From Nitrosopumilus sp. (GTDB lineage: Archaea > Thermoproteota > Nitrososphaeria > Nitrososphaerales > Nitrosopumilaceae): DNA of 64,000 nucleotides. The stretch lies in NCBI GenBank assembly GCA_965249555.1, contig OZ252243.1, positions 608,001 through 672,000 of the forward strand. Direction: 5' to 3'. The notes under the pieces are model-generated. The model saw only the letters and a list, made by a program, of their open reading frames with translations. It had not been told where the DNA came from and did no database searches. This document shows, one piece after another, positions 1 to 64,000 of this stretch (its first letter is position 1; every line of letters starts with the position of its first letter). Both the position numbers and the translations under genes were made by a program.

Positions 1-801
1 GTAGGACAAGGAAGTAAAAATGAGCCTAAACTAATTGTTTTAGAACATAATCGTGGAACAAGAAATGAAAAACCAATTGTTCTAGTTGGTAAAGCAGTAA
101 CATTTGACACAGGAGGAATTTCGTTAAAGCCTGGTGATAAAATGGATCAGATGAAGTTTGACAAATGTGGAGGCTGTACAGTTCTTGGAATAATGAAAGC
201 AGTTTCAGAATTAAAACTACCAATCAATGTTGTTGGAATTGTTCCATCAGTTGAAAATATGCCTAGTGGAGAAGCATACAGACCAGGAGATATCATAAAG
301 TTGTATAGTGGAAAAACTGCAGAGATTCTCAACACAGATGCTGAGGGCAGATTAATTTTAGCAGATGCATTATCATATGGAGAAAAACATTATTCACCAA
401 AAGCAATTATTGATTTTGCAACTCTAACTGGAGCATGCATTATAGCATTAGGTACCAATGTAGCAGGAATTGTATCAAACAATGAAAAACTAACAAAGAA
501 AATTAATGAATCTTCTAAAAGAACAATGGAAGAAGTTTGGGAGCTTCCATTAAATCAGGACTATATGGATATGATAAAATCAGAAGTTGCAGATATGAAA
601 AATATTGGGACAGGCAGAGCCGCTGGAACTATCACTGCTGCAGCATTTTTGAGAAGTGCAATTGAAAATACTCCATGGACTCATATTGATATTGCAGGAG
701 TTGCATGGACACAAATAGCTACGAAAGAAAAATCATACAATCCAAAGGGTGCGACAGGTTTTGGCGTAAGGTTGATTCTAGATTATTTACAAAATCTATA
801 G
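1..801 (+). CDS. pepA: Leucyl aminopeptidase (M17), 5' end outside window
   Basis: GKAVTFDTGG, MKFDKCG and NTDAEGRL motifs; frame open from base 1. Confidence 0.95.
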   Translation, partial: VGQGSKNEPKLIVLEHNRGTRNEKPIVLVGKAVTFDTGGISLKPGDKMDQMKFDKCGGCTVLGIMKAVSELKLPINVVGIVPSVENMPSGEAYRPGDIIKLYSGKTAEILNTDAEGRLILADALSYGEKHYSPKAIIDFATLTGACIIALGTNVAGIVSNNEKLTKKINESSKRTMEEVWELPLNQDYMDMIKSEVADMKNIGTGRAAGTITAAAFLRSAIENTPWTHIDIAGVAWTQIATKEKSYNPKGATGFGVRLILDYLQNL

Positions 802-803
802 AA

Positions 804-932
804 CTAATAGCCTCTACTATTTCTATCAGGTGTACCAACATTTGGATTTCTAAAACCATGTTTTTCCATCATATGGTTAAGAAATCGGATATCATCAGAA
901 AATGACTCACCACATACGGTACAATTTTGCAT
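804..932 (-). CDS. Small C2H2 zinc-finger protein (42 aa)
   Basis: Manual translation MQNCTVCGESFSDDIRFLNHMMEKHGFRNPNVGTPDRNSRGY; CxxC-x12-HxxxxH pattern. Confidence 0.7.
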   Translation of the reverse strand: MQNCTVCGESFSDDIRFLNHMMEKHGFRNPNVGTPDRNSRGY

Positions 933-990
933 TGAAATCACAATCAAAGCAATTAATTCAATATTAAAAGATTGATTGAAAATTAGAAAA

Positions 991-1105
991 TGCCAGCACT
1001 GTTGCTTCCCAAGAGCTCTCGCATCTTAGTAGCACAACAGCGACGTCAGGTTTGACTTCCAAGTTCGGAACGGGATTGGGTCGCACCCTAACGCTATGGC
1101 CGGCT
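991..1105 (-). rRNA. rrf: 5S rRNA
   Basis: GC-rich 115 nt; reverse complement has GGCCATAGCG...CCCGTTCCGAAC...GAAGTCAAACC and paired termini. Confidence 0.92.
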
Positions 1106-1200
1106 TGAAAAATGTTGTCAGATTCTCATCTATTAACGTAACGCCAGATTTCAAATGTGCTCAAAATAGGTATAAAACAAAGAAAATACAGAGTTACAGC

Positions 1201-2988
1201 ATGACACACAGGGTTGCTGTTTTAGATCAAGATCTATGTCAGCCAAAAAAATGTGGTTTAGAGTGCATAAAATACTGCCCAATTAACAAATCAGGAGCAG
1301 ATTGTATTGTTATTAGTGAGACATCAAAAAAAGCTCAGATCGATGAAGACATTTGTAATGGTTGTGGAATATGTGTCAAAGTATGTCCATTTGATGCAAT
1401 AACTATTGTAAATCTAGCAAGTGAGTTAGCTACAGATAAAATTCATCAATACGGTCCAAACTCATTTCGACTATTCAAACTACCCACTCCAAAGAAAGGA
1501 GAAGTTGTTGGATTATTAGGAAGAAATGGGATGGGGAAAAGTACTGTAGTTAACATACTATCAGGAAATCTAAAACCAAATCTTGGGAGATATGAAAATC
1601 CACCGGAATGGGATGAGATTTTAAAATATTATAGTGGAACCGAACTTAAACAACATTTTGAAAAAATTGAACGAAAAGAAATTCGTGCATCAATAAAACC
1701 TCAACAAGTTCATCATATAGCACAAGCATTTGATGGAACAGGAAAAGAACTCATTGACAAATATGATGAAAGATGTGTATCTAGAGAGTTGATCAAAGAA
1801 TTAGGATTGGAGAATTCTATGGAGCAGAATTTAAAGGAACTCAGTGGTGGTGAACTACAGAGATTAGCAGTAGCTACTGCTGCATCAAAAGATACAGAGT
1901 TTTACTTTTTTGATGAACCATCATCATACAATGATGTTTTTCAAAGAATTGGAGTTGCTCGAGTAATACAGAATTTAGCAAGAATTGGAAAAAGTGTAAT
2001 GGTAGTTGAACATGATTTAACATTGTTAGATTTTCTTAGTGATTATATCGAAGTGTTATATGGTGAACCCGCTGCATACGGAATAGTTTCAAGTGTTTTA
2101 TCTACCAAAGTAGGAATCAATGTTTTTCTTGATGGGTATTTACCAACAGAAAATGTCAGATTTAGAGATAAGAAATTTTCTTTTGATGTATCATCATCAA
2201 CTACTGATGTGTTTCAAGAGGGAAGTGATGTTATCACTTACCCAAAACTTGAGAAAAAATATCATTCATTTTCAGTAACAATTGAGCCTGGTCGAGTAAG
2301 AAAAGGTGAAGTTTTAGGAATTATGGGAGCAAATGCACTTGGAAAAACAACTATGATGAAAATGATTGCTGGAGTTGAAAAGCCAGATTCTGGCAGTATT
2401 GACAAGAAAATAAAGATAGCATACAAACCACAATATCTTCAAAATGATATGGATGTAGAAGTTATAGCATTATTAGATAAAGCAAATGGTAGTCCAATTG
2501 AAGGTAGTCTTGAAGAAGAGCAAATAGTTGAACCGCTAAAAATTAAAAAACTATACAATAAATCAATCAGGAATCTTTCTGGAGGAGAATTACAAAAAGT
2601 TGCAGTTGTATCATGTCTGTTACAAAAAGTAGATCTTTATGCATTAGATGAGCCATCAGCATTTTTAGATGTAGAGGATAGGATTGCAGTAGCAAAATTT
2701 TTACAAAAATTTGTTCGCTCTTTTGGAAAATCAGCAATCGTAATTGATCACGATTTGCAGTTGATGGATCTGGTTTCTGACACAATGATAATCTTTGAGG
2801 GTGAATCAGGAATATCTGGTCAGGCTACAGCCCCAATGCCAAAAGCAGATGCTATGAATAGATTTCTAAAATCACTTGATATGTCCTTTAGAAGGGATGA
2901 AAGAAGTCTCAGACCACGTGTAAACAAACTAGAAAGCAGATTAGACAAAGATCAGAAATCATCTGGAAATTACTATTACAAGAATTGA
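1201..2988 (+). CDS. rli: Ribosome recycling ATPase ABCE1/Rli
   Basis: N-terminal double Fe-S domain (CQPKKCGLECIKYCP, CNGCGICVKVCP) plus two ABC domains; start moved to ATG 1201 because the longer ORF overlaps the 5S rRNA. Confidence 0.95.
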   Translation: MTHRVAVLDQDLCQPKKCGLECIKYCPINKSGADCIVISETSKKAQIDEDICNGCGICVKVCPFDAITIVNLASELATDKIHQYGPNSFRLFKLPTPKKGEVVGLLGRNGMGKSTVVNILSGNLKPNLGRYENPPEWDEILKYYSGTELKQHFEKIERKEIRASIKPQQVHHIAQAFDGTGKELIDKYDERCVSRELIKELGLENSMEQNLKELSGGELQRLAVATAASKDTEFYFFDEPSSYNDVFQRIGVARVIQNLARIGKSVMVVEHDLTLLDFLSDYIEVLYGEPAAYGIVSSVLSTKVGINVFLDGYLPTENVRFRDKKFSFDVSSSTTDVFQEGSDVITYPKLEKKYHSFSVTIEPGRVRKGEVLGIMGANALGKTTMMKMIAGVEKPDSGSIDKKIKIAYKPQYLQNDMDVEVIALLDKANGSPIEGSLEEEQIVEPLKIKKLYNKSIRNLSGGELQKVAVVSCLLQKVDLYALDEPSAFLDVEDRIAVAKFLQKFVRSFGKSAIVIDHDLQLMDLVSDTMIIFEGESGISGQATAPMPKADAMNRFLKSLDMSFRRDERSLRPRVNKLESRLDKDQKSSGNYYYKN

Positions 2989-3821
2989 CTCGAATGCTAA
3001 AAAAAGCACTAGAGAATGCTCTAACATCAGAAGAAAGTGATGAATTAATCTCAGCCTTTGATCAGATTGGAGATATAATTATTGTAAGAATTCCTGATTC
3101 TCTATTATCAAAGAAAAAAATCATTGGTGAAACTTTGCTAAATGAGGTAAAAGTTGCTAGAAGTGTTTTTTATCAGGCATCAGATGTAGAAGGAGATTTT
3201 CGTACACGTAACCTAGAGATCCTTGCAGGCGAAGAAAATACTGAAACAGAATATAAGGAATTTGGCTGTAAATTTGTAGTAGATGTTGAAAATGCATTTT
3301 TTTCACCTAGACTTTCGACAGAAAGGGAGAGAATTGCAAATTTAGTTCAGGATGGAGAGGAAATTACCAACATGTTTGCAGGAGTAGGGATGTTTTCCAT
3401 AATGGCTGCAAAAAAGAAAAAATGTACTGTTTACAGTATTGACATCAATCCAGTTGCATCAAAGTTGTGTGAAAAAAATATTGAATTAAACAAACTTGTT
3501 GGAAAAGTAATTTCAATTAATGGCGATGCATCAGAAATTATCAAAGAACAGCTAGTTAACAAATCTGATAGGACATTGATGTTGTTGCCTGAAAGATCTG
3601 ATGAGTTTTTAGAATCTGCAATAAATACAACCAAAAATGGAGGCGTTATCCATTACTATTCACATATCCACGCAGACAAAAAATCAGAAGCAGGAAAACT
3701 CTCAGAAGAGCATTACCTTCAAGTTACACCAGTACAATCAGAAATTCTAGGTTCAAAAATTGTCAGAGCAGTGGGTCCCAGATATTATCAGACAGTAGTA
3801 GATGTAAAAATTTCAAAATAG
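2985..3821 (+). CDS. trm5: Trm5/Met-10-like tRNA methyltransferase
   Basis: IGDIII, FFSPRLSTER and NMFAGVG SAM-binding motifs. Confidence 0.85.
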   Translation: MTRMLKKALENALTSEESDELISAFDQIGDIIIVRIPDSLLSKKKIIGETLLNEVKVARSVFYQASDVEGDFRTRNLEILAGEENTETEYKEFGCKFVVDVENAFFSPRLSTERERIANLVQDGEEITNMFAGVGMFSIMAAKKKKCTVYSIDINPVASKLCEKNIELNKLVGKVISINGDASEIIKEQLVNKSDRTLMLLPERSDEFLESAINTTKNGGVIHYYSHIHADKKSEAGKLSEEHYLQVTPVQSEILGSKIVRAVGPRYYQTVVDVKISK

Positions 3822-3822
3822 A

Positions 3823-4041
3823 CTAATCATCAGATGTAATTGATGCAGACGATGATTTTGTTGTTGCCATCACATATCCAATCCATGCAACTACTGCAAG
3901 AATTGCACCTGCAAGCATCAATACAGATAATTGTAATACAATGGGACTCCATTCAGAGAGCATCAACAAGTATGCATAAAGAAAGAATCCGCCTATGCAA
4001 AGAATGAAAATGGTGATGCCGGTCCCTTTACGTTTGTCCAT
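3823..4041 (-). CDS. Small two-TM membrane protein
   Basis: Two hydrophobic helices; fills the gap between neighbouring genes. Confidence 0.7.
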   Translation of the reverse strand: MDKRKGTGITIFILCIGGFFLYAYLLMLSEWSPIVLQLSVLMLAGAILAVVAWIGYVMATTKSSSASITSDD

Positions 4042-4078
4042 TACGAAGAATTTTTTGTGAGTTATTTATTGGTTTGAA

Positions 4079-4576
4079 CTAGTTCAATTCTATGGCCATT
4101 AGATATGCATCTTCACCATCTCTATAGTAGGCATTGAGTTGTTGTCTAATAACAAAACCAAGTTTTTCATATAGCCTTACAGCATCATTATTACTACATC
4201 TGACTTCCAGGTGAAATTCATCACAATTTTTTAATTTAATGCCCTTTACTGATTCTTCAACAAGTACATTTCCTATTCCTTTCTTTCTATAATCATCAAG
4301 AACTGCAATAGACACTACATGACCTTTTTTTACAAATCCCAATTTCTTAAAATTTGAAAAACCATATTCAGTTTTACACATGATATAACCAACATGTTTT
4401 ACTCCAATTTCTGCAACAATAAATGCCTCAGGAATTTCTGCAAGTAAACTCTCATAGAAATAATCAGAATAGTGTTCAGGGAGAGTTTTCAAATTAATTT
4501 CCATTACAGGGATTAGATCGCTTGGTTCTGCTCGTCTAATATTGCAATCACCTAATTGTCTTAGAATTACTTGCAT
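4079..4576 (-). CDS. rimI: N-alpha-acetyltransferase (Ard1/RimI, GNAT)
   Basis: LPEHY, GHVVSIAV..YRKKGIG and YYRDGEDAYLM motifs. Confidence 0.9.
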   Translation of the reverse strand: MQVILRQLGDCNIRRAEPSDLIPVMEINLKTLPEHYSDYFYESLLAEIPEAFIVAEIGVKHVGYIMCKTEYGFSNFKKLGFVKKGHVVSIAVLDDYRKKGIGNVLVEESVKGIKLKNCDEFHLEVRCSNNDAVRLYEKLGFVIRQQLNAYYRDGEDAYLMAIELN

Positions 4577-4650
4577 GTTTTAGGATATTTGTATCAATAT
4601 TTAATTTTAAACCAGAAAGCCATTTAATAGAAAGATTTAGTCTTAAACAG

Positions 4651-5742
4651 ATGGAAGAGAATTCACAAGAAGAGGTTATTTCATTCGTAAATTCCATATT
4701 TGAGGTCAGTGATTTTGTTAAAGCGGAATTTTCATTAGAATTTAGAATTGAAGATTTAGAATTCAAATCAAAGTTTGAGGATTTGGCAAGAAAATTAGAG
4801 AATCGGAGTTATATCTGCAAATTAGAAGAAGTGAATGGTTCAAAACATATCATCATTCAAAAATTCACTCCAAAAAAACAGAGAAAATGGCTGAATACAT
4901 CATGGACTCCTCGAATTTTGTTTGCAATTGTCATTTCATTTGTTATGATTGATGGTTACTATAGAACATCTGGAACAAATTCAATTGTAGAAATTGGGGA
5001 TCCGCTAGTGATTGCAGGAGTCTATACATTATCATTGTTAGGAATTTTAGGAGTTCATGAACTGGGTCACATTCTTGCATCCAGAGCACACAAACTAAAA
5101 ACAACTTGGCCTTATTTTATTCCAGGATTACCTATAATTGGAATTCCCACATTTGGTGCATTTATCCAAGCAAAAGGATTAACGATTAATCGAGAAATTT
5201 TATTTGATGTTGCTATTGCAGGGCCTATTGCAGGACTTGTAATTGCAATAATAGTTTCAATATATGCAGCATATACTGCGCCAATTTTAGATCCAGAGAT
5301 TGCTGCAGGATTATTTGCTGAATTTAAATTAATTGAATGGGATATGGGAGAGCCATTGTTAATGACTGCTAGTTTGGCAATGTTCGGTAAGGGAGGAGAG
5401 GGACATGAAGTAATTATGACTCCCTTAATGTTTGCAGCATGGATTGGATTTTTAATTACATTTCTAAATTTATTGCCAGCATGGCAATTAGACGGAGGAC
5501 ATATGGCACGAACATTACTTAGTCCAAAAATGCACAAATATGCAACTTATGGAAGTATGATAATTCTTGTTTTGTTAAATTATTGGATAATGGCAATATT
5601 GATTCTTGTAATGAGTTCAAGAACCCCTAGTGCGTCTCCACTGGATAATGTTTCACCACTTTCAAGAAACAGAAAACTTGCATACGTTGGAATTATAGTA
5701 CTAGCAGTTTTATGCGCACCATTACCATCAGGTCTTTTGTAA
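4651..5742 (+). CDS. Site-2 protease (peptidase M50)
   Basis: HELGH and NLLPAWQLDGG motifs; multiple TM helices. Confidence 0.92.
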   Translation: MEENSQEEVISFVNSIFEVSDFVKAEFSLEFRIEDLEFKSKFEDLARKLENRSYICKLEEVNGSKHIIIQKFTPKKQRKWLNTSWTPRILFAIVISFVMIDGYYRTSGTNSIVEIGDPLVIAGVYTLSLLGILGVHELGHILASRAHKLKTTWPYFIPGLPIIGIPTFGAFIQAKGLTINREILFDVAIAGPIAGLVIAIIVSIYAAYTAPILDPEIAAGLFAEFKLIEWDMGEPLLMTASLAMFGKGGEGHEVIMTPLMFAAWIGFLITFLNLLPAWQLDGGHMARTLLSPKMHKYATYGSMIILVLLNYWIMAILILVMSSRTPSASPLDNVSPLSRNRKLAYVGIIVLAVLCAPLPSGLL

Positions 5743-5748
5743 ATTATT

Positions 5749-6831
5749 TTATCTTAACAAAAGTCTAGCGCCATCTGCAACTACTGCAACTTTTTGTTTT
5801 GCACCTTGTGTTTTGAGGATATAGTCTAGCGAGTATTTTATGCCTTGCAAAGAAATCATGTCAAGTTTCTTTGCATAAAACTCTGGAAGAATTGAAACTA
5901 GACCAATTTGAAAATTCTTTTGAACTTCTGAAAGAAACAACAAATCCTCCATTCCACTAATGTATTTAGTAGGATTTTGAAGTTGTTCCAAAGTTAATCT
6001 ATCTTCAATGTATTGCTGAATTGCATCAGAGCCTAAACCACCCTTACATTCAGCCACTAAAATAGCAAGACCATCCTTTTTGATTGCGTTTGAGCAATTC
6101 CAAAGTGAAGAGAGAGATTTTCCCAGACTGTCATTACTTGCATCTTTACCAGTACTAATTACCATTGTTTTATGTTGACCTATTTCTTTGATTGAATGTG
6201 ATTCCATAATTTTGGTTGCAGAAAGAGTTTCTGAGGGATGGCCTATGGAAAAATCAATTATGCCTTTAGAATTTGCAACTATTTCAATTCCTTGAATTTC
6301 AAAATTATTGGTAAATTTTTTTGCCTCTTCCAAACTTTCAGGATATTGCCCAGGGGTTGGAAGATTTCCTTGCCTTTTTGCATATGCTGAAAGCATTGAT
6401 TCTAGACCAAATTTTTTGATAAGACGAGTAGAAATGGTTTCATAGCCAAATAGACCATCAAATTCCATTTCAGCCATGAAGACAAGATTGGAATTTGAAA
6501 TCTCAACATCATCGAATTCATTAATTGAACTTCCTTCAGGTAATCCTGCTTTGACTAAATTTAGGATTTTTTTGTCAGTTAGAATTTTTGGAAAAGGTTT
6601 TGATTTTTGCTCACACAAAGTAAACAATGATGAAATAATTTTTTGAATGGATTTTGAATTATGTAAAACTACAAGTTCCATTGGTTTTGATAAATCAAGT
6701 GAATTGAGTTTTTCATTAATCACTGAATCCTCCAAAATTTCACCTTCAGAATCAATTTTTTGCCCTAAATTCTCTGCTCTTATATCCAAAACAACGTCTG
6801 TAATACCATAATTCAACCAGATTTCAGGCAT
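5749..6831 (-). CDS. LarA/DUF2088-like protein (degenerate lactate racemase fold)
   Basis: IWLNYG N-terminus and ILVAECKGGLG motif; family inferred. Confidence 0.6.
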   Translation of the reverse strand: MPEIWLNYGITDVVLDIRAENLGQKIDSEGEILEDSVINEKLNSLDLSKPMELVVLHNSKSIQKIISSLFTLCEQKSKPFPKILTDKKILNLVKAGLPEGSSINEFDDVEISNSNLVFMAEMEFDGLFGYETISTRLIKKFGLESMLSAYAKRQGNLPTPGQYPESLEEAKKFTNNFEIQGIEIVANSKGIIDFSIGHPSETLSATKIMESHSIKEIGQHKTMVISTGKDASNDSLGKSLSSLWNCSNAIKKDGLAILVAECKGGLGSDAIQQYIEDRLTLEQLQNPTKYISGMEDLLFLSEVQKNFQIGLVSILPEFYAKKLDMISLQGIKYSLDYILKTQGAKQKVAVVADGARLLLR

Positions 6832-6881
6832 AATTCATACACAATACAAACCAAAATAAATCCAGTGTAGTTAATTTTGGT

Positions 6882-7487
6882 ATGGACTTTGTTAAAGAGT
6901 TTGCAACATTTTTGCATCAAAATGGCATTATAAAGTTTGGAGACTTTACACTTGCTAGTGGAAAAAAGAGTTCATACTATGTAGATTTGAAGCTAGTTCC
7001 AAGCTATCCTCATGAATTTAGAAAAATGGTAAAATATCTTGAAAATGAGATTGCAGAAAATATTGGATTAGACAATTTTGATTCTATTGTTTCAGTACCA
7101 ACAGGTGGTTTGGTAATTGCATCAGCATTAGCTATAGAAACAGTAAAGCCACTAATCTATGTAAGAAGTAAACCAAAAGATCATGGGACTTCAAAATCAG
7201 TTGAAGGAAAAATTCATGAAGGAATGAAAGTGATCATGATTGATGATGTTGCAACTACTGGTGGTTCAGTTGCAAATGCAATAAAATCACTAAAAGAAGT
7301 CAATATTTCCGTAAAAGATGCATATGTAATTGTGAATAGAATGGAGGGAGCAGATGAGGCCTTATCTGAATTAGGGGTAACGATGCATTCAATTCTGAAT
7401 ATTTTGCAAATTACAGAAGAATTGTATGAACAAAATCTTGTAGATGAGAGTATTTTAGAAAAAGTGAGAAATCAGATCAGTAAATGA
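6882..7487 (+). CDS. pyrE: Orotate phosphoribosyltransferase
   Basis: FGDFTLASGKKSSYYVD and IDDVATTGGS PRPP loop. Confidence 0.95.
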   Translation: MDFVKEFATFLHQNGIIKFGDFTLASGKKSSYYVDLKLVPSYPHEFRKMVKYLENEIAENIGLDNFDSIVSVPTGGLVIASALAIETVKPLIYVRSKPKDHGTSKSVEGKIHEGMKVIMIDDVATTGGSVANAIKSLKEVNISVKDAYVIVNRMEGADEALSELGVTMHSILNILQITEELYEQNLVDESILEKVRNQISK

Positions 7488-7491
7488 GTTT

Positions 7492-7556
7492 TGGCAGCTC
7501 AGACAAATGCCTTCCAATCATCGTTCAGATATAACTCTGATTCTTCATTGCAGCCA
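7492..7556 (-). ncRNA. Probable box C/D methylation-guide sRNA
   Basis: Minus strand: C ATGAAGA, D' CTGA, C' ACGATGA, D CTGA; 13-15-nt guides; terminal stem TGGCtGC/GCtGCCA. Confidence 0.7.
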
Positions 7557-8176
7557 GTAAATTTTGGATTCGCTTGTTTTAAAACTAATGGAAATTATAT
7601 GGGCCCGAAGGGCTTTAGGACATTTTAACTGTTATTTTAGACCCATAAAATTATGAATTATTATAATTTTAGAAATATCTGTATTACAGCAAGTTGAGTA
7701 CTAATTGAGCATGAATATTTAACATAGTTTAATTTTTGTTAATTGTGTCTAGTCAAGTTGATGACAGTTCAATCTGGAAATCAAGTGCATGATGTACAGA
7801 AAAAAAATCCATAGATATTGATATTCCTAAAGGACAAACACTAAAAGAATAAGAGATAGTTTCAACTTTTAGTGAGTATTTTAAAAATGCAGATGAATTT
7901 GTAAATGATTATCCAAATTATCTCTGTAGGCAACATTCAGACATGCAAAAATTCAAGTTAGAAAGAATTCCAGATGTAACCTTAAGTGGTTTTGGAGTAA
8001 AACGAGAAGACAAATGGGGTTATGAACTTTATACACCTATTTTATGGAAACTCAAATGTGAATGTGGTCATGAAATCAATGTGGGTACCTCAAAAATCAA
8101 TCCGTCTAGAGAGCAATGTTTTTCATGCAATCTGGGACTACACTTTAACAATCCTTTTTTGATCTGGTTGAAGGTT

Positions 8177-8425
8177 TCATTGTTTAACAGTTGATTCCAC
8201 TAATTCAGGGAATTGTGCTTGCTTTAGTCCAATATCTTGTTGGAATTTTTGAATTTCTAATGCATAATGGTGTGCATTTTTGTAATCACGATCAAATTTA
8301 GCTTTTTTATATGCCTCCCAACATTGTTGTAATTCATTCCATACCATGCTTATATCCATACCAGATTTTGTTTGAATTGGTTTATCAAATTTTATCATGA
8401 CTAGTATATTGAAATAAGTATTCAA
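8177..8425 (-). CDS. Hypothetical protein
   Basis: 82-aa ORF with plausible composition. Confidence 0.5.
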   Translation of the reverse strand: MNTYFNILVMIKFDKPIQTKSGMDISMVWNELQQCWEAYKKAKFDRDYKNAHHYALEIQKFQQDIGLKQAQFPELVESTVKQ

Positions 8426-8469
8426 GTCACATGTAAAAAATGATTTAGTAATTGTCTAATGTTGGTTAG

Positions 8470-8940
8470 CTAAATAGAATTTTTCAATTTTAAAGCAGTT
8501 TCCTTGTTGGATAATGCAATTTCATTATGAGGGTCAAGTTCTAAGACCTTATTAAAATGCCATATCGAATTAGCATACATGCCTAATTCACCTAAAACAA
8601 GTCCTTTATTGAGAAGAGATGATATTGAATATGGATCAATTTTTAATGATTCATCATAACAACGAAGTGCATTTGTGTAATCTTCCATGGCATGATATGC
8701 AACTCCTTTATTTGACCAGGCGTTGTAATTATTAGAATCTATTTTCAATGCTTTATCATAACATTGTATTGCCTCTTCAAATTTATTGATATTTCCTAGT
8801 GTAACACCTTTATCAATTAATATATCAACATTGAATGGATTTTTCTTTAATATGGCATTGAAATATTCTAATGCATCTTCAAAATTTTCATCCTCACATA
8901 AATTATAGGTATGATTAAGTAATTCGGTTAGATCATTCAT
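8470..8940 (-). CDS. Tetratricopeptide repeat protein
   Basis: Repeated NKG..L...EA..CYD.AL..DP units. Confidence 0.9.
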   Translation of the reverse strand: MNDLTELLNHTYNLCEDENFEDALEYFNAILKKNPFNVDILIDKGVTLGNINKFEEAIQCYDKALKIDSNNYNAWSNKGVAYHAMEDYTNALRCYDESLKIDPYSISSLLNKGLVLGELGMYANSIWHFNKVLELDPHNEIALSNKETALKLKNSI

Positions 8941-8977
8941 TATATTTTTTATCCATACTAAGCTAATAACATTTCTG

Positions 8978-9818
8978 TCAAGTAATTTTATTTATAAAAT
9001 CACTAAATTCCTTTTTGGCAGGATATGGGATTTTTTCACTTACAAATACAGAGAATTTGAACCGTTTTTTAATTATATTTACAAAATCTTCATGTCCTGA
9101 TGGGTAAAGTTGATGTTTAAATTGCCATAAAAAACCATTATTTTCTTCAATAAATTTTCTATGTGGTTCCATCCATCTGCCTGCAAAAACAGGGGTTATT
9201 CCAAAATGATTACACATGCGAATTTTTATTGCGATTTCCTTAATGGGTGTTAGATATAATCTATTTTTTACCTCTACACCAATTATAAGATTTTTCCTTT
9301 TATGACGTGCAATAACATCTAAACTATGTTTAGATTCAATCCAAGGTTTTCTATTAAATTCTCTAGCATCTCTAGGTACCAATATTTCAAAATTTTGAAT
9401 ACATAATTCCTTTTTTTACTAGATCATGCAAATGTTCACCAAGTACATCTGTGATCTTTTTTGAAGAATATTGTTCAATCCATAATGCATAACTTTCTAT
9501 CTTTTTTTCAATTTTTGCTTGAAATATCTTGCCACTAAATTCATTCAAAAAATAAAATTTTGGGAGGCCTTTCTCTACACGATATTTTATAAAAAATAAT
9601 TTTCCAATTTTTTCTAATTTATTCAATGAATTTTGAACCTGACTAGGTGTGTAATCATTTTCCAACATCACTACAATTGCACTTTCATGTCTAGGGGTTA
9701 TTTTGGGCCTATTGAAAAAATCATAAAAAATAGACAGTATTTTTCTTTCAATTTCTCGCAAACATCTTATTTTTTGTTTGAAATTTAATTTTTCGCAAAA
9801 ATTAACCAAAATTCCCAT
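8978..9818 (-). pseudogene. PD-(D/E)xK nuclease-like gene split by a frameshift near 9390
   Basis: Two abutting ORFs; the C-terminal part has LDVIA...GVEVKN. Confidence 0.55.
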
Positions 9819-9938
9819 CTAATTTCATCTGTTTTTGGATGTGCTAGGTTCAATTTTACCACATCCGTGATCTGTGTATAGTTAGATCAAAGATCTTATT
9901 ACAGGAGGATTACTGATCTGACTGTAGGTAGACCATAG

Positions 9939-10532
9939 ATGACGAAGTTTAAAACAAAAGAAGAAACCATGCAATTACGATACATGCTAGAAAATCCAGC
10001 ATTTACTCAAAGACAGATGGCTAGAGATATTGACATCAATCACGGGGCAAGGATAAGTAGTTTTGTAAGATGGCTTGAAAGTTTCAAGTATGTTAGAAAG
10101 ACAATAGATCCAAAAGGAAAGGTAATTTATGAAGTTCCATCTAGACAAGCGCTATTAACTTTCTATAATAGATTTAGAAGTATGCAGGATGACAAAATAG
10201 GAACATACACCATAGGACCTGATCCAGATTTTACAATGAAACATCTAAGTGAAAACGGTGCAATAATGTGTTTAACAAGTGCATTAGGTTTCTATGATAA
10301 TTATTCAAGAGACCCAGAATTGCATGCATATATAAAAAATACAGCATTGCTTGAAGAAATTCAATCATCAGAAGGAAAAGTAAAAGTTCATCTATACTGG
10401 TACAAACATCCCGATGATTCAAGGGTGGAAGATGGTATTCACATTACATCCCCCACTAGAACAATCATGGATCTTTATTGTAACAATATGGCTTATTTAG
10501 CTGAACGTCTAATTGCACGGAGATGGCAATAA
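9939..10532 (+). CDS. wHTH protein, AbiEi-like antitoxin
   Basis: N-terminal HTH; C-terminal ITSPTRTIMDLY motif; coupled to the downstream nucleotidyltransferase. Confidence 0.65.
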   Translation: MTKFKTKEETMQLRYMLENPAFTQRQMARDIDINHGARISSFVRWLESFKYVRKTIDPKGKVIYEVPSRQALLTFYNRFRSMQDDKIGTYTIGPDPDFTMKHLSENGAIMCLTSALGFYDNYSRDPELHAYIKNTALLEEIQSSEGKVKVHLYWYKHPDDSRVEDGIHITSPTRTIMDLYCNNMAYLAERLIARRWQ

Positions 10533-11264
10533 GTGAGCTATGATGATTATGATGAAAAATTTACAGATGCAAGTTTTGATGAATTAAAGAAATTTCTAGA
10601 ATGGATGAATGTAAAAAAAGGCATATACCACACAATAATTGGAGGATGGGCAGTTTATGCATACAAACAAGCACTAGGTTCAAAAGATATTGACGTTGTA
10701 ATGCCAACAGATAAAGATCTTAATGATATATTATTAACAGAATATTTTCCAGCCAGGGGATATAATGTAAAAAAAGATAAATATTTCAATCCAAAATATT
10801 ATGTAAAAGAAATAGAAGATAAAGGTAGAACAAAAGAGATCATTGTTGATGTGTTTATTGGAAGTTTTTCAAAAGAGGATGAAGAAGGATTTGGAATAAG
10901 ATTTCATTGGGGGAAAGTTTTAGAATATCAAGAATTAAAGGAAATAGAAGGGCTTTCATTTTATGTTCCCAAGCGTGAATTGTTAATATTTTTGAAGATA
11001 ATAGCATCCTTAGAACGGGCTTCTAAATACGATAAAACAGGAGATGGAAATATTCCTTCTAAAATTTGGAAGGATTACCACGACATAGCAATATTAATTT
11101 CATTAAAAGAATTAGACACAAAATTATTGAAAAACTTTCTAGAGGAATCAAATGTTCAACAATATGTGCATAGATTTCTCATAAAATATAAAACAGAATA
11201 TTCTCAAATATTAGATGATCTAGGCATGAAATATCAAGATATAGAAGAATGCTTCAATGAATAA
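10533..11264 (+). CDS. Nucleotidyltransferase, AbiEii-like toxin
   Basis: IIGGWAV..Y....GSKDIDVV and KDYHDI motifs. Confidence 0.75.
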   Translation: MSYDDYDEKFTDASFDELKKFLEWMNVKKGIYHTIIGGWAVYAYKQALGSKDIDVVMPTDKDLNDILLTEYFPARGYNVKKDKYFNPKYYVKEIEDKGRTKEIIVDVFIGSFSKEDEEGFGIRFHWGKVLEYQELKEIEGLSFYVPKRELLIFLKIIASLERASKYDKTGDGNIPSKIWKDYHDIAILISLKELDTKLLKNFLEESNVQQYVHRFLIKYKTEYSQILDDLGMKYQDIEECFNE

Positions 11265-11268
11265 AGAA

Positions 11269-12100
11269 TTACGCAGAATCAAACATAGTTTTAATTTCCT
11301 TAAACCTATCTCTTTTCCGTTTCATGATATTTTTTAAAATTCTCTTGGATTCTAAATTCCATACGTGACTTGTGAAGAAATTATGTAATGTTATAATATC
11401 TCGATCATCATCATCTTGTCGTATGTGAACAGTTTGATCAAAGAATTGATCTAATATTTCATCTGTTAACTCCAATAATTTTTCATTAACTTCAAAGTTT
11501 TCAAAATACATGTCTAAAATTTTTGTCTCTTTTTTTAATTCAATTTTTTTAGTTAAAACATGATCAATTAATGCTTGAAAATAAGTTGTAACAAAGAGCA
11601 ATCGGGCATATTTTTTCTTTCATGTTAGCCTTTTTACTACCATAATGGAATTGTTTTCACAGTAGATTTTTACCAGATATGGATATAACAACAATCTATA
11701 ATCATCTTCAATTTCACCTTCTGAAAAAATTCTAGTATATTCAGAACCTCCAGGCATGTATTTGCTTATACTTCCATATGGTTTTGCAGGATTTTGCTCA
11801 ATTGCAGCTGCCATGGCCTGAATAGCATCATTAGCAGGAATGACTTTATCTTTCCCATAAACAAGATATTTGTTTAGAGTTTCATCTCCGCGAAAGTCTT
11901 CTTTATCTTGTTTTTTCCAGCATTGGAATCCTCTTTGATTAAATTCACAAAGTTGTTTACAAGTAATGCAAAATCATTTTCAGGTAATAGTTTTCTTTTT
12001 TGTTGAGTTACACTCTAATCATAATTTGGATTAAGAGACATTTCTAGTTGTCCTGCATATTTTTTCTTTGTTGCCTTGTCTCGTATTGCAGTAGTGTAAT
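11269..12100 (-). pseudogene. Fragmented gene, possibly an AIPR-family C-terminal remnant
   Basis: Broken ORFs 11269-11601 and 11620-11814 plus upstream fragments; family resemblance is weak. Confidence 0.35.
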
Positions 12101-12202
12101 TTTCAAAGGGGCAATATCTTGCAATTCTTCTAGATTGTACATATTCTCTTGAGCCAACTCCCAGTAAGAAGTATGGAACTAGATAAATGGCTAGTTATGG
12201 CA

Positions 12203-12276
12203 TGGGCCCGAAGGGCTTCGATCCCTTGGCTCACCGGTTATGAGCCGGTTACTCTACCAAGCTGAGTTACGGGCCC
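12203..12276 (-). tRNA. tRNA with CAT anticodon, likely tRNA-Ile2
   Basis: Cloverleaf GGGCCCGTAACTCAG...CCGGCTCATAACCGG...CGGGCCCA; GGGCCC acceptor typical of archaeal Ile tRNAs. Confidence 0.9.
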
Positions 12277-12317
12277 TAAGCAGATGAATTTTTTCTTAGA
12301 TATAAAATGTTATGAGA

Positions 12318-12950
12318 TTAACAGTATTCTTCATAACAACCATCAAGCAACAAGTTTTGTGCAGAAATAGATTTGTCTGCAATTTCAAGCAAGTTGTTAG
12401 AGTCAGCTGAAGATTTTTCCAGTATATTTCTCCATGATGCAGTATGTCTAATGTCAGCTTCTGTATGGAGTTTGAAGTATTCTGTTGCTTCATCACCAGT
12501 CATTCCGTAGAATTCTGCCAATCCATCAAGTTTTGTTTGACTGATTTTAGGAATTTCTTTTTCAAAAGCATACATTGCACATGCACCGCCCTCATAGGTA
12601 TTCATTAATTCATTCAAATCAGAGACAGCCTTACGGGTTTTAGCTAATCCAGTGTATAAAGTAAGTTCATCCTCAGATACACCAAGTTCCCCTGCAAAGT
12701 CAATCCATGGTTTTACATGATCAGATTCTTCTTGTTGGTTTGCAATTAATTCACTAATTACAGAATCAGGTGCTTGCTCAATAATTGGAGTCATAAAAGA
12801 TGGAACTGCTTTTACAAGTTGAAAATATTCCTTAGAATAACCTGCCAAAGATTCCTGTGTTAACTTTCCATCAGACCACATCTGGTAAAATGGATGTTTT
12901 AGTAGACTTTGCTCCTCAATCATTTCATCAATTCTTTTTATTATATTCAT
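12318..12950 (-). CDS. TenA/PqqC/CADD-like heme-oxygenase-fold protein
   Basis: LLKHPFYQMWSDGKL, EESDH and YFKLHTEADIRH motifs. Confidence 0.85.
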   Translation of the reverse strand: MNIIKRIDEMIEEQSLLKHPFYQMWSDGKLTQESLAGYSKEYFQLVKAVPSFMTPIIEQAPDSVISELIANQQEESDHVKPWIDFAGELGVSEDELTLYTGLAKTRKAVSDLNELMNTYEGGACAMYAFEKEIPKISQTKLDGLAEFYGMTGDEATEYFKLHTEADIRHTASWRNILEKSSADSNNLLEIADKSISAQNLLLDGCYEEYC

Positions 12951-13029
12951 GTCTCATCTTTAAATCTGCCAATAAAAAATCTTTGTGGTTTACAAAAGAT
13001 TTTATGGACAAAATACTGAATTTTTGTGG

Positions 13030-13123
13030 GTTCCAGTGGTGTAGACCGGTCAAGCATTTTGCCCTTTCAAGGCAAAGATCCCGGGTTCAAAATCAAACGA
13101 TGAAAATCCCGGCTGGAGCACCA
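13030..13123 (+). tRNA. tRNA-Glu(TTC) with a 15-nt intron in the T-loop (13092-13106) and encoded CCA
   Basis: Cloverleaf; bulge-helix-bulge TTCA-aaa...TGAA-aat; splicing restores TTCAAAT. Confidence 0.9.
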
Positions 13124-13137
13124 AGATTTAATTACTA

Positions 13138-14016
13138 TTGAAAAAGTTTTTTGATCAGACCATTTTGGATAAAAAAAATATCGAGATTAATCCCCTACTT
13201 GAGACATATGGTAAATATGTTGAAAAAATAGATCAGGCTTTGAAGAAAGAACTAGATCTTTATTCTGAATCAGAATTCATTGAACCGCTAAAATATTCCT
13301 TAGATGGGGGAAAGCGAATCAGGCCCATTATTCTGACTCTGGCTGCTGAAAGCGTGGGTGAAATTGATGAGAATATATTTTCAGCATCATGCGCTGTTGA
13401 ATTTTTACATATGGAATCAATCATTCATGATGACATTATCGATAATGAAACCATGAGAAGGCAAAAGGATCCATTCCATATCAAATATGGATACAACACA
13501 AGCGTCCTTACTGGGGACTTTGTTTTAGGATTAATTCTTGCAATATCTTCTAGATTAAACAATCCTAGAATTACAAAAGATTTGGCTACCACTGCCATGT
13601 TGATGAGTGAAGGAGAAATGATTGAAAGCAGATTAGAAACCAGTGAAGACGTTACATTTGCAGATTACCTCAAAGTAATTGAATACAAAACAGCGACTGC
13701 ATTTGAAGTTGCAGCCAGAATAGGTGCAATTATTGCAAATGGAACAGAAGAGCAAATTGAGGCACTGACTGGATATGGAAAAAATATTGGAATTGCATAT
13801 CAGATTAGAGATGATTTGTTAGATTGGAAAAATGAAGACAAATTGTTTAATCTGTTAATCAAGAAAAGTTTAGACCCAAGAGATGTTTTTGATAAAATGG
13901 AAGATATGTTAAAAGAATATTCTGAAAAAGCAAGATCTCATTTAAGAAAGCTTCCAGATAATGATGCGAAGATAAATCTAGATAATTTAATCAAGTTTAC
14001 TTCGTTTAAGGCGTAA
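13138..14016 (+). CDS. Polyprenyl (geranylgeranyl) diphosphate synthase
   Basis: GGKRIRP, IHDDIID and YQIRDDLLD motifs. Confidence 0.93.
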   Translation: MKKFFDQTILDKKNIEINPLLETYGKYVEKIDQALKKELDLYSESEFIEPLKYSLDGGKRIRPIILTLAAESVGEIDENIFSASCAVEFLHMESIIHDDIIDNETMRRQKDPFHIKYGYNTSVLTGDFVLGLILAISSRLNNPRITKDLATTAMLMSEGEMIESRLETSEDVTFADYLKVIEYKTATAFEVAARIGAIIANGTEEQIEALTGYGKNIGIAYQIRDDLLDWKNEDKLFNLLIKKSLDPRDVFDKMEDMLKEYSEKARSHLRKLPDNDAKINLDNLIKFTSFKA

Positions 14017-15490
14017 AGTCTGAACTGATTACTGGAGTTGCAAACTCTACAAATTGCATAAGGGGTTCTGGGAATACACCAAATCCTATCAAGAAGATCA
14101 TTGAGAAGATCATTACAGCAATAATTGGTTTTGATTCTTTAACCCTCTTCTCTTTTTCTCCTTCAAAGTACATCTTTCTGGTAATCCAACCATAGTAAGC
14201 AAGTGATAATGCACTGTTAAGTACACCAGCTATTGCAAGCCATGGTGCCCACCACAATGTAGAGCCAGCATCTAGTGCACTGCCAAACAACATCAACTTA
14301 CTCCAAAATCCTGAAAGTGGGGGAACACCAGCCAGGGCGAATAGCGAGATAACCAAAGCCAGAGCAGTGATTGGCATTCTTCTTCCAAGTCCCTGTAGCT
14401 TATCGAGATGAGTTACTGCAAGAGTTGTTACAATCCCTGCAATTGCAATAAAGGCCATACCTTTCATTACGGCATGATTTAGAATATGATACAGCGAACC
14501 TTGTAAACCAAGGGAACTATGTGGTGCAACTGCCAGTCCAATCAAAATGTATCCGGCGTGTGCAATACTGGAATATGCCAACATTCTAGTGAGATTCTTT
14601 TGCATGATTGCAGCAATATTACCAATAGTCATCGTCATTACTGCAAGAACACCAAGAGCTAATGTCCAATCAAGATTTAGGACAACCATGCCAAGAACGA
14701 TAATTCTAATTGCTGCAGCAAATCCTACTTTCTTTGTTCCTGCTGCAAGAAGGGCGGCAATTGGTGGTGGCGCTCCCTCATATGTGTCAGGAAGCCATTG
14801 ATGGAAAGGTACGAGTCCCATCTTGAATCCGAATCCTGCAATAAACATTCCAACTGAAAGTAAAGCAAGTGGCAACAGGGACGGATCAAGTGTAGAATAG
14901 CCTTGAATTACCTCCCCAATGTTTGTAGAACCAGTTAATCCATATGAGATTGAAATTCCGTAAACTATGATTGCAGATGATAATGCACCAAACAAGAAAT
15001 ACTTTAGAGCAGCTTCATTTGAGCTTGGATTCTTTTTAATAAATCCAACCAAAATGTATGTTGGAAGACTCATGAGCTCCCATGCAACAAACAACATTAC
15101 CAAGTCAGTAGAATATGCTACTAACACCATACCAATTGTTGCAAGTAGAATTAGAGAATAGTATACAGCAGGAGAGTTGTGTTTTCTCATATAATTAAAA
15201 GAGCCAACAGTAGTGAACAAAGCAACAATTAGCATTGCAATTGCAAATAATCCACCAAAGGCATCATCTACAAGTACATCTTCTGAGAAAAGAGCAGCTG
15301 GTGCTACATTATCATTAATGAACTGGTATCCAACGTAACCAATAGATACAATTAATGCCGCAAATGCAATTACAGCATAAAATGAGTTAGAGCCTTGCTC
15401 TTTTCTTGCAATGCTAATAATTGGAATAAGGATTCCAACGGTTCCAAGGATTGCCATTATTACCAGTGGGGTGGAAGTAATCTCTAACAT
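14006..15490 (-). CDS. nuoN: NADH-quinone oxidoreductase subunit N
   Basis: EAALKYF, FKMGLVPFHQWLPD and RMLAYSSIAH motifs. Confidence 0.95.
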   Translation of the reverse strand: MLEITSTPLVIMAILGTVGILIPIISIARKEQGSNSFYAVIAFAALIVSIGYVGYQFINDNVAPAALFSEDVLVDDAFGGLFAIAMLIVALFTTVGSFNYMRKHNSPAVYYSLILLATIGMVLVAYSTDLVMLFVAWELMSLPTYILVGFIKKNPSSNEAALKYFLFGALSSAIIVYGISISYGLTGSTNIGEVIQGYSTLDPSLLPLALLSVGMFIAGFGFKMGLVPFHQWLPDTYEGAPPPIAALLAAGTKKVGFAAAIRIIVLGMVVLNLDWTLALGVLAVMTMTIGNIAAIMQKNLTRMLAYSSIAHAGYILIGLAVAPHSSLGLQGSLYHILNHAVMKGMAFIAIAGIVTTLAVTHLDKLQGLGRRMPITALALVISLFALAGVPPLSGFWSKLMLFGSALDAGSTLWWAPWLAIAGVLNSALSLAYYGWITRKMYFEGEKEKRVKESKPIIAVMIFSMIFLIGFGVFPEPLMQFVEFATPVISSDFTP

Positions 15491-15500
15491 CTCATATCAC

Positions 15501-17597
15501 CTATATCAACAATATCAGAACTACGAATAGTAATCCTGCTCCAAATACAAATAGATAAGATTGTGAGACACCAGTTTGTGATCCTTGTACAACTTTAGCA
15601 CTCCATCCAACTGCTTTCTGGAATCCATCGTTCATACCATAATCTATTGCCGTTCTTTCAAAGTATCTGAATACACCTCTTGCCAACCACAATGGTGTTG
15701 TAACAAAGCACCAGTATATGACTGCATTAAGATACCATCGATTTAAGAGAAGTTTGTGAATTCCATAAAAGAACAGATTAGAGTTTACAAATTTTACAGG
15801 ATCAACCCATCTGCCAATATAGAAGATGTAACCCAATCCAGCGCCTATTGCAAATGCTGCCAATGATGAACCAACTGCAACAGGATTAAGTCCTTGCAAG
15901 AATTCCGGTAGAATTGATGATTCTACTGCATAATGCTCAGTGTGAATGCCAAAGGAATTTTCAAGATAGTCTACAAACGTATGATGAAGCCCATCTTCGA
16001 ATGATAATCCAACAAGACCGATTCCAATGGTAAGAACTGCAAGAATTCCATATGGAATCCACATGGATAATGGCGCTTCATGTATATGATGTCCATCTTC
16101 TTCCATCTTTTCGATGTGTCTGCTCTTCTTTCCAAAGAAGACCAGTCCCATCATTCTCATAGTATAGAAAGCAGTAATGACTGCAGTTAATACAGCAATT
16201 GCATACAACGGCATTGCCCATTCATTTCCAGACTCGTAGACTGCTGCAAATATTGCATCCTTGCTCCAGAAACCTGTTGTGATAAATGGAGCACCCATCA
16301 ATCCAAGACCAGCTGCCCACATGAATGCATAAGTTTTCTTCATCTGTTTTCTTAGACCGCCCATATCTGTCATAAATCTAGAACCAACAACATGTAACAG
16401 AGAGCCTGCTGCCATGAATAACGAAGCTTTGAACATTGCATGAGAAATTAAATGAAAGAATCCTGCGGTGTAACCATCAACATACTGATAAGACAGTCCT
16501 GCAACACCTAATGCCATCATCATATAACCAATTTGAGAGCCAGTAGAATAAGCAAGAACCTTCTTAATTTCAGGATTGACCATTGCTTGTGTTGCAAGTA
16601 ATAGTGCTGTAATTGCGCCAACCCAGGCAACAATCTCAAAGAATTGATCTGCAAGAATTCCTGCGGCTCCCAATGCAAATACAAGTGGGCCAATTCTTGC
16701 AACTAAGAACACGCCTGCCTTTACCATAGTGGCTGCGTGAATCAATGCAGATACGGCAGTAGGACCAGTCATTGCTTCTAGCAACCACTCGTTTAGTGGG
16801 AATTGTGCTGATTTCCCTACAGCTCCTCCAAAGATTAAGACAAATGCTGGAACCAAAAGCCCTTGAGAGGCCATTGTAACTGCCCATTCAGTATCCCCGA
16901 TTAATTCTTTGAATCCAAAAGTACCTGCATACAAAAATATCAAAAGCATACCTGCAATCATCATTACATCTCCAACTTTGGTCATGATGAATGCCTTCAT
17001 ACCGGCATGAGTTGGAGAATAGTAATCCAACATACCAAGGACAGTACGCCCTTCAGTACCAACATGATCTTTCTTCTTGTCACGATACCAAAAGCTGATC
17101 AATGCATATGACGCAAGCCCTACACCTTCCCATCCAAAGAATACTTGAAGCAAGTTATCAGACATGACAATTAACTGCATTGAACCAATGAAGAACATCA
17201 TCCAGAACCAGAATCTTGTAATGTCTTTATCGCCTTTCATGTATCCTGTACTGTAAATCAAAATGAGAAACGAAATCCAGCCAACAACGTTTGACATTAT
17301 TATGGAAAGTGGATCTGCCAAGACGCCGGCTTTGAGACCAAGTGACTCTATCCATGGAATTTGATTATGTATTTCTCCTGCCTCTAAAGCAATTGGAATC
17401 ATTGATAATGCAGATAATGCACTCATCAAAGCAAATCCAACTGCAACATAACCAGTTGCATGTTTTGAAAAGTTGCCAGTTACATTTTTTGATAATTTAG
17501 CAATTCCAGGAATTATCAGAGCTGCTGCAAATGGAAGAATCCAAACTAACCAAGCACTTGTTGCTCCGGTTTCAAATCCCATTAATTCAGCTGCCAT
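15501..17597 (-). CDS. nuoL: NADH-quinone oxidoreductase subunit L
   Basis: GKSAQFPL..WL.EAM.GPT.VSALIHAATMV motif. Confidence 0.95.
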   Translation of the reverse strand: MAAELMGFETGATSAWLVWILPFAAALIIPGIAKLSKNVTGNFSKHATGYVAVGFALMSALSALSMIPIALEAGEIHNQIPWIESLGLKAGVLADPLSIIMSNVVGWISFLILIYSTGYMKGDKDITRFWFWMMFFIGSMQLIVMSDNLLQVFFGWEGVGLASYALISFWYRDKKKDHVGTEGRTVLGMLDYYSPTHAGMKAFIMTKVGDVMMIAGMLLIFLYAGTFGFKELIGDTEWAVTMASQGLLVPAFVLIFGGAVGKSAQFPLNEWLLEAMTGPTAVSALIHAATMVKAGVFLVARIGPLVFALGAAGILADQFFEIVAWVGAITALLLATQAMVNPEIKKVLAYSTGSQIGYMMMALGVAGLSYQYVDGYTAGFFHLISHAMFKASLFMAAGSLLHVVGSRFMTDMGGLRKQMKKTYAFMWAAGLGLMGAPFITTGFWSKDAIFAAVYESGNEWAMPLYAIAVLTAVITAFYTMRMMGLVFFGKKSRHIEKMEEDGHHIHEAPLSMWIPYGILAVLTIGIGLVGLSFEDGLHHTFVDYLENSFGIHTEHYAVESSILPEFLQGLNPVAVGSSLAAFAIGAGLGYIFYIGRWVDPVKFVNSNLFFYGIHKLLLNRWYLNAVIYWCFVTTPLWLARGVFRYFERTAIDYGMNDGFQKAVGWSAKVVQGSQTGVSQSYLFVFGAGLLFVVLILLI

Positions 17598-17600
17598 AAT

Positions 17601-19154
17601 CTAAACCCCCAAAACCCCACTCATGTACGGAAGTATTGTTTTGTAGAAAATATCCGGATAAATTCCCAGAACAATGGAAAATCCTGCCAAGACCATCATT
17701 GGTGCAGTCATGTACCAGCTTCCTTCTTTCACATTTTCAAGATGTTCGGGAGTTTTTCCAAAGAATACGCGTTTTAGCATCCAGAGAAGATAAGACATTG
17801 TAAGAACAGTTGCAACAAGACCCAAGCCGAATCCTACTGCCCTAAGTGTAGAACCCTCTTCAAGTGCAGTCTCTAATGCACCAGCAAAGAGAATCCACTC
17901 TCCCATGAAACCGCTGGTTGGCGGTACACCCATTATAGTCAAGGCACCAATCACTGCACATACTGCCGTAATTGGCATCTTTCCTGCCAATCCTCCAAGT
18001 TTAGAGATACTTCGGGTTCCGACTTTGACGATAATGATTCCAGCCATCATGAAGAGAATGCCTTTTCCAATAGCGTGTGTCACATACATCATCTCTGCAC
18101 CAGTAAGACCAAGTACGGAAATTGTACCAATACCAAACAAGAGATAGCCCATTTGGCTGATACTAGAGTAAGCAAGAAGACGTTTCAGGTCATCTTGCAT
18201 CAGTGCCATTGCACCACCATAAATCATTGTTACAAGACCCCAAATGTAGAACCATATTGATAGGTCTGCAAATGTTGCAGGTAAGAATTCAACAATTAAT
18301 CTGAAAAGACCATAAGCGCCAATTCCGATCATGGCTGGAGACAGTAATGCACTAATTGGTGTTGGTGCAGCTCCGTGGACATATGGAAGCCAGATGTGGA
18401 ACATAAAGACTGCTAGCTTAACACCAAGACCTAACGCAATTGCAACTGCAGAAAACATTGCAATGTCTTGAGGAATTTCTGATTCATTAATATCTGCAAA
18501 GTCAAAACTTCCAACAGTGAGACCAATCATCAAAAATCCCAATAGCAAAACAACTGCACCTGCATGAGTCCAAAACAAGAACATCAAACCAATCTTTCTT
18601 CTTTGACCAGCACCCCAGAGTGCAACCAGGAAGAAGCCAGGAATCAACATGATCTCAAAGAATACAAAGAATTCAATCAGGTTTGTTGCAAGAACGGTTC
18701 CAAGCATTCCCATCGCAAAGAGAAGATAAAGTGCAAAGTACAATCCTGATTTGGCATTTACGTAATTTGTAAGAGCAGTTGATTCAACTACTGCAGTTTG
18801 TTCGCCCCCAGATGAATGGATGTTATTTTCTTCTTCGAATTGATGATGGAATATGTGAAGCATGTATGGCTTTGAGTAAAGTGCCAGGATTGTAGATAGA
18901 ACATAAATCATTATTGCAAATGGTGATGCTAAACCATCCAGCAAGAAACCAAACTCACCAAACTGGGTTGTCCACGGATAATGCTCCTCTACAGTTCCAG
19001 AAAGTGCGGCATTGATGATTAGAATTGTTGCATAAAGCAGGACTGCAAATGTAAACCACATTGCAGGTGTAGGACCAAACTTTCTTCCAATAATGTATGC
19101 GACAGGAGCTAACAGTAGAGGCAGTATAACTGCCTGCAATAATGCATATTCCAT
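17601..19154 (-). CDS. nuoM: NADH-quinone oxidoreductase subunit M
   Basis: FHIWLPYVHGAAP and DLKRLLAYSSISQMG motifs. Confidence 0.95.
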   Translation of the reverse strand: MEYALLQAVILPLLLAPVAYIIGRKFGPTPAMWFTFAVLLYATILIINAALSGTVEEHYPWTTQFGEFGFLLDGLASPFAIMIYVLSTILALYSKPYMLHIFHHQFEEENNIHSSGGEQTAVVESTALTNYVNAKSGLYFALYLLFAMGMLGTVLATNLIEFFVFFEIMLIPGFFLVALWGAGQRRKIGLMFLFWTHAGAVVLLLGFLMIGLTVGSFDFADINESEIPQDIAMFSAVAIALGLGVKLAVFMFHIWLPYVHGAAPTPISALLSPAMIGIGAYGLFRLIVEFLPATFADLSIWFYIWGLVTMIYGGAMALMQDDLKRLLAYSSISQMGYLLFGIGTISVLGLTGAEMMYVTHAIGKGILFMMAGIIIVKVGTRSISKLGGLAGKMPITAVCAVIGALTIMGVPPTSGFMGEWILFAGALETALEEGSTLRAVGFGLGLVATVLTMSYLLWMLKRVFFGKTPEHLENVKEGSWYMTAPMMVLAGFSIVLGIYPDIFYKTILPYMSGVLGV

Positions 19155-19459
19155 TATCCCTTCAGGCTCCTAAAGTCTGCAATATCGACATTTTGATACA
19201 TTCGATAAGCTACGATAATCAATGAAAGTCCGATTGCCACTTCTGCTGCTGCAATTGCAATTGAGAATAAGGCCAAAGTCTGACCGCCACTGTCAGGTAT
19301 GAATCTACCAAATGCGACAAGGTTAAGATTTGCAGCATTGATAATTATTTCAATTGCAAATAACATTCGAATAAAGTTACGTTTTACTGCAAGACCGTAA
19401 ATTCCTATGCCCAAAAGAGCAACAGAGACTAGTGTAAAATCAATTAGTTCGTTGGCCAT
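19154..19459 (-). CDS. nuoK: NADH-quinone oxidoreductase subunit K
   Basis: IAAAEVAIGL motif; operon position. Confidence 0.93.
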   Translation of the reverse strand: MANELIDFTLVSVALLGIGIYGLAVKRNFIRMLFAIEIIINAANLNLVAFGRFIPDSGGQTLALFSIAIAAAEVAIGLSLIIVAYRMYQNVDIADFRSLKG

Positions 19460-19952
19460 CTTCCACATCCACACGTCTAGCTAAAACTAGTGCACCAGTT
19501 ACAGTACCTGCCAAAATTAAACCCATCAAAATTAACGCAGGCCAGTAATAAATTACAAAGTCGGCGCCAATATCTCTAAAATCAACTGGGGGTTCATCAG
19601 TAGTTATTGTTTTGATTCCAGAATCTACAAATACTGCACCTAGTGACACCATTACGATAAGCATCAAACCAATTCCTGCAAACTTTCTTCTCTTGTCTTC
19701 AATTTTTTTGAAGATTAACTCTCTTTTTACTAACATGACAGTAAATAAAATTAAAACAGCAATAGAGCCAACATAGACTGCTATTTGGAATAACGCGACA
19801 AATGGTGCATCTAGCAATAAAAAGAATCCAGCAATTCCACCAAGAGTTCCCATCAAGGCAATTGAGCCGTAAATTAATGATCTCATTTCAAGTGCAGCAA
19901 TTGCAGAACCGATTGTAATTACAGTTAGTGCAAGAAATGCAACATCAGCCAT
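19440..19952 (-). CDS. nuoJ: NADH-quinone oxidoreductase subunit J
   Basis: QIAVYVGSIAVLILF motif. Confidence 0.93.
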   Translation of the reverse strand: MADVAFLALTVITIGSAIAALEMRSLIYGSIALMGTLGGIAGFFLLLDAPFVALFQIAVYVGSIAVLILFTVMLVKRELIFKKIEDKRRKFAGIGLMLIVMVSLGAVFVDSGIKTITTDEPPVDFRDIGADFVIYYWPALILMGLILAGTVTGALVLARRVDVEDGQRTN

Positions 19953-20442
19953 GTGATGCGCCTCTATCAGTAATTATGATTTCACTATCTTGTGCAACAA
20001 ATGGCTTTACCTGAAGCTGGGCAGGAGTATAGATTAAACCCTCTTTGGAAAACGAAGATAGTTCATAGTCATTAGTCATGTATAGCGCATAAAATGGGCA
20101 TGCATCAACACAGAGACCACAGAAAACACATTTGCCATAATCAATCTGAGGCATGATTGCTTTTTTGTTGTGTTTATGCTCTTCTGGAACCTTTACCATT
20201 GCAATTGCTTCGGCAACCCCTTCACATGCAATGGAGCACAACTGACAGCCAGTACAGTGATCATGAAATAACAGATGGCGCCCCTTTAGTCCTGCAATTC
20301 CTACACCAGTTGATGGATCAAATTGATATCCATCTCCTACAAACTTTAGTTTCTCTTCAGGGTAGCGAAGTGTAAATCGCTTTACTGCAAGATGCTTAAC
20401 TCCCGAGTTTAATGCGCGGATAATACCTGTAGCAGTTCCCAT
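19945..20442 (-). CDS. nuoI: NADH-quinone oxidoreductase subunit I
   Basis: Two 4Fe-4S motifs (CTGCQLC, CVFCGLCVDACP). Confidence 0.95.
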   Translation of the reverse strand: MGTATGIIRALNSGVKHLAVKRFTLRYPEEKLKFVGDGYQFDPSTGVGIAGLKGRHLLFHDHCTGCQLCSIACEGVAEAIAMVKVPEEHKHNKKAIMPQIDYGKCVFCGLCVDACPFYALYMTNDYELSSFSKEGLIYTPAQLQVKPFVAQDSEIIITDRGASHG

Positions 20443-21755
20443 TATTGTAACCCTCCTGGCCCAAGCACTCCAGCGTAAAGCAAACCAAGTGCAATAAAGA
20501 TGTTAATGAAACAAAGGCCAATAAGCTTGGTCCAACCAAGATTCAACAACAGATCAACTCTGACTCTTGGGAACACACCTCTTGGCAATATTATAAAGAA
20601 AATCACTCCAGCTGTTTTGAGAACAAACCAAAGTGTTCCATTAAGCATTTCTTGTGTTATTGTCTCATGAAGTAACGGTCCCAATCCATCAACAGTGAGA
20701 GTGATAGGACCCATTTCAATCCCTTCAGTAATAATTTGCTCTGGGAATGCAGGTACAACCATTGGTCCATTCCAACCACCAAGGAACAAGACAACAAACA
20801 AGGCTGCAAACGCATAAAGTTTCAGATAGGATCCTAGTTGGACAAGCCCATACATCATTCCTGAGAGTTCTGTTAACCATCCGGCTACAATTTCACTTTC
20901 TGCTTCTGGCAGGTCAAATGGAATTCTTTCTAATTCTGCAAGCATTGTAATAAAAAAGACAATAGCACCAATTGGTAAAAATATAATCCAGGGGAAACTA
21001 GATTGACTTGCTGAAATTTCAGACAGGTTTAGAGTTCCAGTCAGCATAACAACTCCCAGCAAAGACAGGATTAACGGAATTTCAAATGAGACCATTTGGA
21101 ACAAGGCTCTGATGCCTCCAATGAATGGATACTTGCTGTTTGCAGACCATGCAGAAAGAATTGTGATTATTGGAAAGAATCCAATTACTGCAAATACTCC
21201 AAGTAATCCCAAGTCAACATCTGCAACTACCCAACCGGGAGCTACTGGAATTAACGCAACAAATGCGGCTGCTGTTGCAACAAAGAGTACTGGCGCTGCC
21301 CAGAAAATTGGTTTGTCAGCTTTTGCAGGAATAATAATTTCTTTAGAAATTAATTTCAGCCCATCACCCATTAACTGTAAAATACCTTCAACTTTTCCGC
21401 AGTAGAAAGGACCAACCCTTAGTTGTATTTTTGCCATCATCTTTCTTTCAACGAAAATTACAGAAGCCGCCAATAATGCTGCAAAACCAAATCCGGGAAA
21501 TGCCATTACTCTGAAGATATCAGTTGTCAGGAATGCATGTATTATTGGAAGAAGGCGTGTGGGGTTTACCAAAGCAGAAAATGCAAGAAATGGCGTAAGT
21601 AGTTCTCCATCAATTACAGGCAATGGAATGACAAATAAAATCATGAAGATTGCCGGAACACCAACTAAAACCAATAACAGCAAGATCCAGAAAATATTGT
21701 CAAGTAATGATTGGATAAATCCACTTAGTTTGAAATTTGGTGCAATAACTGACAT
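20442..21755 (-). CDS. nuoH: NADH-quinone oxidoreductase subunit H
   Basis: ERKMMAKIQLRVGP and RIPFDLPEAESE motifs. Confidence 0.95.
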   Translation of the reverse strand: MSVIAPNFKLSGFIQSLLDNIFWILLLLVLVGVPAIFMILFVIPLPVIDGELLTPFLAFSALVNPTRLLPIIHAFLTTDIFRVMAFPGFGFAALLAASVIFVERKMMAKIQLRVGPFYCGKVEGILQLMGDGLKLISKEIIIPAKADKPIFWAAPVLFVATAAAFVALIPVAPGWVVADVDLGLLGVFAVIGFFPIITILSAWSANSKYPFIGGIRALFQMVSFEIPLILSLLGVVMLTGTLNLSEISASQSSFPWIIFLPIGAIVFFITMLAELERIPFDLPEAESEIVAGWLTELSGMMYGLVQLGSYLKLYAFAALFVVLFLGGWNGPMVVPAFPEQIITEGIEMGPITLTVDGLGPLLHETITQEMLNGTLWFVLKTAGVIFFIILPRGVFPRVRVDLLLNLGWTKLIGLCFINIFIALGLLYAGVLGPGGLQ

Positions 21756-22940
21756 TTACCTGTCTGCCTCCACTGGCCAATAATTAAGACTCCAATAAAC
21801 TGATGGCATGTTGCCAAGTTTTTCACCTTTGAGAAGATATGGTAATGCAATCAGGTTTCTAAAGGAGGGAACACTCATCTTTAATCTGTATGGTTCAGGT
21901 TTGCCATCTGAAACAATATAGTAGCCTAAAGAACCCCGACCAGACTCTACACGTTTGTATACTGTATCAAATCCTTTCCCTTTTGGATTTGGTTTTAGTT
22001 TAACTCTAACAGAACCGGACTTTGGCATTTTTTGTAATGCTTGTCTAATTATGTTGCAGCTTTCCATCATGTCAAGCCACGGGATTTTGGATCTTGCATA
22101 AGCATCTCCTGCTGTCATCACGTTAGTGTGAATGTCCAACTCATCATAAACATCGTAAGGTTCTTTCTTTCTAAGATCAAAATCAACGCCACTTGCACGA
22201 AGTACAGAACCAGTTGTTCCAAGTCTAATTGCATCTTGGCGCGATAGTACACCAGTATCTTGGGTTCTTGAAATTAGAATTGGGTTGTCATAAAAGACTG
22301 CAGCATATTCTTTGATACGTTTTTCAAAATAGTTGACTTGACGTAAACAGACATCTTCAAAGTTTGGTGGCAAGTCATTTCTTACTCCGCCAGGAATAAA
22401 ATGTGCATGTGTGACTCTAGCACCAGTCATTTTTTCCATTAGATCAATTAAGAGCTCACGGTCACCTGCGGGCCACATAAACATTGTAGAATGTCCTAAG
22501 AAAATTCCATAAATTGCAAGCCAATACATTATGTAGATACACCTGTTTAGCTCAGCTGCAATGACTCTGACATACTGTGCACGCTCAGGAACTTCAATTC
22601 CAAGAAGTTCTTCAACTCCCAATACATATGGATAAAGAACATTACATGAATCATGGATTACTGGTCTTTCCAAGTGAGGGACATTTGTGATATAGTTTCT
22701 ATATTCTGCCATTTTTTCTTCTCCGCGGTGTACGTATCCAGGATCAGGATCGCAGGCAACAATATAGTCACCATCAATTTGTACAATAAGTCTCATGTGA
22801 CCAGAACCCGGATGCTGTGGTCCAACATTAAGAGTCATGATTCTCTCATCAACTTTTTTGAGTGCTAATCCTGGTGGTAACCAATCAGATGATGGTTTTT
22901 CCATCTGTATTTCTGATGATGCTGGTAATTCTGTAGTCAT
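21756..22940 (-). CDS. nuoD: NADH-quinone oxidoreductase subunit D
   Basis: LNVGPQHPGSGH and GYVHRGEEK motifs; start set at MTTELP. Confidence 0.95.
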   Translation of the reverse strand: MTTELPASSEIQMEKPSSDWLPPGLALKKVDERIMTLNVGPQHPGSGHMRLIVQIDGDYIVACDPDPGYVHRGEEKMAEYRNYITNVPHLERPVIHDSCNVLYPYVLGVEELLGIEVPERAQYVRVIAAELNRCIYIMYWLAIYGIFLGHSTMFMWPAGDRELLIDLMEKMTGARVTHAHFIPGGVRNDLPPNFEDVCLRQVNYFEKRIKEYAAVFYDNPILISRTQDTGVLSRQDAIRLGTTGSVLRASGVDFDLRKKEPYDVYDELDIHTNVMTAGDAYARSKIPWLDMMESCNIIRQALQKMPKSGSVRVKLKPNPKGKGFDTVYKRVESGRGSLGYYIVSDGKPEPYRLKMSVPSFRNLIALPYLLKGEKLGNMPSVYWSLNYWPVEADR

Positions 22941-22942
22941 CT

Positions 22943-23539
22943 CTATCTTCCCTTTATTGCAAAGTCCTTTCGAAGTGGAGGCAAGTCTGCCCAATCTTCT
23001 GGCAAAAGTAATCTTCTGTTATCAGGATGGTTTTCAAAGAAAACACCAAACATTTCAAAAACTTCCCGTTCATGAAACTCTACACTGTAAAATATATCTC
23101 TAAGACTGGGAAGTTTTGTCGCGTCATTTCCAGGAATTGGATTTTCTTCTCGTTGGGCCCTAGTAGATAGGGCGATAATTTGTCTTGCTAATGAAGAATC
23201 AGAATAAGAGCCAATATGATAGACAACTTCAATCTCTTTGTCTTGCGGATAGTCTACGCCTGAAACAGATTCTACATGATCATAGTTTAATGCATCACGG
23301 ATGAACTCTGCAACGTCATGGATATTTTCCCGACTTGCACTAATTCCAATCCTATCTTCTTTAACAAATGTAACTGCAACTTTATCACCGAATTTTTCAG
23401 TTATCTTATCGGAAATTCCTTTCTCAAATGCAGGTAATTCTACTGATTCTTCTGGTTTTTTTGCTACGGGTTTAGGCGGAGGAGGTGTTTTTACTTCAGG
23501 TTTAGCATCAGCAGGAGGATTTTCAGTCTCGGCACTCAT
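22943..23539 (-). CDS. nuoC: NADH-quinone oxidoreductase subunit C
   Basis: EREVFEMFGVFFENHP..RRLLLP...PLRKDF motif. Confidence 0.95.
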   Translation of the reverse strand: MSAETENPPADAKPEVKTPPPPKPVAKKPEESVELPAFEKGISDKITEKFGDKVAVTFVKEDRIGISASRENIHDVAEFIRDALNYDHVESVSGVDYPQDKEIEVVYHIGSYSDSSLARQIIALSTRAQREENPIPGNDATKLPSLRDIFYSVEFHEREVFEMFGVFFENHPDNRRLLLPEDWADLPPLRKDFAIKGR

Positions 23540-24236
23540 TATACAAACTTCCTAGATGTCATACATTTTAGCGTTTATTTGGGATTTTATGTATATACCA
23601 GAAGATCGATATTGGGCAAGATCTGTCATTTTTCCAGATATTAGTATGTGATTTTACTATTAAAACAAATGGTTTTGAAAATTCAGCGATTGCTGGATCA
23701 GTTTTTGATAACGCTTCTTTGGTATTTCGGCATTGTGGAAACCATTCATTTTTGACACGTTTGCAGACTAGATTCATCTGTTTGGATCCATTGGAAATGC
23801 TTTGTGACAAGAAAAAAGAGAGGTCACAAACATGTGATGGTTCTCTCCAAAAATACCAAAAAACAAGATGTTAAAAAATGCAAAATCTGCAAACATCATT
23901 TTTTTCTTTTCTAATTATTAATTATGACAATTTCATCATCAAATTAGTAGAATATTTTATTTACACACAAAAGCTAAACCCCCATTTTAATTCTTCAAAA
24001 AAAATTTAGGATGTAATTACAGTTTCTTTATCAAGTTTTCTTTCAAGTTCCACTATAGTTGTTGAGTTAACATCTAAGAGTACATTTTACCAAATATAAA
24101 ATTTATCAGTATCTACTGAAAAAACGTGGGTTTTTCTTTTATGTCTACACCAGTTATTTGTGAAAGAGTAACAACAATATTATCTAAAGTGTAATCTGAT
24201 ATTCCTTCTTTAACAATGATTTGTAATTTTTTCAAG

Positions 24237-24467
24237 TTACTTCTCGACGATTGTCAGATCAACCAAATTGTTACCAAATTTCTTTTCAATCTCGTGTGAT
24301 ACTTTGATGGCATCTTCCCAACTTGAGAATGTTTTTAGTGCAGTATGATCATAACTTTTATCCTTTACAGTCTTGTTTTTAAAATCAGGCATTAAAAGTT
24401 GAGTTTTTTTGCATGAATCCTCATCAATACAAGTCAAACGAAATTCAAAAACAGGCATTAGAAACAT
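24237..24467 (-). CDS. Hypothetical protein
   Basis: 76-aa ORF. Confidence 0.4.
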   Translation of the reverse strand: MFLMPVFEFRLTCIDEDSCKKTQLLMPDFKNKTVKDKSYDHTALKTFSSWEDAIKVSHEIEKKFGNNLVDLTIVEK

Positions 24468-24971
24468 TCCTCCTTTAATTCCAAATAATAATGTAGGTTC
24501 AAACTAAACAATACATTCATCCCATAAACCCTCTCTAATTCTGTTTGGAATTGTTTGTTCTATTAACTGCTTTTCTATGAATACAGTTTTCATGATACAA
24601 ATCATCTGTTTCATTTAGATAGGATGTGGTTCATATATTTATGATGATCTTAATTAATATGCAGTTAAATATCAAACCAATTTTATTTCCTTATTATCAT
24701 AGGAATTATTTGAATATGGGTGTTCCAATCAGATACAAAACACCAATAAGAAATGACACATAGAATCTTGCTAGGGATTTTTATTTGTTTTGTAATCATT
24801 CCAATGAACAAAACATAATGAGATCCTTTGCTTTCTCTATTTGAATAATTTGAGAAATCGGTTAAAAATGAGAATTGATTATGTCCATGTCTCAATTATC
24901 TAATATTATAACTACAGGATCACATATAAAAATTTTAAAGATTTATACCATACTGATTATGTTTGTATAAT

Positions 24972-25946
24972 ATGAAATTTTTAGATGAAGATAGATTATT
25001 AGCAGAAGTAGAGTTAGAACCAACACAGGGTTCACGTTTCCAACCAACAGGATTCCCATCATTAGGATCTGCAGAATTCACAACTGTGGATAACGAAGGC
25101 AAAAATATTAACTCACTTTTAGTAGAATCTACACAATCAATGGCAAACAGATTAGAAGTTGTTTGTATGAATGATACAAAAACTGAACTTGTAGAAACAC
25201 TTTCTGATTTACCTGTAATAAAATTAAATGATTCAAATGGGAATTTTATAACAAATTCCATACTTGAAGCACATCGCATGAATTCATCATACCTACTAAA
25301 AGGAGAAAAAGGTAAATTGCTTCATAAGATATCAACCGATCTAGACATAACGGATAACAAAACACATGTTCCAAATATTTCAAAATTTGCAGAATTTGTT
25401 TTCAAATATGATACAAACTCCATTTTACACGGATTGTTTTTAGCTAACTCTGACATAGCAGGTGGTAGATACAAACTTACTCGTTCTCTTTCCTCATTTA
25501 TTGAAGCATCAAATATCAAAGTCAGTGTAAGTGGAGGAGTAAAGCTTGATCACATTGATCCAAAAGGTGGTGAAGGTGGAGCAGAAAAAGGATACGGGCA
25601 CATACCATACTCTAGAACAGAATACACAGCAGAATCAATAAAGGCATACTTTAGTATAGATTTGTCACTTATTCGTTCATATGGTCTATCTAATGTTGCA
25701 AATGAATTTCTATTGACATTTGCAATGTGGAAGATTCAATCTTTTCTTAAAACAGGACTACGACTTCGCACTGCATGTGATCTGAAAGTAAAAAATACCT
25801 TGGCTGTAACGTATCCAAACAACGTAACCATTCCAAGTCTAGATGAATTAGATACAGACTTGAGAAACAGTATAAAAAAATGTAAAAATGAAGGACTTTT
25901 TTGTACGGATCCGATAATCGTAGAACATATAGAGACAAAAAAGTAA
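24972..25946 (+). CDS. csb1: Type I-G Cas7 (Csb1)
   Basis: RFQPTGFP, LLVESTQSMANRLE, LEAHR and LRLRTACDL motifs. Confidence 0.93.
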   Translation: MKFLDEDRLLAEVELEPTQGSRFQPTGFPSLGSAEFTTVDNEGKNINSLLVESTQSMANRLEVVCMNDTKTELVETLSDLPVIKLNDSNGNFITNSILEAHRMNSSYLLKGEKGKLLHKISTDLDITDNKTHVPNISKFAEFVFKYDTNSILHGLFLANSDIAGGRYKLTRSLSSFIEASNIKVSVSGGVKLDHIDPKGGEGGAEKGYGHIPYSRTEYTAESIKAYFSIDLSLIRSYGLSNVANEFLLTFAMWKIQSFLKTGLRLRTACDLKVKNTLAVTYPNNVTIPSLDELDTDLRNSIKKCKNEGLFCTDPIIVEHIETKK

Positions 25947-25956
25947 TGGAACCAAA

Positions 25957-27429
25957 TTGTTTTGTATTAGAATCTGTTTTTTAAGTGGAGCTTATCATGC
26001 AACTCCATGGGGTAAACATGTCAACGAAGGAATTCCAGAATGGCCGCCATCTAGTTGGCGTCTTCTGCGTGCAATCATAGCGTCATGGAAAAACACATGT
26101 TCAGATATAACAGAGGATACAGTATGGCCAATTTTGCAAAAATTAATACAAGAACCCCCAGAGTATTATCTTCCAGATGCAAGTGTCTCTCACACACGTC
26201 ATTACATGCCAACATACAATAAACCAACATTAATCATGAATACATTTGTAGTTACGGGAGACAGACCGTTAGACATAATATGGAAATATGTGGAATTAGA
26301 AAAAAATGAAATTGATACTCTTGAAAAAATTTTAAAGAATATGCATTATTTTGGACGTGCAGAGTCATGGTGTACTGCAGGCATACAAGTAAAACCAAAT
26401 GAACCAAATTGTAGCAAGTTTGATGAACAGAGCATCCCAAAAGATGTAGAGTTGGTAAGAGTTTTGGTTCCAAACAAAGGTGTAAAATTTAAAGATTTTT
26501 CAGAACAATTCAAAGAATTAAAAAAAAATAATACAGACAACATAAGTGTAACTACTCAACAATTACAAGACAAGGGATTCATAGATCCGCCAGGTGCAAG
26601 ATGGATTCGCTATACCAGACCAGTGAATTGTTTTGAAGCAAAGACAAACGATACAGTCACAACTGAAACATTATCAAAAGTAACACTGATTCGTTATGCA
26701 GTAGTAAATACAGTTAGGCCAGAAATCAAAGACACATTACGCGTCGGAGATTTAGCAAGAACCGCTTGCATGTCCAGATACGGTAAAAAGAAAAATGGCG
26801 GTACATCAAAAATATTTTCAGGTAAAGATGAAAATAAAAAGCCGTTAGAAGGTCACAAACATGCTTTTTATCTACCAACATACGAGACACAGAATAAAGA
26901 GATAGATCATATTACCATTTTTGCAAAAGGTGGGTTTAATGCAGATGAGTTAGATGTATTATTCTCGTTGAAGAGATTATACCGATATGATTTGATGGAC
27001 ATACGCCTGATCTTTGAAGATTGTGGTACGGTTGATAATTTTACAGACATTCCCATATTTAAAAAAGAGCGTGTTTGGGTATCTACCACGCCGATGGTTC
27101 TTTCTAGACACATCAAATATCGCGGAACGGGATCAAACAAACATATGGTTGATGGTCCCAAAGAACAAATTTCTAATGAAATAAAACAAAGATACGATTC
27201 TTCATATAAAATTAAAGACATACAAATAGATGAAAAACCAACAAACATGCATAATACAAATATCAAACCATTTGATTTTTTCAGATGGCGAAATCATGGA
27301 AGAGTGGGAAGTGATAAGACATACAAAGTTAGATTAGAGTTTGAAGAACCTGTAAAAGGACCAATTACATTGGGATATGGATCACATTTTGGATTGGGCA
27401 TGTTTGTACCAGAGGATTATCATGAATAA
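25957..27429 (+). CDS. csb2: Type I-G Cas5/Cas6 fusion (Csb2)
   Basis: YHATPW, EWPPSSWRLLRA and GPITLGYGSHFGLGMF motifs. Confidence 0.93.
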   Translation: MFCIRICFLSGAYHATPWGKHVNEGIPEWPPSSWRLLRAIIASWKNTCSDITEDTVWPILQKLIQEPPEYYLPDASVSHTRHYMPTYNKPTLIMNTFVVTGDRPLDIIWKYVELEKNEIDTLEKILKNMHYFGRAESWCTAGIQVKPNEPNCSKFDEQSIPKDVELVRVLVPNKGVKFKDFSEQFKELKKNNTDNISVTTQQLQDKGFIDPPGARWIRYTRPVNCFEAKTNDTVTTETLSKVTLIRYAVVNTVRPEIKDTLRVGDLARTACMSRYGKKKNGGTSKIFSGKDENKKPLEGHKHAFYLPTYETQNKEIDHITIFAKGGFNADELDVLFSLKRLYRYDLMDIRLIFEDCGTVDNFTDIPIFKKERVWVSTTPMVLSRHIKYRGTGSNKHMVDGPKEQISNEIKQRYDSSYKIKDIQIDEKPTNMHNTNIKPFDFFRWRNHGRVGSDKTYKVRLEFEEPVKGPITLGYGSHFGLGMFVPEDYHE

Positions 27430-29782
27430 TTCACCAAACTACAAAAACTTTGAAGCTTTTTTTAAAAAAGCTACAGGATATGATCCCTATCCTTATCAGA
27501 TCAAACTTGCAGAATCCCAAATACCAGCAGTGATTAATGTACCTACAGGTGCAGGTAAGACAGAAGCTGCAATATTATCATTATGGATGTGGAGAAGGGA
27601 ATTAAAAGATGAAAATACACCAACCAGATTAATTTATTGTCTTCCCATGAGAGTGTTAGTGGAGCAGACCGTTCAGAGAGTGAGGAAATGGATCGAAAAT
27701 TTAGGATTAGATGATGTAATTGGAGTAATATCGCTTATTGGAGGTAGTAAGTATGAAGAATTCCAAAAACACCCCAGTAAAAAATACATCATCATAGGCA
27801 CACAAGATATGCTTATTTCAAGTGCACTTAATCGAGCATATGGAAAGAGTCCATATGCATGGCCCGCCTTTTTTGGTCTGTTTAATAATGACTGTATGTG
27901 GATCATGGATGAAATACAGATTATGGAAAATGGTCTCCCAACATCACTACAATTAGATGTATTTCGTAAGCAATTTAAAACATATGGATCATCAAAGACA
28001 GTTTGGATGTCTGCCACAATAAACAAAGATTGGCTGAAAACGATAAATTTTGACGGCATAAAGGATTCAGAGATTTGTAGTCTGGGTAAAGAAGATAAAA
28101 ATCATGAAGAGTTAAAAAAGCGCAACGAGGCAGCAAAAACACTTCACACCGCAGACATTGAATTTAAAAAATATGATAGCAAAGTTGTAAAATATCTGTA
28201 CAGTCTACACAAAAAAGGAACAACTACTGCCATCATGGTAAACACGGTTAAAAGAGCGCAAGAACTGTATGATCTATTTAAAAAAGAAGGATTAGAATGC
28301 AAATTAATTCATTCTAGGTTTAGAGAGAAAGACAGATCCGAATTAAATAAATGGATAAATAACTTGGGCAAAGAGGAAGTCATCATATCAACACAGGTAC
28401 TAGAAGCAGGAGTAGATATTTCTGTTCGTACAATGATCACAGAGATTGCACCATGGGCAAACATGGTACAACGTTTTGGAAGATGCAATAGAACTGGGGA
28501 ATTAGACCAAGCTGACATATACTGGATAGATCTACCTGACAAATTATTTGCACCATATGAAGAAAAAGATATGGAACTTGCAAAAGAAAAATTAAAAGAG
28601 CTGGACAACAAGTCAGTATCTCCAATTAATCTTCCAGACATCACAGAACAGAAAATTTTTGATGTCATACTACGAAAAAGAGATTTGGTGGATCTGTTTG
28701 ACAATGCATCTGACATATCTGGGAATTATGTAGATGCCTCAAGATTTGTACGTACAATTAAGCAGCAATTAAATGTCGAAGTATTTTGGAGAGATGATCT
28801 AACAAATAATGAAGAAGTGCAGAAACAAAACAGACATGAACGCAATGAGATATGCAGTGTTCCAATATATGATCTAAAAGAATTTCTAAAAAAAGCAAAA
28901 GTGGCATACTCGTGGAATAATGTAGAAGAGAAATGGGAGAGGATTAAAGCAGGTAAAATTTTTCCCGGACAAGTAGTTATGATAGATAGCAAAAAAGGAG
29001 GATATTCAAAAACATATGGATGGAAAAAAGAAATTGGAGAAAAAGTAGAGGCATGCCAAACATCAGATAAAAAAAATGATTCAAATGGATATGATGCACA
29101 ATCAGAATCAAAGAATCCAGTAACGCTAGAAGAACACACCAGTCATGTATCAGAAGAGATGAAAACCATACTAGCCAAATTGAAAATCATAGATAAGGAC
29201 ATCAAAGATATCATGACTACTGCTGCCAGATATCATGACATTGGTAAGATACACAATGTATTTCAAGACACATTAAAAAAAGGAATCATAGATAATGAGA
29301 TTGCCAAAACCAAAATATGGGCCAAGAGCCAAAAAATGAGTAAACATTCCATACCAGGTTTCAGACATGAGGTAGTCAGTGCACTAGTATATCTTAAACA
29401 ACCAGGCATAACACAAGATAAAAAATTGCAGAATCTTGTGGCATATCTTATAGTTTCACATCATGGAAAAGTTAGACTCTCATTAAGAGATGTAATTAAG
29501 AAAAAATATGAGGTAAAAGACCAGAAATATTTGTTAGGAATAAATGTAAATGGTGAGACCATACCAGAATTCTCTAGCGATGCAGTATCTGTCAAGGCAA
29601 CTGAAATAGACGTTTTATTAGCAAAAATTGGTCAAAACAATACATCAGAACCATCATGGGTAGAAAGAGCATTGTCTTTACGTGATGAGTATGGACCATT
29701 CCGTCTTGGATATCTTGAATCGTTACTCAGAGCAGCAGACACACTTGCCAGTCAAAAAGAGAGTGAAAGAAGATATGACTAG
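27422..29782 (+). CDS. cas3: Type I-G Cas3 (helicase with C-terminal HD nuclease)
   Basis: PTGAGKT, DEIQ, SAT and QRFGRCNR, followed by HDIGK...HHG at the C-terminus. Confidence 0.95.
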   Translation: MNNSPNYKNFEAFFKKATGYDPYPYQIKLAESQIPAVINVPTGAGKTEAAILSLWMWRRELKDENTPTRLIYCLPMRVLVEQTVQRVRKWIENLGLDDVIGVISLIGGSKYEEFQKHPSKKYIIIGTQDMLISSALNRAYGKSPYAWPAFFGLFNNDCMWIMDEIQIMENGLPTSLQLDVFRKQFKTYGSSKTVWMSATINKDWLKTINFDGIKDSEICSLGKEDKNHEELKKRNEAAKTLHTADIEFKKYDSKVVKYLYSLHKKGTTTAIMVNTVKRAQELYDLFKKEGLECKLIHSRFREKDRSELNKWINNLGKEEVIISTQVLEAGVDISVRTMITEIAPWANMVQRFGRCNRTGELDQADIYWIDLPDKLFAPYEEKDMELAKEKLKELDNKSVSPINLPDITEQKIFDVILRKRDLVDLFDNASDISGNYVDASRFVRTIKQQLNVEVFWRDDLTNNEEVQKQNRHERNEICSVPIYDLKEFLKKAKVAYSWNNVEEKWERIKAGKIFPGQVVMIDSKKGGYSKTYGWKKEIGEKVEACQTSDKKNDSNGYDAQSESKNPVTLEEHTSHVSEEMKTILAKLKIIDKDIKDIMTTAARYHDIGKIHNVFQDTLKKGIIDNEIAKTKIWAKSQKMSKHSIPGFRHEVVSALVYLKQPGITQDKKLQNLVAYLIVSHHGKVRLSLRDVIKKKYEVKDQKYLLGINVNGETIPEFSSDAVSVKATEIDVLLAKIGQNNTSEPSWVERALSLRDEYGPFRLGYLESLLRAADTLASQKESERRYD

Positions 29783-31865
29783 GATAACACTTGAGTGCAC
29801 ATCAACGTTACTATCAGACTATTTCAAAGCTCTAGGCATATTTCGAATCATGACAGAACAAAGCGATTCTAATATTACAGCATATTGGAGATATGATAAA
29901 TTTGTTTTGGAAACAAGCATGAGTGAAGAAGAAATTTTGGAGTTTATTTTAAAACAATACAAGCCGACGCCTATAATCACACCGTGGAGTTATAACAAAT
30001 ACATAAAAACAAAAGCATCAATCAAAACAAAATTAGATGCAAAAGATGATAGGTTTGAATCATATCGTACGGTAATACAAGAAATAGACAAAATTAATGA
30101 AATGTTCTGCAAGATTTTAAATCTAAATGAAATGAAAAAAGATACCATAACTAAAAAAACAAAGTTGTTATTTTTGCAACTATGTAGAAATAATTTTCCA
30201 GATGAAGCATTATCTTGGCTAGATGTAAATGTTGTGCTAGATGGAACAGATGCAAAATTTGCACCAATTACAGGATCGGGTGGAAATGACGGTAATTTTG
30301 ATATGGCTGAAAACTTTGTCAAGTATCTAATAGAGATGTTTGATCATAATGAAGAATCCAAAAACTTGCTGAAAGAATCACTCTTTGGAGGATCAAGTAA
30401 ATTGGAAGAAACAACTATGATAGGTCACAACCCAGATGGGAATAGTAGTGCAACATCAGGACAAGGTTTTGAAGGTAGATCACTGTCAAACAAGTGGGAT
30501 TACATACTGATGTTAGAAGGAATAATCTCGTTTGCAGGAAATCTGGCTAGACGTCAATCTCAAGGGAAAGGGAAAGCAGTATTTCCATTTACAACAGATG
30601 GCTCACATGTTGGCTATGCAACTGCATCAGATGATGAAAGGGATATCAGAGGTGAGATATGGTTGCCAATATGGAATAATCCTGCCACGTATAGAGAGAT
30701 CGCACATATGTTTAGTGAAGGACGGGTTCAGCTTAATGGAAAACAAGCTGGGACAGGAACAGAGTTTGCACGTGCCATAGTTAGTTTAGGTGTGGAAAGA
30801 GGGATATCGGCATTTCAAAGATTCAGTATTGTGCAAAGAAAAGGAGACGCATATTATTACATCAATGCAGGTAAAATACACACCGCAGATGAATCTGCAG
30901 TTTATTTATTAAGTGAGTTGGATAATTGGTATAATCCAATTTATCAAAAGAGCCAATCAAAAGAGAGTCCAGTGTCGATAAAACGGCATGTCAGAAATTT
31001 TGAAAACGAAGTGATGGAATTTTGCAAATATAGAAAAAAAGAACATCTCTTAAAAATAATGATTCAGGTTGGAAAGATAGAAAAACAGACATCATTGAGC
31101 AAAGAATTAAACCCATTACAGGAACTATCTGCGCAGTGGCTTGATGAGAGCTATGACAATTCAGTGGAATTTAGACTGGCAGCATCCATTGCATCAATAA
31201 AATCAGATAACAACGTAGGAGGAATACGAGAAAACTTGGAAGATATACAATATGGAGAAAGATGGGAACATAAAAAAGAATCAACAACATCTGTGTGGAA
31301 AGAAAATGATGATCTATTAAGGAATATGGGTCGTGTATTGCAAAGACGTGGAATAGATGGTAAAATAAAATCATTGGATGCCATACCAATTAAGGGGATC
31401 ATACCTGCAAGAATGGAGGATATTATAAAATTTCTCAGAGGAGAAGTAGATATGAGAAAAATAAATGACCTAGTTCTTCCGTTATCCATGATATCAATAA
31501 ATCAAAAGACAGAATATCCTTGGAAATCTATGAATAATGATGATATTTACGATATGCCAATACCAGAAGCATATATCATAATGAAGTTGATATGTCCTCC
31601 AGATAGAGATGAAAAAATCCCATACGACACATCAATACTAAATATGTTACATGCAGGAAGATTTGATGATGCTTATGCAAAAACAGCATACATACTACAT
31701 TCACACATGCGATCACCATTAAAATATTCAAAAATAAACGGCATGCCTAAAATATTGATTTCAGATATCATTAAAAAAAATATAATGGCGTCACTATTGT
31801 TTCCAATTTCAAAACATGATAGACAGAAAATGTTGCGTATGGTTACAGTTCAACAAAATTCATAG
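29775..31865 (+). CDS. csx17: Type I-G Cas8 (Csx17/Cas8g)
   Basis: YFKALG, YKPTPIITPW, GSGGNDG and GEIWLPIW motifs. Confidence 0.9.
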   Translation: MTRITLECTSTLLSDYFKALGIFRIMTEQSDSNITAYWRYDKFVLETSMSEEEILEFILKQYKPTPIITPWSYNKYIKTKASIKTKLDAKDDRFESYRTVIQEIDKINEMFCKILNLNEMKKDTITKKTKLLFLQLCRNNFPDEALSWLDVNVVLDGTDAKFAPITGSGGNDGNFDMAENFVKYLIEMFDHNEESKNLLKESLFGGSSKLEETTMIGHNPDGNSSATSGQGFEGRSLSNKWDYILMLEGIISFAGNLARRQSQGKGKAVFPFTTDGSHVGYATASDDERDIRGEIWLPIWNNPATYREIAHMFSEGRVQLNGKQAGTGTEFARAIVSLGVERGISAFQRFSIVQRKGDAYYYINAGKIHTADESAVYLLSELDNWYNPIYQKSQSKESPVSIKRHVRNFENEVMEFCKYRKKEHLLKIMIQVGKIEKQTSLSKELNPLQELSAQWLDESYDNSVEFRLAASIASIKSDNNVGGIRENLEDIQYGERWEHKKESTTSVWKENDDLLRNMGRVLQRRGIDGKIKSLDAIPIKGIIPARMEDIIKFLRGEVDMRKINDLVLPLSMISINQKTEYPWKSMNNDDIYDMPIPEAYIIMKLICPPDRDEKIPYDTSILNMLHAGRFDDAYAKTAYILHSHMRSPLKYSKINGMPKILISDIIKKNIMASLLFPISKHDRQKMLRMVTVQQNS

Positions 31866-31945
31866 ACAGAAATAGAGTTACAATATAAAGATTCAACATT
31901 TTTACAAGTTGATGAATTTTATAGATTTACAGACTTGTTAAGCAA

Positions 31946-34900
31946 TCTTCAATGAAGCCATAATTTTTTGTTATGGCAATCAGTGTAGATACTTTGTTCC
32001 ACATATCAACTCTACTAGGCTTCAAGAGAGTTGTAACTTTATCGTTACAGAAATTTGGTGGTCATGTGCCATATCAGAACGCCCTGATGTTATGCTTCAA
32101 TGGGGCTGTAACTTTATCGTTACAGAAATTTGAGAATAAATCCAGTAATAAATGGATTACCAGTTCCAGCGCTTCAATGGGGCTGTAACTTTATCGTTAC
32201 AGAAATTTTATGCGCTATGTGTTATGTTTGTCATACTCATGTAGCTTCAATGGGGCTGTAACTTTATCGTTACAGAAATTTCACAAATTGTAATACAATA
32301 AGGGTACTATAACGGTTGCTTCAATGGGGCTGTAACTTTATCGTTACAGAAATTTTATGCGCTATGTGTTATGTTTGTCATACTCATGTAGCTTCAATGG
32401 GGCTGTAACTTTATCGTTACAGAAATCACTCGGATGTTGTTTTCCCTGCACGTCTGATATACAGAGCTTCAATGGGGCTGTAACTTTACCGTTACAGAAA
32501 TTGGCTCCAGCTTTGGTAATCTCAAGAATGATCTCGCCACGCTTCAATGGGGCTGTAACTTTATCGTTACAGAAATCACTCGGATGTTGTTTTCCCTGCA
32601 CGTCTGATATACAGAGCTTCAATGGGGCTGTAACTTTACCGTTACAGAAATTGGCTCCAGCTTTGGTAATCTCAAGAATGATCTCGCCACGCTTCAATGG
32701 GGCTGTAACTTTATCGTTACAGAAATGGCTTAATCAAAGATGTTATCTCAATGTCCGTATATTATCAACTTCAATGGGGCTGTAACTTTATCGTTACAGA
32801 AATATAAAGAGGAAGCTGAGGGTTTCACAATCGATTTTCTAGCTTCAATGGGGCTGTAACTTTATCGTTACAGAAATTTTGTGAGGTTTGAAGTTTGAAG
32901 TGGACAGTTTCCCAAGCTTCAATGGGGCTGTAACTTTATCGTTACAGAAATTCTGTTATCTTTGATTTTTAGTTTGATTTTATCTTCTTCAGCTTCAATG
33001 GGGCTGTAACTTTATCGTTACAGAAATCTAAAAATGTTTTGACTGCTGTCGGCGTGTAAGCCGGGCTTCAATGGGGCTGTAACTTTATCGTTACAGAAAT
33101 TTCCATCAGCTCCAGTTTCATCTTTACCAAATGCTTTGCTTCAATGGGGCTGTAACTTTATCGTTACAGAAATTTCTCCAGCCGGATATTGATAACCGTG
33201 AGCCTTCATGCTTCAATGGGGCTGTAACTTTATCGTTACAGAAATTTCGAAAAGCCAATTAGTAAACTTGGTACGACTCACCTGCTTCAATGGGGCTGTA
33301 ACTTTATCGTTACAGAAATTGTAAGTTACAGGATAACGCAATAAATCTATGCTCAGCTTCAATGGGGCTGTAACTTTATCGTTACAGAAATACTTTATCA
33401 CGATTACGGTTTAGATAGTCAAGGACAAGCTTCAATGGGGCTGTAACTTTATCGTTACAGAAATAAATGAATCAGCGAATAGTTCGACATCAAATTTCTT
33501 GCTTCAATGGGGCTGTAACTTTATCGTTACAGAAATCTGATGATAACATCTTTGCTGAATTTCATGTTCATGCTGCTTCAATGGGGCTGTAACTTTATCG
33601 TTACAGAAATCATGAGTGATTTGTTGTCCTCGAGTTGGTCCTCCATGTGCTTCAATGGGGCTGTAACTTTATCGTTACAGAAATGATACAACTTGAAAAT
33701 ATTGCAAAAGCAGAAGCACGCTTCAATGGGGCTGTAACTTTATCGTTACAGAAATTGGAAAATCAAGCTTCAAAATTAATGGCTACAACATCGCTTCAAT
33801 GGGGCTGTAACTTTATCGTTACAGAAATTTCCCTATGGACCTTCCTTTGCAGGTCCTTGTATTTCTCAGCTTCAATGGGGCTGTAACTTTATCGTTACAG
33901 AAATGCGGCAGCCAATCCCGACGGCTTGGCTTCCATCATAGACGCTTCAATGGGGCTGTAACTTTATCGTTACAGAAATGTAGTAATTGCATTCATCTGC
34001 ATTTGACTTGCACCACCGCTTCAATGGGGCTGTAACTTTATCGTTACAGAAATTTCGGCTTTGAAAATTGCTAATGCTTTAGATTTTTTGCTTCAATGGG
34101 GCTGTAACTTTATCGTTACAGAAATCTTGATGTCTCAAACAGCAAGAGTTCAAACTAGATTAGCTTCAATGGGGCTGTAACTTTATCGTTACAGAAATAT
34201 AGAACGGTTATCAGGTCAAAGAGCGTTAAAAGTAGCTTCAATGGGGCTGTAACTTTATCGTTACAGAAATTTGGATAGCGATTGGATAGCTATGACAAAG
34301 CAACTGGAAGCTTCAATGGGGCTGTAACTTTATCGTTACAGAAATCTGCATCAGTAAGAAATAGTAGATTGTCTACAGCCGTTGCTTCAATGGGGCTGTA
34401 ACTTTATCGTTACAGAAATGATGGATCAGGCTATACCAGGGGTATTGGGTCAGGGATGCTTCAATGGGGCTGTAACTTTATCGTTACAGAAATTTAGTGT
34501 TACTGAAAATTCTAGGTTAGGATGGTCCAAAGCTTCAATGGGGCTGTAACTTTATCGTTACAGAAATTTTGAAAAAGAAACTTTGAAAGAAGACAAAGAG
34601 AGAGCGCTTCAATGGGGCTGTAACTTTATCGTTACAGAAATCTTAGGTTGTAGAACTCAAAGAACAGCTGACATTATCGCTTCAATGGGGCTGTAACTTT
34701 ATCGTTACAGAAATGTCAGAATTAGTTTGAGTAAAAACACTACCTTTTCTCGCTTCAATGGGGCTGTAACTTTATCGTTACAGAAATTTAGCATACAAGA
34801 GATAGCCTCCGATACCAACCGCTCCTGGCTTCAATGGGGCTGTAACTTTATCGTTACAGAAATTTCTCAAAATGAAAAAAATTGTTAACAATGTCCAAGC

Positions 34901-35538
34901 TTCAATGGGGCTGTAACTTTATCGTTACAGAAATTTTGAGCCTTTCAATTACACTAGTTAAAATTTTAGATGCTTCAATGGGGCTGTAACTTTATCGTTA
35001 CAGAAATCACCAAGTCGTGCAATACCTCCACCAGGTCCTCCTGGCTTCAATGGGGCTGTAACTTTATCGTTACAGAAATTTGATTGTTTCGACAAGATTC
35101 CAACTGACACCTAGATCCTGGAGGCTTCAATGGGGCTGTAACTTTATCGTTACAGAAATTAGGATATCAGCGCCACGACTTAGGCCCGCTGCTAAATTTG
35201 TGCTTCAATGGGGCTGTAACTTTATCGTTACAGAAATATGGTATACAAGCAACATATCCGTACGAAGTGTGTATTGTCTACGCTTCAATGGGGCTGTAAC
35301 TTTATCGTTACAGAAATATCGAATTTAGAAAACTTGTCGCAATTAGAACATTTATGCTTCAATGGGGCTGTAACTTTATCGTTACAGAAATTTTTATAGA
35401 GCTATAAAGCCTAATATAAACCCTAAATGCTTCAATGGGGCTGTAACTTTATCGTTACAGAAATTTCTGTTTGTTCTTTTTTAGCCTTGTCAAGACTACT
35501 TTGCTTCAATGGGGCTGTAACTTTATCGTTACAGAAAT
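31946..35538 (-). CRISPR. Type I-G array: 49 repeats (two degenerate at the left, trailer end) and 48 spacers of 35-44 nt
   Basis: 36-bp repeat ATTTCTGTAACGATAAAGTTACAGCCCCATTGAAGC (minus strand) with CTGTAAC/GTTACAG stem; orientation from the ATTGAAGC 3' end, degenerate left repeats and AT-rich leader next to cas2. Confidence 0.98.
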
Positions 35539-35690
35539 GGGGTCATTTTCTCTAAAACCGTTATCATGTTTTTGTTTCTAGTTGTTTTTCAATTGTTATC
35601 TGACGATTCAAGCAAATCATAGACATTGCTGTGGTATGATATTTTTTTCATATATATTATATCTGCGAGAGTATTATCATACTTACCTTG
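35539..35690 (-). promoter_or_regulatory. CRISPR leader
   Basis: AT-rich non-coding stretch between cas2 and the first perfect repeat, with a TATA-like element. Confidence 0.7.
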
Positions 35691-35691
35691 A

Positions 35692-35801
35692 CTTGTAACC
35701 CATCGCATTTTCTTTGCCCTATATCACTTGCGCAAAGCTCTTGATAGGGCTTCTTGTCAGGCATCTTGTAACCCATCGCATTTTCTTTGCCCTATATCAC
35801 T
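35692..35801. repeat. 37-bp direct duplication flanking a 36-nt insert
   Basis: CTTGTAACCCATCGCATTTTCTTTGCCCTATATCACT at 35692-35728 and 35765-35801. Confidence 0.95.
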
Positions 35802-36079
35802 ACGGATCTCTCCCTTTCCGTATCCATTTGTGCCCCTATTACTGATATTCTTTCTTTACTTTTATTTAAGGAGCCAAGATTAATTATCAAAATTTTATCT
35901 TCAACCATATTCATTATATCCTCTAACTCTTCTTTCATAATTATTATTTCCTTGTAGTTAAGATCACACATAAACACAGAATATTGTACAGGTTCCCCAT
36001 ACCCCTTCATCTTTTTATGTATCTGTATCAATCGTTGCGGATCATGTATATCGTAACATACAAAGTATCTATTGCGCAA
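35792..36079 (-). CDS. cas2: Cas2
   Basis: YFVCYDIHDP.RL...GYGEPVQYSVF; TTG start assumed. Confidence 0.93.
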   Translation of the reverse strand: MRNRYFVCYDIHDPQRLIQIHKKMKGYGEPVQYSVFMCDLNYKEIIIMKEELEDIMNMVEDKILIINLGSLNKSKERISVIGAQMDTERERSVVI

Positions 36080-36083
36080 ACCT

Positions 36084-37769
36084 TCATCTTGTCCTAAATG
36101 CAGGATATGTTGGAATCTCTCCAAGAATATGTCTGGCAAGTAATCTTGTTTGAGTTTCCATTATGCGTTTATAGCTGGCAGCATAACCCAAAAGTGGATG
36201 AATAACAACAGAATCCATACGTCTCTCATATGCAGTTATCACTGTAGAACGCCCTCTATTGGTAAGGTTTGTTCCAAAGTCGGTCTTTATCAAATCTGAT
36301 TCATTGATTTCACCGTTATTGATAAGCGTAATACATGTAGAATCTGCTACAATTGGTCTGAATTCCTCGATCATATCAAGTGCAAGTGCGGGTTTCCCAT
36401 ATTTTGGCATATGAAGAAATCCCAGATAGGGATCAAGACCTACTCTACTAACTGTAATCATTGCATTCCTTGTCAACATTGCATATAGAAATGACATAAT
36501 TGCATTAACTGGATCCTTTGGAGGTCTTCTGTTTCTTCCATTAAAATCAAAAGCCGTTGATTCAGATTTTATCATGCCATTAAATTCTGAAAAATATATG
36601 CGTGCAGCCATTCCCTCTATTCCAAGAAGAGTATCATATTGTTTTACAGTACATGCACGTTGTGCAAGTATGTTCATCTTGTGTATCTTATCTATAGGGG
36701 GAGATTTGTGGTTTCTACGTAGCATTGTCATGCAATTTTTTATTTTTCCAAACACCATCTGACGAGCTATCCCAATGGATGCATTTTTAACATCATATTT
36801 TTTATGCTGTTTAATTCGCAGTTCTATATTTTTATGTGAAAGTCCTGTAGTAATACCCGTAAACCATCCTCCATATGTCATGTAACAGATAGGAATATTT
36901 CGCTTGCTTAACTCCCTTATTGCTTGTGTTGTGATCTGGATATTTCCAAATAGTGTAATTTCTGAAATGTCTATCAATCTAATCTTCTTTATTATTGTAT
37001 CTTTTAATTTTACATGAATGCAATCATTTGATTTTGTAATATGTGCTCCCTGTTCCTGTATGTATACTGGTATGGTGTCATTTCTTATTGGATACATTCT
37101 GCGTATCTGGTCCTTGTTTATTTGATGAGTCTCATCTGATAACAAATTGACTTCATCAGGTAGACATATTCCCACAAGGGAACATCTTGGACATTTCGGA
37201 CTGTCAACCAACGGAGCAGGTATTGTATATGACTTTGCCATTTCTTTCATCTCTTTGATCATCTGTAATGTTTTTTTTACTGTTTGATCATCTAGATTAA
37301 TTTCTATTCTTTGCTTTGATGCAATATAATAAACAAAACCCTTTGTACATGTGTATCCATTTGCACGTAGTAAAAGTCCTTGAGCACATACTTGTATGAT
37401 GTGATCATCATATGTTCTGTTAGGAGTATTGGGAGTGCTGCCACGTTTGTATTCTATTGGTGTTGCAACGTTTCCATCTAATTCAAGTAGATCTGTTTTA
37501 GATATCAATCCAAGCTCTGTATCAGACAAAGTAACTGATCTGGCATGAATCTTTTCTACTGTGATATTATCTTTATCGGTCTTTTGTTCAAGCATTTTTC
37601 CTCCTGACGGTTTGTCTACATTTCTATGCTGATATTTGCCGTCTATCACATCTTTGTTGGATTCAAATTCCCCTTGAACCCATTCCATATATGCAAGTCG
37701 TTTACAATATACGAATTGTGTTAGCATTCTTACTGGTATAAGATTTGAATTAACACTTGATGTACTCAT
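36084..37769 (-). CDS. cas1: Cas4-Cas1 fusion
   Basis: YCKR, PIEYKRG and CPRCSLVGIC (Cas4); GIEG.AAR.YF, RNRRPPKDPVNA and DMIEEFRP (Cas1). Confidence 0.95.
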   Translation of the reverse strand: MSTSSVNSNLIPVRMLTQFVYCKRLAYMEWVQGEFESNKDVIDGKYQHRNVDKPSGGKMLEQKTDKDNITVEKIHARSVTLSDTELGLISKTDLLELDGNVATPIEYKRGSTPNTPNRTYDDHIIQVCAQGLLLRANGYTCTKGFVYYIASKQRIEINLDDQTVKKTLQMIKEMKEMAKSYTIPAPLVDSPKCPRCSLVGICLPDEVNLLSDETHQINKDQIRRMYPIRNDTIPVYIQEQGAHITKSNDCIHVKLKDTIIKKIRLIDISEITLFGNIQITTQAIRELSKRNIPICYMTYGGWFTGITTGLSHKNIELRIKQHKKYDVKNASIGIARQMVFGKIKNCMTMLRRNHKSPPIDKIHKMNILAQRACTVKQYDTLLGIEGMAARIYFSEFNGMIKSESTAFDFNGRNRRPPKDPVNAIMSFLYAMLTRNAMITVSRVGLDPYLGFLHMPKYGKPALALDMIEEFRPIVADSTCITLINNGEINESDLIKTDFGTNLTNRGRSTVITAYERRMDSVVIHPLLGYAASYKRIMETQTRLLARHILGEIPTYPAFRTR

Positions 37770-38112
37770 ATGTTTTGAAATTATTTTTCATATAAATAAA
37801 TCAATATATTGATGAGATAATTACTAAATGAGATAGATACAGTATCAATTATTGCTGTTTGAATTTCAGGATTATGTAACAATTCATCTCTCTCTAATTC
37901 TTGATTGAATTGCACTTGAAGAATATGAGTAATACTGAATTACTTTTTTGATTTCTTTAGACTTTTCTCGTATCTCTCAAATACTTTATCATCTCTTTTG
38001 CTCCATGGTTACTCTTCTTTGAGTTTGGTTTCTTCCATAGTTATATTATAACTATTTTGTTATTCAATTGCTTAAGCTTTGGTGATTTTGAAAATATAGG
38101 TCTCGATACCCG

Positions 38113-38637
38113 TTATACAAACTTTCTAGCCTTCATTCTCTTGATTTTTTCTTGCAACAAAATACATCCTTGGATGAGAGTTTCAGGTCTAGGCGGACAG
38201 CCAGGAACATAGACATCGACTGGAATCACTCCGTCAATTCCCGGAAGTACATTGTATGAATCAAAATACAACCCCCCAGTAATTGCACAAGCTCCCATAG
38301 CAATTACATACTTTGGTTCTGGCATTTGATCATAAACTAGTCTGAGACGTGGTGCCATTTTTCTTGTAATAGTTCCTTGAACAACAATTAGATCACATTG
38401 TCTAAGTGATCCAAATGCCTCAATGATACCAAATCTTTCAACATCATATCTAGGACTTGATGCTGCACCAAATTCAACACTGCAGCAAGCCGTTTCAATG
38501 TGGACAGGCCAGAGTGACCAAATTCTACCCCAATTGATGGCATAGCCCAATGGTTTGCCGATTGCCCGCTCTAAAATGTCCCCTAGCTTTCCTACAAAGA
38601 CATTTGCATTTTCTGGCGTTACTAAATCATTAAGCAA
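38113..38637 (-). CDS. nuoB: NADH-quinone oxidoreductase subunit B
   Basis: TACCSVE, MGACAITGG and VPGCPPRPE motifs. Confidence 0.96.
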   Translation of the reverse strand: MLNDLVTPENANVFVGKLGDILERAIGKPLGYAINWGRIWSLWPVHIETACCSVEFGAASSPRYDVERFGIIEAFGSLRQCDLIVVQGTITRKMAPRLRLVYDQMPEPKYVIAMGACAITGGLYFDSYNVLPGIDGVIPVDVYVPGCPPRPETLIQGCILLQEKIKRMKARKFV

Positions 38638-38676
38638 TCTTATCCCCTATCTCATAAATGCAATTTATATAAAAAA

Positions 38677-39051
38677 CTACCATATTCTTCGCCTCCCAGA
38701 CTGATACAATGCAAATGCCATTGCGCCAAACATTATAGCTAAAAATCCCATCATTGGCAAAGTTGCACTCTTTGGAAGTTCCAAAAGGGCACTTCCCCAG
38801 GCATACAGGAAGATTGCCATGACATCAAAGACTACAAACATCAGAATGTAGGGATAATACTGCATCATAAAGTGAGTCCGGCCTTCGCCTGACGGGACTT
38901 GACCGCATTCCATTGGTAAAAATTTCACAGGATTGTTTATTTTTCGAGGAGAAATCATCCTAGAAATAACTAAAGCCGGAGCCATAGCTGCTACGGCAAA
39001 TCCAAACATCAATACAACAATACTGTAATTGCCCGCTAATTCTCCGACCAA
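38677..39051 (-). CDS. nuoA: NADH-quinone oxidoreductase subunit A
   Basis: PMECGQ and YYPYILMFVVFDV motifs. Confidence 0.95.
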   Translation of the reverse strand: MVGELAGNYSIVVLMFGFAVAAMAPALVISRMISPRKINNPVKFLPMECGQVPSGEGRTHFMMQYYPYILMFVVFDVMAIFLYAWGSALLELPKSATLPMMGFLAIMFGAMAFALYQSGRRRIW

Positions 39052-39102
39052 TTTAGCTTTTCACTACAATTTTTGTATATAATTCAATCGTTTCAAAGGT
39101 TC

Positions 39103-40025
39103 TCCCATACGAAATCGTCTCCAACCCTACTGAGGACACTTACTAGCGTGCTTTGCTGAATCAGGACATCTCAGATATGCTTTGCATCTTATACTTTCGT
39201 TGTGTCAGTTCATGATTTTGTGTACGATACACTTTCAGAATTTGTTAGCATGTACCCGGATTATTGCAAGCATCCGGTCTTGCAGCTGCCACCTTTGCCT
39301 TTTGTTTTCCTCTTCTCTTTGCAATTCTGAAATAGAATGATTCCATTCTTTCATCAAATCGTACTATAGTATTTGCAGCCTCTACCATTGCGTTACGTAA
39401 CCATGCAGAACCCCTCTTTGTTATTCCGCCTCCTCGGTGCACATCTGCGCTGTCCCTGTGCGATGGTGCAAGTCCTGCATATGAGACTAGTTTTTCTGCT
39501 GTTGCAAATCTGCTGATGTCAACTATCTCTGAAATTATTGTCAATGCCGTGACATAGTTTATTCCAGGAATGGTCATTAGCAGTCTTGTTTTCTCATCCT
39601 CATTGCTAATTGTTGCAATCTTTATCTCAATTGTGTTGATCTGTTTTTGCATCATATCTATGCTGTCAAGATATGCATCCATTGCCATTCTGTCAACCTC
39701 ACTCAGATTAATTTCATGCAACCATCGTACTCCTTTTTGCGAGAATGTCTTTGTGGGTGTAATCATATTTTGCAAGTATTGCATAAATCATGTTTTTGTG
39801 TTTTGATACATTTCGCACGCGATTCAGTCTGGTTCTTACCAGACTGTATAGGTCTCTATAGTATTTTTCTGGTACGAATGAGCTGTACACCATGTCTGCT
39901 CTTAGCAAGTCTGCCAATACGTCTGAATCAAGTTTGTCGTTTTTTATCTTTGCCTGTGCAATTATCTTGGTCTTTGCAGGATGTGCGAGAACTGTATCAA
40001 TTCCATGGTCTTCTAGTGTGTCATG
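39103..40025 (-). mobile_element. IS110-family element, frameshifted and 5'-truncated transposase plus 3' non-coding end
   Basis: LMTIPGI, SYAGLAP..RDS and ITKRGSAWLR motifs; KIKNDKLDS..LADLLR fragment; end sequence repeated at 56507-56645. Confidence 0.85.
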
Positions 40026-40364
40026 GAGTCTAATCCAATAGTTGGCTTTGTTGTAATGATAGGACTATCCATTATGTTTAGTTTAGGACAGAATACTTAC
40101 GAATCAGAAGAATATGATCTGGTGGTTATTGGATTTGAGGATTTGCTAACAAAATGCAACAGCATACACAGTTTTGAATCCTATAATTCCTACATTGATC
40201 ATCATAATTCTTTCATTGATGAATATGGGGAATTTAATAAATCTGAAGGCGATACTGAAATTGTTTCAACAGATTACCAAATTGCAATTTTGATAGAAGA
40301 ACTGATTCAATGTGAGAATAAGGAAGAATCTAGGTTGATAAACTATGGTGAGCTATCAGGATAG
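40023..40364 (+). CDS. Hypothetical protein with N-terminal TM/signal segment
   Basis: 113-aa ORF. Confidence 0.5.
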   Translation: MESNPIVGFVVMIGLSIMFSLGQNTYESEEYDLVVIGFEDLLTKCNSIHSFESYNSYIDHHNSFIDEYGEFNKSEGDTEIVSTDYQIAILIEELIQCENKEESRLINYGELSG

Positions 40365-40910
40365 GATGTAATTTGTATCTAGGATTTTTCTTTATTCATT
40401 GATCAGAAAGTCAAACTAAACAAGTGTTTCAATCAGAACCAGAACCTATTGATGAATGTCCTTTTTGCCATAAACCTAGCGATATTATATACAAAATATA
40501 CAACAATAAGACTAAGCATTATTCTGCTTTTTCAATAGGATAAGGGGATTATTCGGCTACATTTACTTGTAGAAATTGCACTACTGAAGGAGAATTATCA
40601 AAAGATTTTGAACATAATTTAATCTACAATTTCAAATTAGGTTTAAAATATAATAAAATCTGTAAATCATACAAACATAATCCTGTAAAGGCACGAGGTC
40701 AATTAGAAAAATTAATACAAAAAAATCAACAGTATACAAATGTTGAGGATTTTGTAGAAACTCTAAGAGATTGGGATAGATAATTACCATCTCCATAAAT
40801 CCTTCAAAAAGCCCCGACAGTTAACAGGAAGAAGATTTACAGTTATGCCTCGATAAGTTAACAGAACCGTTTCAAATAGTTTTTATATTAGTATACCGAA
40901 CATATGGTGA

Positions 40911-41925
40911 ATGCCTACCTTATTAACAACCAGAGATCGAATTAGTTTTGAGGATAAAATACAGACAAAAGCAGTCAATACGCAGAAAACATCCCAGTCA
41001 TCAGTAAGAAACTTTGAGAGATTTTGCAAGGAAAAGTATGACAAATCAATGGAGGAGATAATATCAGAATATCACAAAGTTGAGATGGATTTAATCTATG
41101 AATCACTGCAAGAATGGATAAACTGGAACAATACAAAGGTTCATTCAAACAGCATTCCTACACTGTTTTCATATCTCAAAACATACCTAAGATATCACAA
41201 GATAAGAATTACAAAAGAGGATGTGGTAAAACAGCTGAGTTTACCTCACAAGGTCAAAGAGGAGAAATATCCATTGACAAAAGAGGAGATCAGAAGCCGA
41301 TGATTTTTTGTTTGATATTGAACATGATTACCTGGGAGAAATATCCATTGACAAAAGAGGAGATCAGAAGGATACTGCAAGTATGCAATAAGAATAACAC
41401 GATCAAGATTCTGGCACAGTTATCAAGTGATATGAGAAAAGGGGAATTGCTCCAGCTGAAAAAAAGAGATCTTGGACAAAAAAGAATCATGGTAAATATT
41501 CCTGCAAGTATTACAAAGACAAAAAGATCAAGGGTGACTTTTTTTAGCAGAGAGATAATACCTTTACTGATGCCGATTCTTAGAAGGCTCTGGCTGATGA
41601 TGACAGAGTGTTTTTTCGTGGAAAGCTAAATCCTGCAAACATAAGCAATCACTACCAGCTGATTCTGACAGAGTATCTAAAGAGGACAGGGCTTGATCAA
41701 AAATATGAATCCGGACGTCACAAGATAACAACACACAGCTTTAGGGCATTTTTTATCACAAAGGTGTCTCTTCATGATCCAAACCTTGCAAAGTACTTTG
41801 CAGGACAGGAACAAACAAGAGACCTGCTGATGTATGACATATTGACAGCAGATGAAAAGTGAGAAAACTATATCAAATTTGAGCCTGATTTGTTGATATG
41901 GGATTCAAATAAAAGCGTAAGGTAA
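40911..41925 (+). pseudogene. Tyrosine recombinase/integrase pseudogene
   Basis: MRKGELLQL, TKTKRSR and HSFRAFF motifs in three frames; disrupted by a 74-nt duplication-insertion and further lesions. Confidence 0.88.
41261..41370. repeat. Exact 36-bp direct duplication flanking a 38-nt insert
   Basis: GGAGAAATATCCATTGACAAAAGAGGAGATCAGAAG at 41261-41296 and 41335-41370. Confidence 0.95.
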
Positions 41926-41936
41926 GGCCAACTGTC

Positions 41937-42629
41937 ATGCCACATGTCTCAATTTATGTTGATGAATCAGGAGATATTGGATTTAAAAGATCATCAGAGT
42001 TCTTTACTGTAGGATATGTGTTTACTGTTAACAAGTTTCCTCAAAAAGAAAATAGGAGAATGAAAAAATTATTAAAGAATATCAATCTAGGTATCAAAAA
42101 ACACAATAAAAAAATTTCAGAATTCAAGTTTTCAGACAATACACATGAAATTAGAAAGAAGGTTTTACATGAAATACAAAAATTGGATGCAAACATTGGT
42201 GTCATATGTATAAGCAAGGATTCAGTAAAGGCAAAATTGAAAAAGGATCCCATCAGATTCTACAGCTATGTCATAATTGAGAATATTGCAACGGTGCTAG
42301 TAAATGATTATATGAAAACATATGATCCTTACAACAACATTCGTTTTACAATAGACAGAAGTTTATCAAAAAATCAGATTAAATCATTTAATGAATACTG
42401 TGAAGAAAAAATATCATACAAAACACATCAAAGGGATCAGGAAATGGAAATACGCACAACAATCAAGCATGAGGATTCAAAAAAAGTTCCGATGCTGCAA
42501 GTTGCAGACTATATAGCAGGTGCAACACAGAGAAAAATTGTACATAGAGATTCAACATACTATAATATAATTTCAGAGAGAATAAAACATCGTGAAAAAT
42601 GGGATTGGAACAACAAAATTAGTTGGTGA
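41937..42629 (+). CDS. DUF3800 family protein
   Basis: IYVDESGD, EFKF and DSK..PMLQVADYIAG motifs. Confidence 0.88.
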   Translation: MPHVSIYVDESGDIGFKRSSEFFTVGYVFTVNKFPQKENRRMKKLLKNINLGIKKHNKKISEFKFSDNTHEIRKKVLHEIQKLDANIGVICISKDSVKAKLKKDPIRFYSYVIIENIATVLVNDYMKTYDPYNNIRFTIDRSLSKNQIKSFNEYCEEKISYKTHQRDQEMEIRTTIKHEDSKKVPMLQVADYIAGATQRKIVHRDSTYYNIISERIKHREKWDWNNKISW

Positions 42630-42713
42630 ACCTTGACTGACCTCCCAGCTTATCCAAATAAGCATCATTGATCTGTCAAGACACTCCTGATTGCTCAAGA
42701 GACGTTACCCACC
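42625..42713 (-). ncRNA. Candidate structured RNA abutting the DUF3800 stop codon
   Basis: Stems CTTGAC/GTCAAG, GCTTAT/ATAAGC and CTCTTGA-GCAA-TCAGGAG (GNRA loop and G-U pair only on the minus strand); TATA-like element near 42740. Confidence 0.6.
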
Positions 42714-43119
42714 TAATCATAATACCAAGTATTCCATATTTATAATTATTCTATAATTAGATTTTATTGTATGTGTAATTTGGAGGGATAATCATAATAT
42801 TATGGATTTTACAGCTTTGGTTTGATTCGTAATTTCATTTTTGGAATTAACCAATAATATTCAAGATGTCTCAAATTGCTACGTAAATTAAAACAATTGA
42901 CACTTGTTAGAATATTTTCAATGAGATTAAAGGTCGTCTTTTTTCTCAGAACCCAAATCATCTAACAAACCAGAATATTTTTCAATGATTTCATCAGTTA
43001 TTTTTTCATCATTTTGGTTCATGTGCATTAGTTCTTTTTGTCGTATAAATAACGATCTGCTTTACAACTGAACGGTCTAGGCTAGTTCGTTGGTCCTGAA
43101 TATCATATAATAAAATTCT

Positions 43120-43255
43120 AGGCGATTGGGTACCTACTGCCCCTAACATATACTTCAATAGATCAAACAAATTACCATCCCTGTTACTGTATCTCCATTC
43201 CATCTCCTTGAGGTATAGTAAAAATTTACCCGGACACACCATGATGCCATTGCAA
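43120..43255 (-). pseudogene. IS1595-family transposase C-terminal remnant
   Basis: HHGVCPGKFLLYLKEMEWRY resembles the HGVS..HL..YL.EF.FR motif. Confidence 0.65.
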
Positions 43256-43358
43256 GATAATTATTTGATGCAGATGCCTCTGGTGTGACTTTATCATTTA
43301 GAGCTTTTCTCATTTGAATGGAAATTTTCATAAAAATTAGTGGAGCAAATTTAAAGGA

Positions 43359-44633
43359 TCAGGAATAAAATTTCATTATTAAAAAGAATAATGCAAATCC
43401 AATTAAAAACAGAATTCCTGCAACACTGGTAACTTTCAGTATTGTAGAAGGATGATCTAATTTAGGGAGGAATTTTCCAGTGACCAATCTAAAATTAAAA
43501 ATGGCAATTATTGGTGCAACCACAAAGGACATAACAGTGGCAAAATCCACCAATCCTTTCAAATTATTACCAAATTGGAATATCACAATTAATGAGCCTA
43601 TAGCGATTATCAATAGAATGGATATGTATAGAATTCTGGATTTTGTCCCTTCAATACTTTCATGTTTTGTAAAAAGTAACTCAACAGTCCTTTTCAAAGA
43701 TCTAGAATAACCATCAAATACGGCGATAATAGTTCCAAACATTATTGCAAAAGATGAAGCAGAGATTAGGATATAACTCCAGTCTCCAATGGTATCAGTA
43801 TACAAAGTAACCACCTGATGTGCAAATTGTGCACTATTGTTTGGAAGTTCCTCGCCAGAGCCAAAGAAGATGTAGGATCCCAAAGTTATAAACATTATCG
43901 CAAGAATGCCTGTAACTAAATATGCAAATTTAAATTCAAAAATAGTCTCTTTTAATTTTGGTTTATAATTTGATTGTTTGATTCGCTCCAGTGTCCACAA
44001 ACTATTCCAACTAGAAATTTCCAGAGGAGCAGGCATCCATCCCATTAGTGCCAACAGAAAGAAAATGCCAGATACGGATAGTAAATCCTTACTTACAAAT
44101 CCCTGAACATGTTCTATTGGACCATCATACAACACAAGAACAAAAGCAGCCACAGTAGACACTAACAATACTATTGCAACAGTTTTGATCAGACTGTCAA
44201 GGGCATTATATTTTCCAATTGTCAATATTGCAACACAGACAGCAAATAAGATAACCACGGTCCATTCTACAAGAAAATCAATTCCAAAGAGATTTTCAAA
44301 AAATCCCGCAGTAACAAACCCAACTGCACCAGTCACAAAAAACATGGATGCCATAGTGAGTATAAAGTACAACCACAGTGCAGGTTTGCCGAGTTTCTTG
44401 TATCCATCAAGGATACTTGTTTGTGTAGAATTTGCATAGCGGGAACCATATTCAAAGAAAGGATATTTCAAAATTATGGCTAAAATTACAAACCCCATAA
44501 TAAATAGACCGTAATCAGCACCAGCTCTTGTAGATTGAATTAGATGTGAAACTCCAATTGCAGTACTGGCAAATAATATTCCAGGACCGGCAGTTTTTAA
44601 AAAATTAGACAGTTTTTCATTCATCATATTCAA
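43359..44633 (-). CDS. NRAMP-family divalent metal transporter
   Basis: GPGILFASTAIGVSHLIQSTRAGADYG; many TM helices. Confidence 0.85.
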   Translation of the reverse strand: MNMMNEKLSNFLKTAGPGILFASTAIGVSHLIQSTRAGADYGLFIMGFVILAIILKYPFFEYGSRYANSTQTSILDGYKKLGKPALWLYFILTMASMFFVTGAVGFVTAGFFENLFGIDFLVEWTVVILFAVCVAILTIGKYNALDSLIKTVAIVLLVSTVAAFVLVLYDGPIEHVQGFVSKDLLSVSGIFFLLALMGWMPAPLEISSWNSLWTLERIKQSNYKPKLKETIFEFKFAYLVTGILAIMFITLGSYIFFGSGEELPNNSAQFAHQVVTLYTDTIGDWSYILISASSFAIMFGTIIAVFDGYSRSLKRTVELLFTKHESIEGTKSRILYISILLIIAIGSLIVIFQFGNNLKGLVDFATVMSFVVAPIIAIFNFRLVTGKFLPKLDHPSTILKVTSVAGILFLIGFALFFLIMKFYS

Positions 44634-44709
44634 AATTAGACAAGACTAACATTCCATATATCATCAACCCAAACTCCAATTATTTTGACATTCAATTTCC
44701 ATGAAGAAA

Positions 44710-45000
44710 TTACCTCGAGACACCTTTTTTGATTTGAGCAATATGTTCTTCATTAGATACAGGATTTCCAGCGCAACTATAATGGCCAGAAATCATAATT
44801 AATTCAGACTTGTGAGCATTGATTGAAATATTAATTTTGCGTTTAACAGAATCAGGATCTAAATTTTCTGCAACTGTTTTATCAATTCCAGGTTCTGTAA
44901 CTGCATCAACAGAGGAATTTTCTTTAGTCCAATTTGCCAAAGGTATCTGAATCCTTCTATCCATACATGTAACAGATGTCGCAAATTTTCCTTCAGCCAT
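44710..45000 (-). CDS. Putative carbonic anhydrase-like protein, probably degenerate
   Basis: CMDxR and GHxxCAGNP zinc-ligand pattern; short. Confidence 0.6.
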   Translation of the reverse strand: MAEGKFATSVTCMDRRIQIPLANWTKENSSVDAVTEPGIDKTVAENLDPDSVKRKINISINAHKSELIMISGHYSCAGNPVSNEEHIAQIKKGVSR

Positions 45001-45029
45001 GGTTAAACCAAATCAATATGGCTTAATAA

Positions 45030-45330
45030 TTATTTTTGATATAGAAAACATTCAGATGTATGATCGTTTATCATTCCCGTAGCTTGCATGAATGCATAGC
45101 AAATTGTGGGTCCGACAAAATTAAATCCGCGTTTTTTTAGATCTTTATATAATTTTTCTGAGATTTCTGCAGATTCAGATAATTTAGAATGTTTTTTGGA
45201 TTTATTTTTGATAGGTTTATGATCAGCAAATTCCCACAAATACTTGTCAAAAGTTCCAGATTCATTCTGAATCTTTAAGAATTGTTTTGCATCATTAATT
45301 GCATAATTAATTTTTAGTTTATTGCAAATT
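45030..45330 (-). pseudogene. tag: DNA-3-methyladenine glycosylase I, C-terminal fragment
   Basis: LKKRGFNFVGPTICYAFMQATGMINDH motif; N-terminus missing. Confidence 0.8.
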
Positions 45331-45438
45331 ATTGGTTCATTTTCTTGCATCAACTGGTGCACGAATAGGCGTTTTTGATCATTCTCTAATCATGCATATG
45401 AAAAAAATGCCTTATGGCAGGTAGTGTAGTGATGCTTT

Positions 45439-45858
45439 ATGCTTGGGCATGTAGACGAATATTGGGCGTTTTTGACTCCACAGGCGACAAAAATATTGAA
45501 TACATATCACAATCATCGCAAACGAAAAGGGGCATCTTGCAATGACACTCCAATATTTGGAATTGATAAATCAATTCAAAGACAGCTTAGATGGAATGGT
45601 ATCAGATCAATAGTGTACAGATCAACAGTAAAAAGCAAAATGTTCCGATACAAACATGGTGATCGTTATGATATACAAGCAGATCACGGATTTAGAAAAA
45701 GATTCAATACAATTCTAAAACTAGACAACACTGTAAATTACAATATTGCAGAAAAGCTAATGGGACACAAAAGTGGTCTTGATGGAGTATATTTTACTCC
45801 CACATTAAATGAATTGTTTATAGAATTTAAAAAAATTATATGTAAATTAGAGATTTAA
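45439..45858 (+). pseudogene. Tyrosine recombinase C-terminal fragment
   Basis: HGFRKRF and EKLMGH...Y motifs. Confidence 0.8.
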
Positions 45859-45957
45859 GATATAAATCATATTTTTGTGAAACTTGTAACGATTTCAGAT
45901 TCTATTTAGATTACTGTTTATAAGTAAGAAACTTCTTACTTAATATCAGGTGAATTA

Positions 45958-46212
45958 ATGCTAAAGACAGTAAATGTATCTGAAAAAGGTCAAATTGCAA
46001 TACCAAAAGAAATTCAGGAATTATTAGGAATTCAGAAAGGAGATAACCTAGTTATTACTACAAAAAACAAAAAAATTTTGATCCAAAAAGCTACAAATAT
46101 AGAAAAACGTATTGTGGATGACTTTGATGATCTACTAAAATACTCTGAATCATCACTTGGAAAATTATGGAACAATAAGAAAGATGATGTCTGGGAAAAA
46201 TATTTGCAATGA
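45958..46212 (+). CDS. AbrB/MazE-type antitoxin
   Basis: VSEKGQIAIPKEI...LGI.KGD motif. Confidence 0.88.
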   Translation: MLKTVNVSEKGQIAIPKEIQELLGIQKGDNLVITTKNKKILIQKATNIEKRIVDDFDDLLKYSESSLGKLWNNKKDDVWEKYLQ

Positions 46213-46544
46213 TTTTACAAAGACAAATAATTTTACTAAATTTCCCATTCTCAAATCTCAAAATATCAAAAGTAAGACCTGTAATCGTTATATCAAATGA
46301 TAAATACAATAAAAAATCCAAGGATGTGGTTGTTGTTCCGATAACATCAAATCTGACAAAAACTGATTATGACATGATCATTACAAATAACAACTTGGAG
46401 GAAGGAACTCTGATTGTTGATAGTAGAGCAAAAATAAATAGAATTTTTAGCGTAGAGCAAAAACTGATTAGACTCAATATAGGAAGAATCAATAAAAAGA
46501 CATTTTCTGAGATAAAGACAATTTTATCTAAACTTGTAGGATAA
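46209..46544 (+). CDS. mazF: PemK/MazF toxin
   Basis: FPFS....KVRPVIVISN...VVVPITS; overlaps the antitoxin stop. Confidence 0.88.
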   Translation: MILQRQIILLNFPFSNLKISKVRPVIVISNDKYNKKSKDVVVVPITSNLTKTDYDMIITNNNLEEGTLIVDSRAKINRIFSVEQKLIRLNIGRINKKTFSEIKTILSKLVG

Positions 46545-46819
46545 AACATTAGTTTATTTTTTGTGCTTGTAAGATTTTTCTTTTTTAATTCGCTCCAAAA
46601 GAACAGATGCTGGCTCATCATTTGGGTCTTGTGGTACTAGTTTGCCTTCAAATGCTTTTTTGAGAATACTTTTTTTCAAATGATCCATATTATCATCAAA
46701 TATTTACAAAATGATCAGTTTTAGGATGAGTTGAGTTATTTTGTTTATTAGAACGGTGTCTGTTAGATTGGGAATAATCTAATTCAACATGATAGAGTCA
46801 TCAATCATGGCGTATTTTC

Positions 46820-48307
46820 CTAATTCAACCATTCCCCACCTCTAATTCCCCATACATTATAATTTGCTTGAGCCAAATCTCCTGCTTCATTTAGTGTTGT
46901 TGGACCTATTGCTCCTATGTAATTCTCTGCAATTCCTGGGAGTGCAGCTTTAATCACACTAACATCACTGCTTTGGGTTTCAAGCATTGCCAGTCCAATT
47001 AACCACACGGCATCATATGAAGAATGCACAAATACGTTAGGAACCATGCCAAGTACTTCAGTTATATGAGATTGCACTTTGTTATATTTTGGGTTTTCTG
47101 TAATTGCAAACGCAACTGATGTAAATTGAACATTAGTTGAAAATTCTAGTGCTATTGGATCATCAATCAGACTGTGGTCTTTTGTGGTAGCACCTGGTCC
47201 GAACCATCTTACATCATGTAATATGTCATATTCGGATGCTGATTGAGTAAACTGTAGAATTTCCGCAAATCCCAAAAACATGACACCAACTTTGTCTGCT
47301 CCATATTCATCAACATGTTCTTGTACTTGTTGAGCTAATAGGGAAACTGATACAGAAAATTCTGGAGTCTCCGGATTGTAGCGAATAGGTTCGCCTACTA
47401 TTCCCCCTCTTTTGATAAATGAATCAGTTGTAGACTTACTTAGACCATCACCCCATGTGTCTCCCCTATATACTGGAACCAATACATCGATTCCTTCATG
47501 TTTCATTAGCTTTGCAAGTGCAGGTCCTTGCTTAGAGTCATCTGGAATTAGACGAAATACACTATCATTTGTAATAGCTAATGCAGGTGCAGTAGAACAA
47601 CAGCTAACTAACAACATGTTGTTAGAGTCCGAATAACCTTTCATGTGGCTAACATTGGAACTAGTTTCAGGTCCTATTACAATTCCAATTCCTTTGGCAT
47701 AAAGTGATGTTAGTTTTTCTAGTGCAGTTACTGGATTAGTTGCAGAATCTTCTGTAATCATTTTGAGATGCCATGGGGCATCAATGTCTTGCAAATGTTT
47801 GTTAAACTCGGATACCCCAAACTTTGAGCCCTCATTGCTTCCTAGTCCATGAGTTGACCAATCACCTGTTAGTGGAACGATTGCTCCGATGGTTACTTCT
47901 CCGGACAGTCCTGCTGTTTCTTCCATCATTGGATCTTTCATCATATCATCCTCCATCATTGGATCTTTCATCATATCATCCTCCATCATTGGATCTTTCA
48001 TCATATCATCCTCCATCATTGGATCTTTCATCATATCATCCTCCATCATTGGATCTTTCATCATATCATCCTCCATCATTGGATCTTTCATCATATCATC
48101 CTCCATCATTGGATCTTTCATCATATCATCCTCCATCATTGGATCTTTCATCATATCATCCTCCATCATTGGATCTTTCATCATATCATCCTCCATCATT
48201 GTTTCATCTACATCCATAACTTCTGTATCCGTACCTAATACTCCATAAGCAACACCGATAATAATTAGAATAACTACAACACCAATTCCTATTTGTTTAG
48301 TACTCAT
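46820..48307 (-). CDS. ABC substrate-binding protein (LivJ-like) with Met-rich repeat; probable 3' frameshift
   Basis: N-terminal anchor; IGAIVPLTG, IGPETSS and FRLIPDD motifs. Confidence 0.85.
   Translation of the reverse strand: MSTKQIGIGVVVILIIIGVAYGVLGTDTEVMDVDETMMEDDMMKDPMMEDDMMKDPMMEDDMMKDPMMEDDMMKDPMMEDDMMKDPMMEDDMMKDPMMEDDMMKDPMMEDDMMKDPMMEDDMMKDPMMEETAGLSGEVTIGAIVPLTGDWSTHGLGSNEGSKFGVSEFNKHLQDIDAPWHLKMITEDSATNPVTALEKLTSLYAKGIGIVIGPETSSNVSHMKGYSDSNNMLLVSCCSTAPALAITNDSVFRLIPDDSKQGPALAKLMKHEGIDVLVPVYRGDTWGDGLSKSTTDSFIKRGGIVGEPIRYNPETPEFSVSVSLLAQQVQEHVDEYGADKVGVMFLGFAEILQFTQSASEYDILHDVRWFGPGATTKDHSLIDDPIALEFSTNVQFTSVAFAITENPKYNKVQSHITEVLGMVPNVFVHSSYDAVWLIGLAMLETQSSDVSVIKAALPGIAENYIGAIGPTTLNEAGDLAQANYNVWGIRGGEWLN
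47922..48200 (-). repeat. Perfect 30-bp tandem repeat, 9 copies, encoding MMEDDMMKDP
   Basis: Unit CTCCATCATTGGATCTTTCATCATATCATC. Confidence 0.97.
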
Positions 48308-48660
48308 CTAAAATAAGATAAAAAATGATATATTTAAAATCTTCTGATTAATACGCTGTCAATCTTAGGGTCATTTGCCTTTACTGTTCAATTCGAATCA
48401 TGAAAAATTAAAGTTGTATGCCGTTACATATTAGGCATAGAAATAGACAGTTTTGGTTGTATGGGAATGTCATTTCCTATAATTCTACCACGATAAACCT
48501 TACTTGAAAGTATCATCATTTAGAAAATTAACAAATCGAATATAAAGTTCTGGCATACTCTCATGTAGCCATTGATACAGTCTGGAGACACCATATTGGG
48601 AGATGAAAATGGACTTTGTATTTTAGTTCAATATTATTTGAGTTTAATATACATTGAATT

Positions 48661-49230
48661 TTAATATTTTATAATTTTCATTGGATCAATTTTTGGGTGA
48701 GATTCAAGTTTTTTTATATCGCCATCAAATGTGTAGAATTCATCACATCCAATGTGTTTAGCTATCAACACATGTAAAAGATCTGCAGTGTATGCACGTC
48801 TAAATTCAGCTTTTACTGCTTGCCCAGAAATTATTCTTGAAATTTTTAGTGCCATTTGTTTCTTGCATGACTTTCAAAGCATCTGAAATAATATCTTGAA
48901 ATTTTAAATTTGGCACTTCTTCCATTTTGATATTAGGTAATGATAAGAAATGTGGAATTACTTTATTGTAATTTGCTAGACCCTCAGTTCTTACATGTAG
49001 TTCTCTTTGATCAGGTGTCAAAAGTCCAATTCTTGCAATATCATATGTTTCCATCTTTTGACATACACCAGCAAATTCAGTTAATGTAGGATTTGAAATA
49101 ATTCCTAAATGGGTTCCAGATTTACATTTGTTTAGAATATCTCTAGATCCAGTTTTTAATCTAACATTTGAGGTTGGAAGTAAATTGTATACTAGAATAT
49201 TAGTATCTAAATATGCTTTTTTAATAACTC
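48661..49230 (-). pseudogene. PIN-domain protein, frameshifted near 48850
   Basis: AYLDTNIL at the N-terminus and ADLLHV.IA...CDEFYTFD at the C-terminus, in different frames. Confidence 0.75.
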
Positions 49231-49233
49231 TAG

Positions 49234-49971
49234 TTATGCATCAATTTCTTCCATTATTTCTTCAACATCTACACCTTGAAGAAATTTTTTATCTGCAAAG
49301 ATTTCAGACAACTCATCATAAGCTCCAATATCAAGAGGAGGAATCTTACTTAGTCCTGATTTTTCTGCTAATTTTTTTCTAAAATCTTCATCATTAAACA
49401 TGAATGGATTTACTTTAGCAGTAGAAGTAATTGATGTTAAATCTATTTTCTTGTCAGTAAATGGTAATTCAAATTGTGAACTTGGGTCAGAATCTCTTTC
49501 TAAGAGAGTCTTTCTAACTAGAGCTTTAATTTTACTTTTGTCGGTATATTCTGGAAACAAGGCATATGCATCAGCCAATAACTCATTTAATGGTTTAGTA
49601 AAATAGTACAAAGTCATTGTCTTAATTTTTTCAAATGACTCTGAATGTTCTTCTTTAAATCCAGATAACATGTCTTTTCCTTTTTCAGTAATTAAATATC
49701 GGTTATGTTTATCATCATAATAATTTGATACAGGGTAGGAATCTACAAAATGATTATTAACTAGAAATTCGGTATCAGCAAATAATTGCGGACTAAAAGC
49801 ACCGAAATGGCTTGATTCCCAATCATCGTAAACAGATTCATTAGCTAAGATGATTTTATTTGTTAGTAAACCATACTTTTGTAATCTTGTATTACCATCA
49901 ACATATTGTGTTGAATCTATAATGGATAAAAGCCACAATGACTTGTCAGATAAATCCAATGAATTAGTCAT
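49234..49971 (-). CDS. SocA/Panacea (DUF4065)-like antitoxin
   Basis: GNTRLQKY.LL and HFGAFS..L motifs; upstream of the PIN gene. Confidence 0.65.
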   Translation of the reverse strand: MTNSLDLSDKSLWLLSIIDSTQYVDGNTRLQKYGLLTNKIILANESVYDDWESSHFGAFSPQLFADTEFLVNNHFVDSYPVSNYYDDKHNRYLITEKGKDMLSGFKEEHSESFEKIKTMTLYYFTKPLNELLADAYALFPEYTDKSKIKALVRKTLLERDSDPSSQFELPFTDKKIDLTSITSTAKVNPFMFNDEDFRKKLAEKSGLSKIPPLDIGAYDELSEIFADKKFLQGVDVEEIMEEIDA

Positions 49972-50169
49972 CCCGTTACGATATAAATCCGTAACTGATA
50001 ATTGATCTAGATCTTTGAAAAGTGACTTGATGGTAAAACAATATCGGATTTTATTATTGTAAAATCAGCGACATTCATTGCACCAAGATTGTCCCTTTTG
50101 AAATGTCCCTAAGATTGAGCAGAATAAATCTAGCATAATTAATTATACTGTAATGTTGTACCTAATTTA

Positions 50170-50721
50170 TTGAGTAAAAGAAAAATTGCAATTATTTCAT
50201 TTTTAGTAATTGTTGGAATTATCATAGGCTCATCAATAATATCATCTAATCAAGATAAACCAGTTGCAGAAAAACAAAAACAGCCCATAAAAGATTATTA
50301 TGAAAATGGACGGTTAAAAAGTGAAACACAGTATCATGAGAATGGAAAAATAGAATGGGCAAGACTGTATTATGAAAATGGACAAAAGGAATGGCACAAG
50401 TCATATTATGAAAATGGTAAATTATGGGTTGAAGCAAAACATCGTGAGAATGGAAAAGGAGACTGGCTAAAGGAATATTATGATAATGAACAATTATACC
50501 GTGAATACAAATACGATGAGAATGGGATTGAGAGATATTTGAAGTACTATTATGAGACTGGACAATTACACTATGAAGAACAATTCTATGATAATGGAAA
50601 TAGTATGTCACAAAATCTGTATTATGAGAATGGGCAATTAAGAAATGAAAAACATTATGACAAGTATGGAGAATTAGAAAATGAAAACCATTATGACAAG
50701 AATGGAAAATTAGAGAATTAA
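50170..50721 (+). CDS. MORN-variant repeat protein (YwqK-like)
   Basis: Repeated YYENG units; N-terminal TM. Confidence 0.85.
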   Translation: MSKRKIAIISFLVIVGIIIGSSIISSNQDKPVAEKQKQPIKDYYENGRLKSETQYHENGKIEWARLYYENGQKEWHKSYYENGKLWVEAKHRENGKGDWLKEYYDNEQLYREYKYDENGIERYLKYYYETGQLHYEEQFYDNGNSMSQNLYYENGQLRNEKHYDKYGELENENHYDKNGKLEN

Positions 50722-51297
50722 CTAAATTCTAATTTTTTAATAAAGTCTAAAAAAGACACTTTTAGATCCAAAAAATAGGCATGAATACACCTGAAAATTG
50801 ATTAAAAAAATATGATCATACTTTGCAAGTTATAACTCCCATCTGATTTTGAGGACCTAGATTTTTAGGCGTAAAAATTGAATATAATTCATTATTCCTA
50901 AATCCAGTCTTCTAAGGACATGGTGTTTTTAGATTCTTGTTTTGATTTTTTCCTTTGTTGAATCTCATCTAACTTTATTTCCTTTCATTGGGTTGGGAGC
51001 CTTAAGGAAAACCTGCAGAGGCTTTGATAGATGGAAAACCATCATTCAAAATGCAACACCTTACAAGGAAAATTCAGTTTGAAAGAGTCTAGTTCAGATA
51101 AAATTTACATTTCATAATTTATCCCCAAATAACTTTCATCAAACCCTATAGTGACAGAAGTATGGGAGGTAAAACTCACATACAAACAAAACTATCCATC
51201 TATGCCTAATATGTAACGGCACACGACTTTATTTTTTCAAATTTTTCATGTCCCGAATTGAACAGCATGAAATGTCCCTAAGATTGAGCAGACGTAT

Positions 51298-51498
51298 CTA
51301 AGGAATTATCGCCCTGCAGTTAGTAGGTTTTTGTAACGGAGTATAATCACATTCTACTGGAAAACCATCCTGAGGCAAATAATAATGTTCATTACTTCCC
51401 CAAGTTTTGTACAATAAATAATTTGCAACTACCACAAAACTAAAAATAAATACCATAAGAATCAAAATCACTATTGGAATTAAAATTAATTTTTTCAT
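51298..51498 (-). CDS. Small membrane/secreted protein
   Basis: Hydrophobic N-terminus. Confidence 0.5.
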   Translation of the reverse strand: MKKLILIPIVILILMVFIFSFVVVANYLLYKTWGSNEHYYLPQDGFPVECDYTPLQKPTNCRAIIP

Positions 51499-51512
51499 AA
51501 TAAAAAAAGAGG

Positions 51513-52064
51513 TTAGTTATCATAGTGCCAAGCGGCTACATACACATCCCACCAGAAGGTAGGAGCAGAATAAGCATTCAGATCAGGATTAGGTTCGTTA
51601 ACTTGCACTAAACTTAGAATAGGAGTATACCACATATGATTGACTCGGACATAATAATCATATATATGATTCTCATCTCTAAATTCACCATTGTCACAAT
51701 TACCATAACCAGTCGTGTTTATTTTGGCATAGACTTTACCATTATCCCTAAAATCAATCCAAGGCCACTGAACTTGATAATATCCCAAACTTGTTAATGT
51801 GGATTGAGCAGAAGACAGTTCATCATAACCGTGCAATCCAATTTCCAAGGGAGGTTCTGGGTGTTCGGTAGAACCATAAGTAATTCCGCAAGCAGACAAA
51901 GACCAATAGTTGACAGGTGTGATGTAAGAAACATTACTTACATTATTATCATCATATCCAATAGTTGTGATTTGAGCATTTGTAAGATAACTGAAAGGGC
52001 CATTAGCAGCTTCTGCTAAAGCAACGCCAGTTCCTTCTTTATCCCCATTCATGTAAGATATCAT
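51513..52064 (-). CDS. Hypothetical protein, possibly a fragment of a secreted protein
   Basis: 183-aa ORF. Confidence 0.5.
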   Translation of the reverse strand: MISYMNGDKEGTGVALAEAANGPFSYLTNAQITTIGYDDNNVSNVSYITPVNYWSLSACGITYGSTEHPEPPLEIGLHGYDELSSAQSTLTSLGYYQVQWPWIDFRDNGKVYAKINTTGYGNCDNGEFRDENHIYDYYVRVNHMWYTPILSLVQVNEPNPDLNAYSAPTFWWDVYVAAWHYDN

Positions 52065-52467
52065 TATTTTATTATGTAATTTAGCCCTACACTGTTAAAA
52101 CTTAGGTTGTTTTCATCTCATTGAAACCACTGTTAAGTTAGGTTGTTTTGCTGTTAAATTCGGTTGTTTAAATTCCTTAATCTAATCTAGTTTCAAATTT
52201 ACATTTTTTACATTTGCATACATTTTTTATTATTATCAAAGTGGCTTTACATTTAGGACATCTTGGTCTTTTAACATACTGATAAAGACCATATACACCA
52301 CCTGCAATTCCTATAGCTGCAAATATGAAAGGCAGAACCATAAACAATGATTAATTCAACCAATTAAAAAATCAAGCGATCATCTTAAGCCAACAACTAT
52401 CCTTCCCATTAGACAGCCAGCTGGCTCAAATTAACCTCTTGGGATTTAACTTGATTGATCCTGTTAG

Positions 52468-52535
52468 AGATTTTAACGTGCATAACGAATGCACGTTAAG
52501 ATTTTAACGTGCATAACGAATGCACGTTAAGATTT
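52468..52535. repeat. Tandem 31-bp duplication of an 11-5-11 palindrome
   Basis: TTAACGTGCAT-AACGA-ATGCACGTTAA twice. Confidence 0.9.
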
Positions 52536-52550
52536 AAAAATAATGAATAT

Positions 52551-53669
52551 ATGAATAATTCATTGGAATTAAAACAGAATCAACAAGAATCTACGAAATC
52601 GACAACTCAACAAATTCCTAAAGGTAAAAAGATCATAAGATATTCATTGAATCAATCTCTAAAGATCGCAAAATCAATAGAAGACAACAATGCTGGAAAT
52701 CCATATAATCGAATAGATCTATGCAAATCATTAGAATTAAGTCCAAATGGATCCGTCTTTCGAACATTACTTGTTGCATCTAATAGGTATGGTTTAACAA
52801 AAGGTAACTATAATGCAGATAAAATTGAATTAACTGAATTAGGAAGTTCCATAGTTGCACCAATTGATGATGAGAATCAACTACAAGCAATTAAACAAGT
52901 TCTGAAAACCAACATATTGGGAGAAATAATTGATCATTATAACAATAAACAAATTCCAAGAGTTGAATTACTCAAAAATACATTAAAAAAAGAATTCCAT
53001 GTTGAACATGATGATGTAGATTTATGCTATAATGTTTTTATGTCTAATGCAAAAGAATATAACTTAATTCAGAAAATTAAAGGAAAACAATATCTTAAAT
53101 TTGATGTTTCGATTAAACTACAAAATCCAGAAGAAAAATTTGAATCATTAGAGCAATTAGAAAAAGAAGAAACAATAACAAATGATAATATTGCAATTAT
53201 ACCAACAACAGTAACAACTACATCTAAAGTATTTCTTTCTCACAGTAAGAATATGACAATATTGGATCAGATAAAAAAAGTCCTAACATTTGGAAATTTT
53301 GAATTTGAAATTGCAGTAGAAGAAGAAACAACAGCAATTCCAATACCTGAAAAAATATTTGGTTTAATGCGTAAATGTAACTGTGCCATCATAAATGTCA
53401 GTGCAGATGAACAGGAAAAAAGAGAAGATGGAAGTTATGGTATAAATCAGAATGTACTAATTGAAATTGGAGCTGCATTTTTGCAATACAATAAAAAAGT
53501 TATTTTGTTAGTAGATAAAAGAGTAAAGTTACCTAGTAATCTACAAGGATTGTATAAATCAGAATATGAGGGTGAAGAATTAAGCTGGGATACGGGTATG
53601 AAACTTCAAGAAGCGTTATCAAGTTTTCGTCAATCTGGATATGTGGAATCAAAAAGTTCTAGTCAATAA
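52551..53669 (+). CDS. Protein with C-terminal TIR-like nucleotide-binding domain and N-terminal HTH-like region
   Basis: KVFLSHSK, NQNVLIEIG and LPSNLQGL motifs; start uncertain. Confidence 0.8.
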   Translation: MNNSLELKQNQQESTKSTTQQIPKGKKIIRYSLNQSLKIAKSIEDNNAGNPYNRIDLCKSLELSPNGSVFRTLLVASNRYGLTKGNYNADKIELTELGSSIVAPIDDENQLQAIKQVLKTNILGEIIDHYNNKQIPRVELLKNTLKKEFHVEHDDVDLCYNVFMSNAKEYNLIQKIKGKQYLKFDVSIKLQNPEEKFESLEQLEKEETITNDNIAIIPTTVTTTSKVFLSHSKNMTILDQIKKVLTFGNFEFEIAVEEETTAIPIPEKIFGLMRKCNCAIINVSADEQEKREDGSYGINQNVLIEIGAAFLQYNKKVILLVDKRVKLPSNLQGLYKSEYEGEELSWDTGMKLQEALSSFRQSGYVESKSSSQ

Positions 53670-53863
53670 AATAATAACTAGAATTCATAATTAATTCCTA
53701 ACTTTACAACTAAACTCCTAACCATAATACCATAAAAACCCAAGATACCTATGATTTGATCAACCCTCGCTTATCTTAACACTGGTTTGAATTGATTGAA
53801 AACCTTCGTCAAGTTACCAGTGTATTATCAATTGTATTATAACAGGGTGCCGTGTATGGTACA

Positions 53864-54112
53864 ATGACGTATAAGAACGTAAAAACAGTACCGTTTGCTT
53901 CACTGATTGCTGCAATGATCCTGCCATTCTCTGGCATGAATTTTGCAGAGGCAGAAATAGATGAAATAAAATACAGTAAATCAGAGATTGACAAATCATT
54001 TAAAAATTCAGAAGGTTATGTCAGTTTTGAGAAACAAGATAATCAAATGAAAGTAGATGTGAGTGAAATGATCAAAAATGATCTAGATATGAAAGATATC
54101 AGAATCATGGAA
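53864..54112 (+). pseudogene. Truncated secreted-protein gene
   Basis: Leader MTYKNVKTVPFASLIAAMILPFSGMNFAEA; runs into an inverted fragment of the 61906 gene. Confidence 0.6.
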
Positions 54113-54113
54113 T

Positions 54114-54308
54114 TTAGGTATTTGCGTTTTGCCATATCCCAAGTGAGCTTGTCCCATGTGTAAACAAAATATGCAGTAAATTGTGAATGTTTTTTTGGTG
54201 CTTTGATTTTGTTTTATTGGTATAACCGTACAATTTGTGGGCTGCAGACCTTACATATGTTTTGTAAGATAATAAATTGCCATAAATTTGTTTATTATTT
54301 TGAGGCAT
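54114..54308 (-). pseudogene. 5' fragment of a paralog of the 61906-62709 gene
   Basis: Near-identical peptide MPQNNK..YGNLLSYK...HNLLHILFTHGTSS. Confidence 0.85.
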
Positions 54309-55404
54309 ACCGCAAGTCATTATCAATTGTATTATAACAGAGTGCCGTATATAGTATAGGCAGTCTAGCCAAGGTAAACCTCCTGCAAGATTTTTACTTG
54401 GTTGGACTTTTGCCTTTGGAATTTAAAATAAATTACTTGCTAGTTTTTTTAATGACAGGATCTCTTCTTCCTGTCTGATTTTTTTATCAATTACACAAAG
54501 CATTGCATCATTCCAAACATGTTGTGAGAAAAAATTATGTTTGGTATTGGCTAATTCAATCTCATCATCCACTACCGTATCTTCAAGAAATTTAGTTACA
54601 ATTACGTCTTCATCTACAGATTATGACGACTTGAAATCATTATTGCATTATGATCCTGCCAATACAAATATTGTCACGGGTAACGGCCCTGATGAGTTAA
54701 TGTGGAATCTACTACAAACTGCAGAAATTATCTTAGATGGAAGTGAAAGCGATGACAAAGATAATGGGAATCTAAAATTCTTTTGTCGTATTATATAGCC
54801 TGGAATGTTTAGCTATATTCAAAGTTCTGGAATGGAAGAGATGTCAATGATTGTGTATTTGGTAGGCCAAATATTTTCTCCCCAGAGAAGATCTATATTA
54901 TTCCTCGATAATGTTACAGGCATCTTTGACACTTGTTATTCGCATATTTACTAAGTTTCTTCATCTGTTGATTCAACATGATGATAATTCTTATTTGTAG
55001 GAATAAGCATTATGGATTTTATCCTTTCTAATGTATAACATGTTGATTTGTATATTCCATTATCCATTTGAAACCATACTGAATTAATTTAGAGAAATCG
55101 TAATTTAACATCGGATGCAATAGGGGCCAGAAATCTAAAGAAAAATATCCCTACATATCATTTGTCATAAAAGTTCCTAAAACAACCATCATGTTGCTGT
55201 TTTGTCTTCAATATTGCAAAAAATATTCAAACATCACTTTACAATGATCCAAATAACTACCATCTCACAGCTTTGGTTGTATAGCATTCCAACTGCATTA
55301 ATTTCAGATTTCTATGATTTCCTTTACGAACAATCCCTTTGGAATGACAATTATGAAAACATTACATATCACATTATTATAAATTAACAATATTTAATAA
55401 ATAA

Positions 55405-56292
55405 GTGATATGTAGTATATTCATGGTAAGTATAGTAAAAGAGGGAGGATTTTACTATATGAAACATCACACTAGAGACAAAGAAAAGAGAAGATATCTA
55501 GGCAAAACCATACCAAAGGATATCGAGCAACAAAAAAAGACGTTTCTCAAGGAATTTTACTGTAAAGTGTGGGATGGTAAAACACGAAAAATTATCGCAA
55601 GTTACAAAAAAGACACAGTGGGAATTCCACGATCAATAAAACTAAAAAATTTTGAGAGTTTTGCAATATCATTTACATACAACACGCAAAGAATAGAGGG
55701 TTCAAGTCTCACTCGTGCAGACACAATAAACTTGCTAGTACATGGTGTCACTTCTGCAAAAAAATCAAAGATAGATGCCATTGAGACTCTGAAACACTAT
55801 GAGCTATTTATCAGACTAGTAACATCAAAGAAGCTTGAAAGAATCAGAAAAAAAGATGTCCTAAAATGGCACAGAGAAATATTTGATCAAACAAAAATTG
55901 GAGAAGCTGGGGATATCAGACATCACAGGGTAGGAGTAATAACTAGTAACGAGGTAGAATTTACGCCAGTTCCACAGATACCAAAAAAACTAAAAGAATT
56001 TTTTGATTGGCTAAACAGATATGATAAAAAGGCAAATCCTGTAGAATTTGCAGCCCTCACTCATTACAAGCTTGTCTCAATTCACCCCTTTGCTGATGGA
56101 AATGGCAGGATCTCAAGACTAGTCATGAATTATGTTTTATTCAAATATGATTGTCCACTTGTGCAGATTGAAAGCAGGGACAAGAGGTCATATTTCAAGT
56201 CATTAGAAAAATCCCAGACAAACAATAATGAGATGTATTTTCTAAAGTGGTTTATGAAATATTATATCAAATCCAACAAGAGATATCTATAA
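55405..56292 (+). CDS. Fic-domain protein
   Basis: HPFADGNGRISR catalytic motif; YNTQRIEGS inhibitory helix. Confidence 0.93.
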   Translation: MICSIFMVSIVKEGGFYYMKHHTRDKEKRRYLGKTIPKDIEQQKKTFLKEFYCKVWDGKTRKIIASYKKDTVGIPRSIKLKNFESFAISFTYNTQRIEGSSLTRADTINLLVHGVTSAKKSKIDAIETLKHYELFIRLVTSKKLERIRKKDVLKWHREIFDQTKIGEAGDIRHHRVGVITSNEVEFTPVPQIPKKLKEFFDWLNRYDKKANPVEFAALTHYKLVSIHPFADGNGRISRLVMNYVLFKYDCPLVQIESRDKRSYFKSLEKSQTNNNEMYFLKWFMKYYIKSNKRYL

Positions 56293-56506
56293 AAAAACTA
56301 ATTTACTATCTACGCCAGTTGTCTGCATCTGAGATACTTTCAAATTGATTCTTTTAAAAACCTGACAAACAAAACCCTCAGAACAACCAAAACAATTGAG
56401 TGCCAGCCACAGAAAAGATTTAGAATATTATCTAGAAAATTTTCCCAATTTTTTTCTTAGTTTATTCAACGTTGCTTATCATATGTAGTAATTATTGAAA
56501 TGTACA

Positions 56507-56645
56507 CTCTCATACGAAACCGTCTCCAACCCTACTGCGACTAAGTGTGTTTTGCTGAATCACGACATCTGGGATATGCATCTTATACTTTCGTTGTGTC
56601 AGTTCATGATTTTGTATACGATACACTTTCAGAGTTTGTTAGTAT
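56507..56645 (-). mobile_element. Solo copy of the IS110 3' end
   Basis: Similar to 39103-39251, e.g. GCATCTTATACTTTCGTTGTGTCAGTTCATGATTTTGT. Confidence 0.85.
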
Positions 56646-56918
56646 GATGCATTTAGATAAAAAAAGTCCGTATCCACATCAGCCCCTGATTACCCATCAC
56701 GGATGGTCCAAGGGATTCAAATACGGCAATATACCATAGTATAAGATAACATAAGATAGTATCGGTTTGCGATATTTATTCTCTAAAGGCAATTATTCAT
56801 GTTTGTGCCTAAATTATATCTTCAATAACATGTGATTTTGTCAAACCTATAAAATTAACGATCATGTGGAATCTTGTGTGAAAGAAAAATGAAAAGAATA
56901 GTAAAAATGGCATGCTAC

Positions 56919-57025
56919 AACTATGAGCAGGCAACAACACGGAAGAAAGATGCCTAAATCAAGTTCAAGTTCTAGTTACCGTTCATCTAGTAACTATGAC
57001 CAGGCAACAACACGGAAGAAAGGTG
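56919..57025. repeat. 34-bp imperfect direct duplication with 73-bp period
   Basis: AACTATGA(G/C)CAGGCAACAACACGGAAGAAAG(A/G)TG at 56919 and 56992. Confidence 0.88.
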
Positions 57026-57135
57026 AGATAATCAGGTGCACAAAATGCCGGTTCTGTGAAGTTATCGTGACCTGAAATATGGATCTTCTAAGGATTCTGC
57101 TAACTAATTTTTATAACTGGTTATTCAATCAAAAA

Positions 57136-57243
57136 CATGAATCTCTGCTTACAGAGCCGCCCCATTGAAGAATTAACTATGTGTGTTACAAAATACAAAA
57201 ATTAGAAATTTCTGAAAGTTTCTACTTTCAGCCCCATTACCGA
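57136..57243 (+). CRISPR. Mini-array (one spacer) related to the type I-G repeat
   Basis: ...GCCCCATTGAAGA, 36-nt spacer, then ATTTCTGAAAGTTTCTACTTTCAGCCCCATT with two compensatory stem pairs. Confidence 0.8.
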
Positions 57244-57247
57244 ACAT

Positions 57248-57340
57248 ACATACTTAATGAATCTATCATAACAAGGATTGAAACTTTGTAGTGAGTTGTA
57301 GAGAATCCAATTTGGAAATCCACTAAAACAAGGATATAAC
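57248..57340 (+). CRISPR. Second mini-array, from a different (...ACAAGGATTGAAAC) repeat family
   Basis: ATCTATCATAACAAGGATTGAAAC, ~20-nt spacer, ATCCACTAAAACAAGGATATAAC. Confidence 0.7.
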
Positions 57341-57424
57341 ATCTCACTACAAACAAATTATTTTCTTGTGCCTGTCAACAAAATCAAGAAATATTTAATA
57401 AAGTAGTTCAATGTTAATTTGAGT

Positions 57425-57538
57425 ATGACAAAAGAAAACACACCAGATTGGAATGATGAAGACCTTGCCAAATGCACAAAATATGATGATGATGTTAAAG
57501 CAGGTACAATGACCTATAGAAGCATAGAGATAAATTAA
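57425..57538 (+). CDS. Small acidic protein (37 aa), putative antitoxin
   Basis: MTKENTPDWNDEDLAKCTKYDDDVKAGTMTYRSIEIN; TATA ~25 nt upstream; precedes the RelE-like ORF. Confidence 0.55.
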   Translation: MTKENTPDWNDEDLAKCTKYDDDVKAGTMTYRSIEIN

Positions 57539-57558
57539 ATCAATTTCTCTCTTTTTTT

Positions 57559-57825
57559 ATGAAAATTTCTAAAATTAAATACAGTAAACAGTTTGATAAA
57601 TTTTTAGAGAATCTGAATGATAAAACTCGTGCAGAACAAATTACTACTGCACTTGAAAACTATGCAAAAGATCCAAATGAATTACCTAGACCAAAAGATT
57701 GCAAACATTATGCAAATAGAGAAAAAGTTGCAATACCTGATGCAAGTGTTGTCGTTTTTTATGATAATTTTGGGAGTTATTGGATTATGATTGATGGTTC
57801 TGAATTTACTCAACGAGTAACTTAG
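57559..57825 (+). CDS. RelE/ParE-like protein
   Basis: IKYSKQFDKFLENL...EQI..AL....DP size and pattern; divergent C-terminal half. Confidence 0.55.
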   Translation: MKISKIKYSKQFDKFLENLNDKTRAEQITTALENYAKDPNELPRPKDCKHYANREKVAIPDASVVVFYDNFGSYWIMIDGSEFTQRVT

Positions 57826-57838
57826 TTACTTGTATTGA

Positions 57839-58009
57839 TTAATCCTTAGTTACAACAATTCCTTTACCACGAATGACAAACTTTATCCTTTCAGGATCTT
57901 TGAGAAGTTCTATTATTGGTTTTGGTACTCTGCATATTTTACTGTTAGCTCCATCAAATGTAAGTTTTACAGAAAACTCTCTCTGATCTTTTTTCCATCT
58001 TGGCAACAT
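57839..58009 (-). CDS. Small AbrB-like DNA-binding protein divergent from the transposase
   Basis: MLPRWKKDQREFSVKL...CRVPKPIIELL...IKFVI; ATACGTACG twice in the shared intergenic region. Confidence 0.7.
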   Translation of the reverse strand: MLPRWKKDQREFSVKLTFDGANSKICRVPKPIIELLKDPERIKFVIRGKGIVVTKD

Positions 58010-58090
58010 ACAAAATTATCTTTACATGTATAAAAATCATACGTACGCTAATAAGTTATGTATAAATATACGTACGTGTAATATAATTAC

Positions 58091-59215
58091 ATGAACCCAA
58101 GAACTCAAAGAGCCCAACAGATGATGAAAAATCCAGACTGTGCAGTACAATTCACTCCTGACAAATTCAGTGTAAGATCACAAAGCATTCCACAAATTCA
58201 TTATATCATATCAAAGACTGACAACGGATTAATCTGTGACTGTCCAGATCACACCAAAAGAAAATCAGACTGCAAACATATCAAGATTGTATTGGAGCTA
58301 ATTAAGAAAAATCAAGGTGATGTCCAAGAGTTTAGAATGATGGATAGATCACTACTCAAATTATGCAAATACTGTGATTCAGGCAGATTGATCAAAAAAG
58401 GAATCAAAAAAAACAAGAAAGGAAATACCCAGCAATACAAATGCCAAGATTGTAAAAAGAGATTCACCTTGAATCTTGGCTTTGAGAAGATGAGATATGA
58501 TTCAACTCTAATCACTAGAGCCTTGCAGTTGTACTTTGCAGGAATGAGTGTAAGAGATATTGCAGATGCTTTTGAGCAGGAGGACATCAAAGTATCTTAT
58601 AGGGCAGTCTACGGATGAGTTGAAAAATACTCCAAGATGACCAGTAATTATCTCAAGGGTATAGTACCAAGAGTATCTGAAACTTGGAGAACAGATGAAA
58701 TCTTTATGAAGATAAAAGGCAATATGAAACTACAGTATTCAATGCTTGACCACTCCACTAGATTTATGATCACTCAATATGTGGTAAACACAAAAGGCAC
58801 TGAAAACGTCACACCGATGTTTAGGGAAGCAATGATGATTGCAGACAAAATCCCAACTACTCTGATTTCTGATGGTGCAGCCAACTTTCACTAGGCATGG
58901 AAGGATAATTACAAGGCACGAAATTTCTTGTGGAAAGATACTAACCATATCAGACACATACACCTCAAGGGTGACAAAAATAATAACAGAATGGAAAGAT
59001 TGAATGGTACTATAAGAGACAGAGAAGTAGCATACAGGGGGATAAAGAAGATGAACAGTCCATTATTTGCAGGATTCCAAACATTCTATAATTTCTCAAA
59101 AAAGCATGGTGGCATAGGCAAGAAGACTTCAGCAGAATTAGCTGGTATTCTAGTAGATGGAAATAACAAGTGGAAAACTCTGATCCAAAACGCCTCACTT
59201 AGTCAATACCAATAA
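58091..59215 (+). pseudogene. IS6-family DDE transposase with SWIM and Zn-ribbon domains; two in-frame stops
   Basis: CDCPDH..CKH, WRTDE, LISDG and NNNRMERLNG motifs; three same-frame ORFs separated by TGA 58616 and TAG 58892. Confidence 0.9.
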
Positions 59216-59326
59216 TCATCATTTTAAGAATTTTAGAACTTGTAAATTTTATGTAGATTTTTCAATCCTTAGAAGATCGTGTTTTGTGTCTGGGTCACGA
59301 TAACTTCACAGAACCACAAATTCAAT

Positions 59327-60768
59327 GTATGTATCAACCTTCACGCACAAATCAATATCATTACACAAAAAGATCTAAGATCAACTAAATCATCATACAA
59401 AACATGTCAGGTTGTGGTCATGAGAAAATCATCATACAGCTACAAGCAGAGATAAAACAACTGCAAGAAAAGTTAAAACAACTACCGCTAATCATAGAAA
59501 ATCTCATAGAATCAAACAAGGAACTGCAAAAAAAGCTGTCATATTATGAGAATGCACACTCTCCGCCATCAAAGAATTCCCTTGAATGGAGAAAGCAAAA
59601 AAGACAACACAGACAGCCAGGCAAATCAAGACGTGGTGGAATAGCAGGACACGTTGGCAAGACACAGAAATTCAGACCAACTAGCACCAAACACCACAGA
59701 TCAGATGCATGTCCCAAATGCGGTAGTGAAAATATTCATCAAACCAAAACCTGCAAAAGGATAATGGTTGAGATTCCTCCACCAACACCCTACGGTATAA
59801 CTGAGCATGTTTTGAATCAATACATCTGCATGGACTGTTCTGATAATTTTCAAACCACGGGAAACCTTCCACTACATGGATGTTTTGATGGTTCAGTGAT
59901 ACGTGAGGTCGTCTCACTGTTCTCAAAGAGATTGACATACGATGCTATCAGAACCACACTCTATGAAAGATATGGATTAGAAATCAGCAATACAACCGTA
60001 CAATCCATTCTTCGCAACGGTAGTGTGATGTTAGAGTCATTTTACAATACAATCCACAGCGAAATCGTGACTGAAAATATTCTCGGAATCGATGAGACAG
60101 GATTTTCAATTGATGGAAATACTGGATGGATGTGGGTTGCAAGAAGCAAGACTAGTGCACAGTATGCCTTGGAGTACAGCAGAGGTGCCAATGTTCTAAA
60201 AAAGTACTGGAAGAAATTCAAAGGAACCCTAGTGTCTGACGGATATGCTCCGTACAGGACAGTATTTTGTGATAACACAAAGCAGAGATGCACCGCACAC
60301 CTGCAGCGCGATGCCAAATATCTGGCAATAAAATCACAGGACAAAAAGGCAAGGATTCTATACGAGAAACTCTCAGATATGCTAGGTCATGCCAGGGTTT
60401 GGAGTGTAGGTAATCGTCATACAAAACGGCGGGAAACGTACAGGGATGATTTACTAAAACAGCTAGACCGTATCATTGCACGATATTTGAAAGGTGATAT
60501 GGAGATGGTTCAGTTTGGCAAGAAGCTAAAGACTGCAAGGAACAGCATGTTTACGTTTGTCATGGATGGCGATGTCCCGTCAACTAACAATGATGCAGAG
60601 AATTCCATTCGAAAGTGCGTGATGCAGAGGAATGTTCGCGGGCAGATGAAGAGTGATCAGGGCATGAGGATGATCTCAGTCTTTCTCACATGCTTTGAGA
60701 CATGGAGAATAAGGGAATTGAACATGTTTTCTGAGATGGCAAAATACATCTAAGTGCTTGATACATAC
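59327..60768 (+). mobile_element. IS66-family (single-ORF, ISBst12-like) element
   Basis: 11-bp IR GTATGTATCAA; 8-bp TSD AATTCAAT at 59319-59326 and 60769-60776. Confidence 0.93.
59404..60753 (+). CDS. IS66 transposase
   Basis: NAHSPPS, IDETG, LVSDGY, QRCTAHLQR and TNNDAENSIR motifs. Confidence 0.95.
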   Translation: MSGCGHEKIIIQLQAEIKQLQEKLKQLPLIIENLIESNKELQKKLSYYENAHSPPSKNSLEWRKQKRQHRQPGKSRRGGIAGHVGKTQKFRPTSTKHHRSDACPKCGSENIHQTKTCKRIMVEIPPPTPYGITEHVLNQYICMDCSDNFQTTGNLPLHGCFDGSVIREVVSLFSKRLTYDAIRTTLYERYGLEISNTTVQSILRNGSVMLESFYNTIHSEIVTENILGIDETGFSIDGNTGWMWVARSKTSAQYALEYSRGANVLKKYWKKFKGTLVSDGYAPYRTVFCDNTKQRCTAHLQRDAKYLAIKSQDKKARILYEKLSDMLGHARVWSVGNRHTKRRETYRDDLLKQLDRIIARYLKGDMEMVQFGKKLKTARNSMFTFVMDGDVPSTNNDAENSIRKCVMQRNVRGQMKSDQGMRMISVFLTCFETWRIRELNMFSEMAKYI

Positions 60769-60871
60769 AATTCAATTAATTTAAATAAATCTCCAGGAAT
60801 CAATGTCGTTATCGCCATAATGATATTAATTTTTGGAAATTACAAGTCAACCGGGCATAACCATTGCAGAG

Positions 60872-61789
60872 ATGGAAGAAAAAAAGCACAAACCAATTCC
60901 AAATGATCAATCACAAAGCAAGTATGAAAACATGCCTGTTTGGCATAATCGAATGGATTTGATAGTAAATCTTGCCCGAGAACTGCAGCTTAGACAAAAA
61001 TACTGGGGGCCTCAAAGAACATCAGCTGATTTTTACAATATCATAGATCAAGAAATTAGTAAACTAGGAAAGAAAAAAATCATCGTAGATTGGAACAGAT
61101 CAAAACGCACGGGCACAATTAGACTGACAGATACAAATCAGACATTCCAGAAACCCACAGTAAGTTTAGACAAATCAAAGAAGAGTGTACTGCCTGACAG
61201 CATGGATCAAAATGATCCAAAAAAAATATTTGTGTCAATACTTGGAAATGGACGTAAAGACAACACATACAAGTTTGCCCTAGCTCGTGCCCTGTTAGAA
61301 TATTGTAAAGAAACATCATACGATGAGAATGACGCACATAGAGTAATACCATACGAATACCTTGCAGACAAATTCCTGAAATATTACTGGCATCAAGAAT
61401 GTAAATTCAAAATTAAACAAGATTTTAAGATTAAAAGTACGCCCAAAGTCATACAAGCAATACGTGATGTGTTTAATGATTCTGTGCCAGCTGATTTTGA
61501 TCTTGTTGATGAGGAACAGAAGAGTCTTGCCAAACGTACCATCTTAAAGACAGTTTTTGGTAATGAAAAATCAAAGACATCACTTGTTGTGCCAAGATTC
61601 CAAAAGATAGTGGAAGGCAGATATTCAAATCTAACAAAGGTGTTTTATGACTATGATGATGCTGCAAAAAGGATAGCTCTTTGCCCCGAAGCATTTAGAT
61701 TCTTCAAAGACAATAACAGTTTACTTTCGTTGGCAGTTCTCCTTTATCTGATTTTTCTGCATCAGCGTATGAATTATCTACCATACTAA
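60872..61789 (+). pseudogene. HNH-endonuclease-associated N-terminal domain, truncated
   Basis: NTYKFALARALL and KYYW motifs; 3' end collides with an inverted secreted-protein leader fragment. Confidence 0.6.
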
Positions 61790-61905
61790 ATGGTATAATC
61801 ATTGCAGCAATCAGTGGAGGCAAACGGTAACTGTCTTTGCGTTCTTGTACGTCATTGTATCGTATACAACACCTTGTTATAATACAGTTGATAATGATTT
61901 GCGGT

Positions 61906-62709
61906 ATGCCTCAAAATAATAAAGCAGTTTATGGCAATTTGCTATCTTACAAAGTATACGTAAGGCCTGCAGCCCACAAATTGTACGGTTATACCAACAA
62001 AACAAAATCAAAGCACCAAAAAAACATTCACAATTTACTGCATATCTTGTTTACACATGGGACAAGCTCCACTTGGGATATGGCAAAACGCAAATCACGC
62101 AAAATATCATTAATTCGAAAACAAGAAAAGATTTACAGGCGCCTACTGATTGGCAGAACCGATAGGGGCAGACATTCAGGGGGCATGTTGGATCTTGGCC
62201 TGGTAGTCAAAGAGCAAAGTGTACCACACACAAAGTACAGGCTGTCATTGTATGGCATACTATACTGCATTGATACGCAAGATCCCGCCAAAAAAGACAT
62301 TGACAGTATGGTAAAAAACTATGCATTTTTGATTCCCAAAATATTTGGCAACTGGGGCAGGGTAAAATCGGCATTAGGTGCTGATGCATACAGTTTGAGA
62401 ATACTATCTAAAGGCATTTATCTTAACAACACAAAGATGGCACGCAGCGACAACCCACTGTACGAGCTAATGTCATATGTCCACATAAAATATAAAAAAA
62501 ATTTCGAGTCTATTTTTGAGTATCAGCTAGCCGAGCAGATATCTTTTTGGTTTTACACATATTTACTGTATGAAAATTCTCAAAAACTAAAAAACATACT
62601 AGGCAAAGACGAGCAATTGCAAAATTGGTATATGGATTTTTTCAAGCAGGCAAAGGACCATTATACCAAGAGATTGCACACAATTAAAAATTCCAATATT
62701 TTAAAATAG
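61906..62709 (+). CDS. Hypothetical protein, possible wHTH regulator
   Basis: Long ORF; STWDMAK and YRLSLYG motifs; start at MPQNN. Confidence 0.7.
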   Translation: MPQNNKAVYGNLLSYKVYVRPAAHKLYGYTNKTKSKHQKNIHNLLHILFTHGTSSTWDMAKRKSRKISLIRKQEKIYRRLLIGRTDRGRHSGGMLDLGLVVKEQSVPHTKYRLSLYGILYCIDTQDPAKKDIDSMVKNYAFLIPKIFGNWGRVKSALGADAYSLRILSKGIYLNNTKMARSDNPLYELMSYVHIKYKKNFESIFEYQLAEQISFWFYTYLLYENSQKLKNILGKDEQLQNWYMDFFKQAKDHYTKRLHTIKNSNILK

Positions 62710-62711
62710 AC

Positions 62712-63077
62712 TCATTTTGCGTGCTTTGTTATCATTTTGCGCAAGATATCTGGCTCTATTGGCTTGTTAATTATGCCTGCAAGACTTTTTGTCTTGACGT
62801 CTTCGTACTTTGTATGATCTAAAACATAACTTGATGTAAATACTATCTTGGCATTACTATCAATATTTTTAATGCGCAAAAATGTCTCATAGCCGTCAAT
62901 TCCGGGCATCTTTATATCCAAAAATACAAGGTGGGGCTTTATCTCTACATACTGTGCTATGGCATCATGGCCATTTGTTGCAGTGTATACATTATAGCCA
63001 TCATTTAACAAAACCAGCTGCAAGGATTCTAAAAAATCACAGTCATCATCTGTTATCAGAATCCTTTTTCTTGCCAT
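62712..63077 (-). CDS. Single-domain response regulator
   Basis: ILITDDD, LDIKMPGIDG and NKP motifs. Confidence 0.93.
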   Translation of the reverse strand: MARKRILITDDDCDFLESLQLVLLNDGYNVYTATNGHDAIAQYVEIKPHLVFLDIKMPGIDGYETFLRIKNIDSNAKIVFTSSYVLDHTKYEDVKTKSLAGIINKPIEPDILRKMITKHAK

Positions 63078-64000
63078 TACGCACCAGTCTTGGGCAAAGT
63101 TATGGTAAATGTGACGGGATGATTACTTGCAGTAATGGAGCCATTGTGGCGCTCTATGATGTTTTTGCAGCTTGTAAGGCCCAAGCCGGTACCTTGCATC
63201 TTTGTGGTAAATAATGGATCAAATAATCGTTCAATATCTTTTTTTGGTATCGCAGGACCAGAGTTCTCAAAGGACAATACAATCATATCGTGTTGTTTTT
63301 CTAGTTTTACTGTTATATATCCAGTATCATTGCCAATTGCCTGCACTGCGTTGAGCATTATATTTGTAAATACAAACTCTATCTTTTCTGCATCACATGA
63401 TATCATGTCATCCCCATCAGGCAGTGTCAGTGTAATGTTTTGAGGCAGCGCCATACCTGCCATACACTGGCGTAATATTGACAGTATTGATGCAGGTTCA
63501 GATATTATGGAAATGGTTCTGACATAGTTTAGCACGCCTTCTATCTGGTGTGACATTCTCTTTATTGCTCGGTTTATCCTGTTTGTTTCATTGTGTATGA
63601 TGTCGGTTTTGGGATTACTTTGGATTAGTGTGATAGAGTTGCGTATTGTACCTAGGGGGTTTCGCATGTCATGGGCAATCATTGCTGCAAACTCGCCTAT
63701 TGTCACAAACTTTTCTTGTCTTATCTTCTCATCTGCATATCTGTTAAAGATTCGCAGGATAAAATATATCATAAATACGTGTGTTATCACATTAATGATG
63801 CCGAGTATTACTTGCAGTGAAATTAGCTGAATTGATATCTCATCTATATAATTCCCCAAGTTTTCAGTCAGTACATCAGATAGTATCAGCAGCTGGTTCC
63901 CGTCAAATATAATGTCAGTGACTTGTTGATTAGCGGCAATATCATTTGATCTTAGTATGGCAATTTTGTCTTTATACTCTGTGAATTTTTGGCTTATGAC
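63077..64000 (-). CDS. Sensor histidine kinase, 5' end outside window
   Basis: AHDMRNPL, NAVQA and FTTKMQGTGLGL motifs; frame open to the window edge. Confidence 0.92.
   Translation of the reverse strand, partial: VISQKFTEYKDKIAILRSNDIAANQQVTDIIFDGNQLLILSDVLTENLGNYIDEISIQLISLQVILGIINVITHVFMIYFILRIFNRYADEKIRQEKFVTIGEFAAMIAHDMRNPLGTIRNSITLIQSNPKTDIIHNETNRINRAIKRMSHQIEGVLNYVRTISIISEPASILSILRQCMAGMALPQNITLTLPDGDDMISCDAEKIEFVFTNIMLNAVQAIGNDTGYITVKLEKQHDMIVLSFENSGPAIPKKDIERLFDPLFTTKMQGTGLGLTSCKNIIERHNGSITASNHPVTFTITLPKTGA

Follow-up and report, generated by a model that had tools for sequence, protein, structure and literature searches.

CreTA, one of the described systems closest to the locus reported here, is reportedly the subject of a 2021 paper in Science. 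Its guide comes from a mini-CRISPR whose two repeats are divergent and degenerate but retain the 8-nt handle, and pairs through the seed only (positions 1–5 and 7–11, with 6 and 12 free) with a PAM-flanked site near the toxin gene, where Cascade is expected to bind and not to cleave. The target lies in the promoter of the toxin, a small RNA (CreT) that sequesters a rare tRNA or another essential RNA, and the module is located inside or beside the cas operon that it guards. CreTA is known from type I-B systems of haloarchaea and type I-F systems of bacteria (PMC8501985, PMC9458426, PMC10097628); for the CreA of H. hubeiense and H. hispanica, target pairing was reported at positions 1–5 and 7–11, with 6 and 12 dispensable (PMC8501985).

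Shmakov et al. 2023 (PMC10120712) describe regulatory mini-arrays with cargo toxin–antitoxin (TA) genes within or next to CRISPR-cas loci, the cargo being mainly of subtype I-D. [quoted passage not shown] Outside its supplements, that paper lists subtype I-G in a table of repeat-like sequence frequencies only and appears to give no I-G cargo case. CreR RNAs are the subject of a preprint (bioRxiv 10.1101/2023.03.10.532045). Phages and plasmids, finally, carry the Cracr/Racr RNA anti-CRISPRs, short-spacered crRNA-like units in arrays addressing several CRISPR variants, which redirect effectors to host cas or creT promoters or sequester them (10.1101/2024.10.29.618823, PMC10651486). A solitary repeat that lacks a guide also counts as such an RNA.

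Here we analysed a window of 64,000 nucleotides from the genome of a Nitrosopumilus sp., a marine ammonia-oxidising archaeon. We consider it probable that positions 57097–57356 of this window are two stacked crRNA-like regulatory mini-arrays of the CreA/crlRNA kind, carried as cargo of an IS6-family transposon and gating transcription downstream. Anatomy, guide–target co-variation, PAM, toxin fold and IS structure were established by computation.

The locus shares with CreTA the mini-CRISPR with divergent repeats and retained 8-nt handle, the seed-only pairing to a PAM-flanked site near a toxin gene, and the expectation that Cascade binds without cleaving. Unlike in CreTA, the toxin is predicted to be a RelE/ParE-fold protein with its own protein antitoxin, the module lies on an IS6-family transposon away from both cas loci, the targets immediately follow the guide genes rather than lying demonstrably within the toxin promoter, and two units for two subtypes are stacked. 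The arrangement of paired repeat-like sequences (here with spacers of 36 and ~20–23 nt), partial complementarity to a nearby site, conserved position (three related loci here) and variable TA cargo downstream is that of the mini-arrays of Shmakov et al., but our units are transposon-borne, occur also in a genome where effectors were not found, and serve two subtypes. The mobile carrier, the crRNA-like units directed at more than one CRISPR variant and the short spacer recall the Cracr/Racr RNAs, from which the locus differs in its co-evolving cis targets upstream of its own cargo, in its carrier, an archaeal insertion sequence, and in that both units have guides. Our literature search did not find this arrangement in print; the supplements of PMC10120712 may list I-G or transposon-borne cases. 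Guides of crRNA type that make Cascade a repressor are known already inside cas loci (CreTA, CreR, cargo mini-arrays) and, recently, on phages and plasmids as anti-defence RNAs. The present guides depart from these in being carried by an insertion sequence, in having cis targets, in serving two subtypes at once and in having exchangeable protein TA cargo behind them.

Results

The carrier is a 2.27-kb IS6-family element (57050–59315) with perfect 23-nt terminal inverted repeats. The repeat at 57050–57072, in the left end (57050–57096, plus strand), is the exact reverse complement of the one at 59293–59315, in the right end (59264–59315, minus strand), and copies of the left end are present in the own genome and in congeners. 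Its IS6/IS240-type transposase gene (58091–59215, plus strand) is broken into three frames (58091–58618, 58637–58894 and 58928–59215), pieces of which match DDE_Tnp_IS240 (PF13610, E 1.8e-7); together with the inverted repeats, these matches bore out the IS6 carrier of the original prediction. In a further Nitrosopumilus genome that carries the element, G084, the transposase is intact (390 aa, PF13610 at 1e-12). The NCBIfam transpos_IS6 match of a relative in a third genome, G165, stayed below the cut-off. The flanks, checked for an 8-bp target duplication, gave no match in the window and 7 of 8 matching positions in G084. A 56-aa ORF without a Pfam family (57839–58009, minus strand) faces the transposase gene and is part of the IS backbone, with close relatives at the equivalent place in another carrier genome (G166) and in a sibling IS6 copy of the own genome. 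This sibling carries restriction–modification cargo and a single 365-aa transposase frame but no mini-array, so the stack is not a general part of this IS.

The module lies inside the IS, ~20 kb from the resident type I-G locus and ~1 Mb from a second CRISPR system. The I-G array and cas genes occupy 24963–37769 of the window, with the Cascade genes at 24963–31865 and the cas genes ending at 37769; the second system is a type I-B system of the Cst2/Cas5t kind with a 30-nt repeat. The genome thus holds both subtypes for which guides had been predicted. A 37-nt repeat ending in ...AAATCCATCATAACAAGGATTGAAAC was found in real arrays of congeners and adjoins, in G165, a Csh2/Cas5h-type I-B system. 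Csh2 was not found in the present genome, with G165 as positive control. Cas10, and with it a type III system, was not found here either, which leaves an RNA-targeting reading of the 6-nt periodicity without an effector.

Behind the IS left end, a TATA-like box is followed by the two stacked mini-CRISPRs. The box (TTTTTATAA, 57108–57116, plus strand) is, from its sequence, a candidate promoter of a mini-array transcript, and TTTTTATA lies 44–46 nt upstream of CCCCATTGAAG in all three loci compared. Unit A (57136–57245) is modelled on the resident I-G repeat. On the plus strand, a first degenerate repeat, psiR1-A (57136–57171), ends in CCCCATTGAAGA and agrees with the resident repeat at 25 of 36 positions; a 36-nt guide, psiS-A, follows at 57172–57207, and then a second repeat, psiR2-A (57208–57245), with 27 of 36 positions in agreement. 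The predicted fold gives psiR1-A a CTCTG/CAGAG hairpin at 57143–57156 and psiR2-A a stem (CTGAAAGT/ACTTTCAG) unlike that of the real repeat in sequence, with the pairing retained. In five of six I-G-type pseudo-repeats of the three loci, a hairpin of 5–8 bp directly precedes CCCC(A/G)TT, and all stem sequences differ. The first 16 nt of the guide pair with 57243–57258, that is, with a target on the minus strand (target A with PAM, 57243–57261) that runs from 57258 down to 57243, reaches into both psiR2-A (at its end) and psiR1-B (at its start), and is flanked by TTC, the complement of 57259–57261.

Unit B (57248–57340) is modelled on the 37-nt type I-B repeat of congeners. Its plus-strand elements are psiR1-B (57248–57284, ending in ...ATCTATCATAACAAGGATTGAAAC, with the 8-nt handle ATTGAAAC), a short guide, psiS-B, of ~20–23 nt (57285–57307), and a more degenerate repeat, psiR2-B (57304–57340, ending in ...ATCCACTAAAACAAGGATATAAC / ...AACAAGGATATAAC). 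Of the 37 positions of the congeners' repeat, psiR1-B shares 30 and psiR2-B 24; for the 30-nt resident I-B repeat the values are 25 and 18. A direct repeat of 79% identity links the two (57260–57278 and 57317–57335, repeat search). The first 15 nt of the guide lie opposite 57339–57353, and the minus-strand target (target B with PAM, 57339–57356) runs from 57353 down to 57339, flanked by TTG, the complement of 57354–57356. The pseudo-repeats keep the 5' handles ATTGAAGA (unit A) and ATTGAAAC (unit B) as well as the hairpin. The handle of the resident I-B repeat has a final G versus C in the pseudo-repeats, and unit B may be idle in this genome, where the matching Csh2-type I-B system was not found. 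Minus-strand promoters at target A and a toxin encoded by a minus-strand 46-aa ORF that starts at target B (57342–57202) were rejected, since G084 has no conserved minus-strand TATA box for either and nothing else spoke for them.

The repeat search and our own scan recovered the repeats, spacer, inverted match at 57339–57353 and TTG of unit B where they had been predicted, and the 37-nt repeat that had been suggested proved to exist in congener arrays. The I-B assignment stood as far as the repeat type is concerned; its Csh2-type system was seen in G165 and not here. The likeness to real repeats held for the full repeats, whereas the 15-nt repeat tail by itself is at chance level, with four matches in the window at up to three mismatches versus 5.2 expected.

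Guide and target pair more closely than expected by chance. In unit A the guide pairs at positions 1–5, 7–11 and 13–16, with all 14 counted positions matched and 6 and 12 as the sole mismatches; the unit B guide pairs at 1–11 and 13–15, with a mismatch at 12 (inverted match 57285–57299/57339–57353, 15 nt, 93%) and TTG as the minus-strand 5' flank. Both targets are on the minus strand, directly behind the second repeat of their own unit. We scored 14 positions (6 and 12 excluded) within ±250 nt of 3,695 random window positions: a score of 14, as in unit A, was reached by none, and a score of at least 13, the value of unit B being 13, by two. Guide/target pairing is thus significantly beyond chance.

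Two further Nitrosopumilus genomes, G084 and G166, hold the stack inside a like IS, with different guide and target sequences; our comparison therefore comprises three loci, all of one genus. Each of the five intact units is paired from guide position 1 onwards and for 15–16 nt, mismatches fall only on 6 or 12, and the 68 counted positions (14 in each of three A units and 13 in each of two B units) are all Watson–Crick pairs without wobble. For unit A, guide and target read ATTAACTATGTGTGTT / ATTAAGTATGTATGTT in this genome, ATTAATTTTGTTTTTT / ATTAACTTTGTATTTT in G084 and ATTAATTTGGTGTGTC / ATTAACTTGGTTTGTC in G166. Positions 8, 9, 14 and 16 change in guide and target together, while 6 and 12 drift freely. 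For unit B, 10 of the 15 guide positions are different between this genome and G084, and still each guide pairs at 1–11 and 13–15; in G084 the pairing is of equal extent with another sequence, and the PAM is TTA. Complementarity has thus been held by paired changes across ~25% sequence divergence, and such co-variation of cis guide–target pairs in three species argues that DNA binding at the target sites is under selection. We discarded one 12-nt inverted match, next to a solitary I-B-like repeat at genome position 534974, as it has a mismatch at guide position 1 and the flank ACG.

TTC flanks target A in all three loci. The same trinucleotide stands next to the protospacer matched by a genuine spacer of the resident I-G array in nine of nine congener loci, which are one orthologous protospacer family. 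To our knowledge, the locus gives a first lead on the seed and PAM rules (TTC) of I-G Cascade in Nitrosopumilus. For the I-B side, 151 genomes of the genus were searched with the resident array, which returned only arrays, repeat-like matches and weak matches of 70–78% with mixed flanks, and with the 37-nt array of G165, which returned only arrays and solitary repeats; neither search yielded a protospacer from which to read a PAM. The I-G array had a single chance-level match (E 0.09) in a phage collection, and protospacer searches in the own genome gave short chance matches only.

Further carriers were sought by an order-wide BLAST of unit A against 401 genomes. Six genomes had matches, of which those in G174, G104 and G468 were AT-rich chance matches with no repeats. 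An exact-pattern scan of genome contigs returned one record (L119), left out of the three-locus count; such scans gave none in metagenome contigs (two patterns) and none in viral contigs. In G084, units, cargo and transposase are intact; gene searches there found no csb2, cst2 or csh2, no Cas3 over the cut-off and one Cas1-family match. Since this genome carries the stack and effector genes were not found in it, loss of Cascade is probably not lethal to a carrier. In G166, type I-G is present and an I-B Cas7 of either kind was not found; unit A is intact, while in unit B a stretch has been inserted and there is no target, the best score being 8 of 14. Unit B has decayed where the matching effector is missing.

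The stack keeps a fixed distance from the IS left end in the three loci and goes together with it, whereas the TA cargo is different in each. In the window, an 88-aa ORF (57559–57825, plus strand), predicted earlier to be a RelE-like toxin, indeed models with a RelE/ParE-superfamily toxin fold (pLDDT 88.2). Its sequence matches Pfam ParE_toxin (PF05016) below the cut-off (14.6 bits versus 23, E 0.049). All Foldseek PDB matches listed for the model are RelE/ParE/YafQ/YoeB/HigB-type toxin chains or homologous H. pylori proteins (TM 0.55–0.74); the best has E 1.7e-3 and none reaches E ≤ 0.001. We regard the modelled fold as that of RelE/ParE toxins and the role as toxin as putative. The cargo of G166 includes a 91-aa protein, unrelated to it, that models as RelE/HigB-like (pLDDT 78, best E 6.9e-3). 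The cargo proteins of G084 and G166 have no Pfam family and are unrelated to the 88-aa family by hhalign (probability ~1%).

Upstream of the putative toxin gene lies a 37-aa ORF (57425–57538, plus strand), the candidate antitoxin, which is conserved in two further copies and has neither a Pfam family nor a recognisable DNA-binding domain. A complex model of the two proteins reached an ipSAE of 0.65, versus 0.04 for the best of three controls; three runs agreed in at least 93% of contacts, with a partner pLDDT of at least 81. In calibration, 58 of 80 solved complexes passed and so did 2 of 110 mismatched pairs. The model suggests that the 37-aa protein binds the 88-aa protein, although the pass may reflect likeness to solved complexes because the pair is textbook RelBE-like. 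The modelled beta-alpha-alpha-beta-beta-beta fold and the small upstream partner, which is predicted to wrap the toxin, resemble RelBE/ParDE type II pairs, but here the toxin sequence remains below the Pfam threshold, and the partner is of only 37 aa without a recognisable DNA-binding domain. The usual autorepression by the antitoxin is therefore unlikely.

Both targets are upstream of the TA operon, as originally predicted. Target A, however, lies between the two units and not at the operon, and the TATA-like box closest to the operon is free of overlap with either target. This AT-rich box (~57391–57402) lies ~30 nt upstream of the 37-aa ORF and 35 nt downstream of the target B PAM (a gap of ~22 nt in G084), an AT-rich stretch directly abuts the PAM, and a Cascade at target B would extend away from the box. 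The antitoxin region recurs elsewhere in the genome as a second, partial copy that has no mini-array but retains ~48 nt ahead of the ATG, which suggests that the TA pair may have a real promoter of its own. If it does, this promoter would not be repressed by a roadblock upstream of it.

Discussion

We infer transcription, processing, loading, binding without cleavage and repression as follows. Both units would be transcribed rightwards from a promoter close behind the outer edge of the IS (TATA-like box 57108–57116, left end), and from this transcript the repeat-processing enzymes of the host, Csb2 for the I-G unit and Cas6 for the I-B unit, would release two guides with the 8-nt 5' handles ATTGAAGA or ATTGAAAC. 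Each guide would be loaded into its matching Cascade and lead it to the PAM-flanked site directly behind the guide's own gene. Since pairing is limited to 15–16 nt, we propose that Cascade binds there and Cas3 is not licensed. The strand paired by the guide would be the non-template strand for rightward transcription, and a guide on the non-template strand is the orientation effective for a Cascade roadblock. Bound Cascade could then gate transcription from the mini-array promoter into the next unit, the TA pair (57425–57825) and possibly the transposase. With two units in series, the transposon may use whichever Cascade its current host has.

That the stack is in addition a portable, host-adaptive CRISPR switch we put forward tentatively, as a possibility we would not bet on. 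Its cargo, the RelE/ParE toxin pair and perhaps the transposase, would be silent while an effector works, and loss of that effector or its inhibition by an anti-CRISPR would release it. If so, the stack would serve as an all-purpose regulatory cassette that can be exchanged, since the cargo differs in each host. The addiction or anti-CRISPR-sensing function of the original prediction is a candidate role. The cargo is a complete toxin and antitoxin pair, which weakens a simple CreTA-like addiction logic.

The transcripts might instead, as the original prediction also allowed, be RNA anti-CRISPRs or Cas-hijacking decoys of the Racr/Cracr type, which soak up or redirect the I-G and I-B Cascades of the host for the protection of the transposon or its vector, the cis sites being secondary, for example a sink for loaded complexes. 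We consider this unlikely. The location on a mobile element and the multiplexing for two subtypes are indeed shared with phage and plasmid Cracr RNAs (10.1101/2024.10.29.618823), unit B is short-spacered, and G084 carries the stack where cognate effectors were not found. However, the Cracr RNAs described there aim at host cas or creT promoters, while sites with seed pairing and PAM for our guides were found only in cis, and a genome-wide scan with 11-nt seeds and at most one mismatch gave no match in either cas locus. One IS copy per genome, moreover, would sequester very little Cascade, and the cis pairs co-vary in three species.

Control of the transposon over itself is a poor prospect as well, in our estimate. 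Parked Cascade would limit read-through from the left end into the transposase, which lies 0.75 kb downstream on the same strand, so that transposition would rise where CRISPR effectors are absent or inhibited, and the TA pair would be interchangeable stabilising cargo. The fixed distance of the mini-arrays from the left end, and a stack that is conserved with the IS end while the cargo differs in all three loci, would fit such a role; the sibling copy with its intact transposase frame and restriction–modification cargo has no mini-array, however, and a conserved ORF on the opposite strand separates cargo and transposase.

It is very unlikely that the units are Cas-independent RNA hairpins (terminators, insulators or processing signals) and that their repeat likeness is a relic of captured CRISPR DNA. 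The minimum-free-energy fold of 57140–57360, computed as an unprocessed read-through transcript, does pair each guide with its downstream match, an RNA stem would predict co-variation too, and three of the six unit A mismatches become G–U wobbles in a stem. Yet a stem leaves unexplained why every mismatch in the five intact units sits at position 6 or 12, numbered from where the 8-nt handle ends, why pairing starts exactly at position 1, and why TTC, the PAM of the true I-G protospacer, is present in three of three loci; all 68 counted pairs are Watson–Crick, and the pseudo-repeats retain the handle and hairpin needed for processing. That the IS once captured small CRISPR arrays, now decaying and with no present function, is barely credible as an explanation, for although the repeats are degenerate, unit B of G166 is visibly decayed and the transposase in the window is broken, complementarity was kept by paired changes through ~25% divergence, hairpins were kept with different stem sequences, and the unit B guide was rewritten with its limited pairing extent unchanged.

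We therefore return to regulatory mini-arrays on a transposon as the probable reading. The locus also shows cargo-carrying IS elements in Thaumarchaeota; a 2019 survey named composite transposons with passenger genes as one of several element classes that it did not detect in archaea (PMC6563490). The three natural variants amount to a mutational series in which seed changes are compensated, positions 6 and 12 are free and one unit has decayed where its effector is missing, so that the idea lends itself to direct testing. Should the guides work as we propose, the transposon can borrow the CRISPR effectors of its host to control its own genes, which would link IS biology, TA stabilisation and CRISPR status. 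Should the stack prove to be a portable switch, it would be a case of a transposon in ammonia-oxidising archaea that uses CRISPR effectors in trans as repressors, with either/or logic for two subtypes.

Results

The two stacked degenerate mini-CRISPRs (units A and B, together the stack) lie within a 2266-bp IS6-family element (window 57050-59315), whose ends form a perfect inverted repeat of 23 nt and whose DDE_Tnp_IS240 transposase is broken into three frames. Behind a TATA-like box (57108-57116, TTTTTATAA), the I-G-like unit A comprises a first pseudo-repeat, psiR1-A (57136-57171), with a hairpin and terminating in CCCCATTGAAGA, a 36-nt guide (57172-57207) and psiR2-A (57208-57245). The I-B-like unit B consists of psiR1-B (57248-57284, terminating in ATTGAAAC), a guide of about 20-23 nt starting at 57285, and psiR2-B with its 3' limit at 57340. 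psiR1-A and psiR2-A are identical to the resident I-G repeat at 25/36 and 27/36 positions, respectively.

For unit B, the original prediction had proposed likeness to a 37-nt archaeal repeat. This was right, because psiR1-B and psiR2-B are closer to a 37-nt repeat forming long arrays in congeners (30/37 and 24/37 identical positions) than to the resident 30-nt I-B repeat (25/30 and 18/30). A matching I-B system exists in the congener G165, where the 37-nt repeat adjoins Csh2/Cas5h/Cas3/Cas1/Cas4 genes, but a search for Csh2 in the window's genome, in which G165 served as positive control, found none.

Congeners commonly carry the 37-nt repeat at ectopic sites. G036 carries a three-repeat mini-array (L023, 5496-5661) whose first repeat is degenerate like psiR1-B (90% over 40 nt), G167 a two-repeat mini-array and a solitary 37-nt-type repeat (L154, L156), and G023, G072 and G071 single ones (L147, L099, L100). 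The window's genome has solitary I-B-like repeats at C1:534974-535003 (L025, 6 substitutions relative to the 30-nt repeat) and C1:1334754 (minus strand, 5 substitutions). The former lies 30 nt upstream of a small ORF pair resembling another toxin-antitoxin (TA) module; a 12-nt inverted match near it was rejected as a target, since guide position 1 is mismatched and the flank is not TTN.

The site paired by each guide is on the minus strand and starts directly behind the second repeat of its own unit; pairing ends after 15-16 nt. Guide A pairs at positions 1-5, 7-11 and 13-16 with target A (57258 down to 57243; PAM TTC, the complement of 57259-57261), guide B at 1-11 and 13-15 with target B (57353 down to 57339; PAM TTG at 57354-57356). 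Both guides pair with the plus strand, the non-template strand when transcription runs rightwards. As a control, 3695 random window positions were scored as the real units within ±250 nt, counting 14 guide positions with 6 and 12 left out; two reached 13/14 and none 14/14. For CreA, the published account (PMC8501985) gives target pairing at 1-5 and 7-11, harmless mutations at 6 or 12, and a TTC PAM. For one true spacer of the resident I-G array, the protospacer is flanked by TTC in 9/9 congener loci (L043-L046, L050, L051, L053-L055); all are orthologous copies of a single conserved gene region and so count as one independent data point.

That spacer (window 32502-32540 and 32652-32690) matches a conserved coding-looking region in nine congener genomes at 33-34/39 positions; it targets something common to many Nitrosopumilus genomes. 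At about 32200-32700 (genome 640207-640690), three spacers of the I-G array are present twice each, about 150 nt apart (genome 640207/640354, 640427/640577, 640502/640652), that is, a block of repeat-spacer units is duplicated.

The window's genome is complete (2.23 Mb, 34% G+C) and has two CRISPR arrays. The I-G array (window about 32019-35538, 48 repeats) is flanked by cas7g, csb2, cas3g, cas8g/csx17 and cas4-cas1g (cas genes 24963-31865; cas4-cas1g 36084-37769). About 1 Mb away, an I-B array of 61 repeats is flanked by a Cst2/Cas5t/Cas8b1-type system. A search for Cas10 found none. The I-G island appears to be an insertion in a NADH-quinone oxidoreductase gene cluster, since it is located between nuoA/nuoB (38113-39051) and nuoC-nuoN (14006-23539), both on the minus strand (whole region 12318-39051). 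The I-B cas locus (L002, C1:1613000-1632000) is broken by IS elements: cas4 and cas1b are separated by an IS1595-type transposase, cas1b and cas6 by one of IS66 type. A two-repeat array of perfect I-G repeats with one 37-nt spacer (L026, C1:1884690-1884798) lies amid coding-looking sequence, at a great distance from the cas locus.

A BLAST search with the stack across 151 genomes of the genus and 401 of the order identified true counterparts in two Nitrosopumilus genomes, G084 and G166. Both sit just within the end of an IS of this kind, with a small operon of two genes, an IS backbone ORF and a transposase behind them; the transposase is intact in G084. Since the genomic neighbourhoods differ, the three stacks are separate insertions. 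The TATA-like box is found 44-46 nt upstream of CCCCATTGAAG in 3/3 loci. Unit A guides and targets read ATTAACTATGTGTGTT and ATTAAGTATGTATGTT in the window's genome, ATTAATTTTGTTTTTT and ATTAACTTTGTATTTT in G084, and ATTAATTTGGTGTGTC and ATTAACTTGGTTTGTC in G166. Across these loci, guide and target changed together at positions 8, 9, 14 and 16, each locus has mismatches, of differing bases, at 6 and 12, and TTC is the PAM in 3/3. A hairpin directly precedes CCCC(A/G)TT in 5/6 I-G-type pseudo-repeats, with unrelated stem sequences. The unit B guide of G084 differs from that of the window at 10/15 positions, yet pairs at 1-11 and 13-15 with a site of its own downstream (PAM TTA); a plain hairpin takes the place of the second repeat.

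G166 encodes csb2 (I-G), and a search there for I-B Cas7 of either kind found neither; its unit A is intact, and its unit B is interrupted and without target (best 8/14). In G084, searches for csb2, cst2 and csh2 found none, and no Cas3 above the cut-off, with one Cas1-family match; both units are intact. Set side by side in the three genomes, cas content and the state of the units do no more than hint at a correspondence.

Downstream of the stack, the cargo (57425-57825) consists of a 37-aa ORF (57425-57535; candidate antitoxin), kept in two further copies, and an 88-aa ORF. The latter is a member of a small family (16 representative clusters at E <= 0.001; five proteins by word-indexed search), and its Pfam ParE_toxin match (E 0.049) is under threshold. 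Among the Foldseek matches listed for its structure model (pLDDT 88.2), we found only RelE/ParE/YafQ/YoeB/HigB-type toxin chains and homologous H. pylori proteins (TM 0.55-0.74; best E 1.7e-3, none at E <= 0.001). Modelling of the complex predicts that the 37-aa product binds the 88-aa protein (ipSAE 0.65 versus 0.04 for the best of three controls; partner pLDDT >= 81; at least 93% of contacts shared between runs). In calibration, 58/80 solved complexes and 2/110 mismatched pairs passed; the pass may stem from likeness to solved RelBE pairs. The G166 cargo is unrelated in sequence, yet gives a RelE/HigB-like model (pLDDT 78, best E 6.9e-3). Searches with the G084 cargo gave no assignment: it matched no Pfam family, and hhalign detected no kinship with the 88-aa family.

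The antitoxin-like ORF and the 48 nt before it occur a second time (L015, C1:1990347-1990540; 88% identical), followed by a truncated toxin ORF start. An IS end in opposite orientation lies directly upstream, and there are no mini-arrays.

A sibling IS6-family copy outside the window (C1:229263-232643) has an uninterrupted transposase frame (365 aa) and carries, at the place of the mini-arrays and TA pair, a DNA methyltransferase-like ORF plus another large ORF, which by eye look like a restriction-modification pair. IS elements with cargo seem to be a trait of this genome. The subterminal IS sequence (window 57085-57096 and 59264-59275; genome 229290-229310) reads ...CTTCTAAGGATTGAAA(G/A), altered to ...AAGGATTCTG at the window's left IS end, and resembles the resident I-B repeat at its 3' end (...ATAGGATTGAAAG), 8-nt handle included; this may be chance or a link of the IS family with CRISPR repeats. 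Just left of the IS end, a 50-aa ORF contains a direct repeat of 49 nt (56919-57040; 84% identity, 73-nt spacing). Further left lie about 140 nt (56506-56646) that look like a MITE-like element (more than 30 genomic copies at 77-87% identity) and a Fic/DOC-domain protein (55405-56292).

Discussion

The stack would share its way of working with CreTA and cas-locus regulatory mini-arrays, but its location on an IS places it outside both. It resembles the Cracr arrays of phages and plasmids in multiplexing, but its targets do not fit the Cracr definition. Its toxin is part of a protein pair. In a literature search (supplementary files outside it), no account emerged of crRNA-like guides carried by an insertion sequence, of a I-G plus I-B stack, or of such elements in Thaumarchaeota.

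Judged from sequence, a roadblock fed by two guides is the most likely working of the stack. The whole stack would be one transcript yielding both guides, because the TATA-like box is conserved at its distance from CCCCATTGAAG and the guides pair with the non-template strand. The Cascade of each guide would then park as a roadblock behind the guide's own gene and gate read-on into the unit behind it, into the TA pair and perhaps into the transposase. This reading has weak points: a promoter of the TA pair's own may lie downstream of target B, the I-B variant does not match the one in the window's host, and G084 lives without the type I effector genes searched for there. Arranged in series, the two units would bring about silencing in hosts with either effector.
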